Part shown: positions 1-56,057 of the stretch, piece after piece
How the letters are laid out: each line of letters opens with the position of its first letter
Position numbering within the stretch: the first letter of the stretch is position 1
Assembly (NCBI GenBank): GCA_964476725.1
Contig: CAYZBZ010000002.1
Coordinates: forward strand, 1 to 56,057
Reading direction: 5' to 3'
DNA length: 56,057 nucleotides
Source: an uncultured Vicinamibacterales bacterium
GTDB taxonomy: Bacteria; Acidobacteriota; Vicinamibacteria; Vicinamibacterales; 2-12-FULL-66-21
Position numbers and translations under genes: made by a program
The notes under the pieces: model-generated
Told to the model about the DNA's origin: nothing
Databases searched by the model: none
Seen by the model: only the letters and a program-made list of their open reading frames with translations

Positions 1-46
1 CACCGCCGCGGCGCCACGGCCGCGCGTCTCCGGAATCAACTCGTAG

Positions 47-337
47 CCGCCGCGACATGGGATAGCCGACGTGCCGCGCACCGCCACCGATCCGCATTTC
101 TTCGAGCTCACCGAGCTCTGTCGCGAAGGCTTCCGCCGGTACGTGTCGCATTACGTCGACGCGCTGCACGCCCATCGTCCGGCCTTTCAGGTGACGAGCA
201 ACTGGTCGTACAGCCACTTCATGCCGGAGCCCGTCACGATAAATGTGGACTGGTTGTCGGGGGACTACTCGCAGACCGACAGCGTGAACTCCGCCCGTCT
301 CGCCGCGCGGTATCTGTCGCAACAGGGCAAGCCGTGC
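47..337 (+). pseudogene. Internal fragment of a glycoside hydrolase-like (alpha-L-fucosidase-type) gene
   Basis: Protein-like segment ...FQVTSNWSYSHFMPEPVTINVDWLSGDYS...QGKP. In-frame TAG at 44-46 upstream; after ~337 the frame is antisense of other genes. Confidence 0.45.
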
Positions 338-439
338 GAGCTTCGTATCGCGGGCGCGATAGACCTCGCCCATTCCCCCGGCGCCGAGCGCGGTCGCGAT
401 CTCGTAGACGCCCAGCGTGGTTCCCGAGGCAATGGGCAT
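338..439 (-). pseudogene. N-terminal fragment of a Hanks-type Ser/Thr protein kinase
   Basis: Translates MPIASGTTLGVYEIATALGAGGMGEVYRARDTKL (Gly-rich loop GxGGMGEVY); similarity stops before the VAIK lysine. Confidence 0.8.
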
Positions 440-538
440 GGCGGAATAGGTGCAGAATCTACCACTTTGCGGACCCGGGCGCCATTGCGGGTGGGCACCG
501 TCCAGCGCGGGTTCATGAGCCGCTGCCTGTACCGATTC

Positions 539-1132
539 CTACTGGGGTGTCAGCGAAATCCTGATGCTCTTCACGCCCGCGCCGTCCTTCATGAAGCGGG
601 CGGAGCCCTGCCAGTTGTTCTTCTCGTTGATGACCTTGAAAACCAGGACGTTCTGGCCTTTCGCGAGCGTGACCTCGCCGCTGTCCGTGTCCTTCTCGAG
701 GGTGCGCGTCTCGGCGAACCTGAGGATCTGCTTGCCGTTGACCCACGCCTTGCACTGATCGTTCGAGCCGACGGAAAGGTTCACCTTCATCTCATCGTCG
801 GCGATGACATACGCCACGGCGTAGCCGGCCACGTCCTCGCCCCGCTCTTTGCCGAACGCCAGGAGGAAATCGATGAGGAAATCAGAGGTGGTGTGCGCCT
901 TCCAGGTCAGTTCCTTGCCGTCGACCGTCACCTTGTCGTCGGCCTTCGGCTTGATTGTCGCCTCGCCCTTGAGGAAATCCTTGTCGATTTCGGACGCGCC
1001 CGAGTCCACTTCGACGGCGATGGGGGCCAGGACCAGCCAGTTGCGGATGAATCCTTCCGCGTCGGGGCTGAATGTCGCCTGGGCGGGGAGGAGGATAGCG
1101 CTGAGGAAGGCAACGATCAGGGAAGCTTTCAT
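539..1132 (-). CDS. Secreted jelly-roll/galactose-binding-like domain protein
   Basis: Signal peptide MKASLIVAFLSAILLPAQA; motifs FIRNWLVLAP, GSNDQCKAWVNG, LAKGQNVLVFKV; AAGGAG RBS. Confidence 0.7.
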   Translation of the reverse strand: MKASLIVAFLSAILLPAQATFSPDAEGFIRNWLVLAPIAVEVDSGASEIDKDFLKGEATIKPKADDKVTVDGKELTWKAHTTSDFLIDFLLAFGKERGEDVAGYAVAYVIADDEMKVNLSVGSNDQCKAWVNGKQILRFAETRTLEKDTDSGEVTLAKGQNVLVFKVINEKNNWQGSARFMKDGAGVKSIRISLTPQ

Positions 1133-1423
1133 GGGATCTCCTTTAGGATTACCTTGGGCTCGACTATTAGTAACCAGAGGACGGCGCAAAGCAACGGAAT
1201 CGTGTCGGGGCGCTTGCCCACGCGGCTGCGATGCATGTTCGCCGAAGCTGTTCCATCGTCTTGGATCCGAATGTCGTTGGCTGGAAAGCGGATCGCCTAT
1301 TTCACGCGCTCGACGACCAGCATGTGGCCGTCGTGCGGAAGTCGGATATTGCGAGCGGCGGTGCGTTTGAATCGCTGAATCGAACGAGCTACGGGTATCC
1401 AGGGGTGGTTGGCGGCAGTCCAG

Positions 1424-2460
1424 TCAACCAGCCGCCCCTGAACCCCGCGCGGGCGCAGGCCCACAGCGACGTGGACAGCTCCGCATGAGCCGCCAGATCA
1501 ACCCTGAACGATAGTCCTCGATCATCAGAATGACCGGCCCCTGATCGAGCGCGAAGTGGTCGTGCGAGATCCAGCCGGAACCTCCGGAGCCGCGATTCGG
1601 AAACGTCGGATTGACGCTGCAGACGAGCCCGTACTCGCTTTCCATCTTCGGGTACGCCACGGAACAGTGCTGCAGGGTGGGAAGCACGATCTCAGGAGCG
1701 AACGGCAGCGATGCGACGACGGCCCACGGAGCCAGCGTGCCATCGTCGGGACCATACGGCACGCCTCGCGCGACATACCCCAGGAAGCGCCGTGTGACTC
1801 CTCTCACTCGGCGCGTCGTCGGACCCGGGCCGTTACTCGCGGTGATGCCCCAGGCGTGCTGGCCATAATCGCGAAAGCCCTTGGGATTGCGGATGCCGTA
1901 CTGTTGGTTCACGTAGGTTGCGCGACGGCTGTTCTCGAAGTAGTCAATCGCCTGCCGGCGCATGAAGGCATCCTGGATGCCGCGGAAGTCAATCCACAGG
2001 TGGGAGAGCTGATGCATGAACAGCGGGGCGCCGTAAAGAAATTCGTGGCCGTACAGCCTCTTCCAGCGATAGGTCGACGTCCAGGCGAGATAGCTCTTCT
2101 CGGGCAAGGGGTGCGTCGGCGAGCCAAGGCCGAGCACGTACAGAATCAACGCCTCGCTATATCCCTGCCAGCGATGTCGCAAGAAGCCGGTTTCCGGCTT
2201 CCATCCGTGTGAGACGGTCGCTTGACCGTTTCGCGCCCATCGCCAATCCACGCGCCGGTACAACGAGTCGGCGAGCCTCCGCACCTCACGCTCGTCGTGC
2301 GTTTCCTGATCGAAATAGGCAGCAGCGGTTAACGCGCCGGCGATCAGGATGGTCGTGTCTATGGTCGACAGCTCAGAACGCCACGCGCGCCGGCCACGAA
2401 CGAGCGCTCGACCGCGACGGGATAGCTGGAGAGAGCCAATCCCACACCGGCGATGCTGGC
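1424..2460 (-). pseudogene. Glucoamylase-family (GH144-like) glycoside hydrolase, degraded
   Basis: Motifs SELSTIDT, HGWKPE, GYSEAL, WGITAS, DDGTLAP, DQGP. The N-terminal ASIAGVGLALSSYPVAVERSF is in another frame and abuts GRRAW (internal deletion); C-terminus frameshifted. Confidence 0.8.
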
Positions 2461-2607
2461 AGGAATGCATCGAAGAGCGGAACAGCCATCCAGGACATCA
2501 CCGACGGATTCAGCAGCCGCGCGACCTGCGGGCGCCTGTCACTCAAGCGGCCGTTTCGAGGTTGGCCGGCATTGCGGGAGACGGGTTGTCACGTTCCAGC
2601 AATCCGG

Positions 2608-3489
2608 TTACAGCGCTCGCACCGCGGCCACGATGGCGTCGGCATTCCCGCTGACCACGTAGGCGATGCGGCCATCGCCGCCGATCACGTAGACGATGGA
2701 CGGGTGCGAGATGTCGCCGGTCTTCTCGTTGCGCACGCGCGGCACGCGCCAGCCGTTCAGCGTGCGCTCGACCTCCTCGGGCGCGCCCGAGAGAACGTGC
2801 GCATCTCCATCCAGGCCCCACTGCTTCGCGATCGACGCGAGGCGGCTTGGCGTGTCGCGCCACGGGTCCAGGGTCACGATGAGCACGCGGGGAGGATCGC
2901 TGCCGAGCCGGCGTCGAGCTGCCAGCACGTCAGCGACGATGAGCGGGCACACGGTCTGACAATGCGCGAATGCGAACGCGACAAGCACCGGCCGCCCGCG
3001 GGACGACTCCAGCGTGACCTCCCGTCCAGTCTGATCGGTGAGCGCCAGGGGAGGCGCCACGTCATTCACGCGCGTCAGCTGCGCTGCTGCGATCTCTCCC
3101 GGACTGGTTGGGAACGGCTCCAGGCCGGCGGTGCGCACGCGGGCAACAACGCTCCCGAGGCCGGCGAGGAGCAGGGCCGAGACGACGCCGACTGCCAGCT
3201 GGCCAGCGACCCGCGCCGTGGCCAGCGCCATCCCCTCTCGCAGGTCGGTTCCCCACACCCCGGCCAACAGCGCGATCATGCCGGCGGGTTGACCGACGAG
3301 CAGCACCCAGCCGCCCGCGTTCGGCAGGCGATCGGCCGTCGACCCGAAGCACACCTCACGCGTCCGCAGGAGCCACTCCGGCGCGGCACTGCCGACCGGC
3401 CAGAGCGCGAGCGCCCACCACGACGCGGTGATCACGACGATCGCCCCGAGCGCGGTTACGGCGGCCCACGCGCGCCCGGCCGCCATCAC
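2608..3489 (-). CDS. SCO/SenC copper chaperone with N-terminal membrane domain
   Basis: CQTVCP (CxxxC), TLDPWRDTP and distal His (ISHPS); overlaps the subunit I stop. Confidence 0.9.
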   Translation of the reverse strand: MMAAGRAWAAVTALGAIVVITASWWALALWPVGSAAPEWLLRTREVCFGSTADRLPNAGGWVLLVGQPAGMIALLAGVWGTDLREGMALATARVAGQLAVGVVSALLLAGLGSVVARVRTAGLEPFPTSPGEIAAAQLTRVNDVAPPLALTDQTGREVTLESSRGRPVLVAFAFAHCQTVCPLIVADVLAARRRLGSDPPRVLIVTLDPWRDTPSRLASIAKQWGLDGDAHVLSGAPEEVERTLNGWRVPRVRNEKTGDISHPSIVYVIGGDGRIAYVVSGNADAIVAAVRAL

Positions 3490-5258
3490 CCGATCCTCCA
3501 GAGGACCGACAGGATCTTCCAGTTCACGAAGAAGTAGACGACGAACGCCGCGAGGAACACGAACGCCAGTACGATCGTACCGGGGGCGGGTCCCATGGCG
3601 CCGGGCGCGTCACGGTGCAGTGCGGCGTTGCGGGCGTCGACATCCGGCGCGTGCACGGGCGGATGCGTGAGGCCGGCCGGCACGCCTGCCATCGCCACGC
3701 CCTTGAGGATTTCGCCGAGGGGCTCGCCGAAGAAGACGGACTTGACCGCGATCGCGACGAACAGGAAGGCGCCCGTGGCGGCGATCAGCCCGCCAAACGC
3801 CATGACCGCCAGGATGAGATCGACGATCGGATTGAATTGCACATCGAACGGCGCCTGGCTGAAGGTGATGTCCCAGTGGCGCCGGGGCACGCCGAAGCTG
3901 CCCGCGAAGGTCATCGACAGCGTGAAGATCAGCATGCCGCCGGCGAAGAGATACGGCTGGATCCTGGCGCCCTTCCAGAACGCCACCTTCTTCTGGAAGA
4001 TCAGGGGAATGAGGTAGTACGTGACGCCCATGAACGCCATGGCGGTGCCGCTCACCACCGTTGCATGGAAGTGTCCTGGAACACGCAACGTGTTGTGCAC
4101 CATGATATTGATCTGCTCGGTGCCGATCGTCACCCCGGTGATCCCGCCGACGAAGCCGAAGACGACGAGCGAGAACACGAGAGAGCTGAACCCCGGGTCG
4201 CCCCATGGCGCGCGGCGCAGCCAGTCGAACATGCCGTTGGTGAACCCGCGCAGGCGCATCCCGAGCTCCATCCCCGCCGGCACGGTGAAGCCGTGAATCA
4301 TGGAGGCGAGCACGGCCATGTACATGAAGTAGCTCGTGTTCACGACCTTCCAGGCGGGCCCCATGCCGGGGTCGACCAGCAGGTGGTGCGCCGACGCCAT
4401 CGAGATGAACAGGATGTACAGCACGAACGCCGATCGGCTGATCTTCTCGTTGAGCACGACCGATCCGATGGTGAGCGCGCCGAGCATGTACCAGATGGAC
4501 ACCATGGCGGCGACATTGATCTGCTGCGACGAGTGGCCAAGCCCCCACCAGATCATCCGGTAGATCTGCGGATCCACCTCCATCAACCCAAGCGACCAGA
4601 GGTAGGTCGGAATGTAGATGGCTGCACCGTGGACGAGGGTGATGACGGCGATGATCGCGGCCGTCATCGCGCCGTAGACCACCAGGGGCAGAGATCCCTC
4701 GTAAGTCCTCTCCCGCTTGGCCACGACGAGGTTCGCGAAGAAGACGCCGACCGTCACCAGGGCGCCGACCGCGAAGAAGATCACGCCCAGGTAGAAGTTC
4801 GGATCGGCCCGCAGGGGAACGTACGACGTGAAGAGGACATCGGCCCGGCCGGACCACATCATCGCCTCGACCATCAGCGCGCCGGCGAGCATCAGCGCGA
4901 AGGCGGCCCAGGAGGTCTTCGGCGCGCTGTTGCGCGCGTTGAGGAGCACCGTGCCGGCGAAGAACAGCACTGCCATCTCGAAGAAGAGGATGAAGAAGAT
5001 CAGCATGCTCATGCCGTGCACGCCGAGGATGCGGTAGAACCAGACAGCCGGGAGCAGGTGCACGGCCTGCCAGCGCGTCAGCACCAGCAGCACCGCGGCG
5101 ATGGCGCCGACGAGCAGCGACACCACCGAGGCCACGGCGTGCACCTTGATCAGGCGCTCGGCGCCGAGGTCGATGCGATACCCGGTGGCCGGGCAGGTCC
5201 GGAAACCGGCGCCGGCGCGCGCCGGTGCGACATCGGAGTCGCCGACTGGAGTAGTCAT
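3486..5258 (-). CDS. Heme-copper oxidoreductase subunit I, B-family-derived, eNOR-like nitric oxide reductase
   Basis: Six His ligands (H81, H242, H291/H292, H396/H398). Helix VI reads WWGLGHSSQQ, with Gln246 at the cross-linked Tyr position. Confidence 0.85.
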   Translation of the reverse strand: MTTPVGDSDVAPARAGAGFRTCPATGYRIDLGAERLIKVHAVASVVSLLVGAIAAVLLVLTRWQAVHLLPAVWFYRILGVHGMSMLIFFILFFEMAVLFFAGTVLLNARNSAPKTSWAAFALMLAGALMVEAMMWSGRADVLFTSYVPLRADPNFYLGVIFFAVGALVTVGVFFANLVVAKRERTYEGSLPLVVYGAMTAAIIAVITLVHGAAIYIPTYLWSLGLMEVDPQIYRMIWWGLGHSSQQINVAAMVSIWYMLGALTIGSVVLNEKISRSAFVLYILFISMASAHHLLVDPGMGPAWKVVNTSYFMYMAVLASMIHGFTVPAGMELGMRLRGFTNGMFDWLRRAPWGDPGFSSLVFSLVVFGFVGGITGVTIGTEQINIMVHNTLRVPGHFHATVVSGTAMAFMGVTYYLIPLIFQKKVAFWKGARIQPYLFAGGMLIFTLSMTFAGSFGVPRRHWDITFSQAPFDVQFNPIVDLILAVMAFGGLIAATGAFLFVAIAVKSVFFGEPLGEILKGVAMAGVPAGLTHPPVHAPDVDARNAALHRDAPGAMGPAPGTIVLAFVFLAAFVVYFFVNWKILSVLWRIG

Positions 5259-5836
5259 TGGGTGGCTCCTGACTTCGCAGCGGAGAGCGGCGCGTCCTCG
5301 ACGATGACGCGCCCGACCATCATGTGGTGGCCGATGCCGCAGAACTCGTTGCAGATGATGCGGAAATCACCCGAGGCGTTCGGGGTCACCCGCAGGCCGT
5401 AGTCGTACCCGGGTACGACCTGGAAATTGACGTTGATCGGGTAGAGCGAGAATCCGTGGTTGACGTCGAGCGACGAGAGGTGGAGCGTGTACTGCGCGTT
5501 CTTCTGCAGCCTGACGATCGGGAACCACTGGAACGAGACCGCCGCCAGATAGACGTCGGAGCCCGGCGGCGGCGTCACGATTGGCATGCCCCGGTCGTCT
5601 CCTGTCTGGTACTGCTTGATGAACTCGCTGACCCGTGCCCCGAACGCCTGCGGGGTCGTGCGGCTCCGGATGCCGGACGGATTCTGCCCGCCCTTCCAGT
5701 GCCAGAGCGGCATCATGGCGAACAGCACCATGCACCACGCAAAGGCGATCCCGACCCAGACCTTCTCCGACTTGTGCGCGGGTTTCCACCAGGTGCCCTT
5801 GGGAGCGTCGAGCCCGGTATGCGTTTCAGTGTGCAT
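5255..5836 (-). CDS. CuA-containing heme-copper oxidoreductase subunit II
   Basis: One TM helix, DVNHGF, and CuA motif CNEFCGIGHHMM. Confidence 0.92.
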   Translation of the reverse strand: MHTETHTGLDAPKGTWWKPAHKSEKVWVGIAFAWCMVLFAMMPLWHWKGGQNPSGIRSRTTPQAFGARVSEFIKQYQTGDDRGMPIVTPPPGSDVYLAAVSFQWFPIVRLQKNAQYTLHLSSLDVNHGFSLYPINVNFQVVPGYDYGLRVTPNASGDFRIICNEFCGIGHHMMVGRVIVEDAPLSAAKSGATQ

Positions 5837-5845
5837 GGGGGAACC

Positions 5846-6016
5846 TCACGGCAGTGGACCAGCCGGGAGGCTCGTGATCTCCCAGAGGCCCCAACCGGTG
5901 TAAAGGACGAGCATGATCAGGAGACCAGCTCCGAGCAGGAGGAACACGTTGTCGAACAGGCGCTGGCCGAGCGGCACGAGCTCGTCGGGAACGGGTGCCT
6001 GAAGGCGCGTTTTCAT
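5846..6016 (-). CDS. Small single-TM protein (56 aa), first gene of the heme-copper operon
   Basis: Hand translation MKTRLQAPVPDELVPLGQRLFDNVFLLLGAGLLIMLVLYTGWGLWEITSLPAGPLP*; GGAG RBS; ends 9 nt before subunit II; absent from the ORF track. Confidence 0.75.
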   Translation of the reverse strand: MKTRLQAPVPDELVPLGQRLFDNVFLLLGAGLLIMLVLYTGWGLWEITSLPAGPLP

Positions 6017-6090
6017 GTGACTCCCTGCGCGGCAAAAGGGACCGGATCGCGCGACGGCCGCCAGTTTATGCCGCGGCCCGCTGGCGCGGG

Positions 6091-6106
6091 TATGATGGCC
6101 GTCATA
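6091..6106. promoter_or_regulatory. Palindrome TATGA-N6-TCATA, CRP/FNR-family-like box
   Basis: TATGATGGCCGTCATA in the 128-bp divergent intergenic region. Confidence 0.45.
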
Positions 6107-6144
6107 TCCGCAGCCGATGGGGTCGGCAAGAATTCACTCAGTTC

Positions 6145-7713
6145 ATGGCTGCCGTCCCACGCCCCTCCGAGCGACTGGCGCTCCGGCTGCTGACAACGGC
6201 GGATGCGCTATGTAACCGCCTGTACGAGCAGCGGTTCAATCCCCTGTACCAGAGCGGCACGATCGTCGTCGCCCTCAATCTCGTGCTGCTCGTCACGGGC
6301 CTCTGGCTCATCCTCTTCTACCGCGTCGGCGCGCCGTGGGAATCGGTGGCGCGCCTGACCGCCAATCCGTGGCTGGGCAATTGGGTGCGCGGGCTGCACC
6401 GCTACGCCAGCGATCTCGCCGTCATCGCGACGGCCGCCCACGCCTTCCGCATGTTCGCGCAGGGACGAAGCTGGGGCGCACGCGCGATGGCGTGGATGAC
6501 CGGGTGCCTTCTCCTGTTGCTGCTCTTCATCTGCGGGTGGACGGGGTATGTGATGGTGTGGGACACCTTCGGCGAGCACCTCGCCCGCGAAGGGGCACGG
6601 ATGCTCGACACCCTGCCGGTCCTCTCCGAGCCGACGAGCCGGGCCTTTACCGGCGAGCAGCCCGTGCCGACGGTGTTCTTCTTCCTGAACCTGTTCGCTC
6701 ACATCGGCATCCCGCTCGCCATGGGCGTGGTGTTCTGGCTCCACGTCAAGCGGCTCGCGCGGCCCGCCCTGCTGCCGCCGCGCCCGGTGATGTGGCTGGT
6801 CGTCTCCGCCCTGACCGCAACCGCCATCGTCTGGCCACTGGAGATGGCGCCGCAGGCAGACCCGTTCGTGCTGCCCGCGAACGTCCCGGCCGATCTCTTC
6901 TTCGCGTTCTGGATCCCGCTCGTACAGGCCCTGAGCGGTGGGCAGGCGCTGCTCGTCGCGACGGGCCTCGGGGTGGCGCTCGTCGCCGTGCCCTGGTTCA
7001 CCGCGCGTCGCGGCGCGGCCGCGCCGCCTCCATCGGTGGTCGAGGAAGACATCTGCGTGGGGTGCGTCCAGTGCTCGATCGATTGCCCGTATGGGGCGAT
7101 CACCATGTTCGAGCGCACCAGCCGCCGCTCGGATCTCGTGGCCCGTGTCGACCCTGACCTCTGCGTGAGCTGCGGTATCTGTGCCGGATCGTGTCCCCCG
7201 ATGGGCGTCGGCCCGCCCGGCCGGGCCGCACGCGATCAGATGGCTGCGGTGCGCGAGTTCCTCGCCGCACCTGGACGGGGCGCCGGCGAGATCGTCGTCA
7301 TCTGCTGCGATCACGGCGCCGGGGGGTTTGCCTCCGATGTGGCGGCGGCCGGTGGCGTGCCGTATCCGATCGACTGTGCCGGCAACCTGCACACCTCGGT
7401 CGTCGAGACCCTCCTGCGCGCGGGTGCCGGCGGCGTGCTGATTCTGGCCTGTCCGCAGCGCGACTGCTGGAATCGCGAGGGGCCGCGCTGGCTCGGCGAG
7501 CGCCTGTATGGCGGGCGCGAAGCCGAGCTGCAGCCCAGGGTCGAGCGCGCGCGGTTTCGGATTGTGAACGTCAACGCGCGCGAACGAGGACGCGCGATCG
7601 AGGCCCTGCGCGCGTTTGCCGCCGAGATCGCCGCCTTGGGCCCGCCGGCCGAAGCTGAGGCGCCGGAGGCAGAGGTCCAGTGCGAACCGGCGCTCGCCGA
7701 GAGGGACTCATGA
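6145..7713 (+). CDS. Cytochrome b / 2x[4Fe-4S] ferredoxin / MvhD(FlpD)-like fusion membrane protein
   Basis: Two H-x13-H pairs (GLHRY..AHAF; FAHIG..LHVK); CVGCVQCSIDCP; CVSCGICAGSCP; then CCDHG, CAGNL, ACPQRDCWNREG. Confidence 0.85.
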   Translation: MAAVPRPSERLALRLLTTADALCNRLYEQRFNPLYQSGTIVVALNLVLLVTGLWLILFYRVGAPWESVARLTANPWLGNWVRGLHRYASDLAVIATAAHAFRMFAQGRSWGARAMAWMTGCLLLLLLFICGWTGYVMVWDTFGEHLAREGARMLDTLPVLSEPTSRAFTGEQPVPTVFFFLNLFAHIGIPLAMGVVFWLHVKRLARPALLPPRPVMWLVVSALTATAIVWPLEMAPQADPFVLPANVPADLFFAFWIPLVQALSGGQALLVATGLGVALVAVPWFTARRGAAAPPPSVVEEDICVGCVQCSIDCPYGAITMFERTSRRSDLVARVDPDLCVSCGICAGSCPPMGVGPPGRAARDQMAAVREFLAAPGRGAGEIVVICCDHGAGGFASDVAAAGGVPYPIDCAGNLHTSVVETLLRAGAGGVLILACPQRDCWNREGPRWLGERLYGGREAELQPRVERARFRIVNVNARERGRAIEALRAFAAEIAALGPPAEAEAPEAEVQCEPALAERDS

Positions 7714-8312
7714 CGCCACGCGATCGCGCCGCCGGCATCGCGCTCGCCGCCGCCGTCATGGCTGGCCTCGTCTGGGCGTCGAACGCCCCGATGACTGCGA
7801 ATCGCTCCCCGGACGCCATGCTGCGGCTGGCGTGGAGTGCCCGCCCGGAGCGCATCGAGAAGTGCCGGCAGCAGAGCGAGGAGGAGCTGGCGCGGCTGTC
7901 GCCGCACATGCGCCAGCCGGTCGCCTGCGAGGGCACGACCGCGGAGTATCGACTGCAGGTGCGGCGCGAGGGCGCGCTCGTCGCGGAACGGGTCGTACGC
8001 GGGGGCGGCCTGCGGCGGGACCGCCGGCTCTACGTGTTCGAGGAGCTCCTGCTGCCGCCTGGCGAGGCTACAGTGGAGGTCAGGTTCGATCGCGTGGATT
8101 CCAGTGACCCGGGCTTGGCCGCCGATCGGGGCGATCACGAGAGAGCCGAACGCGGGGCGACGTTCAACCCGGCGCAACGCGGCGAGGTCCCGCCGCACCT
8201 GTCGCTCGCGCGGCGCCTCCGCTTCTCGTCACGCGAGGTGATTCTCGTGACCTATGATTCGGATCGGCAGGAGCTCGTCGCGGTGCAAGGCTCTCCACGC
8301 GCGACTCGATGA
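7710..8312 (+). CDS. Membrane-anchored hypothetical protein coupled to the cytochrome b fusion
   Basis: ATGA overlap with upstream stop; N-terminal hydrophobic helix; two Cys (EKCR...VACE). Confidence 0.7.
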   Translation: MTPRDRAAGIALAAAVMAGLVWASNAPMTANRSPDAMLRLAWSARPERIEKCRQQSEEELARLSPHMRQPVACEGTTAEYRLQVRREGALVAERVVRGGGLRRDRRLYVFEELLLPPGEATVEVRFDRVDSSDPGLAADRGDHERAERGATFNPAQRGEVPPHLSLARRLRFSSREVILVTYDSDRQELVAVQGSPRATR

Positions 8313-8497
8313 GGCCGATTGTCCGCGCGAGGAAGCACGGTCGGAATGAGGTCGCTACGATGCCGCACCGAGGCCGAGAAGCAGCTCCAGGACCTGAATA
8401 ACGCGAAGACCCGGCGGCGTCGAAAGACGGCACCGCGTGCTGTCGTCAGGCCCGCGCGTGCTACGATACCGCCGCTCTCGGAAAGGAGACCGCCGTG

Positions 8498-9838
8498 ATG
8501 AACCGTCGTGTTTTTCTTTCGAAGACCGCGGCCGCGACCGCTGGACTGGCTGCAGCGTTCCCGGCGCGAAGTCACGCACAGACGAGCCCGAACGAGACGA
8601 TCAACGTTGCGATCATCGGGATTCGAGGCGACAACAAGGGCCATCCAACCTGGACCGCCCGGGGCCGCGGACAGGATCACTACGAACATCTGGCCGGTAT
8701 CAAGAACGTCCGCGTCACCCACGTCGTGGACGTGGACGAACGCCATTTCAAGACCTCGCTGTCTTTCATGAAGGAGAGATGGGGGGGAGATCCGAAGACG
8801 GAAACGGATTTCCGGCGCGTGCTCGACAATCGTGACGTCGATGCGGTGACCATCGCGGCTCCCGATCACTGGCACGCGCTCATGACGATCTGGGCGTGCC
8901 AGGCCGGAAAAGACGTCTACGTCGAGAAGCCCGTCAGCCACAACATCGTCGAGGGCCGACGGATGATCGAAGCCGCGCGACGACACAACCGGGTTGTCGC
9001 CGTCGGGACTCAGAGGCGCAGTGGCGCCGTTCTCGCCAAGGCCGTCCAGTTCCTGCGCGATGGTGGACTGGGCAAGGTCTACGCCGGAAAGACCGTGATC
9101 TATCGTCAAAGAGATCCCATCGGCGTGGTGGCGGACAGCCCGGTGCCGCCGGGGGTTCACTACGATCTGTGGCTGGGGCCTGCGCCGGCGCGTGCGTTCA
9201 ACGAAAACCATTTCCACTATCACTGGCACTGCTTCTGGGAATACGGCACGACCGACCTTGGCAACACGGGAGTCCACTCCCTGGATGCGGTGCGCTGGCT
9301 GCTTGGACAGCAGGAACATCCTCGCCAGGCGCACTGCATTGGCGGCCTTCATGAGGCGGGCGCCCGTACCGACCAGACGACGCCGAACACGCAATACGCC
9401 ACCTATCAATATGCGGACGGAACAGAGCTCCACTGCGACCTGCGGAACTGGTTCGGTGGCCCGGACGAGGCGCAGGGCGTCTACATCTTCGGCTCCAAAG
9501 GCTGGATGAAGGTGGGCGACGACAAGAGCCAGGTGTACTTCGGACCGAAGAACGAACCTGGCCCCACTCTGACCGCCGACGAGAAGCGCGACGCCGGGCA
9601 GGCGCACTTCGAGAACTTCATCGAGTGCGTACGCTCGCGCAAATCGGAGAATCTCAGGGCCGCCATCGAGGAGGGCCATCTGTCGACGACGCTCTGCCAC
9701 CTCGGGAACATTTCCTACCGGGTCGGCCGATCGGTGAAGTTCGATGGAGCGACCGAACGGTTCGTCGGCGACGAGGAGGCCGACAAGCTTCTCAGCCGCG
9801 CGTATCGCGCGCCGTACGTACTGCCCGAAAAGACGTAG
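8498..9838 (+). CDS. Tat-exported Gfo/Idh/MocA oxidoreductase
   Basis: NRRVFL Tat motif; APDHWH; DVYVEKP; GTQRRS; YDLWLGPAP. Confidence 0.92.
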   Translation: MNRRVFLSKTAAATAGLAAAFPARSHAQTSPNETINVAIIGIRGDNKGHPTWTARGRGQDHYEHLAGIKNVRVTHVVDVDERHFKTSLSFMKERWGGDPKTETDFRRVLDNRDVDAVTIAAPDHWHALMTIWACQAGKDVYVEKPVSHNIVEGRRMIEAARRHNRVVAVGTQRRSGAVLAKAVQFLRDGGLGKVYAGKTVIYRQRDPIGVVADSPVPPGVHYDLWLGPAPARAFNENHFHYHWHCFWEYGTTDLGNTGVHSLDAVRWLLGQQEHPRQAHCIGGLHEAGARTDQTTPNTQYATYQYADGTELHCDLRNWFGGPDEAQGVYIFGSKGWMKVGDDKSQVYFGPKNEPGPTLTADEKRDAGQAHFENFIECVRSRKSENLRAAIEEGHLSTTLCHLGNISYRVGRSVKFDGATERFVGDEEADKLLSRAYRAPYVLPEKT

Positions 9839-9885
9839 CGTTGCGTTGACGATCCAGGAAAGGCCGATCTTCCGAACGATTTCCT

Positions 9886-11145
9886 ATGACTCGAGCCCTC
9901 CTTTCCATCCCGGCCGGCTTCCTGCTTGCGCTCAGCGCGTCAGCGACACTCACGCCAACCGCTCCGACCGCCACCCGAGTGGAGAAGCGAGTGATCGCTC
10001 CCCCAGGGCCGAAGCCCGTGGGGCCCTACAGCCCTGGAATCCTCGCCGGCGACTTTCTCTATGTATCGGGACAGGGCGCACGCGACCGCGAGGGAACGCT
10101 CCCGGCGACCGTCGACGGGCAGGTGCGGCAGACCCTGGAGAACGTCAAGGTGATCGTGGAAGCCGCCGGACTCACAATGGCGCATGTGGTCTACAGCCAG
10201 GTGTACCTGGACAACATCGCGAATTACGCAGCGATGGACAGCCTTTGGAGGGAGTATTTTGGCAAGGCACCGCCCGCGCGATCGGTCCTCGGTGTTTACA
10301 GAATGCCGACGGACACTCCGGTGGAGATCAACGCGGTCGCCTACCGCGACCTGTCCCGCAGGAAGCTCGTAGTCCCGGCCGGGTACCCGCGGCGCCTCTC
10401 CTGGACCCCGGGCGTGATGGCCGGCGACCGGCTCTATTTGTCAGGATCCTTCGGTGCTGATGTTGCCACGGGCAAGGTCCCCGACGATCCCGCCGCGCAG
10501 GTGCAGCTGGCGCTCGACAACATGAGACAGACTCTGACCGCGGCGGGCATGGATTTCCGCCACGTGGTGTTCGTCAACCCGTACCTGACGGACAAGGCCT
10601 CGAGCCGGATGAACGACATCTACGCGAAGCATGTCGAATTCGGGAACACGCCCGCGCGCGCGACCATTCGCGTCACGAGCCTGCCGGGCGGCAACACGAT
10701 TGAGTTCACCGGCGTGGCAATCGCCGATCTGTCGAAGCGGCTGGCAGTCCGGCCCGGGAACATGAGACCGAGCGCGACGGCCAGCCCGTGCGTCTTTGCT
10801 GACGACACGTACTTTTGTTCCGCGAAGGGGCCGTTCACTCCCGGACCGGGGAGCACGCAAGGGATCTATGCGGCAACCGTCGAGGCGCAGGTCCGGCAGA
10901 CGATGCGGAACCTGCTCGACGGCCTCGAAGAAGCCGGATTGAGTTTTTCCCACGTGGTCGCCACCAACGTCTACCTGGACGACATCAACGACTTCCCGAG
11001 AATGAACCGGGTGTACGCGCAGTACTTTCCCGAAATGTTCCCCACGCGCACGACAGTCGCGCCGTCGGCCCCCATCGACCGCGAGCCGGCGAACGAGGAC
11101 ACGTACCCGGGCCTCGAGCAGATTTCCCTGGTTGCCGTGAAGTAA
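9886..11145 (+). CDS. Secreted protein with three tandem RidA (YjgF/YER057c/UK114) domains
   Basis: Signal-like N-terminus; three repeats with Q..Q.L.N and PARS/PARA/PTRT motifs plus C-terminal Glu. Confidence 0.88.
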   Translation: MTRALLSIPAGFLLALSASATLTPTAPTATRVEKRVIAPPGPKPVGPYSPGILAGDFLYVSGQGARDREGTLPATVDGQVRQTLENVKVIVEAAGLTMAHVVYSQVYLDNIANYAAMDSLWREYFGKAPPARSVLGVYRMPTDTPVEINAVAYRDLSRRKLVVPAGYPRRLSWTPGVMAGDRLYLSGSFGADVATGKVPDDPAAQVQLALDNMRQTLTAAGMDFRHVVFVNPYLTDKASSRMNDIYAKHVEFGNTPARATIRVTSLPGGNTIEFTGVAIADLSKRLAVRPGNMRPSATASPCVFADDTYFCSAKGPFTPGPGSTQGIYAATVEAQVRQTMRNLLDGLEEAGLSFSHVVATNVYLDDINDFPRMNRVYAQYFPEMFPTRTTVAPSAPIDREPANEDTYPGLEQISLVAVK

Positions 11146-11265
11146 GCCGTACCGGCCGCCACGACAGAGTGGACGAGGACCGCGGCTCGCGATACATTGT
11201 CCCCGCGCCCTGCGAGCGCCGTCGTGCCGGATCCCCGCGATCGGGAGGGCACACAGGAGGCGTCC

Positions 11266-11706
11266 ATGTGGAAACGAGATAAGGCGGTCACGTCCTCGAA
11301 CGCAGTTCCCGACGCTTCCGCCGATCGACCGCCGTCCGACCGCAGACCCCCGGACAATCTCGTCATGGATCTGGGCAAGTCCGTCATGATCAAAGGCGAG
11401 ATCAGCGCCTCGGAGGATATGACAATCTACGGGCAGATGGAGGGACGTGTCACCCTGCCGGGCCACACGCTGACCATCGGGCCGCATGCCGACATCAAGG
11501 CGGCCATCGTGGCAAAGACCGTGGTGATCCACGGCGCGGTGACGGGGAACGTGACGGCCGGCGAGAAGGTCGACATCCGGACCACCGGCGCGGTCGTCGG
11601 CGACGTGATGTCGCCGCGCCTGACGATTGCGGAAGGCGGGTGCCTGTGCGGCAACGTCGAGATGCCGCACGCGCGCTCGGGCCAGCGTCCAACGTCCGCC
11701 GCGTGA
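11266..11706 (+). CDS. Bactofilin (polymer-forming cytoskeletal protein)
   Basis: LGKSVMIKGEISASEDMTIYGQMEG, LTIG, VVIHGAVTGNV, IAEGG; AGGAGG RBS. Confidence 0.9.
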   Translation: MWKRDKAVTSSNAVPDASADRPPSDRRPPDNLVMDLGKSVMIKGEISASEDMTIYGQMEGRVTLPGHTLTIGPHADIKAAIVAKTVVIHGAVTGNVTAGEKVDIRTTGAVVGDVMSPRLTIAEGGCLCGNVEMPHARSGQRPTSAA

Positions 11707-11714
11707 GAAAGGCC

Positions 11715-13415
11715 ATGCAGCTTCCAAACACCGCTCCCGAGCAGGTCGATGTGATCGTGGTGGGCTCCGGCGCATCCGGCGGCTGGGCGGCGAAACGTCT
11801 GTGCGAAGCGGGCGTCAAGGTCGCGCTGCTCGATGCCGGACGGGCGCACGGCGGCAGCGACTACCGCGAGCACACACGGCCGTTCGATCTGAAGTACCGC
11901 GACTACGCCCCGGAGATCATCCGCCGCACGAGGCCGAAGCAGAAGGACTGCTACGCCTGCACGGAATACAACTACGACTGGTTCGCCAACGATCTCGAGG
12001 AGCCGTACACCACGCCCGACGACAAGCCGTTCAGCTGGCAGGGGCGCATGCGGATAGTCGGCGGGCGCACGAACGTCTGGGGACGACAGAGCTATCGGCT
12101 CAGCGAGCTGGATTTCAAGGCCGCGCAGGTCGACGGCTACGGCGACGACTGGCCCATCGGCTACGCCGACGTCGCGCCCTACTACGACATCGTCGAAGAC
12201 TACGTCGGGATCACCGGGATGGCGGAAGGATCGTACGAGCTGCCCGATGGCCGGTTTCATCCGCCAATGGGCCTGCGCTGCGCCGAGGTGCGGCTGCGCA
12301 CCCGGGCGAAGGAGAAGTTCGGCCGGATCGTGACGCTCGGCCGTGCGGCGCATCTGACGAAAGCGATCAACGGGCGCGCGCCGTGCCACTACTGCGGAAC
12401 GTGCGAGCGCGGGTGCGCGACGAAATCGTATTTCAACTCGGCGTTCACCACCGTCGCCGACGCGGTCGCGACAGGCCGCTGCACGCTCGTCACCAATGCG
12501 ATGGCCTACAAGGTCCTGACGGACCCCGGACGGAACCGCGCGCGTGGCATCCTCTATATCGATCGGACGACGAGAGAGGCAAAGGAGATCACCGCGCGCG
12601 TCGTCGTGCTCTGCGCGCAGGCGCTGGAGTCGGCGAGGATTCTCTTCAATTCCGCGACGCGCGAGTCTCCGAATGGACTGGCGAACTCGAGCGGCGTGCT
12701 CGGGCACTATCTCCAGGATCACCTGTGGGTGGCCGGAGGCGCGATGGGCGAGTTCCCGGATCTGCCGGAGAAGCCGAGCCTCGACGGCCCGAACCGGCCG
12801 AACGGCCTGTACGTGATCAGGTTCAGGAATACGAAGAAGGAGCCCGGCTACAAGAAGTTCCTGCGCGGATACGGCTTTCAGGGGGGCGCCGGCGTCGCGT
12901 TCAACATGAAGGCGCCTGGATTCGGCGAGGCGTTCAAGCGCGGGCTGCTCGATCCGGTGACGACCCTTGGGCTGTCAGGATTCGGCGAGTGTCTGGCGCG
13001 CCGGGAGAACTACGTCGGGCTGGATCCCAACGTCGTCGACGTCTTCGGCATTCCCGTGCTGCGGATCACCATGGGTTGGAGCGACAACGAGCGGGCGATG
13101 ATTCCCGACATGGCGGAATCCGCGGCCGAGATGCTCGATGCCGCCGGCGCCAGAGACATCCGCCCGTGGATGGTGCCCAATCGTATTCCGGGCATGGGCA
13201 TCCACGAGGTCGGTGTTGCGCGGATGGGAAGCGATCCGAAGAAGTCGGTGCTGAACCAGTTCCAGCAGACGCACGACGTCAGGAACCTGTTCGTCATGGA
13301 CGGCTCCTGTTTCGTGTCGAGCGGCTGCCAGAACCCGACCTTGACGATCATGGCGCTCGCCGTGCGATCGACCGATTACCTGCTCGGCGAGATGAAGAAG
13401 GGGAATCTCGCGTAG
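11715..13415 (+). CDS. GMC family oxidoreductase (glucoside 3-dehydrogenase-like catalytic subunit)
   Basis: VGSGASGG FAD motif; GGRTNVWG; CHYCGTCERGC Fe-S motif; HEVG..RMG; NPTLTIMALA. Confidence 0.92.
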   Translation: MQLPNTAPEQVDVIVVGSGASGGWAAKRLCEAGVKVALLDAGRAHGGSDYREHTRPFDLKYRDYAPEIIRRTRPKQKDCYACTEYNYDWFANDLEEPYTTPDDKPFSWQGRMRIVGGRTNVWGRQSYRLSELDFKAAQVDGYGDDWPIGYADVAPYYDIVEDYVGITGMAEGSYELPDGRFHPPMGLRCAEVRLRTRAKEKFGRIVTLGRAAHLTKAINGRAPCHYCGTCERGCATKSYFNSAFTTVADAVATGRCTLVTNAMAYKVLTDPGRNRARGILYIDRTTREAKEITARVVVLCAQALESARILFNSATRESPNGLANSSGVLGHYLQDHLWVAGGAMGEFPDLPEKPSLDGPNRPNGLYVIRFRNTKKEPGYKKFLRGYGFQGGAGVAFNMKAPGFGEAFKRGLLDPVTTLGLSGFGECLARRENYVGLDPNVVDVFGIPVLRITMGWSDNERAMIPDMAESAAEMLDAAGARDIRPWMVPNRIPGMGIHEVGVARMGSDPKKSVLNQFQQTHDVRNLFVMDGSCFVSSGCQNPTLTIMALAVRSTDYLLGEMKKGNLA

Positions 13416-13428
13416 GAAGGACGAAGAG

Positions 13429-14121
13429 ATGCCGGAAGCGAAGAAGATACCTGTGCACGCGCAGCCTGCGCAGCCGGCGTCCGGCATGGGGCGGCGGGAT
13501 GCGATGCAGATCCTCGCCGGCGCGATCGGGGCTGGCATCGCGATCCCAGGTTTCGCGGAGGGCCACCCGCTGCAATCGCATCTCGCAGACCACGCGAAGG
13601 TCGCCCAGGCGGACGCAAAGGCGACTGCCGCCGACTGGAAGCCCGAGTTCCTCGACGCCCATCAGTTCGAGACGTTGAAGTCGCTGGCCGAGCGCATCGT
13701 GCCCGGCGCGTCGAAGGCGAAGACAGCCGAGTTCATCGATCAACTGCTCGCCGTCGACACGCAAGGCAACCAGCGCAGCTTCCTCAACGCGGTTGGCGCG
13801 TTCGAGGGGCGCGCTCTCGATCGGACGAGGCGCCCCTGGACCGCGCTGAGCGCCGCCGGACAGGACGAGATCCTCCGCGACGCGTCCACGATGTCCTCCG
13901 GCGTGCCGCTCGAGCAGCCATGGACGACGGGCAAGCCGATCGCAGCGCCAAGACCTGCGGGACCGGTTCGCCTCACGCTGCGCGATCACTTGGATCTGCT
14001 GAAGGGCTGGATTGCCGGCGCGTACTACTCGTCGGAGATCGGCATGCGCGAGCTGGGCTGGACGGGGAACGTGTTTCACGTCGAGTTCCCTGGCTGCCGG
14101 CATCCCGGCGGACACCCGTAG
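13429..14121 (+). CDS. Gluconate 2-dehydrogenase subunit 3 family protein (Tat escort subunit)
   Basis: GRRDAMQ Tat-like motif; ERIVPGA, FIDQLL, AYYSSEIG; follows the GMC gene. Confidence 0.85.
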   Translation: MPEAKKIPVHAQPAQPASGMGRRDAMQILAGAIGAGIAIPGFAEGHPLQSHLADHAKVAQADAKATAADWKPEFLDAHQFETLKSLAERIVPGASKAKTAEFIDQLLAVDTQGNQRSFLNAVGAFEGRALDRTRRPWTALSAAGQDEILRDASTMSSGVPLEQPWTTGKPIAAPRPAGPVRLTLRDHLDLLKGWIAGAYYSSEIGMRELGWTGNVFHVEFPGCRHPGGHP

Positions 14122-14129
14122 GAAAGAGA

Positions 14130-14240
14130 ACGGCTGACAGGATCCGGAATCGTGACGACGCTCGCAAGGAGCCAGGTGCCGCCCTTCCGCACGATCGTGT
14201 TCACATAGCGCCCCTTCACCGCACGTCGTCGCCATGTTCG
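14130..14240 (-). pseudogene. Possible C-terminal scrap of an NTF2/SnoaL-like protein
   Basis: VKGRYVNTIVRKGGTWLLASVVTIPD resembles SnoaL C-termini; no convincing start. Confidence 0.35.
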
Positions 14241-14268
14241 CAGAAGTCCAACGGACTTGCTTCGTGTT

Positions 14269-15537
14269 CTACCGTCGCGCCAAGACAAGAGCTGCGGCAG
14301 CCGTCACAATCATCAGGACCAGGGTTCCTCCGACGACGGCTCTAAACCGCCCGCTGCCGAAGAACAGCGCCACTCCCAGCTTCACTGCGGTGTTCGCCAA
14401 CACGCCAATGGCGATGGCCATGGCCGCAGCCTCCAACGAGACGGTCTTGGCAACCCCTCTCGCCATCGAGACCGTGAGCGCGTCCACGTCGGTCAGTCCA
14501 AGTATGGCCGCCGACGTCAACACACCGGATTGCCCCCACATCTCACGCGCGAGGTATACGACCATGAGCACCGCTTGAAACAGGACGGCCATCTGAATCG
14601 CCGCACGCAGCTGCAGAGGATTGTCCAGCGGCAAATCCGGCGCGCCAACGACCGCGGGCCTGCGCATGCCCGCCGCGGCGGTCAGCGCCGCGACCAAGGC
14701 AGGCATAACCAGGTACGGGATCAGCGGAGGTACAAGTGCCGGGTTGAGCACCGCCGTTGCGATCAGGACACGCGGATACAGCACCGCGTTGGCCCCCACA
14801 GCGCCGAATGCGAGCGCGTGCGCCATCGCAGGGTCACTCCGGCTCAATCGGGCGAATGTGAATGTGACGTTCGTGGACGACACCAGGCCACCAAGCAACC
14901 CGGTCGCCAGGTAGCCGCGACGCGGCCCCACGATACGGCGCGCCACGTGCCCGAGGAAGCTCAGGGCGGAAAAGAATAGGACCAGCGCCCACAGCTCGCG
15001 AGCTCGGATGCCGCCGAGCGGGCCGTACGGTCCCTCCGGGAGCAATGGCAGGACGACACAGGCCATGACCGCGAAGCGCACACCGGCTCGAAGTTCCACG
15101 TCATCGACCCGCTGCACAAGCGCGTGCAGCCGAGACTTTTCAACGAGCAGCAGGGTCTCGAGGGCGATGATCGCGCTCGCAAGTCGAAAGGCCCCAGTCC
15201 CGGCAAGCAGCCCCGCGGTGAGGACAACGAGGGCAGCGACCTCGGTCGTGGCGTCGACATCCTGACGGCTGGCTGCGACGTACGCAGCCGCGGTGATCGT
15301 TACCGCTCCCGCGAAGAGAATGGCCGCCGGCGCCGTCAGACCGGTTTTCCACATCCATCCGCAGAGCCCGGCGATTGCCCCGAGCATCGTGAAGGTGCGG
15401 ATACCGGCGAAACGGGCGCCCGGCCCTTCGGCATGCCCGGACCACTGACGCTCGAGACCGACGGCGGTGCCGCCCAGCGCCGCTATCAAGAGAGCCAGGA
15501 TGTCGGAGGCAATCATGGGCATCGGAAATGGAAGCAC
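14269..15537 (-). CDS. MgtC/SapB family membrane protein with DUF4010
   Basis: VGLERQ, FAGIRTF, ATTEVA, GGLVSST, GLTDVDA; highly hydrophobic. Confidence 0.9.
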   Translation of the reverse strand: MLPFPMPMIASDILALLIAALGGTAVGLERQWSGHAEGPGARFAGIRTFTMLGAIAGLCGWMWKTGLTAPAAILFAGAVTITAAAYVAASRQDVDATTEVAALVVLTAGLLAGTGAFRLASAIIALETLLLVEKSRLHALVQRVDDVELRAGVRFAVMACVVLPLLPEGPYGPLGGIRARELWALVLFFSALSFLGHVARRIVGPRRGYLATGLLGGLVSSTNVTFTFARLSRSDPAMAHALAFGAVGANAVLYPRVLIATAVLNPALVPPLIPYLVMPALVAALTAAAGMRRPAVVGAPDLPLDNPLQLRAAIQMAVLFQAVLMVVYLAREMWGQSGVLTSAAILGLTDVDALTVSMARGVAKTVSLEAAAMAIAIGVLANTAVKLGVALFFGSGRFRAVVGGTLVLMIVTAAAALVLARR

Positions 15538-15620
15538 ACGCGCCGAAACGTAGCACGAATGGTCTGCATTCGACGTCGGCGTCCCATAGCACAGACACGA
15601 GGGCCTGGTTTCTCGGCTAG

Positions 15621-15806
15621 ACCGTGAGGTGAGCCTCTCCTCGCGCGCGCCCGTCTCCGATCAGGCGCTGAAAAAGCGACATCACGCATGCGGATCACGG
15701 CTGCGTCCGCGTCGGACGCGTCACGGTTCAACGATTTACCGAGTTCGCCCGCGTGGACTCCCGAGCTGCGGTGTTGGCGCGCCTCAGGGACAATCGTGGG
15801 GACAGC
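15621..15806 (+). mobile_element. Relic end of an integrative element related to the 36868-37046 end
   Basis: TCTCCGATCAGGCGCT vs TCTCCGATCAGTCGCT (36968); TTGGCGCGCCTCAGGGACAATCGTGGGGACAGC vs TTGGCGCGACACAGGGACAATCCTAGGGACAGC (~37014-37046). Confidence 0.55.
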
Positions 15807-15948
15807 ATTTCGCCCTCGTCAGATCGTAGCGAAGGTCAAGGAGCACTACGGACTCGATACCGAGATCCGCGATCTGCTGAAGAACAAGAGGTAGAATCGC
15901 CTCCCAGCGGGCCGGGTCTTCAGACCCCGGCCCAACGGTGGCGACCAG

Positions 15949-17364
15949 ATGAACATTCACCGCGGCCTGATCGTACTCACCCTGCTGTGTGTGCTGTCGA
16001 TCGCCGCTCCTCCAGCCCAGCGGCTGCCCAACTTCATCATCGTGTACGCCGACGACATGGGCTACGCCGACATCGGCACGTTCAGCACGATCAAGAGCGC
16101 GTCCCGTCCTCACACGCCCAACCTCGATCGGATGGCCGCCGAAGGCATCCGACTGACCAACTTCTACGTGGCGCAGGCCGTGTGCTCGGCTTCGCGTGCC
16201 GCCCTTCTGACCGGCGCCTACTCGAACCGCGTGAGCATTCTAGGCGCGCTGAACCACACGGCGCAGTACGGCATCAACCCGAACGAGATGACGATCGCCG
16301 AAGTCCTGAAGCCGCGCGGTTATGCCACGGCGATCTATGGCAAGTGGCATCTCGGACATCAGAAGCCGTTCCTGCCCGTGCACCACGGCTTCGACGAATA
16401 CTTCGGTCTCCCCTATTCGAACGACATGTGGCCGCGCCACCCGCAGCAGAAGAACTTCTATCCCGACCTGCCGCTCATCGAAGGCGACGAAGTCGTCACG
16501 CTGGATCCCGATCAGTCGCGGTTGACGACGTGGTACACCGCGCATGCGGTCAGCTTCATCGAGCGTCACCGGGACACCCCATTCTTTCTCTATGTCCCGC
16601 ACGCCATGCCGCACGTGCCGCTGTTCGTGTCGGACACGTTCAAAGGCACGACGAAAGGCGGGCTCTACGGCGATGTCGTTGCGGAGATCGACTGGTCGGT
16701 GGGCCAGATACTCGACGCCGTCAAGCGAGCGAAGCTCGACAACGACACGCTCGTGATCTTCACCTCGGACAATGGCCCCTGGATGTCGTACGGGAATCAC
16801 GCCGGGTCGCCGGGGCCGTTTCGCGAAAGCAAGGGCACGTCGTTCGAAGGAGGCGTGCGCGTGCCGTTCGTGGCGCGCTGGCCCGGGCGAATCACCAAGG
16901 GCGCGGTCGGACGACTGCCCGCGATGACGATCGATCTGCTGCCGACGCTGGCGAAGCTCGCGGGCGCGCCCGTCTCGACCGAACGCATCATCGACGGACG
17001 CGACATGTGGCCGCTCATGGCCGGTCAGCCGAACGCGCGGGCGCCACACGACGCGCTCTACTTCTATTGGGGCAGCGAACTGCACGCCGTTCGCAGCGGC
17101 AGGTGGAAGCTGCACCTGCCGCATCCGTATCAGTCGCTCGACGGGGCTGGCAACGACGGCAGCCCGGGCAGGTACGTCCGCAAAGAGATTCCGCTGTCGC
17201 TGTTCGACCTCGAGAAGGACGCGGGTGAAACGACGAATGTCGCCGATCGGAATCCGGCCGTCGTCAAGCGGCTGCTGGAACATGCGGAGCGCGCCCGCGA
17301 CGATCTGGGCGACTCGCTGACCAAACGCGCGGGCAGGAACGTGCGTCCAGCCGGCCGGATGTGA
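15949..17364 (+). CDS. Arylsulfatase A-like sulfatase, secreted
   Basis: ADDMGY, CSASRAALLTG (CxxxR), GKWHLG, SDNGP; signal peptide. Confidence 0.95.
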   Translation: MNIHRGLIVLTLLCVLSIAAPPAQRLPNFIIVYADDMGYADIGTFSTIKSASRPHTPNLDRMAAEGIRLTNFYVAQAVCSASRAALLTGAYSNRVSILGALNHTAQYGINPNEMTIAEVLKPRGYATAIYGKWHLGHQKPFLPVHHGFDEYFGLPYSNDMWPRHPQQKNFYPDLPLIEGDEVVTLDPDQSRLTTWYTAHAVSFIERHRDTPFFLYVPHAMPHVPLFVSDTFKGTTKGGLYGDVVAEIDWSVGQILDAVKRAKLDNDTLVIFTSDNGPWMSYGNHAGSPGPFRESKGTSFEGGVRVPFVARWPGRITKGAVGRLPAMTIDLLPTLAKLAGAPVSTERIIDGRDMWPLMAGQPNARAPHDALYFYWGSELHAVRSGRWKLHLPHPYQSLDGAGNDGSPGRYVRKEIPLSLFDLEKDAGETTNVADRNPAVVKRLLEHAERARDDLGDSLTKRAGRNVRPAGRM

Positions 17365-17440
17365 GTCGGCGACAGCATCACGTTTCCCGCGTTCCTGACC
17401 TGAAGACGCTTCCCGCTGACACCGCTCGATCGGCCCCGAG

Positions 17441-18475
17441 TCAAGCCTCCGGATACAGGAGGACTTTCAATGCCTTTCGTTCGAGGCAGAGATCGAATGC
17501 GTCACGCCACTGTGAGATCGGCAGCGTGTGGGAGATCAGGTCCTGCAACCCGATCCTGCCCTGCGCGAAGATCTCGAACATGCGATGCCACGTGCGCGCG
17601 GTGTAACACACGGATCCGGCGACGGTGAGCTGCTTGTAAAAAACGCGGTCCATTGGGAAGGAAATGTCCTGCCCGCAGATTGCCACCTGCGTGTGGCGGC
17701 CCATGGGTCGCAACGAATCGAGGCAGCTTCGAACCGAGTGCGGATGTCCGGCACACTCGAACGTGACGTCCACCCCCGCGCCACCGGTTTCGTCCCGGAC
17801 CGCGTCGGCGAGACTCTGTTTCTCGACGTTGACCACCGTCGATGCACCGAATCTCCGCGCCGCCTCGAGACGCTCTCCGTCAGCCGACGTTCCCGCGACG
17901 ATGGGTTTCACTCCTTCGGCGACCAGAAGCTTCACGCACAACAGACCCATCGGTCCCGGCCCGGAGACCAGTGCCGTTTCCCCCCTTTGAACGCGCGCGA
18001 TTTCAAGCACAGCCTGCACGATCGCGGCAAACGGCTCGCTGAGTGCCGCCTCCTCCAGCGTCATCCCATCAGGAACGGAGTACAACTGGTCCGGCCGCGC
18101 GACGACGTACTTCGTGAAGGCGCCGTTGACGCCGTGTCCCATGCCCCGCCGCCGCGGGCAGAAAATGAAATACCCGGATCGGCAGTAGGAGCATTCGCCG
18201 CACGTGACCGCGGTCGCGCCGAGAACCGCGACCCGCTGGCCGACGGTCACGCCGGCCGCAAGGCGGCCCACCTCGACGACGGTACCGGCGAACTCGTGAC
18301 CGAGGATCACCGGCGGGTAGTTGCGAAACGTGTCGCGCAGCACATGGATGTCCGTACCGCAGACGCCACAAAAGGCAATCTCGATCTTGGCCTGATCGGC
18401 GCGGCACACCGGCTCCTCGACGTCTCTGACGTCGACGTTCCCATCGCCGGGCGCGTATTTCACGACAGCTCTCAT
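17441..18475 (-). CDS. Zinc-dependent alcohol/sugar dehydrogenase (MDR family)
   Basis: CGTD, GHE, CGECSYC..C, GPGPMG; likely start MRAVVKY. Confidence 0.92.
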   Translation of the reverse strand: MRAVVKYAPGDGNVDVRDVEEPVCRADQAKIEIAFCGVCGTDIHVLRDTFRNYPPVILGHEFAGTVVEVGRLAAGVTVGQRVAVLGATAVTCGECSYCRSGYFIFCPRRRGMGHGVNGAFTKYVVARPDQLYSVPDGMTLEEAALSEPFAAIVQAVLEIARVQRGETALVSGPGPMGLLCVKLLVAEGVKPIVAGTSADGERLEAARRFGASTVVNVEKQSLADAVRDETGGAGVDVTFECAGHPHSVRSCLDSLRPMGRHTQVAICGQDISFPMDRVFYKQLTVAGSVCYTARTWHRMFEIFAQGRIGLQDLISHTLPISQWRDAFDLCLERKALKVLLYPEA

Positions 18476-18507
18476 TGACCCACCGCCGTCATCGCGTGCT
18501 CCCGGTC

Positions 18508-19521
18508 TCAGCCGGCGAGGTCGACCAGCACTTTCATGACCGGCCCACCGCCGAGCGCCTCCTCCATCCCTTTTTGCAGATCCTCCAGCGGGATGACGCG
18601 GCTCACCAGCGGTCCGGCGACGACACCTCCCGTCGACGCCAGACGAATCGCTTCTTCCCATGCCGCTCGGGTATAGAGACGACTGCCGTGCATCCTGAGC
18701 TCGCGGGCGAACATGGCGTAAAGATTCACGGGCACCGGACTGGCGTGGATCGCGATCACGCTGACCGTGCCCCAGACTCGCACCACGTCGGTCACGAGCC
18801 GGGCCGCCGCCGCGTCGCCGGTGACTTCGAATGCCACATCGGCTCCGTCGCCGTCGGTCCACTCATTGACGATGCGGACGGCGTCCTGTCCCGGCCCGAT
18901 CGTTTCCAGCCCGAAGCGGTTCAGCATCTGGACGCGATGCGCGTTTATCTCCACGACCTTGACGCGCGCGCCGCGGTGGCGACAGACGAGCGCAATCAGG
19001 CAGCCGATGGGACCACCGCCAAACACGACGACGGTGTCGCCGGCCTTGACGTCCGCGCGCGCCACGTCGTGGGTGGCGACGGCAAGCGGTTCGATGAGCG
19101 GCGCATCGTCGTCGCTGATCGAATCCGGCACCTTCAATAGTCGATCTGCGGGGACCGTCCAGTATTCCTGCATGCCCCCGGGCACGTCCACACCGAGCAC
19201 TTTCAGGTTGTGGCACAGGTATGTCGCGCCCATTCGGCAGGCCCTGCAGGTCCCGCAGAACAGCACGGGCTCCACGACGACGCGATCGCCCTCGGCGAAG
19301 CCGCTGCCGGTCGGTGCTGTCATGACTTCGGCGAAGACCTCGTGGCCGATGATCCCGCCTTTCGGGACGCGATGATCGAGATGTCCCTGGTAAATGTGCA
19401 GGTCGGTGCCGCAGATCCCCACGCGTCGCACGCGCAGGAGCGCCTCGGCCGGTCCAGGCGCCGGCATGGGGGCGGAGCCGGTGCGAAAGGTGCGATCCCC
19501 ACGGTAGTACGACGCTCGCAT
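18508..19521 (-). CDS. Zinc-dependent alcohol/sugar dehydrogenase (MDR family)
   Basis: GICGTD, GHE, CGTCRAC..C, GGGPIG. Confidence 0.92.
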   Translation of the reverse strand: MRASYYRGDRTFRTGSAPMPAPGPAEALLRVRRVGICGTDLHIYQGHLDHRVPKGGIIGHEVFAEVMTAPTGSGFAEGDRVVVEPVLFCGTCRACRMGATYLCHNLKVLGVDVPGGMQEYWTVPADRLLKVPDSISDDDAPLIEPLAVATHDVARADVKAGDTVVVFGGGPIGCLIALVCRHRGARVKVVEINAHRVQMLNRFGLETIGPGQDAVRIVNEWTDGDGADVAFEVTGDAAAARLVTDVVRVWGTVSVIAIHASPVPVNLYAMFARELRMHGSRLYTRAAWEEAIRLASTGGVVAGPLVSRVIPLEDLQKGMEEALGGGPVMKVLVDLAG

Positions 19522-19539
19522 CAGGCCAGTCTCCGTTGT

Positions 19540-20409
19540 TCACCGACGTTGCGGCCGCTGGATCAGCGGGACCCTGGGGTCCGGTGGGGGCCAGCTGGCG
19601 CGCAGGTGAGCGTACCGCGGATCGTCGGTTGCCGCCATCGCTCGAAAGCTGCCGGCCAGCGTGTTGAGGTAATAGGCGTCGTAGCCTGGCGCCGCGACAA
19701 ACGGGTGATAGCCGTCGCGCACGATCACGAGATCGCCATCAGTGACTCTGAGTGTCTGATCCGAACGTCCATCCGCCGTGTAGAGACGCTGTATTCCGTA
19801 ACCGTCCGGACCGCTGAAGCGATAGTAGTACGTCTCCTCCAGATCCGCTTCGACCGGCGGCGCATGCCGGTCGTGCTTGTGCGGCGGATAGCTGGACCAG
19901 TTGCCGGCGGGCGTGAGGACCTCGCAGACCAGCAGGCGGTCGGCAGGCGCGGCGGGTGGGAGGATATCGATGATCTGGCGAGTGGCGTTGCCACCGCCGC
20001 GGACCTCCAGCCCGCAGTCCTCGGGCCTGATCAGCCGCGCCGGAAATCGTTTCGCCGAAGGTGACTGGCAGACGGCCATCTCGGTGCCACGGCGGGCGCG
20101 CACCTCGAATGCGGTTCCCGGCGGCAGATAGATCGCATGCGGGTAATCCGTGAAGACGTCGCGGCGTGGCCCGAGGGGCACGGTCCTGCGCTGGCCGGGC
20201 GACCACGTCACCGACGCCAGCCCGGAGAGTAGAACCATGCACACTTCATGACGGCTGGTACGTCCGCTCCACGTGTCTCCACCGGCGATCTGCCGGACCG
20301 AAAACCCGACCAACTCCCATCCGGCCCGACGCGGCGTCAGAGACACCTGCGTTCCGGATTGTCCCTTTGGCACCGGCCGTGTGCGCAGCAAAGATGTCGC
20401 GTTCTTCAT
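19540..20409 (-). CDS. iolB: 5-deoxy-glucuronate isomerase
   Basis: GNWSSYPPHKHD, LEETYY, GYHP motifs. Confidence 0.95.
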   Translation of the reverse strand: MKNATSLLRTRPVPKGQSGTQVSLTPRRAGWELVGFSVRQIAGGDTWSGRTSRHEVCMVLLSGLASVTWSPGQRRTVPLGPRRDVFTDYPHAIYLPPGTAFEVRARRGTEMAVCQSPSAKRFPARLIRPEDCGLEVRGGGNATRQIIDILPPAAPADRLLVCEVLTPAGNWSSYPPHKHDRHAPPVEADLEETYYYRFSGPDGYGIQRLYTADGRSDQTLRVTDGDLVIVRDGYHPFVAAPGYDAYYLNTLAGSFRAMAATDDPRYAHLRASWPPPDPRVPLIQRPQRR

Positions 20410-20421
20410 CGGCTCAGTCCC

Positions 20422-21462
20422 TCAGGCCTGTGCGGTATCGGCGATTGACGAGACGGTCACCGGGTGGCCCGTCTGATAGGCCCGCGTCGCGGCCACCGCA
20501 ATCCGCAGCGCTTCCACGCCATCGTCCACGGTGATCGGCGGCTTCCGACCCTGGAGCACATTCTGTGCAAAGCTCTCGAGCTGCGCCGTGTAGGCGTCGC
20601 GGAACCGCTCCATGAAGTACGGGACCGTATCATGGGTCACCCCGCTCCTGGTCATCACCATCAACGGCGTCTCGCGCAGGTACCCGATGCGCAACGTTCC
20701 CTGCGTGCCGAGCAACTCCGTCGTGATGTCGTATCCGTAGATACCGTTCCGGGTCAGATCGACGACACCGAGACGGCCGCTGGCGAACACGAGACTGACC
20801 ACGGCGTTGTCGATGTCGCCGACCGCCCCCAGCTCTGGATACGCGAGCACGCCCCCGATGGTCTGGACCGTCGCGACCTCGCCCATGAACCATCGCGCGA
20901 GATCGAAATCGTGGATGCCCATGTCGATGAGCAGCCCGCCGCTGCTTTTCGGGTTCGCGTACTCCACCGAGGGAGGAAACGGATCCCGGGAGGTGGACTT
21001 GAAGACCACGGCGTCGCCGATCTCGCCCGCGCCCAGGCGCTCTTTCGCCGCCACGTAACCGCGATCGAACCGTCGCATGAACCCAAGCTGGAAAAAGACG
21101 CCAGACTGCTGAACAGCCCGCCGCATCGCGAGCGCCTCGTCCATCGTGATTGCCAGCGGCTTCTCGCAGAAGATCGCCTTCCCTGCGGCAGCCGCGGCCT
21201 TCGTCAGCTCGCCGTGCGTCGCCGTCGGCGTGACGATCACGACCGCATCCACCGAGGGATCGGCAATGAGGTCGCGGGGGTCCGTATACCCGCGGGGCAC
21301 CTCGAACGCGCGCGTGACGTCATCGACCGCGGCTTTGTCCACGTCGGCCACGGCAACCAGCCGCATGCACGCGATTCGCGTCGCCAGATCGCGCGCGTAC
21401 ACGCGTCCGAGACGGCCCAACCCCATCAAGCCGACGTTCAGCTTTGTCGCGCTCTTCGCCAC
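20422..21462 (-). CDS. iolG: Inositol 2-dehydrogenase
   Basis: GLGRLG, CEKP, GFMRRFD, SRDP, DMGIHDFD, YGYD; iol context. Confidence 0.85.
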   Translation of the reverse strand: MAKSATKLNVGLMGLGRLGRVYARDLATRIACMRLVAVADVDKAAVDDVTRAFEVPRGYTDPRDLIADPSVDAVVIVTPTATHGELTKAAAAAGKAIFCEKPLAITMDEALAMRRAVQQSGVFFQLGFMRRFDRGYVAAKERLGAGEIGDAVVFKSTSRDPFPPSVEYANPKSSGGLLIDMGIHDFDLARWFMGEVATVQTIGGVLAYPELGAVGDIDNAVVSLVFASGRLGVVDLTRNGIYGYDITTELLGTQGTLRIGYLRETPLMVMTRSGVTHDTVPYFMERFRDAYTAQLESFAQNVLQGRKPPITVDDGVEALRIAVAATRAYQTGHPVTVSSIADTAQA

Positions 21463-21489
21463 GTGCCTCTCCTGATTCGTGATCCCCGG

Positions 21490-22458
21490 TTACTGTCCCG
21501 TTGCCGTCCCGGTTTTTGTGACGAGCTCGATAGGTACGGTTTGCTCACGCGGAACCGGCTCCGAGCGCAGCAGACGTGCCGCAGCCTCGACCGCCAACCG
21601 TCCCATGTCGCGAGGCGACTGCGCCATGGATGCTTCCATGCGACCCGCCTCGATTGCCTTGCGCGCATCGTCGAGCGCATCGAAGCCGACGACGCGGATG
21701 CGGCCGGCGCGTCCGGCAGCGGCGACGGCCTCGACCGCGCCCAGCGCCATGAGGTCGCTGCAGGCAAACAACGCGTCGATGTCGGCGTGCGCCTGGAGCA
21801 TGTTCTGGAACACGGTAAATCCCTGGTCGCGTTCCCAGTTCGCGGGCTGGCTCGCGACGATTGTCATCCCCGGGTACTTCTTGACCGCGTCGCGAAATCC
21901 GCGCAGCCGGGAGTCGCCGGTCTCGTGTCCGGGAATCCCCTCGAGGACGGCGATACGAGCCTTGCCGCCGGTGGACCTGGCGAGATACTCGCCGGCCAGC
22001 CTGCCGCCCTCGTAGTTGTCCGAGCCGACGAAGGATTCGATCTTCAGGTTGTTCTCCGCTGCCGCTTTGGGGTCCACACGCGTGTCGACGACAATCACCG
22101 GGACATTGGCCCGATTCGCCTTGGCGATGGCCGACACGATTTCGCGTGAACCGCTGGGGGTCACGATCAGCACACGCACGCCGGTCTGCAGCAGGTTCTC
22201 GATAATCTGCATCTGCTTCTCGACGTCGATCTCGCGCTCGGCGGCTTGCACGACGAGCTGGATGCCGGCGCGGTCGGCGGCCTCCTGCGCCCCACGCTGC
22301 ATGTCGAGAAAGAAGGGATGGTTGAGCGTCTTCATGACGAACGCCACACGCGGCGCGGCACTCGTCGCCGTCGAGCCGTGGCGATTACACCCCACGGCGA
22401 CCCACACGATGAGCAGTCCAAGCAACACTTTGTGCGCAAGTCTTATCATTGCCACCAT
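21490..22458 (-). CDS. Sugar ABC transporter substrate-binding lipoprotein (RbsB-like)
   Basis: Lipobox AVGC; KTLNHPFF, GSDNY.GG, VVGFD. Confidence 0.92.
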   Translation of the reverse strand: MVAMIRLAHKVLLGLLIVWVAVGCNRHGSTATSAAPRVAFVMKTLNHPFFLDMQRGAQEAADRAGIQLVVQAAEREIDVEKQMQIIENLLQTGVRVLIVTPSGSREIVSAIAKANRANVPVIVVDTRVDPKAAAENNLKIESFVGSDNYEGGRLAGEYLARSTGGKARIAVLEGIPGHETGDSRLRGFRDAVKKYPGMTIVASQPANWERDQGFTVFQNMLQAHADIDALFACSDLMALGAVEAVAAAGRAGRIRVVGFDALDDARKAIEAGRMEASMAQSPRDMGRLAVEAAARLLRSEPVPREQTVPIELVTKTGTATGQ

Positions 22459-22471
22459 CGCACCTCTCCGG

Positions 22472-23422
22472 TTACCGGCGACGCCGCTTCAGCGACATGT
22501 CTACGAGAACAGCTCCGATAATCACGGCACCGATGACCACCTGCTGAAAGAACGACGACACGTTGAGCAGGTTCAGCCCGTTCCTCAGCACACCCATGAT
22601 GAGCGCGCCGATCAGCGCGCCCATGAGCGACCCTTCGCCTCCCATCAGGCTCGTGCCGCCGATCACCGTCGCGGCAATCGCGTCGAGCTCGTACATCGTG
22701 CCGGCCGTCGGCTGCGCCGAGTTGAGGCGCGCCGTCAGGATGACAGCCGCAGCGGCGCTCATCAGGCCCGCGACTCCGTAGATCATCGTCTTGTGAAAGC
22801 GCACCTGTACTCCTGACAGCCGCGCCGCCTCTTCGTTGCCGCCAATTGCATAGGTCGCCCTTCCAAAGACCGTGCGGGCGAGCACGAAGTGCGCCACAGC
22901 GTAGATCAGAACGGTGATGATGACCGGGGCGGGCACCATCAACACGCGGCCGGTGGCCAGGGTGCGAAACCCTTCGCTGAACCCTGAGATCGGGCGTCCC
23001 TCTGCCAGCATCAGCGCGGCGCCGCGTGCCACGCTCATCATTCCAAGCGTCGCGATGAACGGCGGCAGGCGCCCGAACGTCACGAGAAGGCCGTTTGCCT
23101 GACCGCACGACAGCCCCACGACGAGCGCGATGACAATCGCCGCCGGCGCCGGGAGACCGGCCCCGAGGGCCTGCCCGAGAGCGATGCCCGAAAGTGCCAC
23201 CACGGAGCCGACGGACAGGTCGATGCCGCCTGAAATAATCACGAACGTCATCCCGACTGCGACGATGGCGTTGATCGCGGTCTGCTCGAGCACGTTGAGC
23301 AGATTCGACACGGTCAGGAAGTGTGGCGTCGCCGCCCAGAGAACCAGACACAACGCCAGCAGGCCGGCGAACGTGCCGAGTTGCCGCGCCGAGCGCTCGT
23401 GCAGCCCGAAGGCGGACCACAT
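22472..23422 (-). CDS. Sugar ABC transporter permease (RbsC-like)
   Basis: GGIDLSVG, PPFIATLG, GGNEEAARLSG, IAATVIGG. Confidence 0.95.
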   Translation of the reverse strand: MWSAFGLHERSARQLGTFAGLLALCLVLWAATPHFLTVSNLLNVLEQTAINAIVAVGMTFVIISGGIDLSVGSVVALSGIALGQALGAGLPAPAAIVIALVVGLSCGQANGLLVTFGRLPPFIATLGMMSVARGAALMLAEGRPISGFSEGFRTLATGRVLMVPAPVIITVLIYAVAHFVLARTVFGRATYAIGGNEEAARLSGVQVRFHKTMIYGVAGLMSAAAAVILTARLNSAQPTAGTMYELDAIAATVIGGTSLMGGEGSLMGALIGALIMGVLRNGLNLLNVSSFFQQVVIGAVIIGAVLVDMSLKRRRR

Positions 23423-24918
23423 TACGACGCGACCCCCAAGGCCGCGTGCAGCACCCGCGTGTCGGTCGCCTCCTGCGCCGAGAGCTCCAGCTGCACGGCG
23501 CCGGCGCGCATGACCAGGATTCGATCGCTCATGCCCAGCACTTCGGGAAGATCCGACGAGATCATGATCATGCCCGCGCCGTTCTCGACGAGGCGATTCA
23601 TCAGCACATAGATATCCTGTCGCGCCGCTACGTCGATGCCGCGCGTCGGCTCGTCGAAGATGAGAATCTGGGCCTGCGCGGCGAGCCATTTCGCGAGCAC
23701 GACTTTCTGCTGGTTGCCGCCGCTCAGATGCAGGACGGCCTGCTCGGCCCCCGTGGTGCGTATCCGCAGGCTGGCAATCGCGTCGTCCGCCTCGCGCCGT
23801 TCGCGCCGGCGATCCATGACGCCGAAGCGCGACAACCAGGAAAGATGTGACATGGAGACGTTGCGCTCGACCGACAGGGGGAGCACGAGTCCCTGCTGCT
23901 TGCGATCCTCCGGCAGGAAGCCGATGCGCGCGCGCGCGGCGTCGGCCGGCGAGCTGATGTTGACGGCCGTGCCTCTGACGGCAATCCGGCCGCGATCGAC
24001 GCGATCGGCGCCCACGATCGCGCGTGCGAGGCGCGTGCGGCCGGCGCCGACCAGGCCTGCAATACCGAGGATCTCTCCGCGGTGAAGCACGAACGACACG
24101 TCCTGCAATGCGCCGCCTCCGAGTCCGTCGACGCGCAGGAGCTCCTCGCCGAGCGCGTGCGCGCGCCGCGGATAGTGGTCGGCCACTTCCCGATCCGCCA
24201 TCAGGCGGACAAGCTCCGAGACGGTCACGCCGGCAATGTCGCGCGTCGCCACGTGACGGCCGTCGCGGAGAACCGTCACACGCTGGCCGATGCGAAAGAC
24301 CTCGTCCATGCGGTGCGAGATGTACACGACCGCCACGCCGTTCGATGTCAGGCGGCTAATCGTCGTGAAGAGTTGCCCGACCTCGCGCTCGCTCAATGCC
24401 GAGGTGGGCTCGTCCATGACCAGAATCCGGGCGTCGTCGGCCAGGGCACGCGCGACCTCGACCATCTGCTGCTGTGCGAGGCGGAGGCCGCGCACCGGTC
24501 GGTCGGGATCGATGGAGAGGCCGATCCCGCTGAGTATCCGGTCCGCCTCGCGGCGCATCTGCGGCCAGTCCACGATTCCGGGCCACCGGGTCGGCGCCTT
24601 CCCGAGGAAGATGTTTTCGGCGACGGTCAGATGCGGGACGAGGCTCAACTCCTGATAGATCGTGCTGATGCCGAGCTTCCGTCCCTCGAGCGGGTTGCCG
24701 ATGTGGACGGCCGTCCCGCCGACGAGGATTTCCCCGGCGTCGGCAGGCACGGCTCCGCTCAGAATCTTCATCAGCGTCGACTTGCCGGCGCCGTTCTCGC
24801 CGAGGAGCACGTGCACTTCTCCCGCGCGCACCTCCAGGACGGCGTGGCTCAACGCCTGGACACCGGGATACGCCTTGCAGATTCCGCGCATCTGCAGCGC
24901 GAGAGGCGGGTCGGTCAT
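23422..24918 (-). CDS. Sugar ABC transporter ATP-binding protein (RbsA-like)
   Basis: GENGAGKST, MDEPT, LSGGNQQKV, DEPTRGID. Confidence 0.95.
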   Translation of the reverse strand: MTDPPLALQMRGICKAYPGVQALSHAVLEVRAGEVHVLLGENGAGKSTLMKILSGAVPADAGEILVGGTAVHIGNPLEGRKLGISTIYQELSLVPHLTVAENIFLGKAPTRWPGIVDWPQMRREADRILSGIGLSIDPDRPVRGLRLAQQQMVEVARALADDARILVMDEPTSALSEREVGQLFTTISRLTSNGVAVVYISHRMDEVFRIGQRVTVLRDGRHVATRDIAGVTVSELVRLMADREVADHYPRRAHALGEELLRVDGLGGGALQDVSFVLHRGEILGIAGLVGAGRTRLARAIVGADRVDRGRIAVRGTAVNISSPADAARARIGFLPEDRKQQGLVLPLSVERNVSMSHLSWLSRFGVMDRRRERREADDAIASLRIRTTGAEQAVLHLSGGNQQKVVLAKWLAAQAQILIFDEPTRGIDVAARQDIYVLMNRLVENGAGMIMISSDLPEVLGMSDRILVMRAGAVQLELSAQEATDTRVLHAALGVAS

Positions 24919-25128
24919 GGCTTTGGCGAAGCGCTTCGCTGACGCTCGTGGCGCCCCCGCCGGCGGGCCGCGGAGCGGCCCTGGCGCGTGCAGCACAGGC
25001 CGTGGCGTTCCGGCATATTTGGCGCGGTCCGGCGGCAGTATACGTCTTCGATCAGCCGGGCGCATCTTTCCTGCTAGACTGACCCGCGTCCCATGAGCGC
25101 CTGAGCGCGAAGTTGTCAAAACGCCCAG

Positions 25129-25325
25129 ATGGCCAACATCTACGATGTCGCCAAACGCGCGCGCGTGTCGGCCGCGACCGTTTCCGCCGTCGCGAACGAC
25201 AGCGCGTATGTCAGCCCCTCGCTGAAATCACGCGTCGAACAGGCGATCCGGCAGCTCAGCTACCGTCCCAATCTCGTCGCGCGCAGCCTGGCGCAGCAGC
25301 GGACGCGGACGCTGGGGATGGTGGC
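25129..25325 (+). pseudogene. LacI-family regulator truncated after the HTH/hinge
   Basis: MANIYDVAKRARVSAATVS...YRPNLVARSL..RTRTLGMV; no sugar-binding domain follows, and the frame runs out of phase over iolD. Confidence 0.85.
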
Positions 25326-25354
25326 GCTGAACATTCAGTGGGAGAACGACGGAC

Positions 25355-27223
25355 ATGTCAAATACCAGACGCCTGACGATGGGCCAGGCGCTCGTCGAGT
25401 TCCTGACGCAGCAGTACACCAGCCTCGACAGCGTCGAACAGCAGTTCTTTGGCGGCGTGTTCGCCATCTTCGGCCACGGGAACGTGGCGGGCCTCGGCCA
25501 GGCGCTGCTCCAGGTGAAGGATCGCCTGCGCTGTTATTTCCCGCGCAACGAGCAGGCCATGGTGCACACCGCGGTCGGCTTTGCAAAGATGGCCAACCGG
25601 CGACGGGCACTCGCCTGCGCCAGTTCGATTGGGCCCGGCGCCACGAACATGCTGACGGGCGCGGCTCTGGCCACGATCAACCGCCTTCCGGTCCTGCTCC
25701 TGCCGGGCGACATCTTCGCGACACGCGGCCCCGCACCCGTTCTCCAGCAGCTGGAGTCAGCCGCGTCGCAGGACATTTCCGTGAACGACTGCTTCAAACC
25801 CGTGTCGCGGTACTGGGATCGCATCAACCGCCCCGAACAACTCATCACCGCACTGCCTGAGGCGCTGCGCATCCTGACGTCGCCAGCCGAAACAGGCGCC
25901 GTCACGCTCTGTCTGCCGCAGGACGTTCAGCCCGAGGCGTTCGAGTATCCCGAGGCGCTGTTCCGCAAGCGCGTCTGGACGATCGCGCGCCCGCGTCCGG
26001 ACAGGACGCTGGTGGCGGCGGCGGCGGCGTGGCTGCGTTCGGCGAAGACCCCTCTCATCATCGCGGGGGGCGGAGCGATTTACAGCGAAGCGACCGACAC
26101 ACTCGCGCGGTTCGCCAGTGCCACCGGCGTGGCCGTCGTCGAAACGATGGCAGGCAAGGGGGCGATGGCGTTCGATCATCCGCAGGCTCTTGGGGCCGTC
26201 GGGGTCACTGGAGCGGCGGGCGCGAATCGACTCGCGCGCGACGCAGACCTGGTGATCGTTGTCGGATCCCGATTGAGCGACTTCACCACGGCGTCCAAGA
26301 CCGCCTTTCAGCACCCGGACGTGCGGTTCATCAACGTGAACGTCACGGAGTTCGATGCGGCCAAGCACCAGGCGCTTCCGCTCGTGGGCGACGCGAAGGC
26401 AACACTGGAGGAATGGCTGCCCCTGATGGAGGGGTGGCGGACGTCCGCCAGGTACCAGGAGCGCGTGTCGCGCGAGAAGGCCGAGTGGGAACAGGAAGTG
26501 GACCGCATCTACGCGGGCACCGACGGTCCGGTCATCAGTCAGGGCGCGGCGATCGGACTTTTGAACGAGTTCACCGGTCCGCGAGACGTCATCGTGAATG
26601 CGGCCGGAACCCTGCCGGGAGACCTGCACAAATTGTGGCGGGCGCGCGACCCGAAGCAATACCACCTGGAGTACGGGTATTCGTGCATGGGCTACGAGAT
26701 TGCGGCGGGGCTGGGCATCAAGATGGCCGCGCCCGACCGGGAGGTATACGTGCTCGTTGGAGACGGATCGTACCTGATGCTGGCGCAGGAGATCGTGACG
26801 TCGATTCAGGAAGGCGTGCGCCTCACGATTCTGATTTTCGACAACCACGGCTTCGCGAGCATCGGGGGACTCTCCCAGTCGGTCGGGTGCGCCGGGTTCG
26901 CAACACAGCACCGGCGCCGGGACGGCAAGACCGGGCTGTTGGATGGCGACGTGCTGCCGATCGACTTCGCGGCAAACGCCGAGTCACTCGGCGCACGCGC
27001 AATCCGAGCCTGTACTCCTGCAGCGATCCGCGCCGCCCTCGAAGAAGCTCGCAGCGCCGACCGCACGACTGCCATCGTGATCCCCGTCGATCCCGAACAG
27101 CGGGTCCCAGGTTACGAGTCGTGGTGGGACGTACCGATTGCGGAGGTCTCGACCATGGAAGCCGTGCGCGCCGCGAGAGCCGAGTATGTTCGGGCTCGCG
27201 CTGCAGGACGTCGATTTTTGTGA
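25355..27223 (+). CDS. iolD: 3D-(3,5/4)-trihydroxycyclohexane-1,2-dione hydrolase
   Basis: IFGHGNV, NEQAM, SIGPGATN, EYGYSCMGYE, GDGS (ThDP motif). Confidence 0.97.
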   Translation: MSNTRRLTMGQALVEFLTQQYTSLDSVEQQFFGGVFAIFGHGNVAGLGQALLQVKDRLRCYFPRNEQAMVHTAVGFAKMANRRRALACASSIGPGATNMLTGAALATINRLPVLLLPGDIFATRGPAPVLQQLESAASQDISVNDCFKPVSRYWDRINRPEQLITALPEALRILTSPAETGAVTLCLPQDVQPEAFEYPEALFRKRVWTIARPRPDRTLVAAAAAWLRSAKTPLIIAGGGAIYSEATDTLARFASATGVAVVETMAGKGAMAFDHPQALGAVGVTGAAGANRLARDADLVIVVGSRLSDFTTASKTAFQHPDVRFINVNVTEFDAAKHQALPLVGDAKATLEEWLPLMEGWRTSARYQERVSREKAEWEQEVDRIYAGTDGPVISQGAAIGLLNEFTGPRDVIVNAAGTLPGDLHKLWRARDPKQYHLEYGYSCMGYEIAAGLGIKMAAPDREVYVLVGDGSYLMLAQEIVTSIQEGVRLTILIFDNHGFASIGGLSQSVGCAGFATQHRRRDGKTGLLDGDVLPIDFAANAESLGARAIRACTPAAIRAALEEARSADRTTAIVIPVDPEQRVPGYESWWDVPIAEVSTMEAVRAARAEYVRARAAGRRFL

Positions 27224-27228
27224 GTCTC

Positions 27229-27291
27229 AGCTATCAGCCGGAAGCCGGAAGCCGGAAGCCGGAAGCTGGGAGCTGGGAGCTGGAAGCTGAC
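27229..27291 (+). repeat. Heptamer tandem repeat (AGCYGGR-like, ~9 units)
   Basis: agctatc, agccgga x4, agctggg x2, agctgga, agctgac, directly before the iolE ATG. Confidence 0.9.
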
Positions 27292-28194
27292 ATGATCAGA
27301 GTAGCCAACGCGCCCTGCTCGTGGGGCGTGTTGGAGTTCGAGTCGAAGAGCGCCAGCCCTGGATACACGCAGGTGCTCGATGAGATCGCCGCGTCGGGAT
27401 ACGCCGGCACCGAGCTGGGCGATTGGGGATTCATGCCGACAGACCCCAACCTCTTACGCGACGAGCTGCAACGGCGTGATCTCGCGATGCTCGGCGCGTT
27501 TGTGACCACGCGGGTGGCGGATCCCCGCACGTACGAGGCGAGCCTGGGCACAGCCGTGACCACGGCGACGCTCCTCTCCGCTGTCAGCGACGGCGCGCGG
27601 CCGCTGATCGTGCTGTCGGACGAACCGACCGCGGATCCCGCCCGCGCTCGCGCGGCCGGACGTGTGCACGCCGGCCTGGGCCTCACCGATCGGCAGTGGG
27701 ACGAGGCTGCCAAAGGGATCGACCGGATCGCCCGTGCCGTGCGCGACGAAACGGGCCTGCGTACCGTTTTCCACCATCATTGCGCAGGCTACGTCGAAAC
27801 ACCCGAGGAGATCGACGCACTTCTGCTGCGTACTGATCCGGCGCTGGTCGGGTTGTGTCTCGACTCAGGCCATGCGAGCTACGGCGGTGCCTCACCCGTC
27901 GAGTTGCTGTCGCGCCACCGCGCGCGCACGTGGCACGTCCACTTCAAGGACTGCGAGCCGCGGATCGCGGAACACGCACGTAAAGAGGAGTGGGATTACC
28001 AGACGGCACTCCGTCATGGCGTGTTTTGTGAGCTGGGGCACGGAAGCGTCGACTTCCCGGCGCTGCTGCGGGAGCTCGAGTCGTCTGGGTATAACGGATG
28101 GATCGTCGTCGAGCAGGATGTGCTCCCGGCCATGGGCGCACCGCTTGCGAGTGCAACGCGGAATCGCCAATACCTGCGGCAAATCGGCCTGTGA
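27292..28194 (+). CDS. iolE: Myo-inosose-2 dehydratase (TIM barrel)
   Basis: ANAPCSWG, GTELG, FHHH, LDSGH, HVHFKD, VVEQD. Confidence 0.85.
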   Translation: MIRVANAPCSWGVLEFESKSASPGYTQVLDEIAASGYAGTELGDWGFMPTDPNLLRDELQRRDLAMLGAFVTTRVADPRTYEASLGTAVTTATLLSAVSDGARPLIVLSDEPTADPARARAAGRVHAGLGLTDRQWDEAAKGIDRIARAVRDETGLRTVFHHHCAGYVETPEEIDALLLRTDPALVGLCLDSGHASYGGASPVELLSRHRARTWHVHFKDCEPRIAEHARKEEWDYQTALRHGVFCELGHGSVDFPALLRELESSGYNGWIVVEQDVLPAMGAPLASATRNRQYLRQIGL

Positions 28195-28299
28195 ATCATC
28201 GGCCGTATGGCTTCACCGGCGATGCGGTGACTGGATGACATGGAGCATGGAGCTGGCGCCGTCTACTCCAGACGTCACATGATGGATACGGAGGACAGT

Positions 28300-29397
28300 A
28301 TGACCAGGTCCGCAACGGAGTACAAGAGTCCTCTGCATCGGATGACGCAGACCACGTGCACGTGTCTGTGGAACGACTCGTCGTCTCTGCAGGAGCTCGG
28401 TTACGCCATCGAGCACGGCGCGGTCGGCGCGACGTGCAATCCCGTCATCGTGGTGGACGTGCTCAAAAAGGAGATGCATCTCTGGAAGGATCGCATCCAG
28501 GAGCTCATTCGCCTGATGCCGACCGCCACCGAACACGACATCGCGTGGAAGGTCGTGGACGAGATGACCACAAAAAGCGCGGAGCTGCTGAAACCGGTCT
28601 TCGATGCCCACAACGGCAGGAACGGGAGGCTCTCGGTGCAGACCGACCCCCGGTTCTATCGCGATACCGACGCCATCGTCCGGCAGGCGGAGCACTTCGC
28701 GCAGCTCGCGCCGAACATCATCGTCAAGATTCCGGTCACCGCAGCCGGGATCCCCGCCATCGAGGAAGCGACGTATCGCGGGATCAGCATCAATGCGACG
28801 GTCTGTTTTTCGCTGCCGCAATGTGTCGAGGTGGGTGAGGCGGTCGAACGTGGACTGAAGCGGCGGGAGCGTGACGGCAAGGATGTCACGACCATGGGCC
28901 CGGTCTGCACGATTATGGTGGGCCGGCTGGACGATTGGCTGAAGGTCGCCGCCGACAAGCAGAACATCAGCGTCGATCCTGGAGTGCTCGAGTGGGCCGG
29001 GCTCGCGGTGTTCAAGAAGACCTACCGGCTGTTTCAGGAACGGCGCTATCGCATTCGCCTCCTCTCGGCGGCGTTTCGAAACCACATGCACTGGAGCGAG
29101 CTCGTCGGCGGTGACGTCGTCATTTCGCCGCCGCACGCATGGCAGAAGCGCTTCAACGCCAGCGATGTCGCCGTTGAGCCGCGCATCGACAACGCGATCG
29201 CGCCGGCCATCCTCTCCGCCCTCGACAAATTCGCTGACTTCCGCAGAGCCTCGATGGAGGGGGGGCTCTCACGCGAGGAGTTCGACATGTTTCCCCCGAC
29301 CCGCCGCACGCTGCGCCAGTTCATTGCCGCGTGCCACGACCTGGACGGCCAGATTCGAGAGCTGATGCTCCCGAACCCGGACGTCACAGGCGGTTAA
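28300..29397 (+). CDS. Transaldolase family protein
   Basis: WNDS, GATCNP, IIVKIP (Schiff-base Lys), INATVCFS, MVGRLDD; GGAGG RBS. Confidence 0.9.
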   Translation: MTRSATEYKSPLHRMTQTTCTCLWNDSSSLQELGYAIEHGAVGATCNPVIVVDVLKKEMHLWKDRIQELIRLMPTATEHDIAWKVVDEMTTKSAELLKPVFDAHNGRNGRLSVQTDPRFYRDTDAIVRQAEHFAQLAPNIIVKIPVTAAGIPAIEEATYRGISINATVCFSLPQCVEVGEAVERGLKRRERDGKDVTTMGPVCTIMVGRLDDWLKVAADKQNISVDPGVLEWAGLAVFKKTYRLFQERRYRIRLLSAAFRNHMHWSELVGGDVVISPPHAWQKRFNASDVAVEPRIDNAIAPAILSALDKFADFRRASMEGGLSREEFDMFPPTRRTLRQFIAACHDLDGQIRELMLPNPDVTGG

Positions 29398-29858
29398 CGG
29401 CCCGAAAGCTTTCCGCCGCATGGCCGAAACCGGACGGGGAACGTTTGTCGGCCCGGATCCTGCTGGAACTGCAGCGCCAGGAACTTCCGCTCCTCGCCCG
29501 TCAGCGCTCGCTCCGCCCATGGGAGCGGCCATGGGACCTCACGCCCTGAAGCGCGCTGCCACCCCGGGACACGGCTCGGTGCCTCGGGTACCGGACTCAG
29601 GGGTTCACAATGTTTTGCCTTCTCCCAAGACTCTTCACAGCTGAGACATCTCGCCTGCGGCTAAATTACTCGCATCATGCGGCACAGGGGCAAGGGAGAA
29701 GGGGAGAAGGGGAGCCCGCTCGGTTTTCAGCCAGTCGCAGGAGCGAGCGCGTGGTTGCCGGACCGAACCGCTTTCCACCGCAACGGAGAATCTGACAAAG
29801 TAGGGTCAATTCATGTCACTTGCCAGCGGCGAACTTCAGCAAAAGAAAGGATGGGGAT

Positions 29859-31292
29859 ATGCAAGATCCTGCGACTCCGGTACTTACCAGCACTTTCGAA
29901 GACAGGAAGACCACCAGGCGTGCGTTTCTGGGTGCAGCAGGCGTGGCAGCAATGACGGCGGCATCCTACAAGCGTGTGCTGGGCGCCAATGAGCGTATCG
30001 GTATCGGACTCGTTGGATTTGGCTTGATTGGCAGGCAACACATTACGGACCTCAAGAAATTCAAGGACGTTGATCTGCTGGGCATATGCGACGCCTACAA
30101 GCCGCGACTGGATGAGGGCCTTGCTTATGTGGGAAATCCGAATGCCAGGGGCTACGCCGATTTCCGGAAGATGTACGAGAACAAGGATATTCAGGGAGTT
30201 CTCGTCGCCACGCCGGACCACTGGCATGCACTGCTTACCATTATGGCGTGTGCAGCCGGAAAGGACGTCTATGTCGAAAAGCCGATGACCCTCTTCATCG
30301 ACGAAGGCAAGTGGATGGTGCAAGCTGCCCGCAAGTACAACCGAATCGTTGTCGTGGGAACTCAGCGGCGCCACGGCAGGGGCGTTATGGAGGCCAAGAA
30401 AGTGGTGGAGGGCGGCACGCTCGGAAAGATCCATTCGATCCGGATTGCCTCATACCGCAACATCTATCCGGGATTCGGCAAGACCTCTGTTTCCGCCCCC
30501 CCCGCCGGGTTCGACTATGACATGTGGCTTGGCCCGGCAGAGAAGAAGCCCTACACGGCTCATCGGGGGCTTTACCATTTCCGCTGGTTTTGGGACTATT
30601 CCGGCGGCCAGATGACGAACCTCGGCGCCCACCTGATAGACCAGATTCTCTGGGTCATGAATGCGAAGGGCCCAACTCAAGTGTCCTCCATGGGAGGGCG
30701 TTATGCGCTGGAAGACGACGGGGAGACGCCGGATTTGCAGGACACGACGTGGGTGTTCCCCGGTTTCACCCTGAACTTTGCAGTCCGCGAAGCCAACGCC
30801 ATGCGCACTGATGCCGCCGCCCGCGGGCAGCTCTATTCAGGGACCAAGGGCACCATGATCCTGGCCGGCAACTACGAGGTGCAGCCGGAGAACAAGATCG
30901 ACGCGGTCAATGACATCCCGCGGTTCTCGGGTCATCCCGTTGGCGGTCCGGTCTATACGGATACGAAGCCGACACCATGGATCCCGGCTGCCAAAGGAGG
31001 CGTCGAATCCGATGCCCGCTACGGAACTGGCGGCGAAGACACGCTCGCAATGAACAAGCAGGATTGGCTGAATTCAATGCGCAGCCGAAAGCGCCCGTTC
31101 TGCGAGGTGGAAGATGGGCATCGGGTAGCGGTGGTCTGCAACCTTGCCAACATGTCTCTCCGGCTCGGCCGAACAATTCGATGGGACCCCGAGAAGGAAC
31201 AGGTGATCGGCGATAAGGAAGCCGCGGCAATGTGCGTCAAGCAGTACCGTGCGCCGTGGGATAGCGCCCTGAAAAGCGTCGTCAAGGTTTAG
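29859..31292 (+). CDS. Tat-exported Gfo/Idh/MocA oxidoreductase
   Basis: TRRAFL, TPDHWH, DVYVEKP, YDMWLGPA, DYSGG. Confidence 0.92.
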   Translation: MQDPATPVLTSTFEDRKTTRRAFLGAAGVAAMTAASYKRVLGANERIGIGLVGFGLIGRQHITDLKKFKDVDLLGICDAYKPRLDEGLAYVGNPNARGYADFRKMYENKDIQGVLVATPDHWHALLTIMACAAGKDVYVEKPMTLFIDEGKWMVQAARKYNRIVVVGTQRRHGRGVMEAKKVVEGGTLGKIHSIRIASYRNIYPGFGKTSVSAPPAGFDYDMWLGPAEKKPYTAHRGLYHFRWFWDYSGGQMTNLGAHLIDQILWVMNAKGPTQVSSMGGRYALEDDGETPDLQDTTWVFPGFTLNFAVREANAMRTDAAARGQLYSGTKGTMILAGNYEVQPENKIDAVNDIPRFSGHPVGGPVYTDTKPTPWIPAAKGGVESDARYGTGGEDTLAMNKQDWLNSMRSRKRPFCEVEDGHRVAVVCNLANMSLRLGRTIRWDPEKEQVIGDKEAAAMCVKQYRAPWDSALKSVVKV

Positions 31293-31565
31293 CGGCGTAC
31301 TGCTCAACGCTCGCGCTCGGGGCGCTGGCGTTAAGTGTTGTCCCATTCAGCGGGGCCGGATTTGGACGGAAAGGGCGTCCTCAATCGCTCGACTGTGCCC
31401 ATTGCTGTGCCCAAGGTCTGCACCGGACCGAGCAGACGAAACTGTTGCCTGTCTGGGACTTAGCCCGAAATTTCGGCCCGTTTTTCGTTGGGAACTTGGT
31501 TGCCGTTGGGTATCTCGCGTTCAGGGCGCGACCCCGTGCGTCCGGGAACCGAAAGGGAGGGCGGC

Positions 31566-32534
31566 ATGACACGTACGCGGGTGGTCGTCCTGGCAGCCGC
31601 TTGTGTGCTGGCGGCGGGAGCATTCGTGGCCGCACCCGTCGAGCAGGCGGCCGTGCGCATCACGAAGGACCCGCAGGGCTACTGGTTCACCGAGGGCGAT
31701 ACCAAGGTTCTGTTCTATCAGGCCGAGCGCAAGGCGCTGCCCGATGGTCAGGCCGCGCGGTCGAACTACTTCCATCCGCTCTACGATCTGGACGGCAACG
31801 TCTTGACCGAGGATTTCCCCAAGGATCATATCCATCACCGCGGCATCTTCTGGGCCTGGCACCAGGTGCGGATTAACGGCACGACCGTGCAGGACCAGTG
31901 GGTCAACCGCGACTCGTTCTGGACGGTGCAGAACGCCCGGGTTGGTTCCGATGCCCACTCCGCCTCGCTCGCGCTTCGCGTCGTCTGGGAATCGCCGCTG
32001 TTCACGGATGCCCAGGGCCAGCGCCGGCCGTTCGTCGAGGAGCGGAGCGTCACGCGCGTTCACCGGGCCGAGGGGACGATTCGCAAAGTCGACTTCCACC
32101 AGCGGCTGACGGCGCTCGTCGATGGCGTCGAGATCGGCGGATCGGAAGACGCCAAGGGCTACGGCGGCTTCTCGTACCGCGTCGTGATGCCGCCCGACAT
32201 CCGCTTCACGGGCGCGCAGGGCGTCGTCACGCCGATTGAGAATGCTGTCAGTTCGAGCCCGTGGATGGATGTGTCGGGGAGTTATGGGGCGTCGGGGAAG
32301 AGCGGCCTGACGGTCCTGACACACCCGAGTACGACGGGGTTCCCGCAGCCCTGGATCCTTCGCGCGCGGGGCAGCATGCAGAACGCCGTCTACCCCGGTC
32401 GGCAGCCCGTCGCCATTCCGCGCGACCGGCCGGTGATCCTGCGCTATCGCATCGTGCTGCATCGCGGCGAGCTCGCGCCGGCCGACATCGGACGCCTGCA
32501 GGCGGAATACGCCGGGGAGAGGATCGCGCAGTGA
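31566..32534 (+). CDS. Secreted DUF6807/PmoA-label family protein
   Basis: Signal peptide; YFHPL, DHIHHRGIFWAW, KGYGGF, HPS motifs. Confidence 0.75.
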   Translation: MTRTRVVVLAAACVLAAGAFVAAPVEQAAVRITKDPQGYWFTEGDTKVLFYQAERKALPDGQAARSNYFHPLYDLDGNVLTEDFPKDHIHHRGIFWAWHQVRINGTTVQDQWVNRDSFWTVQNARVGSDAHSASLALRVVWESPLFTDAQGQRRPFVEERSVTRVHRAEGTIRKVDFHQRLTALVDGVEIGGSEDAKGYGGFSYRVVMPPDIRFTGAQGVVTPIENAVSSSPWMDVSGSYGASGKSGLTVLTHPSTTGFPQPWILRARGSMQNAVYPGRQPVAIPRDRPVILRYRIVLHRGELAPADIGRLQAEYAGERIAQ

Positions 32535-32598
32535 GCAGCCGTCAGCGGTGAGCGGTGGGTGCTGAGCGATGACGTTTAGGAGAGAAGTGCGCCGACGC

Positions 32599-33462
32599 CT
32601 ACCGCTTGAGCGCCTCGGCGACGAACGCGAACAACTCCGTCGTCACGGGATCGTTTGCCGCGCCGATGTTGTCGTTGATGCTCGCGTGCGTTGTCTCGCG
32701 CCCGGCGACGACCTTTGCGGAAATCCCTGCTGTCTCGAGCACGGCGGCCAGGCGTCGTGCCTGCGCGCCGGTGTCGGGGTGGCCGGCGATGTGCAGGATG
32801 AGGAACGGAGGAATGCCCTTGTTCCTCGCGACGTGCGTCACGGCGGAGAAGTCGCGGTGCTTCGCGGGGTCATCGCCGAACTTCTGGCGATGACCATAGG
32901 TCGGCAGCGCCAGGTGGTGCACCCTGGCGCGCGTTTCGGCCATCTCGATAATCGCGGGAATGTCGAAGGTGTCAGCATCCACGGGCACGCAGCCCTTGAT
33001 GATCGTCAGTGAGAAGCCTTCCGCTTTCGCATGGCGATCGTCCGTGCACATCAGCGCGGCGAGCTGCCCGCCTGACGAGTGGCCCATGACCAGCAGTCTG
33101 GTCGGGTCACCGCCGTGCGTCGCGATGTTCTTGTGTACCCAGCCCAGCGCGCTCGCGACGTCGCGGGTGATGGCGCCCATGTCGACGGTTGGCAGCAGGC
33201 GGTGGTTGATGGACACGAAGACGAAGCCCGCGTCCATGAAGGCCTTCGGCTTGAGGGCCACCATGCTCTTGTCGCCCGTCTGCCAGCCGCCGCCGTGAAT
33301 CCAGAACACCACGGGCAGGTTCTTCGCGCCGGCGGGCGCATGCACATCGAGCACCTGCCGTTCGTGCGCCGTGGCGTAGGGGATATCGCGTGTCACACGC
33401 TGGGCGTGCGCTTCGGAGACACACGCGACGGCGACGAGGAGGAGGCAGGTGAAGTGTCTCAT
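32599..33462 (-). CDS. Secreted alpha/beta hydrolase (HSL-like esterase)
   Basis: HGGGW oxyanion motif, GHSSG nucleophile elbow, distal His; signal peptide. Confidence 0.92.
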
Positions 33463-33804
33463 CGAGTCATCCTATTTCAGTCGGGCGGGAGGAGTTCACC
33501 GTCGCCGAGACTCGAAGACGATAGACCGACGACGGGTTTCACATGACGTTTGCGTGTGCCCAAGAGTGTGCCCGTCCGATCGTCGCGATCGGCATGCTGC
33601 GGATTGTGGAACTCATTGCGTCTCAGAGCATTAGCGGCGAGGCGGCGGTTTTTCAAACCGGCGTGATCGGCAATCCGCCCCCCGGAGAAAATCGCAGGAT
33701 CCGCAAGTGCTTGCGGATCGTATACTTGCAGACGCGCTGGTGGGCACACGGCAGCCAATGCCATGTGTGCCTTCCGCGCACACGTCGTCAATATCTGCGA
33801 CCAG

Positions 33805-33866
33805 AAGTACTTCGCCTGGGATGACGCGAAGAACGTCGAAGCTCAGGAAGGAGCGCGGCATCGGTG
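33805..33866 (+). pseudogene. N-terminal scrap of a BrnT-like toxin gene
   Basis: KYFAWDDAKN then, after a frameshift, KLRKERGIG. Confidence 0.6.
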
Positions 33867-33904
33867 CTGCGCGTCATGGGACCCGCAGCGCCTTCGCCTT
33901 GGCA

Positions 33905-34399
33905 CTACTTCCTCTTCTCGAACAGGAGATCGAGCCACCAGGGGCTTTCGCCGGGGCGCTCCTTCTTACGCTCCGCCAGGCGCCCGGTCAGGCTCTCGAT
34001 CCGGATGCGATAGACCATCGCCATCCGCACCTCCCGGCGCGGATTGGACGCTGCCGGTTCCCACCATTCGGGGGCGCTCTGAAACAATTCCTGCGCCCGC
34101 TGCCCCTCGGCTTCCTGGCTGGGCATGTGCAGCAATTCCTCGTATGTTCCGAACGCGATGACCGTCGCCCACTGTGTTCGGTCGACGATCTCGTCCACCT
34201 GGACGCAGACGCGGGGGTTTTCGCGCATCCACGCGATCTTCTGACCGAGCGTCGCAAAGGAGTACAGCCAATCCCCGTCGAAATAGACGTGGACGGGCAC
34301 GACGTAGGGCTGGTTGTCGCGGGCGCAGGCGAGCCTGGCAATCGACGCTCGCTTCAGAACGTCGTGACACTCGGGCGTGGTCAGTTCGCGGATGAGCAT
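33905..34399 (-). CDS. Pyridoxamine 5'-phosphate oxidase-like flavin-binding protein
   Basis: ARLAC, QPYVVP, GQKIAWMRENPRVC, WATVIAFG.YEE. Confidence 0.9.
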   Translation of the reverse strand: MLIRELTTPECHDVLKRASIARLACARDNQPYVVPVHVYFDGDWLYSFATLGQKIAWMRENPRVCVQVDEIVDRTQWATVIAFGTYEELLHMPSQEAEGQRAQELFQSAPEWWEPAASNPRREVRMAMVYRIRIESLTGRLAERKKERPGESPWWLDLLFEKRK

Positions 34400-34510
34400 G
34401 GGGTCAAGTCCTGTGGACGTTGGGCTCCGGACTTCCCTCTCACTATGGCACAATGACCGGAGACGGTCGGCGTGGTCCGGCAGGATCGCGCTGCGACGGG
34501 CTCTGCCAGC

Positions 34511-36070
34511 ATGATCCCCAAGCCGCCGTTCGCCTCTGACCTCTCCCTCGAAGACGAGCTTGCCGCCTTCGAGCGGCTCAAGCCCCGCCTTGCTGAAATT
34601 TGGAGCGCCCTGACGGCCAGCGACGACCGGAGCTATACCTCCGTGGTCGTGCCGTCGATGACGCTGGACCAGAGCGAGCTGCGGAAACTCGTCGGCGCCC
34701 CGTTCTACGAAGAGCGATTGCTGCTGCTGTTGATCCGGCTGCGCAATCCGAAGGCGCACGTGGTCTACGTCACCTCTTATCCCGTGCACCCGTTGATCCT
34801 CGACTACTACCTCACGCTGCTGATGGGCGTCCCCGCGAGCCACGCGCGGAGACGTCTGACGATGCTGTGCGCGCATGATTCGTCGCCGCGTCCACTCACG
34901 CAGAAGATCCTCGAACGGCCCCGCCTGGTGGAGCGCATCCGGAGCGCGATCGTCGATCCCGCGCAGGCCTACATGACGGTCTTCAACTCGACTCCGCTCG
35001 AGCGGAAACTCTCGGTGCTCCTGGGCATCCCGTTGAATGGCCTGGATCCGAGGCTGCAGCACCTCGGCACGAAGTCGGGTAGCCGCAAGATCTTCCGCGA
35101 AGCGGGTGTCGAGATGGCATCTGGATTCGAGGACCTGACCTCCGAAGCCGACGTGATCGAGGCGCTTCTCGAGCTGCGGCGTCGCAAGCCGGGTCTGCGC
35201 CAGGCAATCGTCAAGCTGAACGAGAGTTTCTCAGGTGAAGGTAATGCCGTCTGCACGCTCCCCGCGGAGTCGAGCAGGGAGTCGGTGCAGCGGACGTTGC
35301 AGTCACTGGAATTTGCGATCCCGAGCGAGACGCACGAGAGCTATTTCTCGAAGTTCAGCGGCATGGGCGGCATCGTCGAGGAGTTCATCGAAGGGGCGCA
35401 GAAAGCCTCGCCGAGCGCGCAGTTGCGCACCAGCCCCGATGGCCGCGTTTTGCTCATTTCAACTCACGACCAGATCCTCGGCGGGCCCTCCAGCCAGGTC
35501 TATGTCGGCTGCAGCTTCCCGGCCCAGGACGCTTACCGGCCGGTCGTCCAGGAGCTTGCGTTGCGGATCGGTCGTGTCCTCGCCGATCACGGCGTCGTCA
35601 GCCGCTTCGGGATCGATTTCGTGGCGACCCGTCAGAACAGCCGTGCGCCGTGGCGTGTGAGTGCGCTGGAGATCAATTTGCGAGTCGTCGGCACGACGCA
35701 TCCATTCCTGGCGCTCAGATTTCTGACCGGCGGAGAGTTGAACCAGTCGTCCGGGCTATTCCATTCCTTGAGCCGCCGCGCCAAGTACTACAAGGCTACA
35801 GACAACCTGCAGTCGGAGGCGTATTGCGGATTGCTTCCTGAAGACCTGATGGACATAGTCAGCGTCCATCAGCTCCACTACAACCATCGCACGGAATCAG
35901 GCGTGCTGTTTCACCTGATCGGCGCGCTCTCCGAATACGGCAAGCTCGGGGTGACCGCGATTGCCAACAGTCCCGCGGAGGCGCGGGAGCTTTACGATCG
36001 GACCCTGGCCGCGCTCGACATCGAGACGCGCTTCGGACGCACGCGGGCTGCGAACGAGCAGCCCATATAA
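34511..36070 (+). CDS. PGM1-related ATP-grasp peptide ligase family protein
   Basis: VVPS, YEERLL, GTKSGSRKIF, VKLNESFSGEGN, EEFIEG, SPSAQ, EINLR..GTTHP. Confidence 0.85.
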   Translation: MIPKPPFASDLSLEDELAAFERLKPRLAEIWSALTASDDRSYTSVVVPSMTLDQSELRKLVGAPFYEERLLLLLIRLRNPKAHVVYVTSYPVHPLILDYYLTLLMGVPASHARRRLTMLCAHDSSPRPLTQKILERPRLVERIRSAIVDPAQAYMTVFNSTPLERKLSVLLGIPLNGLDPRLQHLGTKSGSRKIFREAGVEMASGFEDLTSEADVIEALLELRRRKPGLRQAIVKLNESFSGEGNAVCTLPAESSRESVQRTLQSLEFAIPSETHESYFSKFSGMGGIVEEFIEGAQKASPSAQLRTSPDGRVLLISTHDQILGGPSSQVYVGCSFPAQDAYRPVVQELALRIGRVLADHGVVSRFGIDFVATRQNSRAPWRVSALEINLRVVGTTHPFLALRFLTGGELNQSSGLFHSLSRRAKYYKATDNLQSEAYCGLLPEDLMDIVSVHQLHYNHRTESGVLFHLIGALSEYGKLGVTAIANSPAEARELYDRTLAALDIETRFGRTRAANEQPI

Positions 36071-36076
36071 TCCCTC

Positions 36077-36280
36077 TTGGACATCCTCCTCGGCGGTCGT
36101 CACGCTGTTTCTCATCATGGATCCGCTGGGGAACATCCCGCTGTTCCTCTCGACGCTGAAAACCGTCGATCCCGCCCGGCGCCGGCTGGTGCTCCTTCGC
36201 GAGATCGGCTTCGCGTATGTCGTGCTGCTCGCCTGCCTGTTCGTCGGGAGCAAAGCACTGCAGCTGCTCGGCCTCGAAGA
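36077..36280 (+). pseudogene. MarC family membrane protein, frameshifted and truncated
   Basis: MDIL / SAVVTLFLIMDPLGNIPLFLS...; breaks off after ~68 codons. Confidence 0.8.
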
Positions 36281-36855
36281 CGTTCGCGTTCGATACGGGT
36301 TGGCGCATCAACAGCGAGGTCCTGCCGCTGCAATGGCGGCAGGTCGACGTGAAGGCCGGTGAGGTCCGTCTGGACCCAGGGACGACGAAGAATCTCGAAG
36401 GTCGCGTCTTCTACCTGACGTCGGAGCTGAAGGATCTGCTGAAGCCGCAACGCAAAACTGCTGATCGGATTCAGCGTCGGAAGGGCATTATCGTCCAGCA
36501 CGTCTTCTTCCACGACGTGCCCACCAAGAACGGCGACGTCGGCTTCTGCTCGGGCCATGCGATCGCGCCCAGCGGCTTCTACCACGCGTGGTGCCGCGCC
36601 CGGCTCGCCGCCGGTTGCCCGAGCAGTATTCCGCACGACTTCCGCCGCACCGCCATCCGGAACATGGTCCGCGCCGGCATTTCCGAACGCGTGGTGATGA
36701 AATTGAGCGGCCACAAGACGCGCAGCGTGTTCGATCGCTATAATGTCGTCAGCGATGGAGACCTGCGGGAGGCTGCGCGTCGGCTTGGGCACACTGGCGG
36801 GCACACTAGCTCGACCGTAGTCGGCTCCGGTCAGAAGACTCAACAAAATCCTTAG
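36280..36855 (+). pseudogene. Tyrosine integrase, catalytic domain only (5'-truncated)
   Basis: TGWR, TTKN, HDFRR, SGHK, FDRY (R-K-H-R-H-Y); fused to the MarC scrap; ends 12 bp before the tRNA 5'-half. Confidence 0.9.
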
Positions 36856-36867
36856 CAATTTCGATAC

Positions 36868-36908
36868 GGTGAGGTGGCCGAGTGGCCGAAGGCGGCGGTT
36901 TGCTAAAC
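36868..36908 (+). repeat. att site: exact copy of the 5' 41 nt of tRNA-Ser(GCT)
   Basis: GGTGAGGTGGCCGAGTGGCCGAAGGCGGCGGTTTGCTAAAC is identical to 42625-42665. Confidence 0.95.
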
Positions 36909-37279
36909 GGAAAGCCGCCTCTCCGCAACCCTCGATTATCCTCGTAAATCCTTCCGTTTCATTCACTTCTCCGATCAGTCGCTTGGGCTGGTGTTGGCTC
37001 TGGAGGCGCTGTTTTGGCGCGACACAGGGACAATCCTAGGGACAGCGTGGCCGCTTCCTAGCTGTGACCTGACGACGCGGCGGAAGCTACACCATCGCGT
37101 ACGTTGATCGCGCCATCGCTTCAGTGCTGATGGGTTTGTCGGGTAGTCTCATCGCATCAAGGCGTTAGTGATCGCTCGAGGGTTGTGACGACACTCCGAC
37201 ACTGGCCGTCTCTCCGCGAATGTCAGGTGTCCGCGGCGCCGTGACCGGAAGCTCGAACATTTGGTAGGCGAGGGTACCC

Positions 37280-38068
37280 ATGCCCACGTACGACGACTTC
37301 GAGAAAGCACCGCACGCGAGCCTGATGGGTTCCCTGAAAGGACACGAGGCGGAGGGGACGGCGATGGCGTGGTCTCCTGATGGGGAGAGGCTCGCTTCCA
37401 CGTCCGTCGACGGTGTGCTCAACATCTGGACGAAATCGACTCCATTACCCGCCCGCGCTTCAGGGTGCCCAGGCGGATGCGCCACGGCGAGCTGACCAGT
37501 CTCGCCTGGAGCCCTGATGGCGGCTTCGTCGCCTGTGGTTCGCCCACAGGACCACTAGAGGTCTGGGAGGCGGAAGGGTTCACGAAAGCCTGGGACGAGG
37601 ATTCTGGCGCAAGGTCGGCCATCCAGTGCGTCGCCTGGGGAACCGGACCAACCCAGGCCGATCTCCCGCTGGTATTCGCTGGCGACGACCACGTGGTGCA
37701 CTTTCGGAACTATCGAAACGCTTTCACGCCGGATGTCGAGCGCGGCATCGGACATCAATCACCAGTCCTGGCCGCGGCGCGGTCGCTCGACGGGAAGGCG
37801 GTGGTGTCCGGCACCCTCGACGAGACGATCGGCGTGCGGAAGCCAACCGAGCTGACGAACGAGCTTTCGATCGATCGTTCTGTGCTGGCAGGGCATTTTC
37901 GCGCATAAGGGCGCGGTCAGGACGCTGGCGTTCTGCGGCGGGACCGGCACGCTGGCGTCCGGCGGACGCGACGGCCGCGTGCATCTATGGGACGTCGCGG
38001 ACGAAGTCCTCGTCGACCAACTCGCGGTGGAACGCAACGAGCAAGTCGTCGAGCTCGCGTTCGGCAAG
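37280..38068 (+). pseudogene. WD40 repeat protein, frameshifted
   Basis: GHEAE..AWSPDG.RLAS...LNIW; LAWSPDG; GHQSPV; LASGGRDGRVHLWDV, spread over several frames. Confidence 0.8.
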
Positions 38069-38535
38069 GACGCGAAACTCCGGATGCCGCACGCGTGTCC
38101 CGAAGATCTGGACCACAGTTCCCGGCGCGGCCTGGACCGCGCGCTCATCCGGCAACTGGCGACGTGTCGGTGGATCGCCGAGCATCAGAACGTCCTGGTG
38201 ACCCAGGGTACAGCATCCCCTGAATTCCGGTCTCGCCCAGGTGAACGGCCAAGACGACTGTGGAAATGACGCCCTAAACCCACAAACGGTTTCCACAGGG
38301 AATGTGGAAATCTCGCACAGAACGCGAGATTCCCACATTCCCACAAGCCGATCATCCTTAAATGGAAAATGATGAAGAACCGACTCGGTTGTGTGGGAAG
38401 GTCCGAACTCGTAAACTGCCAGCGCCCATCGTGCCTTCGCTCCCGATCACCACGCGTGGTCCGACTGATCACGATGACGTGGACGCGCCGATCACGATGC
38501 CCAGGACCAACTGATCACGATGCGTGGAATGCGCA
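38069..38535 (+). mobile_element. IS21-family remnant: istB fragment plus right end
   Basis: AKLR..AC.EDLD....RGLDRALIRQLATCRWIAEHQNVLVT; four GATCAC repeats at 22-23 bp spacing (38445-38518); terminus ...GGAATGCGCA. Confidence 0.75.
38298..38342. repeat. 19-bp stem hairpin
   Basis: GGGAATGTGGAAATCTCGC-acagaac-GCGAGATTCCCACATTCCC (1 mismatch). Confidence 0.85.
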
Positions 38536-38775
38536 CGGCCAGCGCATCTTCGTCGTCCGGCGCGAGGACTACATTTACCTGGTGCCGTTCCCGCCTTCGC
38601 CCGCAGATGTGCAGCGCGGGCGTCGGCGAGGTCTCGCCGTAGCGCTTCGCGCGGAGGCGGACGTCGAAGATGAGCACACGGTCTTCCTGAAGACGATCAT
38701 CCCGAGCCGGAAGGCCAACGCAGCAGTACCTCGGTGAGGAGTCCGATGATGAAGATGGACGCTGACGAGAGAGGT
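38536..38775 (+). pseudogene. C-terminal half of a BrnT-like toxin and start of its antitoxin
   Basis: GQRIFVVRREDYIYLVPF[insert]VEDEHTVFLKTIIPSRKA; then GAGGAG and MMKMDADER. Confidence 0.7.
38591..38662. repeat. 72-bp palindromic (REP/RPE-like) element inserted in frame
   Basis: Outer IR CCGCCTTCGC/GCGGAGGCGG; inner hairpins GCCCGC..GCGGGC and CGGCGAG-GT-CTCGCCG. Confidence 0.75.
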
Positions 38776-39114
38776 TGCTCGAGCGTGCTGCACAAATACG
38801 CGTCCGGTCGTCTCAAGGAGGTCTGAGTCGCGACGATTGTTCCGCTTTAGGGGGCCTCAGAGACGAACAAATTGCGGAGTGCTCGCGTTGTAATCGTGCG
38901 CCGCCGCAGAAGAAGGCGTCGGGTTCGGCGTCCAAAGTCGTCGTCAGGGACGACTTCGGCGCCGCCGCGATCGTCACCTATTTTCCGCACCAGGATTGTC
39001 ATTCTTTGTGTGGATCCGACGAGATCCGTACTGTATAGTCCGGCTCATCACCCCACACAGCGTGCAGCGTGTCGAACGCGCCGCGTCTCACGCGCATTGC
39101 GGAGGACTAGAACG

Positions 39115-39765
39115 ATGAAGCGGTTGTGCTCGGCTCTCGCGATCGTGTTCGCTGGCGCGGCGATGACTGCGCGGCCGGTTGACGCAGGCCCCATCCTCGC
39201 CATTTCGAACGTGACGAACAGCTCGTTTACCGTGAACACGACGCTCGGGTATTCGTTCGCGGCACTCGACGATCTGATCGCGACCGATTTGGGAATGTTC
39301 GATCTCGACCTCGGCACCAATGTGGTCGGCGACGGCCTGACGGAACCGCACACCGTCGGGCTGTGGGAAGCCGACGGCACGCTGTTGTCGTCCGCCGTCG
39401 TGCCCGCCGGAACGGCAGGGACGCTGGTCGGTGGCTTCCGCTACACGCCGATTGCGCCGGTATTGCTCGAATCGGGCGCGACCTTCGTTGTCGGCGTGCA
39501 TTACGGGTTTCTCATCGGCGACGCGTACACGTATCCGAGCGCGGCGACATTCACGTGGGATTCCCTGATCGCGCCCGGCACCGGTGTCCGCTTCGACGGA
39601 GGCTTCGGATTCCCGACCACCGGTCTCGGGTTCATCCCGGGCGGCCCGAACCTGATCGTCTCGGCCGCGCCCGATCCGACACCCGTCCCGGAACCCGGCA
39701 CGCTGGCCTTGCTGGGCGCCGGTCTGATGGGCGCGGCGGCGGCGCGCCGCCGGACCCGCCTGTAA
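39115..39765 (+). CDS. PEP-CTERM sorting domain protein
   Basis: Signal peptide; C-terminal VPEPGTLALLGAGL..RRRTRL; GGAGG RBS. Confidence 0.92.
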   Translation: MKRLCSALAIVFAGAAMTARPVDAGPILAISNVTNSSFTVNTTLGYSFAALDDLIATDLGMFDLDLGTNVVGDGLTEPHTVGLWEADGTLLSSAVVPAGTAGTLVGGFRYTPIAPVLLESGATFVVGVHYGFLIGDAYTYPSAATFTWDSLIAPGTGVRFDGGFGFPTTGLGFIPGGPNLIVSAAPDPTPVPEPGTLALLGAGLMGAAAARRRTRL

Positions 39766-40039
39766 ATGGTGGCGCGTCATCCGATGGTCCGGAACGATCC
39801 CAGCGTGTGTTCATCCAGCTGACGGTCGAAGAGGCATGACGTCGTCGGAAGCGCCGCCGCCGTCGGTGCTTTCGAAGGGCAAGGCTGCCCGCGAGTTGGA
39901 TCTGGCGGCCTCGGCGCTGCGCAGGCGGATCGCTCGAAGGGCGCACGGGCCTGACGACCGCGGAGCGCGAGGAGCTGGTGCGGTTCCGCCGAGCGCTCCG
40001 GATCGCGGAAGAAGAGCGGGACATATTAAGAAAAGCCAC

Positions 40040-41254
40040 GGCAGGTTCAAGGCGTCGATGGAACGCAGGTCGCCAGTCTATCAGCGGGTGTGTCGTAACC
40101 CAGGATCTTGCGCGGGCGCATGTTGAGGCGACGCGCGACCCCGTTGAGACTCGCCTGCGTGTAGGTCGAGAGGTCGGTGCCCTCTGGGAAATACTGCCGC
40201 AGGAGGCCGTTCGTATTTTCGTTCGAGCCGCGCTGCCAGGGACTTTGCGGATCGCAGAAGTACACGCGGACGTCGGTGGCCACGGAGAAGGACTTGTGTG
40301 CGGCCAATTCCATTCCGCGATCCCAGGTAAGTGATGACATCAGACCGGTGGGAAGGGCGCGTACCCGGCGCGTTAGCGCCTGCACGACACTCTGCGTGTC
40401 CTTGCCGGGGAGACGCACCAGCATCACAAAACGTGACTGCCGCTCGACAAGGGTTGCAATGTGAGAGTTGGACTTCCCCGCGAGGAGATCGCCCTCCCAG
40501 TGACCGGGTACCGCGCGATCTTCGATACTCGGTGGCCGCTCGCGGATCGATACGGCATCGATGATCTGCCCACGGGGTTGGCCGGCCGTCGTCGCATGCT
40601 GGGAGCAACGCATCGTCTTACGACGCCGGAGGTGCCGTATCAGCGCTTTCTTCAGTACGCCTCGGCTCTGCACGAACAAGCTCAGGTAGATCGTCTCGTG
40701 CGACACCTGCATGTCCGGATCCTTGGGATAGGTCCGCTTGAGCCAGCCCGCGATCTGCTGCGGTGACCAATCGGCCTCGAGCTTCTCCGTGACACGCGTG
40801 CACAAGGCTGGAAGCTGAGCGAGTCGACAGGGCTGAGGCCGCAGCGCCAGGTTCCATGCGTTCGCGTCCGCCACCGCAGCGCGATACCACCGACGACCAC
40901 CGTGCCGGCCCACTTCTCGGCTGACTGTGGACGTCGCACGACCGAGCCGCACGCCGATCTGCCGGAATGATACGCCCGTAGCCAGGCCCCGCGAGATCTC
41001 CTCGCGCTCGCTAACCGTCAGGGCCCGAGACGAACGACATCGAGGCGCCGGCGGGATCCCGCCGCGAGCCCGCACGACGTGGAAAACCGCGCCAGGAATA
41101 CGGTCAATGGCTCGGCCGATCTCACTGAGCGACTGTCCTTGCTTCCACCGCTGCCAAATCTCTGTCTTGTCGCTGACGGTCATCCGCGATCGTCGCACGC
41201 ACTGCATGATCCCTCCGATCATTCATCGCGTTGCATCGACCGCCTGAATTCACC
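40040..41254 (-). mobile_element. IS30-family insertion sequence, apparently intact
   Basis: Imperfect IRs GGCAGGTTCAAGGCGTCGATGGAACGC and (reverse complement) GGTGAATTCAGGCGGTCGATGCAACGC; 2-bp AC target duplication. Confidence 0.92.
40047..41222 (-). CDS. IS30-family transposase
   Basis: WSPQQI, SHETIY, GHWEGD, TWDRGME, PWQRGSNENTNGLLRQY; exact start uncertain. Confidence 0.95.
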   Translation of the reverse strand: MIGGIMQCVRRSRMTVSDKTEIWQRWKQGQSLSEIGRAIDRIPGAVFHVVRARGGIPPAPRCRSSRALTVSEREEISRGLATGVSFRQIGVRLGRATSTVSREVGRHGGRRWYRAAVADANAWNLALRPQPCRLAQLPALCTRVTEKLEADWSPQQIAGWLKRTYPKDPDMQVSHETIYLSLFVQSRGVLKKALIRHLRRRKTMRCSQHATTAGQPRGQIIDAVSIRERPPSIEDRAVPGHWEGDLLAGKSNSHIATLVERQSRFVMLVRLPGKDTQSVVQALTRRVRALPTGLMSSLTWDRGMELAAHKSFSVATDVRVYFCDPQSPWQRGSNENTNGLLRQYFPEGTDLSTYTQASLNGVARRLNMRPRKILGYDTPADRLATCVPSTP

Positions 41255-42624
41255 ACCGCGTTCTTCGCGAAGCAGAGCCGATGACGTTTGCCTTCATCGC
41301 GGCGAAGAAGGCTGAGCATTGGGTCACGATTCTCTGCCGCTGCATGCGCGTTGACCCGCAGTGGGTTTACGCGTGGCTGCGACGCGGGCTTTCGGCCCGG
41401 GCGCGATCTCGTCTTGCGCACGAAGCTGCGCGCGTTTCACGCCGCCAGTGGCGATCGCTACGGGCGGCCCCGCTTGTGGAAGGATCTCAAAGAGGACGGC
41501 GAAGCCGTCAGCGAAAAGCGCGTGCGGCGCCTGATGCGGGCCGAGCAGATCCAGGGCTGCGTCCCGAAGCGGTTCAAGCAGACGACCAACAGCGATCATC
41601 AGGATCTCATCGCGGCCAATGTCCTGGCCCGGGACTTCACGGCGGCGGCGCCCAATCAACGGTGGGTCAGCGACACGACGGAGTTCGCGATCGGAGACAG
41701 TGCCAAGCTCTATCTGGCGGCGGTGCTCGATCTGTTTTCGGGCTTCGTCGTAGGCTGGGCGATCAGCGCCGTCAATGGTCGGCGCCTCACGCTGAAGGCG
41801 CTCGAGATGGCGGTGGCGCGTCGCTGCCCCGATCCTGGGCTCCTGCACCATTCGGATCGTGGCTGCACCTACACCTGCGAAGACTACCAAACGTATCTCG
41901 CCTGGCAAGGCATCACCTGCAGCATGAGTCGCCGCGGCGACTGTTACGACAATGCGGTGATGGAGAGCTTCTTCGCCACCGTGAAGAAGGAGGAGGCCGA
42001 GCGGTTTCCCAGCTACAGTGACGCCAAGATGGCGTTGTTTCGATTACATCGAGGTGTTCTATAACCAGCGACGGCGCCATTCGACACTCGGCCAGATCGG
42101 TCCGACGGCATATGAGCGTCGCACCGCCGCAGCCTAGCTCACGCCGGGGCGCTCGGCGGCACCCCACGCGATCGACAGACGCTGATGCGACCGCCGCCGA
42201 CCGCCTGTAAACTCTCTACGACCGACAATGAGCGCGACCTGAACTCGACGTAGTTAACCCGTCCACCGAATCGGATCAGGTCCACCTCGAATTGCACGCC
42301 TCGGAGTTGTGTAACGGTCTGATGAACCGTTACCTTCCGACGGAAGCCGGCGCCCTCTGTGTGCCGCCCGATTCTTGGCGCCGCGAGTGTGGGCGGTGGA
42401 GTGGGCCGATCCAGCTCAGGCCGGCAATCACTGATGCGTCAGCAACTTGCGGCGATGTCGGATTCAGAAAAAAATCGCTGCGTTCTGTTTCGCGGTCGCA
42501 AGCCGAGGTCGCGACAGTTCTCAAAGCGTTCCGAACGCTCGGAGGGGACACTTTCAGGGACAATCGCGGGGACAACGCCGGCCTCGTAAACCGAGATGTC
42601 GTATATACTTAGCGATCTCATTGC

Positions 42625-42718
42625 GGTGAGGTGGCCGAGTGGCCGAAGGCGGCGGTTTGCTAAACCGTTATAGGGCCTAAAAGCTCTATCCAGGGTTCGA
42701 ATCCCTGCCTCACCGCCA
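42625..42718 (+). tRNA. tRNA-Ser(GCT)
   Basis: Acceptor GGTGAGG/CCTCACC, anticodon arm GCGGT-TTGCTAA-ACCGT, long variable arm, TTCGAAT, G73, CCA. Confidence 0.97.
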
Positions 42719-42993
42719 GTTAAGTTGTTCTAGCCATTGATCTTTCCCTCGAGCCCAGGCCCCGTCTCCACGATATCTCCAAAGTTTTTACGGGACGGCG
42801 GCTGATCCAGCAGCCGAATCGCACTGTCCAGGTGCGGCCGGACTCAGGCTCGAGGAGGGGGCGGCCGTTTGACACCGTCTTCGGTCGCTGCCAGCGTGAG
42901 GCCGATGGTGAAGATGGAATCGATTGCTCTACACTCGCGCGAGGCAAAGCGAGGTCGAGAAGAGCTCCATCCTCCTCTGAAACGAGTTGCTGC

Positions 42994-44121
42994 ATGCCAC
43001 AAATCGCACCGAGCAATTCAGACCGCCACAGCGTGTCTGGTGCTTCGAGGATGGCTTTGGTTGGACTGGCATGTCTGGCCTATGCGACCGTGGGCTTCGG
43101 TCAGGCGACCACAGCACCTGCCGTCAAGACGTTTATCGACTATTTTCTTCCGATGCCCATCGCGGGTTCGCTCACATCGGATGTCTGGGGCGCGCCTGGC
43201 GTGTTTCCCCGTGATCCGAAGAATGGCCTTGAAGATGAGACCATGAAGCAGTGGTGTTATTGGGATGGCCAGATCATCAAGGGACCGGACGGCAAGTATC
43301 ACATGTTCGCCAGTCGTTGGGATCAAGCGCGGGGCCATAACGGATGGTTTGGATCGCTGGCCGTGCATGCGGTCGCCGACAGGGTCACCGGTCCTTACGT
43401 CGACAACGGTCTTGCCTGGCCGGACGATCAGGGCGGCAAAGGGCACAACGTGACGGCGCTGGTGATGCCCGACGGCCGTTATGCCATCGTCGTCAGCGAG
43501 ACCAGGCCCGGCGATGTGTTCGTTTCCAAATCTCTCGATGGGCCATGGGAACTCCTCGGCTCGATCAAGGTCGACCCCAACGGGTTCGGCGCGGCACGCA
43601 TGTCAAACCTGAGCATCATGGTTCGCCCAGACGGCAACTACATGATCGTGCCCCGGTCCGGTGCCATTTGGCTCAGCAAGGATGGCATCCTCGGGCCGTA
43701 CAAGGTTCAGGGGCCTCCCGTGTATCCGCAGGTTGCCGGCCTGCCGCTGCATAACCTGGAAGATCCGGTGGTCTGGTACAGCGGCGGCTTGTATCACATC
43801 GTGGTCAACGGCTGGAGTGATCGGAAAGCGTACCATCTGACGTCACCCGATGGAATTGCGGGCTGGACGCTCAGGGGATTGGCGTACGATCCGCGTACGA
43901 ACTTCGTGCGCTATACGGACGGCACGGTCAACCATTGGGACAAGATGGAACGCCCCGGCGTGCTCATTGAGAATGGGCATGTGACCGCCGTCACATTTGC
44001 GGTGCTTGATGTTGAAAAAAATCAAGAGAGAGGAAACGATACCCACGGCAGCAAGGTCATCGTCATTCCATTCGACGGGGCATCCCTCGATCGCGATCTG
44101 TGCCTGGCACGAGGGTGTTGA
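42994..44121 (+). CDS. Secreted five-bladed beta-propeller glycoside hydrolase-like protein
   Basis: Hydrophobic signal; WDG, YHMFASRW, GHN, EDPVVW, ERP motifs; start uncertain. Confidence 0.75.
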   Translation: MPQIAPSNSDRHSVSGASRMALVGLACLAYATVGFGQATTAPAVKTFIDYFLPMPIAGSLTSDVWGAPGVFPRDPKNGLEDETMKQWCYWDGQIIKGPDGKYHMFASRWDQARGHNGWFGSLAVHAVADRVTGPYVDNGLAWPDDQGGKGHNVTALVMPDGRYAIVVSETRPGDVFVSKSLDGPWELLGSIKVDPNGFGAARMSNLSIMVRPDGNYMIVPRSGAIWLSKDGILGPYKVQGPPVYPQVAGLPLHNLEDPVVWYSGGLYHIVVNGWSDRKAYHLTSPDGIAGWTLRGLAYDPRTNFVRYTDGTVNHWDKMERPGVLIENGHVTAVTFAVLDVEKNQERGNDTHGSKVIVIPFDGASLDRDLCLARGC

Positions 44122-44203
44122 CGCGGCACTATTTTCCGCGAATGCTCCTTCGCACCGCGCGCATCCTCTCTAGTGACTGCGGCGGGACCGAGCCGTCCTC
44201 GAA

Positions 44204-44223
44204 TTCGAATCCCTGCCTCACCG
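44204..44223 (+). repeat. att-like copy of the tRNA-Ser 3' end
   Basis: TTCGAATCCCTGCCTCACCG is identical to 42696-42715. Confidence 0.85.
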
Positions 44224-44271
44224 GCCGTGCAGCTCGCCAGCCGTTGAGCCACCAGCCGCTACAATAGAGGG

Positions 44272-45723
44272 ATGGTTCGCGTCCGCTTCGCTCCGTCGCC
44301 GACCGGGTACTTGCACATCGGCGGCGCCCGGACGGCGTTGTTCAACTGGCTGTACGCCCGGCGGCAGGGTGGTGTGTTCGTGCTGCGCATCGAAGACACC
44401 GACACCGAGCGGTCGTCGTGGGAGATGGTCGCCGGGATCGTCGATGGGCTGCGCTGGCTCGGGCTCGACTGGGACGAAGGGCCGGACATCGGCGGCCCGC
44501 ATGCCCCGTACTTCCAGTCGCAGCGCACAGAGAAGCACCGGGCGATGGCGGAACGGCTCGTGGCGGAACAGCGCGCCTACTACTGCTACTGCACGCCCGA
44601 GATCCTTCAGGCAAAACGACAGACGGCGGAGGCCGCCGGCGGCGGCTGGATCTACGACCGGACCTGCTGCGCTCTTGCGGCCGAAGACATCGCATCGCGC
44701 GAAGCCGGCGGAGTCCCACGCGCGATTCGATTCGAAGTCCCGCCAGGGCAGACGGGGTTTTCCGATCTCGTCCACGGACCGATCGCGTTCGAGAACGCGA
44801 ACATCGAGGACTTCGTGATCCTCCGATCGGATCGTCAGCCCACGTATCACCTGTCTGTCGTGGCCGACGACATGGACATGGCGATCAGCCACGTCGTGCG
44901 CGGCGACGATCACATCTCGAACACCCCGAAGCAAGTGCTGTTGTATCGGGCGTTCGGAGCGGAGCCGCCGAGCTTCGCGCACGTGCCGCTGATTCTCGGG
45001 CCCGATCGAAAGCGCCTCAGCAAACGGCATGGGGCGACCTCGGTGATGGAGTACCAACGGCTCGGCTTCCTGCCTGAGGCGATGGCGAACTTCCTGGCGC
45101 TGCTGGGCTGGTCGCCAGGCGACGATCGCGAACTCTTTACGCGGGATGAATTGATCGCCGCATTTGCGCTCGAAGGGATCAGCGGCGGGAACGCGATTTT
45201 CAACCCCGCGAAGCTGGACTGGTTCAACCAGCAGCACATCACGCGCCTTCCCATCGACGAGCTTGCGTCACGGGTCGAGCCCGTCCTCCGCGAGGCGGGC
45301 TTGTGGAAGCCTGAATTGGCCGGCGAGCAGCGAGAGTGGCTCTTTCGAGTGCTCGAGCTGGTCAGGCCGCGAGTGAAGAAGCTCGGCCAGTTCGTCGAGG
45401 AAGCTCGGCCGTTTCTGCAGGACGAGGTCCAGTACGACGCTGGGGCTGTCGCGAAACACTTCGCCAAGCCGGAGGTTCGCGGGGCGATCGATGCGCTGGT
45501 GCCCGCGCTTGGTGGCGTCCAGCCGTTCACGGCAGCAGCGCTCGAAGCCACAGTTCGAGCTCTGGCCGATGCCCAAGGCATCAAGGCCGCGGCTTTGATC
45601 CACGCCTCCCGAGTTGCGGTCACGGGCCGTGCCGTGAGTCCCGGATTGTTCGAAGTCCTCGAGCTTCTCGGGCGTGCTCGCGCGGTTGCCCGCGTCCGGG
45701 ACGCCCTCGCACTTCTTCCGTAG
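44272..45723 (+). CDS. gltX: Glutamate--tRNA ligase
   Basis: RFAPSPTG, HIGG, LRIEDTD, RGDDH, LSKR. Confidence 0.98.
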   Translation: MVRVRFAPSPTGYLHIGGARTALFNWLYARRQGGVFVLRIEDTDTERSSWEMVAGIVDGLRWLGLDWDEGPDIGGPHAPYFQSQRTEKHRAMAERLVAEQRAYYCYCTPEILQAKRQTAEAAGGGWIYDRTCCALAAEDIASREAGGVPRAIRFEVPPGQTGFSDLVHGPIAFENANIEDFVILRSDRQPTYHLSVVADDMDMAISHVVRGDDHISNTPKQVLLYRAFGAEPPSFAHVPLILGPDRKRLSKRHGATSVMEYQRLGFLPEAMANFLALLGWSPGDDRELFTRDELIAAFALEGISGGNAIFNPAKLDWFNQQHITRLPIDELASRVEPVLREAGLWKPELAGEQREWLFRVLELVRPRVKKLGQFVEEARPFLQDEVQYDAGAVAKHFAKPEVRGAIDALVPALGGVQPFTAAALEATVRALADAQGIKAAALIHASRVAVTGRAVSPGLFEVLELLGRARAVARVRDALALLP

Positions 45724-46039
45724 TTATACACGGACTGCCCATCTGGCGACGCCTCGTGACTCAGCTGGCGTGAGCAACCTTTTTCCCAGAAGAGGCCAAC
45801 CCGAGGTGTTCCCCTCTCGCGAGCCCCGGCCTCAAGCACCTCATCACGGCAGAAGTCTACCGGGATCCGGCAATCCCCTTCGTTATTCCCGGCCGAGCTT
45901 GATGCCCTGTAACGCGCAGGCAGTCAACAATTTCAGGCATTCTGTTGCTGTGGCACCTCGGTTGCACTGGCGTGCTCGCCGGCGAGCACGACAGCGGAAG
46001 CACGACAGCGGAACTACGGGAACCTGGGAGGAGGACAAC

Positions 46040-46318
46040 GTGGCCAAGGAAGATCGCGGGTTTGCGTCGATGGATCGCGCCAAGCAGCGAGAGATCGCAA
46101 GCAAGGGGGGCAAGGCAGCCCATCAGAAGGGTACCGCGCACGAATGGACGAGCGAAGAAGCGAGGGACGCAGGGCGCAAAGGGGGCATCGCGAGCCACCA
46201 GCGGCGCCGGGAGCAGACGGGCGACAGCGCAGCGTCCTCGGACGACTTGCGCGGCTCGATGTCATCAGAGTCGATGATGTCTTCGTCGTGGATGCCCTCT
46301 TCTGAAGAGACCCAGTAG
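46040..46318 (+). CDS. KGG-repeat general stress protein
   Basis: RGFASMD..KQREIASKGG, EARDAGRKGG; GGAGGAGG RBS before GTG. Confidence 0.92.
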   Translation: MAKEDRGFASMDRAKQREIASKGGKAAHQKGTAHEWTSEEARDAGRKGGIASHQRRREQTGDSAASSDDLRGSMSSESMMSSSWMPSSEETQ

Positions 46319-46709
46319 ACCGAAGAGAACGAGTAGACCGAAGAGCGCGAATAGAGGTCGCGGAGACGATTCAGAAGGAGGAACGAAGGCGGAGGGCTGG
46401 GGCTCGCATCACCACTTCAGCACCCGCTCGCCCCGCCATTCAGGACCTTCCACGACGTAACGCCACTCTGGATTCTGCTGCTCGCCGCGGAGCGTGCTGC
46501 AGATCTCGTTGAATGTGGCGAGGTGCTCGTCCGCGCACTCGAAGTACGGTGACGAAGAGGAACTTCGTGAACGCGAGGTTCGCGCCGAGACTCGTGCCGT
46601 TTCCGTTCATAGCCAGACGGTCGTATCGGTCAGGATTGAGATCGGCTATAAGCGGTACGCCCATCCCGAAGTAGCCGGCTGAGTCGCTCGGCTGCATGAT
46701 CGACAGCTC

Positions 46710-47354
46710 GTGACCCCCGACGATTACGCCCGCGCCCGCCGCCTGCTGATGCGCCGAGACCCGGTGCTGGCTGAGCTCATCAGGAAACACGGTCCCTGCG
46801 GCTTGGCGGCCGCGCAGCGCGCGGATCACTTCACCGCGCTCGTCCGCGCGATCACCGGCCAGCAGCTCTCGACCAAGGCGGCATCGACCATCTTCAGCCG
46901 TCTGGTTGCCCTGATGCCGGAGGGTGTGACGCCCGAGGCTCTCGCGGGACTGTCGGACGAGCAGTTCCGCGCGGTGGGAATGAGCCGGCAGAAAGTGGCG
47001 TACTTCCGTGACCTGTCCGAGAAGGTGGTGAGCGGAGCGCTGCCCCTTCGGAGTGCGGCGACCCCCGGCGGCGCCGCCGATCCGCTCGACGCGATGACCG
47101 ACGACGAGGTGATCGCCGCGCTGACCCAGGTGAAAGGGATCGGCCGCTGGACGGCGGAGATGTTCCTGATGTTCCGGCTGCACAGGCCGGACGTCCTGCC
47201 GTCCGGCGACCTCGGCATCGTGAACGCGGTGAAGAGCGTCTACCGCCTCCGCAAGAAGCCCACGCCCGACCGCATCCGCAAAATCGGCGAGGCGTGGCGT
47301 CCATACCGCTCTGTCGCCTCGTGGTATCTCTGGCGCAGCCTGGACAATCAATGA
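46710..47354 (+). CDS. DNA-3-methyladenine glycosylase II (AlkA-like HhH-GPD)
   Basis: ITGQQLS, VKGIGRWTAEM, D.LP.GD, WRPYRS. Confidence 0.93.
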   Translation: MTPDDYARARRLLMRRDPVLAELIRKHGPCGLAAAQRADHFTALVRAITGQQLSTKAASTIFSRLVALMPEGVTPEALAGLSDEQFRAVGMSRQKVAYFRDLSEKVVSGALPLRSAATPGGAADPLDAMTDDEVIAALTQVKGIGRWTAEMFLMFRLHRPDVLPSGDLGIVNAVKSVYRLRKKPTPDRIRKIGEAWRPYRSVASWYLWRSLDNQ

Positions 47355-47370
47355 CGAAAACTAATCAGTG

Positions 47371-50300
47371 ATGAAACGCCGTCTTCTGCCGCTCCTCGTC
47401 TTTGCCACCCTCACGATGTCTTCGCCGGCTGCGCAGCAGCGCCCGGCCGAGGGCAAGTGGGATGTCGCCGCCGACCTTGGACCCACGACGAAGCTCGCCT
47501 TCGAGACCTCCGAAGGGACGTGGATGAACGTGGACGTCAGCCCTGACGGCCGTCGCGTGGTCTTCGACCTGCTCGGCGACATCTACGTGATGCCGATAGC
47601 CGGCAGCGGCGCATCGGCGGCAGAGCGGCTGACGAGCGGGCCTGCCTTCGACATGCAGCCGCGCTTCAGTCCGGACGGATCGCGCATCGCGTTCTCGTCG
47701 GATCGTGACGGCCTCTGGAACATCTGGGTCATGGACGCGGACGGCAAGAGCGCGAAGCAGGTGTCGAAGGAGAAGCGCTGGTTCGTGAACAGTCCGGCCT
47801 GGGGGCCGGACGGCGCCTATATCTTCGCGCGGCGGCACTTCGTCAAGGAGCGGTCGCTCGGCGCCGGCGAAATCTGGATGTATCACGCCAACGGCTCGGA
47901 CGGGCTGCAGGTGACGGAGCGGAATGGTTTCCAGAAGGACGCCGGCGAGCCGGCGATTTCCCCCGACGGCAGATACCTCTATTACAGCAAGGACGTCACG
48001 CCCGGCCAGACCTTCGAATACAACAAGGATCCGAATGGCTCGATCTACGCGATCATCCAGCGCGATCTGACTACCGGGCGGGAGCGTCGGATCGTCAGCG
48101 TGCAGGGGGGCTCCGTGACCCCGCGGCCGTCGCCCGACGGCAAGTCCCTCGCGTACATCCGGCGCGTGCGCCTGCAGAGCAGGCTCTACGTCCGCGATCT
48201 CGAGAGCGGCCGCGATCGCCCGGTGTTCGATCACCTCGACAAGGACCTGCAGGAGGCGTGGGCGATCCACGGGTTGTATCCGCAGTACGCATGGACGCCG
48301 GACGGCAAGTCGATCGTGATCTGGGGCGAGGGCAGGATCTGGCGCGCCGACGTCGCCAGCGGGCAGGGAGCGGTGGTGCCGTTCACCGCGCGCGTCGAAC
48401 AGACCATCAACGAGGCGCTTCGCTTCCCGCAGAAGGTCTACACGCCCGAGTTTCCGGTGAAGATACTGCGCGACGTCGCGACCTCGCCTGACGGGAAGCA
48501 GGCCGCATACAGCGCGCTCGGGCATGTCTACGTGCGGCCGCTGCCCACCGGCGAGCCCAGGCGGCTGACGAGCAGCGACGGCTTCGAGTTCGATCCGTCG
48601 TGGTCTCCCGACGGCCGGCGCATCGTGTACACCACGTGGAGCGACGCCAGCTACGGGCGCGTGCGCGTGATCGCGGCGGACGGATCGGGTGGCCGCGATG
48701 TGGTGTCGAAGCCGGGTCACTACACCGGGGCGTCGTTTTCGCCGGACGGCAGCCTGGTCGTCTTCCGCGTCGCCGGCGGGGACTCGATCCGCGGTCAGCT
48801 TTACGCCAACGAGCCGGGCATCTTCGTGGCGCCGGCCGACGGCTCCTCGCCGCCGCGGCTGGTGCGCGACGGAGGCGTCGAGCCGCAGTTCGATCACACG
48901 GGGAAGCGCGTGTATGTGCGCGAGCAGCGGGGGGACAAGTTCGTTCTGCTGAGCGTTGGCCTGGGCGATCCGTCGACGCCGCTCGGAGCGAAGGACGAGA
49001 TCGTGCACTTTCAGGCGGACAACGCCTCGCAGATCGTGCCGTCGCCGGATGGCAAGTGGGTGGCGTTCGCCGAGCGTTGGCACGCGTACGTCGCGGCGTT
49101 CCCGCAGACCGGACGCACCATCGACCTCGGGCCATCCGTCAGCGCGTATCCGAGCGCCCGCATCTCGCGCGACGCCGGGCTCTACTTGCACTGGTCGGGC
49201 GACAGTCGCCGGGTGTTCTGGTCGCTCGGGCCGGAGCTCTTCTCGCGCGACCTGACCCGCACGTTCACTTTCCTCGATCGGAATCTCGAGAAGGCGGATG
49301 AGCCGGAGACCAAGGGCATCCCGATCGGGTTCACCGCGAAGTCGGACGTCCCCGATGGTGTGATTGCGTTGGTAGGCGCGCGAATCATTACGGCGAGCGA
49401 CAGCCCAGAGCCCGCCCGTAGCGCGAGCGTAGCGAGTCGCGAAGAGCGAGCGAGCGGGGGTGGGGCCCCGCGAGCAGTGAATAGCGCAGACGCCGGCGCT
49501 GGAAACTCACGGGTCTCGCAACGGGCATCTCGCGACCCTGGCGTCATCGAGAACGGCACGATCGTCATCGAGGGGAACCGCATCACGGCCGTTGGCCCGT
49601 CGGGATCGGTCACCGTCCCAGCGGGCGCGAAGCGCATCGATGCCTCGGGCAAGACGATCATGCCCGGCATCATCGACGTACACGGGCACATCGGCGGGGA
49701 AGGGGACGGCATCCTGGGGCAGGCGAGCTGGCCCTTGATGGCCAACCTCGCGTTCGGCGTCACGACGTCGCACGATCCGTCGAACAGCACCGAGACCGTG
49801 TTCACGAATGCCGAGCTGATCCGCTCGGGCGGCAAGATGGGGCCGCGGCTCTACTCCACCGGCACGATCCTCTACGGCGCCGAGACCCCGTTCAAAGCGG
49901 TTGTCGAGTCCTATGACGACGCGCTTTCGCACCTTCGGCGTCAGAAGGCCGCGGGCGCGTTCTCGGTCAAGAGCTACAACCAGCAGCGGCGCGACGCCCG
50001 CCAGATGATCATCAAGGCCGCCCGCGAGCTGCAGATGCTCGTCGTGCCTGAGGGCGGTTCGCTGCTCTACATGAACGAGACGATGGTGCTCGACGGGCAT
50101 ACGGGCGTGGAGCACTCGCTGCCGGTGCCGAAGGTGTACAAGGACGTCGTCACGCTCTTTGCGAAGAGCGGGACCGGCTACACGCCGACGCTGATCGTCG
50201 GCTACGGCGGCCTGTCAGGAGAGTATTACTGGTATCAGCACACGAACGTGTGGGAGAACGAGCGGCTGCTGCGCTTCGTTCCGCGTGACGTCGTCGATGC

Positions 50301-50727
50301 GCGATCGCGCCGGCGGCTGATGGCGCCGGAAGACGACTTCAACCACGTGTTGATCGGCCGGGGCGCGAAGCAGGTGCTCGATGCTGGTGGATCGGTCCAG
50401 CTCGGCGCGCACGGTCAGCTCCAGGGTCTGGGCGCGCACTGGGAGTTGTGGATGCTGCAGCAGGGGGGCATGACGAACCTCGAAGCCATCCGCTCGGCCA
50501 CCATCAACGGCGCGAAGTATCTCGGCCTCGATGCCGAGCTGGGGTCCCTCGAGAAGGGGAAGCTGGCGGACTTGATCGTGCTCGATCGGAACCCGCTCGA
50601 GAACATCCGCAATTCCGAGTCGATCGCCATGGTGATGTTGAACGGGCGCTTGTACGACGGCAGGACGCTCAACGAGATCGGCAACCACCCTCGTCCGCGG
50701 TTGCCGCTGTGGTTCGAGAAGCAGTAG
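47371..50727 (+). CDS. Secreted amidohydrolase with N-terminal PD40/TolB-like propellers
   Basis: Repeated SPDG motifs; PGIIDVHGH, GVEH, GAHGQ, GSLEKGKLAD. Confidence 0.92.
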   Translation: MKRRLLPLLVFATLTMSSPAAQQRPAEGKWDVAADLGPTTKLAFETSEGTWMNVDVSPDGRRVVFDLLGDIYVMPIAGSGASAAERLTSGPAFDMQPRFSPDGSRIAFSSDRDGLWNIWVMDADGKSAKQVSKEKRWFVNSPAWGPDGAYIFARRHFVKERSLGAGEIWMYHANGSDGLQVTERNGFQKDAGEPAISPDGRYLYYSKDVTPGQTFEYNKDPNGSIYAIIQRDLTTGRERRIVSVQGGSVTPRPSPDGKSLAYIRRVRLQSRLYVRDLESGRDRPVFDHLDKDLQEAWAIHGLYPQYAWTPDGKSIVIWGEGRIWRADVASGQGAVVPFTARVEQTINEALRFPQKVYTPEFPVKILRDVATSPDGKQAAYSALGHVYVRPLPTGEPRRLTSSDGFEFDPSWSPDGRRIVYTTWSDASYGRVRVIAADGSGGRDVVSKPGHYTGASFSPDGSLVVFRVAGGDSIRGQLYANEPGIFVAPADGSSPPRLVRDGGVEPQFDHTGKRVYVREQRGDKFVLLSVGLGDPSTPLGAKDEIVHFQADNASQIVPSPDGKWVAFAERWHAYVAAFPQTGRTIDLGPSVSAYPSARISRDAGLYLHWSGDSRRVFWSLGPELFSRDLTRTFTFLDRNLEKADEPETKGIPIGFTAKSDVPDGVIALVGARIITASDSPEPARSASVASREERASGGGAPRAVNSADAGAGNSRVSQRASRDPGVIENGTIVIEGNRITAVGPSGSVTVPAGAKRIDASGKTIMPGIIDVHGHIGGEGDGILGQASWPLMANLAFGVTTSHDPSNSTETVFTNAELIRSGGKMGPRLYSTGTILYGAETPFKAVVESYDDALSHLRRQKAAGAFSVKSYNQQRRDARQMIIKAARELQMLVVPEGGSLLYMNETMVLDGHTGVEHSLPVPKVYKDVVTLFAKSGTGYTPTLIVGYGGLSGEYYWYQHTNVWENERLLRFVPRDVVDARSRRRLMAPEDDFNHVLIGRGAKQVLDAGGSVQLGAHGQLQGLGAHWELWMLQQGGMTNLEAIRSATINGAKYLGLDAELGSLEKGKLADLIVLDRNPLENIRNSESIAMVMLNGRLYDGRTLNEIGNHPRPRLPLWFEKQ

Positions 50728-50798
50728 TACGGCAGCCCCGCGGGGCCTGGATCGGATCGCGCTGCCTGGGTCGCTGTCGCCGAGCCGGAAACGGCCGG

Positions 50799-50828
50799 TT
50801 GCGCGGCCTGTTACCGCGCCGGTATAAT
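50799..50828 (+). promoter_or_regulatory. Probable sigma70 promoter for tRNA-Gln
   Basis: TTGCGC-18 bp-TATAAT, ~90 bp upstream of the tRNA. Confidence 0.55.
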
Positions 50829-50916
50829 CAGGGTTTCCGGCCTGCAGGGTTTCGACGTTCTTGAGGGTCAATTCCAGCCCGCTGCCCGGCACTTTCGCGC
50901 GACTCGCACCGGCCAT

Positions 50917-50990
50917 TGGGAGGTCGTTCAACGGTAGGACACGTGGCTCTGGACCACGTTATCGGGGTTCGAATCCCTGCCTCCCAGCCA
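50917..50990 (+). tRNA. tRNA-Gln(CTG)
   Basis: Acceptor TGGGAGG/CCTCCCA, anticodon arm CGTGG-CTCTGGA-CCACG, TTCGAAT, CCA. Confidence 0.97.
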
Positions 50991-51302
50991 ATCTGCTAAG
51001 GTCAAGTCATTCAACTCGTTAGGCTCGATCGCGGACACCTCGCGGACGACCCCCATCGTGCTGTCCGGCGCCATTGGCGGTGCCCTCGCTACGGTGCAGT
51101 TCATCGTCAGGCAGCCAGTTTCCCGATCTGGAGCCGGCTGTCAGCCGTTCTGACGTGTGAATGGGATGTCGTCGAAGTCGACGAACTGAACCAGAACGTC
51201 AAGGTGTCTCGACTGACGGCCGGGGCCGAGCTGCCGCTCTTCGGAAGGCTCGCCGGCGGCGGCCTGTTCGTCCGATGATTCGCCGGTGGCCTCACCTGCC
51301 CG

Positions 51303-53528
51303 CTAAAAGCGAAACGAATACTGAAACTTCGCGGAGACCTTGCTGTCCTGCGTCCGGAAGCGCAAGTCGCCGCCGTCTTCCCGGATCCACCCCTGGTTGA
51401 ATGCGAAGAACAGATCGTTGCCGGGTTGCAGCGTCCAGCGGACGCGACTCTGCCAGCCCATGTTCCGGGACCGGTTGTCATACTGGATCAGGTTAGACAG
51501 CGACAGCCTCGGCGTCGCCGCGTAGCTGACATTGGACGTGAAAATGCGGGCGATGAAGTGGCCTTCCGGCAGGCGCGCAAACGTCTGGTTGGTGCTGACG
51601 GTAACAGTGAACCGTGGCGGAACTTTGTAGGTGAGGCTCGTCGTCACCTGCTCCGCTTTCCCGGACCAGTAGCCGCCGTACGTCAGGTTGACGCTGCCCG
51701 ACAACCGCCGCTTCGAGGCCGTCGACAGCAGATTGCTCCTGAAGCGTGTGAAGCGGTACTCGCCTGGCAGGAGGTGAACGCCGGGCGAAACCTCGAACGG
51801 CTCGAAGAGACGCTCGTAGGTGGGATTGAAGTCGAACATCCCGTGAAGATTGTCCCCGGAGCTCAGGTGCCAGTCGAGGAGCGTCACGTACAGGTCCCAG
51901 CTCTCGACCTCGCCGTTGTCCAGCCGCGTGAAGCGCGTGTAGTAGACGTCGTGGAACATCTGCTGGACGTTCAGGAAGTTCTTCGGTCGCGGGTTGTAGC
52001 TGCCGGCGACCCTGAACAGGCGAACGTTGTCGCGCTGGACGAAGCCCAGCGCCGGCTTGAAGTTCTCCTGTATTTCCCGGTACGCGACCTGCGCGTTGAA
52101 CTTGTCGTTCGGATAGTGCGCCGAGAAGCCGTACGACCAGTCGCGCCCCGAGACGCCCTCGTTCACGCTCTTCACGGCGTAGCCGTTCACGACGAAGTTG
52201 TTCGGCCGGCCCAGGAAGCGTGAGGTCGCCAGGCGCATGTCGGCGCCGTAGGTCTGGCCCGACTGTCCCTCGGCGGGATGGCCGCCCGTGAAAATCGCGC
52301 CGACGTACGACTGCTGGAGCAGGTTCCGCTTGACGCGGCCGACCAGGAAGTTCTTTTCGCTGACGATCGGGAGATCGCCCGTGCGGACGCCCAGTAGACC
52401 AACGTCGGTGCGGCCGACGGTGCCGGTCAGCTTGACGCCGGCATCGATGGGCACCTCTTGCTCGCCGAGTAGGCCGATCTGCCGGCTGAAGAACGGATAC
52501 ACGTCGGCGCCGGCCGGAGGGATGCCACCCGCCGGCTCTGGCCCGGTGCTGGCGAAGTTGAAGACACCCGCACCCTGCAGGAAGAAGGACCGCTTCTCCG
52601 GAAAGAGCACCGAGAAGCGCGAGAGATTGATCTGGCGCGCGTCGACTTCCGTCTCCCCGAAGTCGGTGTTGAAGGTCGTGGTCAGCTTCAGGCTGGGCGT
52701 GATGTTGTAGAACACGTCGAGGCCCGGCTTTCCGCTGGTGTCGTCCTCACCAACGACGCGCAGCCAGCGCCCCGCGAGAAACGGTCGGACGTCGAGGCCA
52801 ATTCCCTGCGTCAGGCCCACGAGGTTCGTGATCTCGCCCGCCTCGGACAGCTGATAGAGCTGCGTGTCCAGGCGGGCGCCGCACCAGCGGTCCTCCTCCA
52901 GCTTTCGATAGATGTGCCGGGCGATATTGAAGCCCCACACCGTGCGGCCGGACGGGAAGCTCAGGCTCTTGAAAGGAATCGCGAACTCCGCAGTCCATCC
53001 CTGGTCGGTGCGTCTGGTGCGCACGTCCCAGATGGCGTCCCAGTCGGCATTCAACTGTCCACTGGCGACCAGGCCGTCCACGAGCGCGCCCGATGGATTC
53101 GTCGCGAAATAGAAGGCGCTACGCTGATCCCGGAACGTGTCGAGCAGAATCTCGACGCGGTCGTCGGAGGACAGGCTGGCATCGCGCGCCATCTGCGTGC
53201 CGATCACCCGCTGCGGCTCCGAGTCGTACGAGACGACCCCGATGTAGAGGTACTCACGATCGTACAGGAGCGTGACGTCGGTTCGGTCCGTGGGAGGCAG
53301 GCCCTGTTCGGGCTGTCGCTGCGTCAGATCACCAATCGTCGGGGCCGCGCGCCAGATCGGCTCGTCCAGCACCCCGTCGATCGTGATGGCTTCCGTCGTC
53401 GACGTCACGACGGCGGACTTCGTGGCGGGCTCAGGGAACGTCGGTTGCTGGCGTGAGGCGGCGCTCGCCGCTGGCACGGCCAGCCACCCAGACAAACAGG
53501 CCGCGGCAAGCGGCACGAAGCGCGTCAT
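51303..53528 (-). CDS. CBM9-like / DUF5916 outer-membrane protein
   Basis: Signal peptide; IDGVLDEPIW, AEFAIPF, NTDFGETEVD, LFPEKRSFF; C-terminal YSFRF beta-signal. Confidence 0.85.
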   Translation of the reverse strand: MTRFVPLAAACLSGWLAVPAASAASRQQPTFPEPATKSAVVTSTTEAITIDGVLDEPIWRAAPTIGDLTQRQPEQGLPPTDRTDVTLLYDREYLYIGVVSYDSEPQRVIGTQMARDASLSSDDRVEILLDTFRDQRSAFYFATNPSGALVDGLVASGQLNADWDAIWDVRTRRTDQGWTAEFAIPFKSLSFPSGRTVWGFNIARHIYRKLEEDRWCGARLDTQLYQLSEAGEITNLVGLTQGIGLDVRPFLAGRWLRVVGEDDTSGKPGLDVFYNITPSLKLTTTFNTDFGETEVDARQINLSRFSVLFPEKRSFFLQGAGVFNFASTGPEPAGGIPPAGADVYPFFSRQIGLLGEQEVPIDAGVKLTGTVGRTDVGLLGVRTGDLPIVSEKNFLVGRVKRNLLQQSYVGAIFTGGHPAEGQSGQTYGADMRLATSRFLGRPNNFVVNGYAVKSVNEGVSGRDWSYGFSAHYPNDKFNAQVAYREIQENFKPALGFVQRDNVRLFRVAGSYNPRPKNFLNVQQMFHDVYYTRFTRLDNGEVESWDLYVTLLDWHLSSGDNLHGMFDFNPTYERLFEPFEVSPGVHLLPGEYRFTRFRSNLLSTASKRRLSGSVNLTYGGYWSGKAEQVTTSLTYKVPPRFTVTVSTNQTFARLPEGHFIARIFTSNVSYAATPRLSLSNLIQYDNRSRNMGWQSRVRWTLQPGNDLFFAFNQGWIREDGGDLRFRTQDSKVSAKFQYSFRF

Positions 53529-53649
53529 CGTGTGTGGCAGTCTATCAGCCCCGCCGCTCAGAGGACGCGGGCGAGCACGCCGTCTGCCTGCGCCACTTGA
53601 CAGCGGCGGCCGCTGCTGCAATCGTCATCGCTGCACATTGAGAATCACG

Positions 53650-53845
53650 CGTTGATGATGTCGACGCGGAACTGCCGTGCGCCGTCCGCCCAGCGAGAAC
53701 GTCCGCATGACGTTCAAGCTGAGCATCTTGAGATCCGGTCCGCGGACGCCTTCGATGCGGAAGGGAAACTGGCGCTTCTGGAAGTTGGCCGGTGCCTTGG
53801 CGGGATCCTTCTCGAAGCCCGCGTCCGTGTTGAACCAGCGACCGT
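53650..53845 (-). pseudogene. C-terminal scrap of a TonB-dependent (Oar-like) receptor
   Basis: WFNTDAGFEKDP..FPFRIEGVRGP...RTFSLGGRR, then a frameshift to QFRVDII. Confidence 0.6.
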
Positions 53846-54097
53846 GGCATCGGTTTGCCCCGTGGCTCATTGGTTGGCGCGGCTTCAGAGCGAGCTCCGT
53901 CCCGGCCCGAGCTGTGCAGTGCCGCGACATGCTTGGGACAGGAAAGCGATTCGCGTACGTCCTCCGGGGCCCATGCGGCTACACCATCGCGGCATTTTTC
54001 AGCATGAGCTGCCGGGATTCCGGCAACGCTCGGCAATCCAGGTTTTTCCATCAAACCGTGCGACCATGGCGTTAGACTGCAAAGTGGGAGAAAGACC

Positions 54098-55240
54098 ATG
54101 TCTCACCGATGCTCGCGCAGGACCTTGTTTGAACTCGCCGGAGCAGCGGCGGCCTCCATGCTCGGCAATCGGATGGCAGCGGCACAGCAGGGCCAGGCGC
54201 CCACTGCATTCCGATCGCAGCACTCTCATCCGGATCCCTTTCCGGCGGTGACGACTCGCTCCGCCGTTGCGCTGGTGCACGGAGAAGACCGGCGCAGAAA
54301 CACCTACGAAGCGCTGAAGACGATTGATGACCAGATCAGGCTAAAACTGAAGGGAAAGAAGTACATCCTCATCAAGCCGAACGTTGTATCGACCACGCGC
54401 CAGCTGGCGGCCATACATGCCGACGCGTTGCGCGGCGTCCTCGATTATCTCTCCGAGCGATTCAAGGGTCCGGTTGTGATTGCGGAGGGTTCGGCGGGCA
54501 ACACGCGAGAAGGCTTTGAGAACTTCAAGTACACCGCGGTCGCCGCTGAGTACAGGTCGCAGAAGGTCAGCCTCGTGGACTTTCACGAAGAGGGAAGATA
54601 CATCCTGCTGCCTCTGATCGACTACGACCTCCATGTCGTTCCGGTGCGCCTGGCTGCGCGCTTGTTCGACCCGGAGGCCTTCGTGCTCGGAGCCGCCGTC
54701 CTCAAGACACACAACCTCGCCGTGGTGACGTTGTCCGTGAAGAACATGGTGCTCGGCGCGCCGCTTCACCAGGCGCCGAAGGAAACCACGAGATGGAACG
54801 ACAAGCGTCGATATCACGTTGGGGTCCGTCAGAGCATGTACAACATGTTCCTGACGGCTCAGAAGATGCAGCCCAACTGGGGCGCGACCATCATCGACGG
54901 ATACGAGGGCATGGAGGGTAACGGTCCGTCGGCTGGCACTCCAGTCCCGTCTCGAATCGCGATCGCCTCAACCGATTTCCTCGCTGCGGACCGTGTCGGC
55001 GCCGAGACGATGGGTGTCGACCCCAACTGGCTCGGCTGGATGAAATACAGCGGTGAAGTAGGGCTTGGACAGACGGATCTTTCGAGGATTGATATCCGGG
55101 GTCCTCAAATCGCCGCGGTTCAGAAGAAGTACCGCTTGCACGACGACATCCAGCGCATGCTGGACTGGATGGGACCGATGCAGGAACTGCCGCGGAACCT
55201 CGGATGGCATAGAGCCATTGGCGAGGAGTATCTGGCGTAA
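54098..55240 (+). CDS. Tat-exported DUF362 domain protein
   Basis: SRRTLF; IKPN, LKTH, LSVKN, IDGYEGMEGNGP motifs. Confidence 0.85.
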   Translation: MSHRCSRRTLFELAGAAAASMLGNRMAAAQQGQAPTAFRSQHSHPDPFPAVTTRSAVALVHGEDRRRNTYEALKTIDDQIRLKLKGKKYILIKPNVVSTTRQLAAIHADALRGVLDYLSERFKGPVVIAEGSAGNTREGFENFKYTAVAAEYRSQKVSLVDFHEEGRYILLPLIDYDLHVVPVRLAARLFDPEAFVLGAAVLKTHNLAVVTLSVKNMVLGAPLHQAPKETTRWNDKRRYHVGVRQSMYNMFLTAQKMQPNWGATIIDGYEGMEGNGPSAGTPVPSRIAIASTDFLAADRVGAETMGVDPNWLGWMKYSGEVGLGQTDLSRIDIRGPQIAAVQKKYRLHDDIQRMLDWMGPMQELPRNLGWHRAIGEEYLA

Positions 55241-55324
55241 TCGGTGGATCTCGGCGTGGTGTGGCGCGGGCTCGTATGTCGATCGGTCTCTTCGAGTTCC
55301 ACCGCCGGTCCCGTCGGTCGAGCG

Positions 55325-55382
55325 AGACAGCACTTCTTGAACTTCTTCCCGCTTCCACAGGACACGGATCGTTCCGGCCCAC
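55325..55382 (-). pseudogene. SEC-C metal-binding motif scrap
   Basis: GRNDPCP then a frameshift to CGSGKKFKKCCL. Confidence 0.7.
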
Positions 55383-55786
55383 CTCGCGATTGATTGTGCT
55401 GTGTCAGGACATAAGTCACAGGGCAGATGAGCCGAAGTAACTGTCCCGACGTTGTACTGGCGTCATCCCGTTGAGGCTGGGCGCATTCATGGGGTGGTCA
55501 GCAACGGTAGGCAGCTCATCGAGGCGCGGCCTCCGGTGATCGACATGCACGTGCACAGCGCGCAGATGACACCGCAGGCATTGCGAGTTCTAAGATTTGC
55601 GGCTGGTTTCCCGCAGAGCCGCCCTATTCTCGTTGCGCCCTTCGGCAAGCATCTGAGTATCAGAAGGTTGGCGTCCTTGCCCGGCTCGAATCCCGGGCAG
55701 ATCTCAGGGCCGCTCGCTCGTCTAGCTCACGCACGATGAGGTCGAGATCCGGGATTGATCGCCCATCGCGCGATCAGCCCTCGGCG

Positions 55787-55936
55787 ATGGGGTTCCTGTT
55801 CGAGATGAAGCCGAACGACCCTCGCGCGCTTGCGCTTGCTACGGCCATTCTGCTGAGCGCGACGCTCCTGGCCGGCTACGGCCCGGCGCGGAGAGCGTCG
55901 CGAGTCGATCCGATGATCGCCCTTCGCCACGAATGA
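55787..55936 (+). pseudogene. C-terminal scrap of an ADOP/MacB-FtsX ABC permease
   Basis: LFEMKPNDP...AGYGPARRASRVDPMIALRHE*. Confidence 0.8.
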
Positions 55937-56016
55937 ACGTCATCACTTCCGCTGAGTGCGCGACGTGTGGTCGTGGTCCGCATACTGGGCATAGATGACC
56001 GCCTCAGTTCGACATT

Positions 56017-56048
56017 CTGTCCGAAACTTGTATACAAATTTTGGACAG
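56017..56048. promoter_or_regulatory. 32-bp imperfect palindrome, probable operator
   Basis: CTGTCCGAAACTTGTATACAAATTTTGGACAG, centred on TTGTATACAA. Confidence 0.55.
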
Positions 56049-56057
56049 CCTCGATAG

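Follow-up and report, generated by a model that had tools for sequence, protein, structure and literature searches.

A probable eNOR-type nitric oxide reductase operon in an uncultured Vicinamibacterales bacterium

The eNOR family of nitric oxide (NO) reductases is said to go back to Hemp and Gennis in 2008. Its members are characterized by reduction of NO to N2O, no reduction of O2, and heme A_s at both heme positions. The enzyme of Rhodothermus marinus reduces NO and not O2, according to Murali et al. 2024 (PMC11214002); Dataset S1 of that paper gives its residues Q-245, S-318, H-321, Y-256, and E-(II)21 and sets Q-245 against Y-237. PMC8756737 likewise gives Gln in place of the cross-linked Tyr as diagnostic of eNOR, as the sequence-only reading of the present DNA had supposed. 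Dataset S4 includes Hydrogenobacter thermophilus among its eNOR references (WP_012962803.1), and in Dataset S8 a Vicinamibacterales genome of the family SCN-69-37 (SCN-69-37 sp003242705) has ENOR=1 along with nirK, nosD, and nosZ (PMC11214002). The titles and abstract openings listed for Vicinamibacter and nitric oxide reductase contained no mention of eNOR in Vicinamibacter, and the whole word "eNOR" was absent from PMC4770552. Identification of an eNOR is not new, the family having been published, biochemically tested, and already tabulated for the same order, Vicinamibacterales. Among solved structures, the B-family ba3 oxidase of Thermus thermophilus (PDB 1XME, 1EHK) is the best match in both sequence and fold. 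It has an extra small single-helix subunit, IIa.

The window, which is the whole stretch of 56,057 nucleotides analyzed, contains a minus-strand operon with the gene order 56-aa membrane protein, subunit II, subunit I, and SCO1 (Table 1). The 56-aa ORF stops 10 nt upstream of subunit II, the ORFs of the two large subunits share 4 bases, and the SCO1 start overlaps the subunit I stop. The sequence-only reading had assigned positions 3486..5836 to the enzyme, which holds for the subunit I/II gene pair but misses operon members on both flanks. Judging from residues, tree, and neighborhood, this operon very probably encodes an eNOR-type NO reductase, from a family that branched off from the B-family heme-copper oxidases.

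Table 1. Genes of the predicted reductase operon and of the divergent gene pair beside it
Feature	Position	Strand	Basis
SCO1/SenC copper chaperone, 293 aa, N-terminal membrane domain, CxxxC	2608..3489	-	PF02630 3.7e-24
eNOR-type subunit I (probable), 590 aa	3486..5258	-	Pfam COX1 7.8e-57, ba3 alignment, tree
Subunit II, 193 aa, one TM helix and cupredoxin domain	5255..5836	-	CuA ligands, ba3 alignment
56-aa single-TM ORF, likely small third subunit	5846..6016	-	ORF, tblastn, alignment A4, complex model
Cytochrome b fusion protein, divergently transcribed	5995..7713	+	domain matches, fold matches, model
210-aa protein, one N-terminal TM or signal-anchor segment	7680..8312	+	downstream of cytochrome b fusion gene

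The AlphaFold2 model of subunit I (pLDDT 90.8, pTM 0.91) had ba3 chain 1xme_A as its closest fold (TM 0.75/0.79), with an identity of just 22%–25% in the structural alignment. The top PDB match by phmmer was likewise T. thermophilus ba3 subunit I (E 4.6e-42). All 19 PDB matches at E<=0.001 were named cytochrome c oxidase, comprising 18 T. thermophilus ba3-type entries and 7deg, which we take to be from Aquifex aeolicus, and no NOR chain was among them. Every source name shown for the 120 closest proteins was also a cytochrome c oxidase name, which bears out the expectation that automated annotation would label such a gene cox. In NCBIfam the oxidase models scored far below threshold (49.6 bits for TIGR02891, whose cut-off is 670.75), and subunit I cannot be classified there because a fitting NOR-type model is missing.

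All six His ligands noted in the sequence-only reading were found in the ba3 alignment: H81 (lgvHgm / ltlHgv), the metal-B ligand H242, the pair H291 and H292 (saHHll / gfHHqf), and the pair H396 and H398 (vpgHfHatv / vpgHfHlqv). The helix VI stretch of subunit I, WWGLGHSSQQINVAAMVSIWY, does contain GHSSQQ where an HPxVY-type motif had been expected; phmmer paired "ghssqq" with ba3 "ghpivy" and placed the second Gln, Q246, at the position of the cross-linked Tyr. The motif was unchanged in 75/75 Gln-type rows of a 103-row alignment, and chance origin is therefore not an issue. Subunit I shares with ba3 a K-channel Ser and Tyr and differs from it in Tyr237 to Gln246, Val236 to Gln245, and Thr312 to His322; ba3-type rows have Ile, Ala, or Leu at the helix II site of Glu94, and B-family rows have Thr in place of His322.

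The subunit II gene encodes a complete CuA site, as claimed from the sequence. Its motif reads H127 ... C162-N-E164-F-C166-G-I-G-H170-H-M-M173, and the ligands H127, C162, E164, C166, H170, and M173 were unchanged in 25/25 aligned relatives. Like the ba3 partner, to which it aligned at E 5.3e-17, the protein has one TM helix, and its E24 pairs with E15 at the K-channel entry of ba3 subunit II. All five R. marinus eNOR residues have counterparts here: Q246, S319, H322, and Y257 in subunit I (numbering offset by one residue from that of R. marinus) and E24 in subunit II, with Y257, S319, and H322 being the K-channel-like residues of subunit I. This link to the assayed enzyme was made through published residue numbers and intermediate sequences rather than by direct alignment. 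The two systems also share the three metal-B His, both heme ligand sets, the CuA subunit, SCO1 in the operon, and the cytochrome c oxidase label. They differ in that the present locus has neither a CtaA nor a heme o synthase gene beside it, and in that its subclade almost always carries genes for the 56-aa protein and the cytochrome b fusion. Identity of subunit I to named Gln-type proteins was 39%–56% (39%–52% in A1, about 55% for the H. thermophilus-like group in A2); it was 86% to a protein that bears the name of Acidobacteria bacterium SCN 69-37.

A tree had been proposed as a check on the sequence-only reading. The maximum-likelihood tree had 56 rows, and its 30 Gln rows made up one side of a branch with support 100/99; subunit I lay deep within this Gln clade, outside the Tyr-bearing families, with a 91%-identical protein from a Vicinamibacterales MAG as its neighbor. 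Rows P0124 and P0125 (fragmentary or frame-broken), P0253 (two His ligands missing), and, for speed, 45 of the 75 Gln rows were left out, and the tree held no sequence bearing a Dataset S4 accession. A Tyr-retaining sister group (GHxxQY) from Hodarchaeales and Thermoproteota MAGs, presumably oxygen reductases, joined the Gln clade with support 95/95 and was 38%–44% identical to subunit I. It has E94, Q245, Y257, Y281, S319, and H322 in common with the Gln clade but keeps the cross-link Tyr and lacks Y310. Holding together the 16-row subclade of the query and four sister rows was rejected by the AU test (-61.8 lnL, p-AU 0.0007), the groups having been chosen once the tree was known; another constraint (p 0.12) was uninformative, since its split is compatible with the Gln clade. 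The placement, together with Gln246 and the five matched residues, upholds the eNOR-type reading.

Members of the Gln clade include a haloarchaeal protein from Natrarchaeobius and a locus protein 90% identical to Hydrogenobacter thermophilus WP_340690361.1, which is not the Dataset S4 entry WP_012962803.1. T. thermophilus plasmid proteins with a His/Lys low-spin ligand also belong to it, and such a ligand is described for "some eNORs" in PMC11214002. Gemmatimonadota MAGs were the source of most related loci. The window itself probably comes from a Vicinamibacterales acidobacterium, since the GltX hits that carry a name belong to this order (76%–77% identity).

Other families of the superfamily fit the residues less well. 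A B-family O2 reductase should have the cross-link Tyr in helix VI, where Gln246 is found, and sNOR and bNOR should have Asn there (N-243 and N-245 in Dataset S1). For nNOR, E-242 and a His/Met low-spin heme would be expected instead of Gln246 and His/His, and for gNOR, an active-site His replaced by Asp and a subunit II without CuA ligands, as opposed to the three His and complete CuA site observed (nNOR heme and gNOR traits from PMC11214002). Finally, cNOR and qNOR would bring a Glu ligand to FeB, a cytochrome c subunit or fused quinol domain, and C-family relatedness, while the partner here is a CuA cupredoxin.

For the protein studied, we infer NO reduction, lack of O2 reduction, heme type, metal B identity, and physiological role. 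The eNOR family suggests a mechanism in which CuA, loaded by SCO1, would be reduced by a periplasmic donor and would pass electrons to the low-spin heme (H81/H398) and on to the high-spin heme (H396) and the metal at H242, H291, and H292. Two NO molecules could be converted there to N2O and water. Since two electrons suffice, the His-Tyr cofactor would be dispensable, with Gln246 in its place. Protons would probably come from the cytoplasm via a K-channel-like path formed by E24 of subunit II, Y257, H322/S319, and Q246, and such uptake would make the step electrogenic.

Genes for nitrite reductase (nir), nosZ and other nos functions, CtaA, and CtaB were not found in the 56 kb window, in agreement with what had been read from the sequence for nir, nos, and ctaA; the window thus gives no sign of denitrification or heme a synthesis. 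The search comprised a Pfam scan of 46 ORFs picked by a greedy non-overlap rule (the sole method for nosZ) and tblastn with 11 marker proteins from related loci, namely two nirK-like, two nirS, CtaA, CtaB, Rrf2, Crp/Fnr, hemerythrin, NirDL, and NirJ-like radical SAM proteins, none of which matched at E<=1e-3. The FNR/Dnr-box pattern had 13 matches against 8.0 expected, with none in the operon intergenic region. Among 84 related loci, 10 had a nirS or nirK-like gene within 10 kb and 74 had neither; CtaA was encoded in 4/84 and heme o synthase in 13/84. Neighbors of the Thermus gene pair are Rrf2, cytochrome c, and a gene annotated as nitrite reductase. Within 6 kb, locus L055 (91% identity) carried a Crp/Fnr gene and a nirK-like gene whose TIGR02376 score of 198.5 bits falls short of the 296.3 cut-off.

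Could the enzyme still reduce oxygen, with the cross-link Tyr shifted from helix VI to helix VIII? In C-family oxidases this Tyr has moved to helix VII, and the distribution of Y310 and N307, present together in 316/317 Gln rows, in 0/14 rows of the Tyr-retaining sister group, and in no B-family rows, is the pattern that a migrated Tyr would give. Y310 presumably lies just before the residue of helix VIII that, in A-family structures, touches a His ligand of CuB, and the window, lacking nir and nos, resembles that of an aerobic sugar-using heterotroph. However, Y310 is kept across the whole Gln clade, including its Thermus and haloarchaeal members, and because of this conservation it is probably present in the assayed enzyme too; moreover, relatives occur in nirS, nirK, and Rrf2 contexts. 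Oxygen reduction is therefore a highly improbable function. Least probable is another small-molecule substrate (for instance NO dismutation, N2O, or peroxide) or an inactive relic. Function has been shown for just one or two family members, and the B-site metal is left unstated in the available parts of the eNOR literature, but the ligands and channel residues are all invariant in 75 Gln rows, which argues for purifying selection, and the operon, whose stop and start codons overlap, is intact and has assembly genes as neighbors.

The eNOR assignment is compatible with more than one physiological role. The same conversion of NO to N2O could serve NO detoxification or relief of micro-oxic stress in an aerobe rather than energy-yielding denitrification, a possibility that we consider somewhat unlikely. 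It would agree with the absence of nir, nar, nap, and nos from the 56 kb and with the related loci, where Rrf2 (NsrR-like, a weak match) or Crp/Fnr regulators were found in 31/84 and hemerythrin in 10/84, against nitrite reductases in 10/84; detoxification is also raised in the Ferrigenium preprint. On the other hand, nirK and nosZ accompany ENOR in the Vicinamibacterales genome of Dataset S8, a nirK-like gene lies near the closest locus, L055, and the conserved K-channel-like residues suggest energy conservation.

If Vicinamibacterales and Gemmatimonadota reduce NO with an enzyme labeled "cytochrome oxidase," their share is underestimated wherever N2O sources are budgeted from genes. This point is already in print for eNOR (PMC11214002, PMC8756737, and the Ferrigenium preprint), and the window adds one more correctly re-labeled member. 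The accessory genes could matter more. Nearly all members of the subclade have the 56-aa protein and the cytochrome b/FeS fusion, and these two could account for the connection of eNOR to the respiratory chain.

The 56-aa ORF was found by tblastn (E<=1e-6) in 74/83 Gln-type loci, and in 72 of these it shares the strand and has an upstream position. Its predicted binding to the reductase is supported by the complex model, which scored 0.94 against 0.22 for the best control. The SCO1 gene adjoins subunit I in 47/84 loci. The divergent fusion gene, present in 72/84 loci (70/80 genome loci), encodes a bc1-like di-heme cytochrome b with heme ligands H135, H149, H236, and H250, two [4Fe-4S] motifs, and an MvhD/FlpD-like domain with four conserved Cys. 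Fold matches of its model (pLDDT 83.3) were bc1 cytochrome b. Residues 1–51 of the model were below 50, and the true start of the gene is probably near position 6145 (Met51). Literature mention of such a cytochrome b/FeS/MvhD-like fusion was found for Ferrigenium only, in the preprint.

Taken jointly, these features would make the reductase of a large eNOR subclade (Acidobacteriota, Gemmatimonadota, Methylomirabilota, and Proteobacteria) the core of a conserved six-gene module rather than a two-subunit enzyme, a reading that is speculative and, as a whole, unlikely. The 56-aa protein would sit as third subunit on helices V–VIII of subunit I. A bc1-like cytochrome b that has no Rieske or c1 partner and is joined to a 2x[4Fe-4S]/MvhD-like domain in the cytoplasm would be dedicated to the reductase. 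It would connect NO reduction with either the quinone pool or a low-potential carrier of the cytoplasm, through bc1-independent electron supply or NO-driven reverse electron flow. Y310/N307, gained on loss of the cross-link Tyr, would give the NO-reducing site a novel second-sphere element. The 210-aa protein had no Pfam or NCBIfam match and fell in protein atlas clusters named "hypothetical protein" throughout; its gene is present in 39/84 loci.

Pfam assigned subunit I to COX1 (7.8e-57) and, weakly, subunit II to COX2 (21.9 bits); the NCBIfam matches for the pair were all far under the cut-offs of that database. The top relative of subunit I in a phmmer search of all PDB chains was the ba3 oxidase of Thermus thermophilus, a B-family oxygen reductase (E about 1e-41), and the alignment paired six His ligands (H81, H242, H291, H292, H396 and H398) with their ba3 counterparts. 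Since ghssqq of subunit I stands opposite ghpivy of ba3, Gln246 takes the place of the cross-linked Tyr. Subunit II aligned with ba3 subunit II (5.3e-17), retains H127, C162, E164, C166, H170 and M173, and carries E24 opposite ba3 E15; all these residues were invariant in 25 of 25 relatives. The six His ligands, the CuA subunit II and the helix VI GHSSQQ described in the sequence-only reading were thus confirmed. The AlphaFold2 model of subunit I (pLDDT 90.8, pTM 0.91) matched ba3 chains best (TM 0.73-0.81), followed by A-family oxidases.

Features of the window discussed in the text
Feature	Position	Strand	Remarks
Subunit I	3486-5258	-	590 aa; overlaps subunit II gene
N307 and Y310, helix VIII of subunit I	about 4329-4340	-	
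Subunit II	5255-5836	-	193 aa; overlaps subunit I gene
56-aa single-helix (single-TM) ORF	5846-6016	-	ends 10 nt before subunit II, outside the subunit pair
bc1-like di-heme cytochrome b / 2x[4Fe-4S] / MvhD/FlpD-like fusion	5995-7713	+	divergent from eNOR operon; probable start near 6145
210-aa protein	7680-8312	+	one N-terminal hydrophobic segment; no Pfam/NCBIfam family
Inositol/sugar catabolism cluster	18508-27223		IolB/KduI-family, GFO/IDH/MocA dehydrogenases, TPP enzyme, sugar-binding protein, ABC ATPase
Phage-type integrase fragment	36217-36855		
Two IS-type transposase genes	40047-41222 and 41288-42064		rve domains
tRNA-Ser	42625-42718		adjoins integrase/transposase genes
tRNA-Gln	50917-50990		

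Gln at the Tyr site defines eNOR subunit I (Schwartz et al. 2022, PMC8756737). The R. marinus eNOR residues Q-245, S-318, H-321, Y-256 and E-(II)21 (Murali et al. 2024, PMC11214002, Dataset S1) correspond to Q246, S319, H322, Y257 and E24(II) here, none of which varied among the 8 rows of an alignment of Gln-type proteins. The 75 Gln rows of a larger, 103-row alignment all carried Q246 and Y257, with S319 in 74 of them and H322 likewise in 74.

Among 1.84 billion cluster representatives, 1338 proteins matched at E<=0.001, and those of full length formed four motif groups: GHxxQQ, to which the query belongs; GHxxQY, retaining the Tyr and 38-44% identical to the query; HxxHY; and the canonical B-family GHPxVY (24-32%). 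The query was 86% identical to a protein from 'Acidobacteria bacterium SCN 69-37'. Named anchors for the Gln type came from tblastn on plasmids, namely a Defluviimonas protein (HSSQQ, 51% identity) and T. thermophilus proteins (HGAQQ, 47-49%), the latter with Lys as the second low-spin ligand, a variant mentioned for 'some eNORs' by Murali et al. (PMC11214002). When GTDB species genomes were scanned with the Gln-group alignment, at least 599 stretches matched, at least 517 of which encode relatives; the best 80, kept as genome loci, were mostly from Gemmatimonadota, Acidobacteriota, Methylomirabilota and Proteobacteria MAGs.

In an IQ-TREE phylogeny of 56 rows (30 Gln, 4 GHxxQY, 4 HxxHY and 18 B-type), the Gln rows lay on one side of a branch with support 100/99, joined by the GHxxQY group (95/95), and the B-type rows were set apart (100/100). 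The sister of the query was a Vicinamibacterales MAG protein with 91% identity. Forcing its 16-row subclade together with the GHxxQY rows cost 61.8 log-likelihood units (p-AU 0.0007, for groups chosen after tree inspection), so that the Tyr-bearing grouping was rejected. Also in the Gln clade are a Natrarchaeobius protein and a locus protein that shares 90% identity with one from Hydrogenobacter thermophilus; the eNOR references of Dataset S4 (PMC11214002) include H. thermophilus and Halovivax asiaticus, a haloarchaeon of the same family as Natrarchaeobius, a correspondence at the level of species and family. The GHxxQY sister group (P0128, P0130, P0135 and P0146, from Hodarchaeales and Thermoproteota MAGs) shares E94, Q245, S319 and H322 with eNOR, keeps the cross-link Tyr, and looks like the O2-reducing stock that gave rise to eNOR.

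The Gln at the Tyr site, the matched Dataset S1 residues and the place within the Gln clade support the eNOR-type reading: the protein is an eNOR-family member and most likely an NO reductase. The enzyme could instead still be an oxidase with a relocated Tyr, Y310. Of the 317 Gln rows in a 355-row alignment, 316 had Y310 and N307, and all 14 Tyr-retaining sister rows lacked them, the pattern that such a relocation would give, although it represents one evolutionary event rather than 316 independent ones. The oxidase reading is very improbable, because Murali et al. (PMC11214002) report that no such Tyr migration was seen and that the R. marinus enzyme did not reduce O2. Returning to the eNOR assignment, pipelines mislabel this protein as cox, as had been anticipated: every name shown among the 120 closest proteins (85-93% identical, several from Vicinamibacterales or Acidobacteria MAGs) was an oxidase name. 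Earlier work has already described the family and its biochemistry, noted that it is mislabelled and recorded it in Vicinamibacterales; the window protein therefore adds one member and is of modest interest, and the parts worth follow-up are Y310 and the accessory module.

The fusion gene was present in 72 of 84 loci (70 of the 80 genome loci, and 29 of the 31 loci whose flanks are complete). It encodes four conserved heme-ligand His, eight Cys in two [4Fe-4S] motifs and four more conserved Cys in the FlpD/MvhD-like domain; no Rieske or cytochrome c1 gene adjoined it. The model of the fusion protein (pLDDT 83.3) shows six long helices in the membrane and matched bc1 cytochrome b chains best, and the FeS part would be cytoplasmic. 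A Ferrigenium straubiae preprint, the only text found in the literature that names such genes in an eNOR operon, calls them 'rather unusual', and in this eNOR subclade they are the rule. The 210-aa protein, which enters the neighbour counts as a 190-aa protein without a known family, was present behind the fusion gene at 39 of the 84 loci and may be the preprint's 'eNOR scaffold protein of unknown function'.

Of 83 Gln-type loci, 74 gave a tblastn match to the 56-aa ORF at E<=1e-6, and 72 of these matches lay upstream in the same orientation; RefSeq plasmid records annotate its counterparts as 'hypothetical protein'. A three-chain model with subunits I and II scored 0.94, against 0.22 for the best of 3 controls; 58 of 80 solved complexes reached this mark, as did 2 of 110 mismatched pairs, a calibration that is only rough because the job had three chains and used custom alignments. 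The runs agreed in at least 94% of contacts, with partner pLDDT of at least 79, and placed the protein against helices V-VIII of subunit I. The modelling supports binding of the 56-aa protein to both subunits. The solved ba3 oxidase contains a small subunit IIa, and the pass may therefore reflect likeness to that structure.

For the neighbourhood, ORFs were clustered across 84 loci, comprising the window, 3 loci from plasmids and the 80 from genomes, with cluster representatives named via Pfam and NCBIfam. Near subunit I were found subunit II (63 of 84 loci), SCO1 (47), Rrf2 regulator (21), heme o synthase (13), Crp/Fnr and hemerythrin (10 each), NirJ-like radical SAM (9), nirK-like (6), nirS (5), and NirDL and CtaA (4 each), and 10 of 84 loci had nirS or a nirK-like gene; the counts are lower bounds since many contigs are short. 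Within 6 kb, the closest locus, L055, has a Crp/Fnr gene as well as a nirK-like gene that scored under the NCBIfam cut-off, and in Thermus an annotated nitrite reductase adjoins the subunit pair. Dataset S8 (PMC11214002) lists Vicinamibacterales SCN-69-37 sp003242705 with ENOR=1, nirK, nosD and nosZ. The named relatives of the GltX encoded in the window belong to Vicinamibacterales, and the organism is probably an acidobacterium of this order. A Pfam scan of the 56-kb window and tblastn with markers (nosZ by Pfam only) found no nirK-like, nirS, CtaA, heme o synthase, Rrf2, Crp/Fnr, hemerythrin, NirDL or NirJ-like gene, in agreement with the earlier statement that nir, nos and ctaA are absent from it.

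The Thermus pair, with low-spin His replaced by Lys, lies at about 9300-11700 in the T. thermophilus megaplasmid loci L002 and L003, next to nitrite reductase, multicopper/cupredoxin protein, cytochrome c, Rrf2 and DUF542 genes, and is labelled cbb3-type or b(o/a)3-type oxidase in RefSeq. Four loci, two of them of the His/Lys variant, contained a second subunit-I-like ORF (L068 11667-13691, L079 11650-12942, L080 14821-16209 and L076 2152-3642), mostly directly downstream of eNOR subunit I, further downstream in L080 and upstream in L076.

The remaining genes of the window serve the breakdown of sugars and inositol or housekeeping, or belong to IS elements. The inositol/sugar cluster fits an aerobic heterotroph, and the stretch at 36217-42718 is probably an integrated mobile element.

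Follow-up and report, generated by a model that had tools for sequence, protein, structure and literature searches.

Introduction

NosR is a polytopic membrane protein that combines two cytoplasmic [4Fe-4S] clusters with a periplasmic domain and serves as an accessory of NosZ; it is encoded together with this CuA-containing denitrification enzyme and is thought either to feed it electrons or to keep it active. CcoG (FixG/RdxA) is a cupric reductase in the assembly of the cbb3 oxidase, with two cytoplasmic [4Fe-4S] clusters, a membrane anchor and a C-terminal anchored periplasmic Ig-like domain, and is encoded with a heme-copper enzyme and assembly genes. MvhD normally links hydrogenase to HdrA.

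According to passages of PMC11214002, the eNOR-type enzymes rank among the nitric oxide reductases with the widest distribution and are a source of N2O, and a passage of PMC8756737 (section 2.7.1) gives as their diagnostic feature a Gln that replaces the active-site Tyr. The literature searched yielded no description of the natural electron donor of eNOR or of its assembly factors. A 2026 bioRxiv preprint on Ferrigenium straubiae (10.64898/2026.01.22.701106) contains passages describing an eNOR operon with two cytochrome b-[Fe-S] genes alongside sco1 and heme O synthase, and in section 6.5.2 places their products in the denitrifying proteome and proposes a supercomplex; these passages call the genes 'rather unusual' and make no mention of MvhD or of a domain like that of P2, the small partner protein described below. 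A table entry in a 2022 paper lists a protein composed of cyt b6, DMSOR-beta-like, FlpD and cytochrome c parts.

Here we describe a locus in a stretch of 56,057 nucleotides from an uncultured Vicinamibacterales bacterium, referred to as the window. A first-pass annotation of this DNA had proposed that six genes form one system, in which a cytochrome b fusion and its membrane-anchored partner are paired with an eNOR-like enzyme; it had suggested either that electrons pass across the membrane to the CuA subunit or, as with NosR and CcoG, that reductant is supplied for metal-site maturation, and had known of no characterisation of such a pairing. The latter statement holds as regards function, as no functional study of the fusion/P2 module was found in the literature searched, but similar genes are recorded in the preprint and in the 2022 table. 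Our analysis indicates that the fusion and P2 are probably a dedicated electron-transfer accessory of eNOR-type nitric oxide reductase in a large clade.

Results and discussion

Domain composition and predicted structure of the fusion

The fusion gene lies at 6145..7713 on the forward strand and encodes 522 aa; close homologues of 521-522 aa cover 99-100% of this chain, which supports the ATG at 6145 as its start. Domains were assigned from Pfam, NCBIfam and PDB matches and from an AlphaFold2 model (pLDDT 84). Cytochrome b helices A-F with two b hemes (~6229-6999) are followed by a 2x[4Fe-4S] ferredoxin domain (~7036-7200) and an MvhD/FlpD domain (~7288-7647). The corresponding Pfam matches all lie above the curated cut-offs, with Cytochrome_B at residues 29-201 (E 1.7e-12), Fer4_7 at 304-351 (E 2.5e-9) and FlpD at 407-499 (E 1.7e-10; PF02662, 41.4 bits against a cut-off of 22.3), and both PF00033 and PF13631 were among the cytochrome b families matched. 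Every element that the first-pass annotation had read in this chain was recovered, namely the two H-x13-H pairs (H85/H99 and H186/H200), the two CxxCxxCxxxCP motifs (C304/307/310/314-P and C340/343/346/350-P) and the MvhD/FlpD Cys set, in which C388, C411, C436 and C441 are predicted as candidate [2Fe-2S] ligands. Among 131 full-length representatives of the fusion family, each of the four heme His and eight [4Fe-4S] Cys residues is kept in 129-131; C388, C411 and C436 are kept in 129 each and C441 in 108.

In the PDB, the fusion matched cytochrome b6 (the best hit, E 3.3e-14), the ferredoxin domain of HdrA and MvhD, solved MvhD chains aligning with E values of 2.4e-4 to 1.6e-3. The ferredoxin and MvhD domains together aligned with the C-terminus of HdrA2 (NCBIfam, E 1.1e-16). 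Homologues carry the database labels 'hydrogenase iron-sulfur subunit' or 'cytochrome b', and the fusion is the sole FlpD match in its 85%-complete genome.

Full-length bc1 cytochrome b aligned with the fusion model over ~285-290 columns, helices E and F included (Foldseek), and the model places two more transmembrane helices, 213-229 and 265-285, beyond the di-heme core. The membrane domain is thus predicted to match cytochrome b helices A-F, the ef-loop region included. Helices G-H are absent, PF00032 (the C-terminal part of cytochrome b) gave no Pfam match in the fusion, and its translation holds no PEWY string. The earlier description of the protein as Rieske-less and devoid of PEWY therefore stands, yet the retained fold leaves room, on the model, for a remodelled Qo-like pocket.

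Such a pocket invites the reading that the module oxidises quinol in the manner of a Rieske-less bc complex and splits the electron flow there. One electron would pass through P2 or cytochrome c to CuA and on to NO, and the other through the b hemes and the Fe-S/MvhD chain to a low-potential cytoplasmic acceptor, in which case NO reduction would drive reverse electron flow. The modelled alignment with bc1 cytochrome b through helices E and F is consistent with this, as is the near-invariance of three residues among the 131 representatives, W139 and D140 on the p side (kept in 128 and 129, respectively) and D250 of the ef-like loop (kept in 122). MvhD normally exchanges electrons with the flavin-based bifurcating HdrA, and the match of the ferredoxin and MvhD pair to HdrA2 extends the parallel. 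[quoted passage not shown] However, the reading is one of analogy throughout; PEWY, a Rieske protein and helices G-H are all missing, P2 offers no recognised site for a high-potential cofactor, the 14 diverse fusion-family representatives scanned showed neither an FAD nor an NAD domain, and no conserved cytoplasmic partner gene accompanies the clusters. We regard it as improbable, and slightly more so its fullest form, by analogy an electron bifurcation based on quinone and connected to a terminal reductase, with a new Rieske-less cytochrome b complex splitting quinol electrons and sending the one bound for NO uphill in potential. Were that true, NO respiration through eNOR would directly power reverse electron transport, reducing ferredoxin or NAD(P)+.

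P2, a split-off domain of the fusion family

P2 (7710..8312, forward strand) is a protein of 200 aa modelled as an N-terminal transmembrane anchor and a periplasmic beta-sandwich (pLDDT 90). Its ATG at 7710 overlaps the TGA of the fusion (7711-7713) as ATGA, in agreement with the translational coupling proposed at first pass, and the overlap measures 4 nt in 71 of 76 loci. A programmed frameshift at this junction was considered and rejected, the overlapping codon being always a valid start (ATG, GTG or TTG). P2 was present in all 74 loci with enough downstream sequence. In 78 of 150 fusion-family representatives it matches the C-terminus of the fusion itself, as one fused chain. Judged from these alignments, P2 is the split-off C-terminal domain of the fusion family, which forms a single polypeptide in most lineages; the fused forms and the conserved 4-nt overlap together argue that P2 belongs to the module.

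The partner had been characterised at first pass as a 2-Cys protein, and P2 does have exactly two Cys and one N-terminal transmembrane helix. These Cys belong to a C52...H66-M67...C73 motif (Cys-x13-His-Met-x5-Cys) on the beta-sandwich. The Cys pair, however, is kept in only 74-75 of 104 fused relatives (~72%) and missing from ~28%, whereas the His-Met dyad is kept in 89-90 of the 104.

No Pfam family matched P2, even at E <= 1, and Foldseek gave no PDB fold match for its model at E <= 0.001. With VIA-align wide, the HGSNAT luminal beta-sandwich scored best (Z 7.7), ahead of folds of the transthyretin-like and Ig-like kinds (Z 5-7), all in the generic range. A resemblance to the copper protein FtrA-P19 was not relied on, its Foldseek E value being only 0.045. 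A Protein Atlas search with P2 matched only unnamed clusters. The fold searches recognised no redox-cofactor fold in the model, and P2 has no heme c motif. Complex prediction for P2 residues 26-200 with the CuA domain of subunit II (residues 48-193) gave a score of 0.01 (mark 0.32), a result that speaks neither for nor against a contact.

Four of the 150 representatives (P0243, P0247, P0248 and P0259) carry a C-terminal cytochrome c domain, placed after the anchor and beta-sandwich. PF00034 scored 20.5-32.5 bits on these tails, three of them above the Pfam cut-off, and the tails lack the Cys and His-Met motif of P2.

The divergent eNOR-like operon

Between the fusion start and the first gene of the NOR-like operon, which runs on the reverse strand, lies, in keeping with the divergent layout first described, an intergenic (promoter) region of 128 nt (6017..6144) with a 10-nt inverted repeat (6028-6037 / 6066-6075). 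The operon begins with a conserved 56-aa ORF with a single transmembrane helix (5846..6016), recognised by translation and tblastn and found directly upstream of subunit II in 75 of 86 loci (L004-L089; tblastn, E < 1e-3). It has no Pfam family and is possibly a small subunit of the NOR-like enzyme. Subunit II (5255..5836) comprises one transmembrane helix and a CuA cupredoxin domain with NCBIfam matches to CoxB and to the NosZ C-terminus; its residues H127, C162, C166, H170 and M173 are conserved across 61 sequences.

Subunit I (3486..5258, 590 aa) matched Pfam COX1 with an E value of 7.8e-57. In an alignment with T. thermophilus ba3, which covers residues 67-495, the ba3 motif G-H-P-I-V-Y falls on G-H-S-S-Q-Q, with the cross-linked Tyr237 opposite the second Gln, and the six His ligands (H81, H242, H291, H292, H396 and H398) stand in conserved motifs. 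GH-x-[SA]-QQ was read in all 136 fusion-linked subunit I matches covering the motif, counting the best HSP per locus. By their residues, subunits I and II of the window carry the eNOR signature, with six His, Gln for Tyr and a CuA subunit II. A COX1-like paralog, X, occurs in related loci and reads GHVLQ..., unlike subunit I. The GTG start of the last gene, a SCO1/SenC copper chaperone with an N-terminal membrane extension (2608..3489), overlaps the subunit I stop by 4 nt; its SCO1-SenC match (Pfam, E 3.7e-24) spans residues 148-274, and it has a CxxxC motif.

In the window, 6017-6144 holds no regulator gene; in 36 of 59 close loci a gene for an Rrf2-family (IscR/NsrR-like) regulator is found there. 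These regulators, together with the Gln-for-Tyr signature, point to an NO context. The genes flanking module and operon are unrelated (glucoamylase-like, GFO/IDH/MocA and RidA-like). None of the ORFs scanned from 1 to 17.4 kb encodes a Rieske protein, cytochrome c, hydrogenase or Hdr protein, which bears out the original remark that none of these is adjacent. Elsewhere in the same genome, NirK-like matches are weak (76 bits against a cut-off of 296), as are those to cytochrome d1, and CtaA is on another contig.

Linkage of the fusion to eNOR across genomes

Had homologues of the fusion been found apart from eNOR-type genes, the proposal of a six-gene system would have been undermined; in three data sets the linkage was instead recovered. 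Close relatives carried the small ORF, subunit II, subunit I and SCO1 beside the fusion in 58 of the 59 loci with at least 4.5 kb upstream, and a distant metagenome clade (28-38% identity) carried subunit I in 28 of 29 loci with enough flank. A sample of 401 Acidobacteriota genomes gave fusion matches in 7, strong in 6, and all six strong matches had an eNOR-like subunit I within ~6 kb on the same contig. The converse was examined in 281 genomes of another phylum, where each of the 30 genomes with an eNOR-like subunit I (29 fetched loci and L059) has the fusion adjoining. Searched forward, the same 281 genomes have the fusion in 33, the three extra loci being cut by contig ends, one of which retains the 3' end of subunit I. 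Labels of the genomes behind the loci include Luteitalea, Gemmatimonas and myxobacteria. This gene arrangement was found at >130 loci, a count that overstates independence, as the loci are mutually related and were picked by similarity; the pattern is nonetheless far beyond chance.

Conserved gene sets in 80 + 80 + 29 related loci held only the module genes, X, Rrf2, CtaA and CtaB. Locus L009 (genome G139) has a relative of 26-29% identity whose frames are interrupted; another cytochrome b-like gene stands alongside, and no HCO gene lies within ~8 kb. This locus may mark the boundary of the family. In the same other phylum, three clusters of B-family oxygen reductases, in which the Tyr is present, have a plain cytochrome b-like ORF just downstream, and in L209, the one cluster annotated, the ORF is followed by multiheme cytochromes c.

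A di-heme membrane protein with cytoplasmic Fe-S domains also resembles DsrMK, HdrDE or QmoC, and the module might accordingly pass electrons from quinol to the cytoplasm apart from eNOR catalysis, with P2 as a structural lid and with co-regulation alongside eNOR for NO stress or redox balancing. The Rrf2 genes close by would suit such regulation. It would not explain, however, why the module and eNOR are physically linked at nearly 1:1 in different phyla, nor would it account for the conserved periplasmic domain and its replacement or extension by cytochrome c, and we consider this reading very improbable.

Biogenesis neighbours and a possible role in maturation

Where the genes are co-directional, the operons run from the structural genes through SCO1 and the fusion to CtaB, with DUF420 also present in L102 and L156. 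In fused-clade loci, CtaB lies directly downstream in 30 of 48 from the metagenome clade and in 15 of 27 from the other phylum, and in 9 of the 69 close, split-clade loci the next gene after P2 is CtaA. With identities of 49-60% for the fusion and 30-45% for P2, against 68-80% for subunit I, both module proteins diverge faster than this subunit, similarly to SCO1.

These neighbours raise the possibility that the module is a maturation or maintenance factor, a reductase resembling CcoG or NosR that would carry cytoplasmic electrons outward to prepare the eNOR cofactors. Candidate tasks are the reduction of Cu(II) to Cu(I) for SCO1/CuA or of the SCO1/CuA cysteines, the supply of Fe(II) to a non-heme metal site and the delivery of electrons to heme A synthase, with its outward-facing active site; P2 would then be a metal- or thiol-handling domain. 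Besides the gene order and the divergence shared with SCO1, P2 carries side chains (His-Met and Cys) of the kind that typically bind Cu(I), and the arrangement of a membrane domain, cytoplasmic 2x[4Fe-4S] and an anchored periplasmic beta-sandwich would parallel that of CcoG. Passages of PMC11214002 place heme A-type cofactors in both eNOR sites and CtaA in many eNOR operons. Against this, the strict linkage is to eNOR and not to other CuA/heme A oxidases, the Tyr-type B-family clusters examined having only the plain cytochrome b-like gene; the cytochrome c extension of the four representatives is typical of a CuA donor and is no chaperone feature; the Cys pair of P2 is absent from over a quarter of fused forms; and the NosR, FixG and PCuAC families gave no Pfam match. 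On balance, a maturation role seems rather unlikely, though it is the main rival of the explanation given next.

A transmembrane electron conduit as the preferred explanation

The explanation that we prefer, tentatively and at somewhat less than an even chance, is that the fusion and P2 form a transmembrane conduit from cytoplasmic Fe-S centres, and possibly from quinol, to the periplasmic side of eNOR. The two bis-His b hemes are predicted to be stacked across the membrane in the six-helix cytochrome b, the ferredoxin and MvhD-type [2Fe-2S] domains after helix F to lie on the cytoplasmic side, and one further transmembrane helix to lead to the beta-sandwich placed in the periplasm. Electrons would enter the cytoplasmic Fe-S chain from a donor, and possibly also from quinol at the remodelled Qo-like pocket, would pass the membrane via the two b hemes and would exit at the periplasmic face through P2 or, in some lineages, through the appended class I cytochrome c. 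The acceptor would be the CuA subunit of eNOR, and the module would then be the enzyme's own device for electron input or reductive activation, on the pattern of NosR with N2O reductase.

An electron-transfer role is favoured by the near-invariance of the heme and Fe-S ligands in the 131 representatives, by the C-terminal cytochrome c domain in some of the family when the window cluster has no cytochrome c gene of its own, and by the cytochrome b-like ORF of the B-family clusters, with its multiheme cytochromes c in L209. Against the conduit, R. marinus eNOR was purified active with artificial donors, as described in a passage of PMC11214002, from which the module would not be needed for catalysis in vitro. 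The siting of the module among SCO1, CtaB and CtaA suits maturation no less than electron delivery, P2 has neither a recognisable redox-cofactor fold nor a heme c motif, and outward flow from the cytoplasm would dissipate membrane potential.

As a near one-to-one companion of eNOR in at least three phyla, the module is a candidate for its missing donor or assembly factor. Should its electrons come from the cytoplasm or from quinol, the assumed energy yield of this denitrification step changes; should it serve in maturation, eNOR may require it when expressed in a foreign host. In either case it improves the set of genomic markers by which eNOR-type denitrifiers of soils and sediments are recognised.

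Comparison with known systems

The fusion shares with the cytochrome b of bc1 and b6f complexes the four heme His, with b6-like spacing, and the fold of helices A-F. It differs in having no Rieske partner, PEWY, helices G-H or subunit IV, and beyond helix F its chain runs on into Fe-S domains in the cytoplasm, on the n side of the membrane, which is the side of the Qi site in bc complexes. It is like MvhD and the HdrA2 C-terminus in its FlpD domain, above the Pfam cut-off, and in the alignment of the ferredoxin and MvhD pair; in contrast to the Mvh:Hdr system, this unit is tethered to a membrane cytochrome b, with no adjacent hydrogenase or HdrA. The Ferrigenium genes are likened to the fusion by their description in the preprint, where one paralog differs in its FAD and NADH domains.

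With regard to NosR, NapH and NosH, the membrane part of the fusion is a two-heme cytochrome b and not a NapH-type CX3CP domain. P2 is an unnamed beta-sandwich rather than the FMN-binding domain of NosR, and an MvhD domain is added. No NosR family was found for the fusion among the Pfam and NCBIfam matches listed; its Pfam matches are to cytochrome b, Fer4 and FlpD only, with none to NapH-like CX3CP, FMN_bind or FixG_C domains, and FixG_C gave no Pfam match on P2 either. CcoG has neither a heme b domain nor an MvhD domain, and its partner is cbb3, where here it is eNOR. The resemblance of the module to NosR and CcoG is thus functional and architectural only.

Gene organisation and predicted fold

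The fusion gene (6145-7713, + strand, ATG at 6145) encodes a 522-aa protein with Pfam matches, all over curated cut-offs, to the cytochrome b/b6 N-terminal domain (residues 29-201), a 4Fe-4S dicluster domain (304-351) and FlpD (MvhD; 407-499). The features read from this chain in the first-pass annotation were borne out in its translation: two H-x13-H pairs (H85/H99 and H186/H200) and both CxxCxxCxxxCP motifs were found, while PEWY was not. The best NCBIfam matches were ExtP, a b-type cytochrome (E 1.7e-23), cytochrome b6, and HdrA2 in its C-terminal ferredoxin plus MvhD part (E 1.1e-16); these scored far under the family cut-offs, and the fusion thus lies outside those equivalogs. Among PDB sequences, parts of the protein matched cytochrome b6 (E 3.3e-14), MvhD (E 2.4e-4 to 1.6e-3) and the FwdF and HdrA ferredoxin domains.

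An AlphaFold2 model (pLDDT 84, built from a 14-row alignment) displayed six transmembrane helices (37-57, 75-105, 111-138, 176-204, 213-229 and 265-285) followed by the ferredoxin and MvhD folds. Foldseek aligned it with full-length bc1 cytochrome b over approximately 285-290 columns at an rmsd of 4-5 Å; helices E and F and the intervening loop appear to be kept, and G and H are absent. The even number of helices, given that the Fe-S domains have to lie in the cytoplasm, would place both ends of the fusion inside, and the anchor of the adjacent membrane protein, P2, would add one further helix leading to a beta-sandwich outside. By analogy with b6, the outer heme presumably has H85/H186 as ligands and the inner one H99/H200. 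W139-D140 and D250, near-invariant on the outer face, suggest a conserved periplasmic pocket. From sequence and models, the module is predicted to form a membrane-spanning redox chain of one [2Fe-2S] cluster, two [4Fe-4S] clusters and two b hemes, ending in a periplasmic domain.

P2 (7710-8312, + strand) encodes 200 aa with one N-terminal transmembrane helix and two Cys, and its ATG at 7710 overlaps the fusion stop codon (TGA 7711-7713). The same 4-nt overlap, with ATG, GTG or TTG as P2 start, was found in 71/76 loci, in keeping with the translational coupling proposed in the first-pass annotation. The minus strand carries a conserved 56-aa single-TM ORF (5846-6016) directly upstream of CuA subunit II (5255-5836), then heme-copper oxidoreductase (HCO) subunit I (3486-5258, motif GHSSQQ) and SCO1 (2608-3489), with 4-nt overlaps joining subunit II to subunit I and subunit I to SCO1. 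The divergent start codons are only 128 nt apart, which agrees with the promoter region that the fusion had been proposed to have in common with the NOR-like operon. A 10-nt inverted repeat (6028-6037/6066-6075, 90% complementary, 28-nt spacer) lies inside this region. GC content across the gene region is high (~65-73%), and the cluster is flanked by unrelated housekeeping genes. The closest named homologs are from Vicinamibacteria MAGs, and the window's own genome carries one copy of the fusion.

The 56-aa ORF, present in 75/86 loci compared, matched no Pfam family and is possibly a small subunit of the eNOR-type enzyme, similar in size to subunit IIa of ba3. Its motif reads GQRLFDN-FLLL...YTGWGLWEI...LP. 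SCO proteins are ordinarily single-anchor; unusually by comparison, SCO1 of the window is extended at its N-terminus by ~130 aa, in which three hydrophobic stretches are predicted and a conserved VCFGS motif occurs, as also in locus L035.

Assignment of the heme-copper oxidoreductase

Alignment of subunit I with T. thermophilus ba3 placed the cross-linked Tyr237 opposite the second Gln of H-S-S-Q-Q, with the remaining metal and heme His ligands kept, and all CuA ligands are kept in subunit II. This Gln-for-Tyr change is exactly the eNOR definition given in section 2.7.1 of PMC8756737, and PMC11214002 shows an R. marinus eNOR to reduce NO and not O2. The window HCO is accordingly termed 'eNOR-type', an assignment by sequence signature. 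The motif GH-x-[SA]-QQ was present in 136/136 fusion-linked subunit I sequences covering it.

Conservation of the fusion-eNOR linkage

At least 2325 fusion homologs were found among 8000 candidates scored in a 90%-clustered database, and a 50%-clustered library gave 2829 representatives at E <= 1e-3 and 396 at E <= 1e-30. Linkage was assessed by tblastn with window proteins as queries; a caveat on all counts is that the loci compared are related to each other. Among 401 genomes sampled from the window's phylum, 7 contained a fusion match at E <= 1e-30, six of them strong, and in all six an eNOR-like subunit I was located within ~6 kb on the contig of the fusion; conversely, 5/5 genomes with a full-length strong subunit I (E < 1e-190) carried the fusion. 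The seventh match, an outlier fusion-like gene (26-29% identical) in genome G139 (locus L009, C1:4317000-4335000), had no HCO within ~8 kb. The reading frame of the L009 gene contains either a frame break or two TGA codons, and another cytochrome b-like gene lies close upstream; the L009 gene could belong to a different subfamily, encode a selenoprotein or be a pseudogene.

Two sets of loci, each the best 80 of a larger match set, were then compared. The close set (genome loci at >=49% identity, from Acidobacteriota, Gemmatimonadota and a few others) displayed the small ORF, subunit II, subunit I and SCO1, divergently arranged, in 58/59 loci for which 4.5 kb or more of upstream sequence was available, and P2 in 74/74 with at least 900 nt downstream. 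The sole exception, L085 (genome G686), has an eNOR-like subunit I at C4:137476-139213, on the same-numbered contig and ~60 kb off by record coordinates. The G686 subunit I is split between two frames, one piece covering residues 16-167 and the other 172-590, which may reflect a frameshift or an assembly error. The distant set (metagenome loci, 28-38% identical to the window protein) is arranged as a single co-directional operon, with subunits I and II in 28/29 loci having at least 4.5 kb upstream (L162 being the exception) and SCO1 in 51/55 having at least 1.2 kb.

Reverse and forward tests were made in 281 genomes sampled from the phylum to which a 'Myxococcales' MAG belongs. An eNOR-like subunit I was found in 30 genomes, all at E < 1e-189 and with none between 1e-80 and 1e-189, and the fusion was adjacent in 29/29 loci retrieved, plus L059. 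The forward search with the fusion gave 33 genomes, namely those 30 and three in which the contig breaks off at the fusion or immediately upstream; in one of the three the subunit I 3' end is retained. The pairing claimed in the first-pass annotation was thus sustained by gene neighbourhood (6/6, 58/59, 28/29 and 30/30 loci or genomes), and a near-obligate genomic partnership of the fusion module with eNOR-type enzymes is shown.

An Rrf2-family regulator gene (IscR/NsrR-like, with three Cys in the motif) separates the divergent operons in 36/59 close loci and is found upstream in 14/29 distant loci; the 128-nt spacer of the window contains no such gene. In L035 (9456-9869, - strand) and L076 (9454-9960, - strand) it carries a C-x6-C-x5-C-x2-H motif, and its best NCBIfam matches, IscR, RirA and NsrR, are all under equivalog cut-offs. 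The first gene in operons of the clade with P2 fused to the fusion C-terminus is X, whose product is a very divergent paralog, COX1-like and ~480-550 aa long (+ strand; L156:3016-4593, L102:2924-4489, L138:2679-4319, L165:2621-4054 and L097:3079-4572); the window's clade is without it. X matched PF00115 in 3/5 sequences only (E 1e-9 to 1e-14), and keeps three heme His (two low-spin, one high-spin) and the first metal His (GHVLQ-), but has other residues in place of the active-site metal's HH pair. The Ferrigenium preprint (10.64898/2026.01.22.701106) names an 'eNOR scaffold protein', which X may be.

The P2 domain and possible functions of the module

P2 matches the C-terminal 130-200 residues of 78/150 family representatives, and 101 of the 150 are at least 620 aa long. 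In a quick tree, split forms of the window's type (520-550 aa) mostly formed one sub-clade nested among fused forms (650-750 aa); this nesting and the 4-nt overlap in most loci point to a single gene fission, probably retained under translational coupling. The P2 model (pLDDT 90) consists of a TM helix and a beta-sandwich; structural searches with it gave generic neighbours only, and P2 matched no Pfam family. The best-kept residues are H66-M67 (89-90/104 fused and 68-71/71 split forms), and the Cys pair is kept in 74-75/104 fused and 71/71 split forms.

This ligand set is Cu(I)-like, which favours the strongest rival reading, the module as a CcoG/NosR-like maturation reductase for Cu, Fe, thiols or heme A synthesis. 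Gene order speaks for it as well, since the fusion gene is placed between SCO1 and genes for heme O synthase (CtaB, directly after the fusion in 30/48 and 15/27 loci) or heme A synthase (CtaA, directly after P2 in 9/69). We consider such a role less likely, and tentatively favour, at somewhat under even odds, a dedicated electron-input or activation module, which via its periplasmic end would deliver electrons to eNOR or activate it. Cytochrome c is the classic donor to CuA, and the periplasmic end can itself be cytochrome c: in one sub-clade (P0243, P0247, P0248 and P0259), without the Cys or His-Met motif, a class I cytochrome c domain lies C-terminal to the anchor and a degenerate beta-sandwich. 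Electron input or activation is further favoured because the cluster encodes no other donor, because the linkage is specific to eNOR, and because multiheme cytochromes c accompany a cytochrome b-like gene in one or more related oxygen-reductase clusters.

Relation to known systems

Three such clusters of the window's phylum (L207, L208 and L209, from G391, G268 and G134) encode B-family-like oxygen reductases with the Tyr present (GHPLTYFW) and, directly after subunit I, only a plain cytochrome b-like ORF with 27-29% identity to residues 44-271 of the fusion; in L209, the one annotated, multiheme cytochrome c genes follow this ORF. A B-type HCO with a neighbouring cytochrome b may be an older arrangement out of which the fusion arose.

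The full-text literature search found no functional or structural study of the module, and its relevant matches were only the Ferrigenium description and a table entry. The former, a 2026 preprint (10.64898/2026.01.22.701106), describes two cytochrome b-[Fe-S] genes in an eNOR operon as 'rather unusual' and proposes a supercomplex; its idea of NAD+ reduction is echoed by the boldest reading of our module, a bifurcating Rieske-less quinol oxidase, which we regard as improbable. The latter (PMC8756737, Table A3) is an independent record of one protein with cytochrome b6, DMSOR-beta-like, FlpD and cytochrome c ('C1') domains. No gene of this kind is mentioned in the main text of the paper characterising eNOR (PMC11214002). 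Within the reach of that search, the architecture, the fission, the P2 domain and the near-universal coupling to this eNOR clade across phyla are undescribed, while the individual domains and the general logic are already known.
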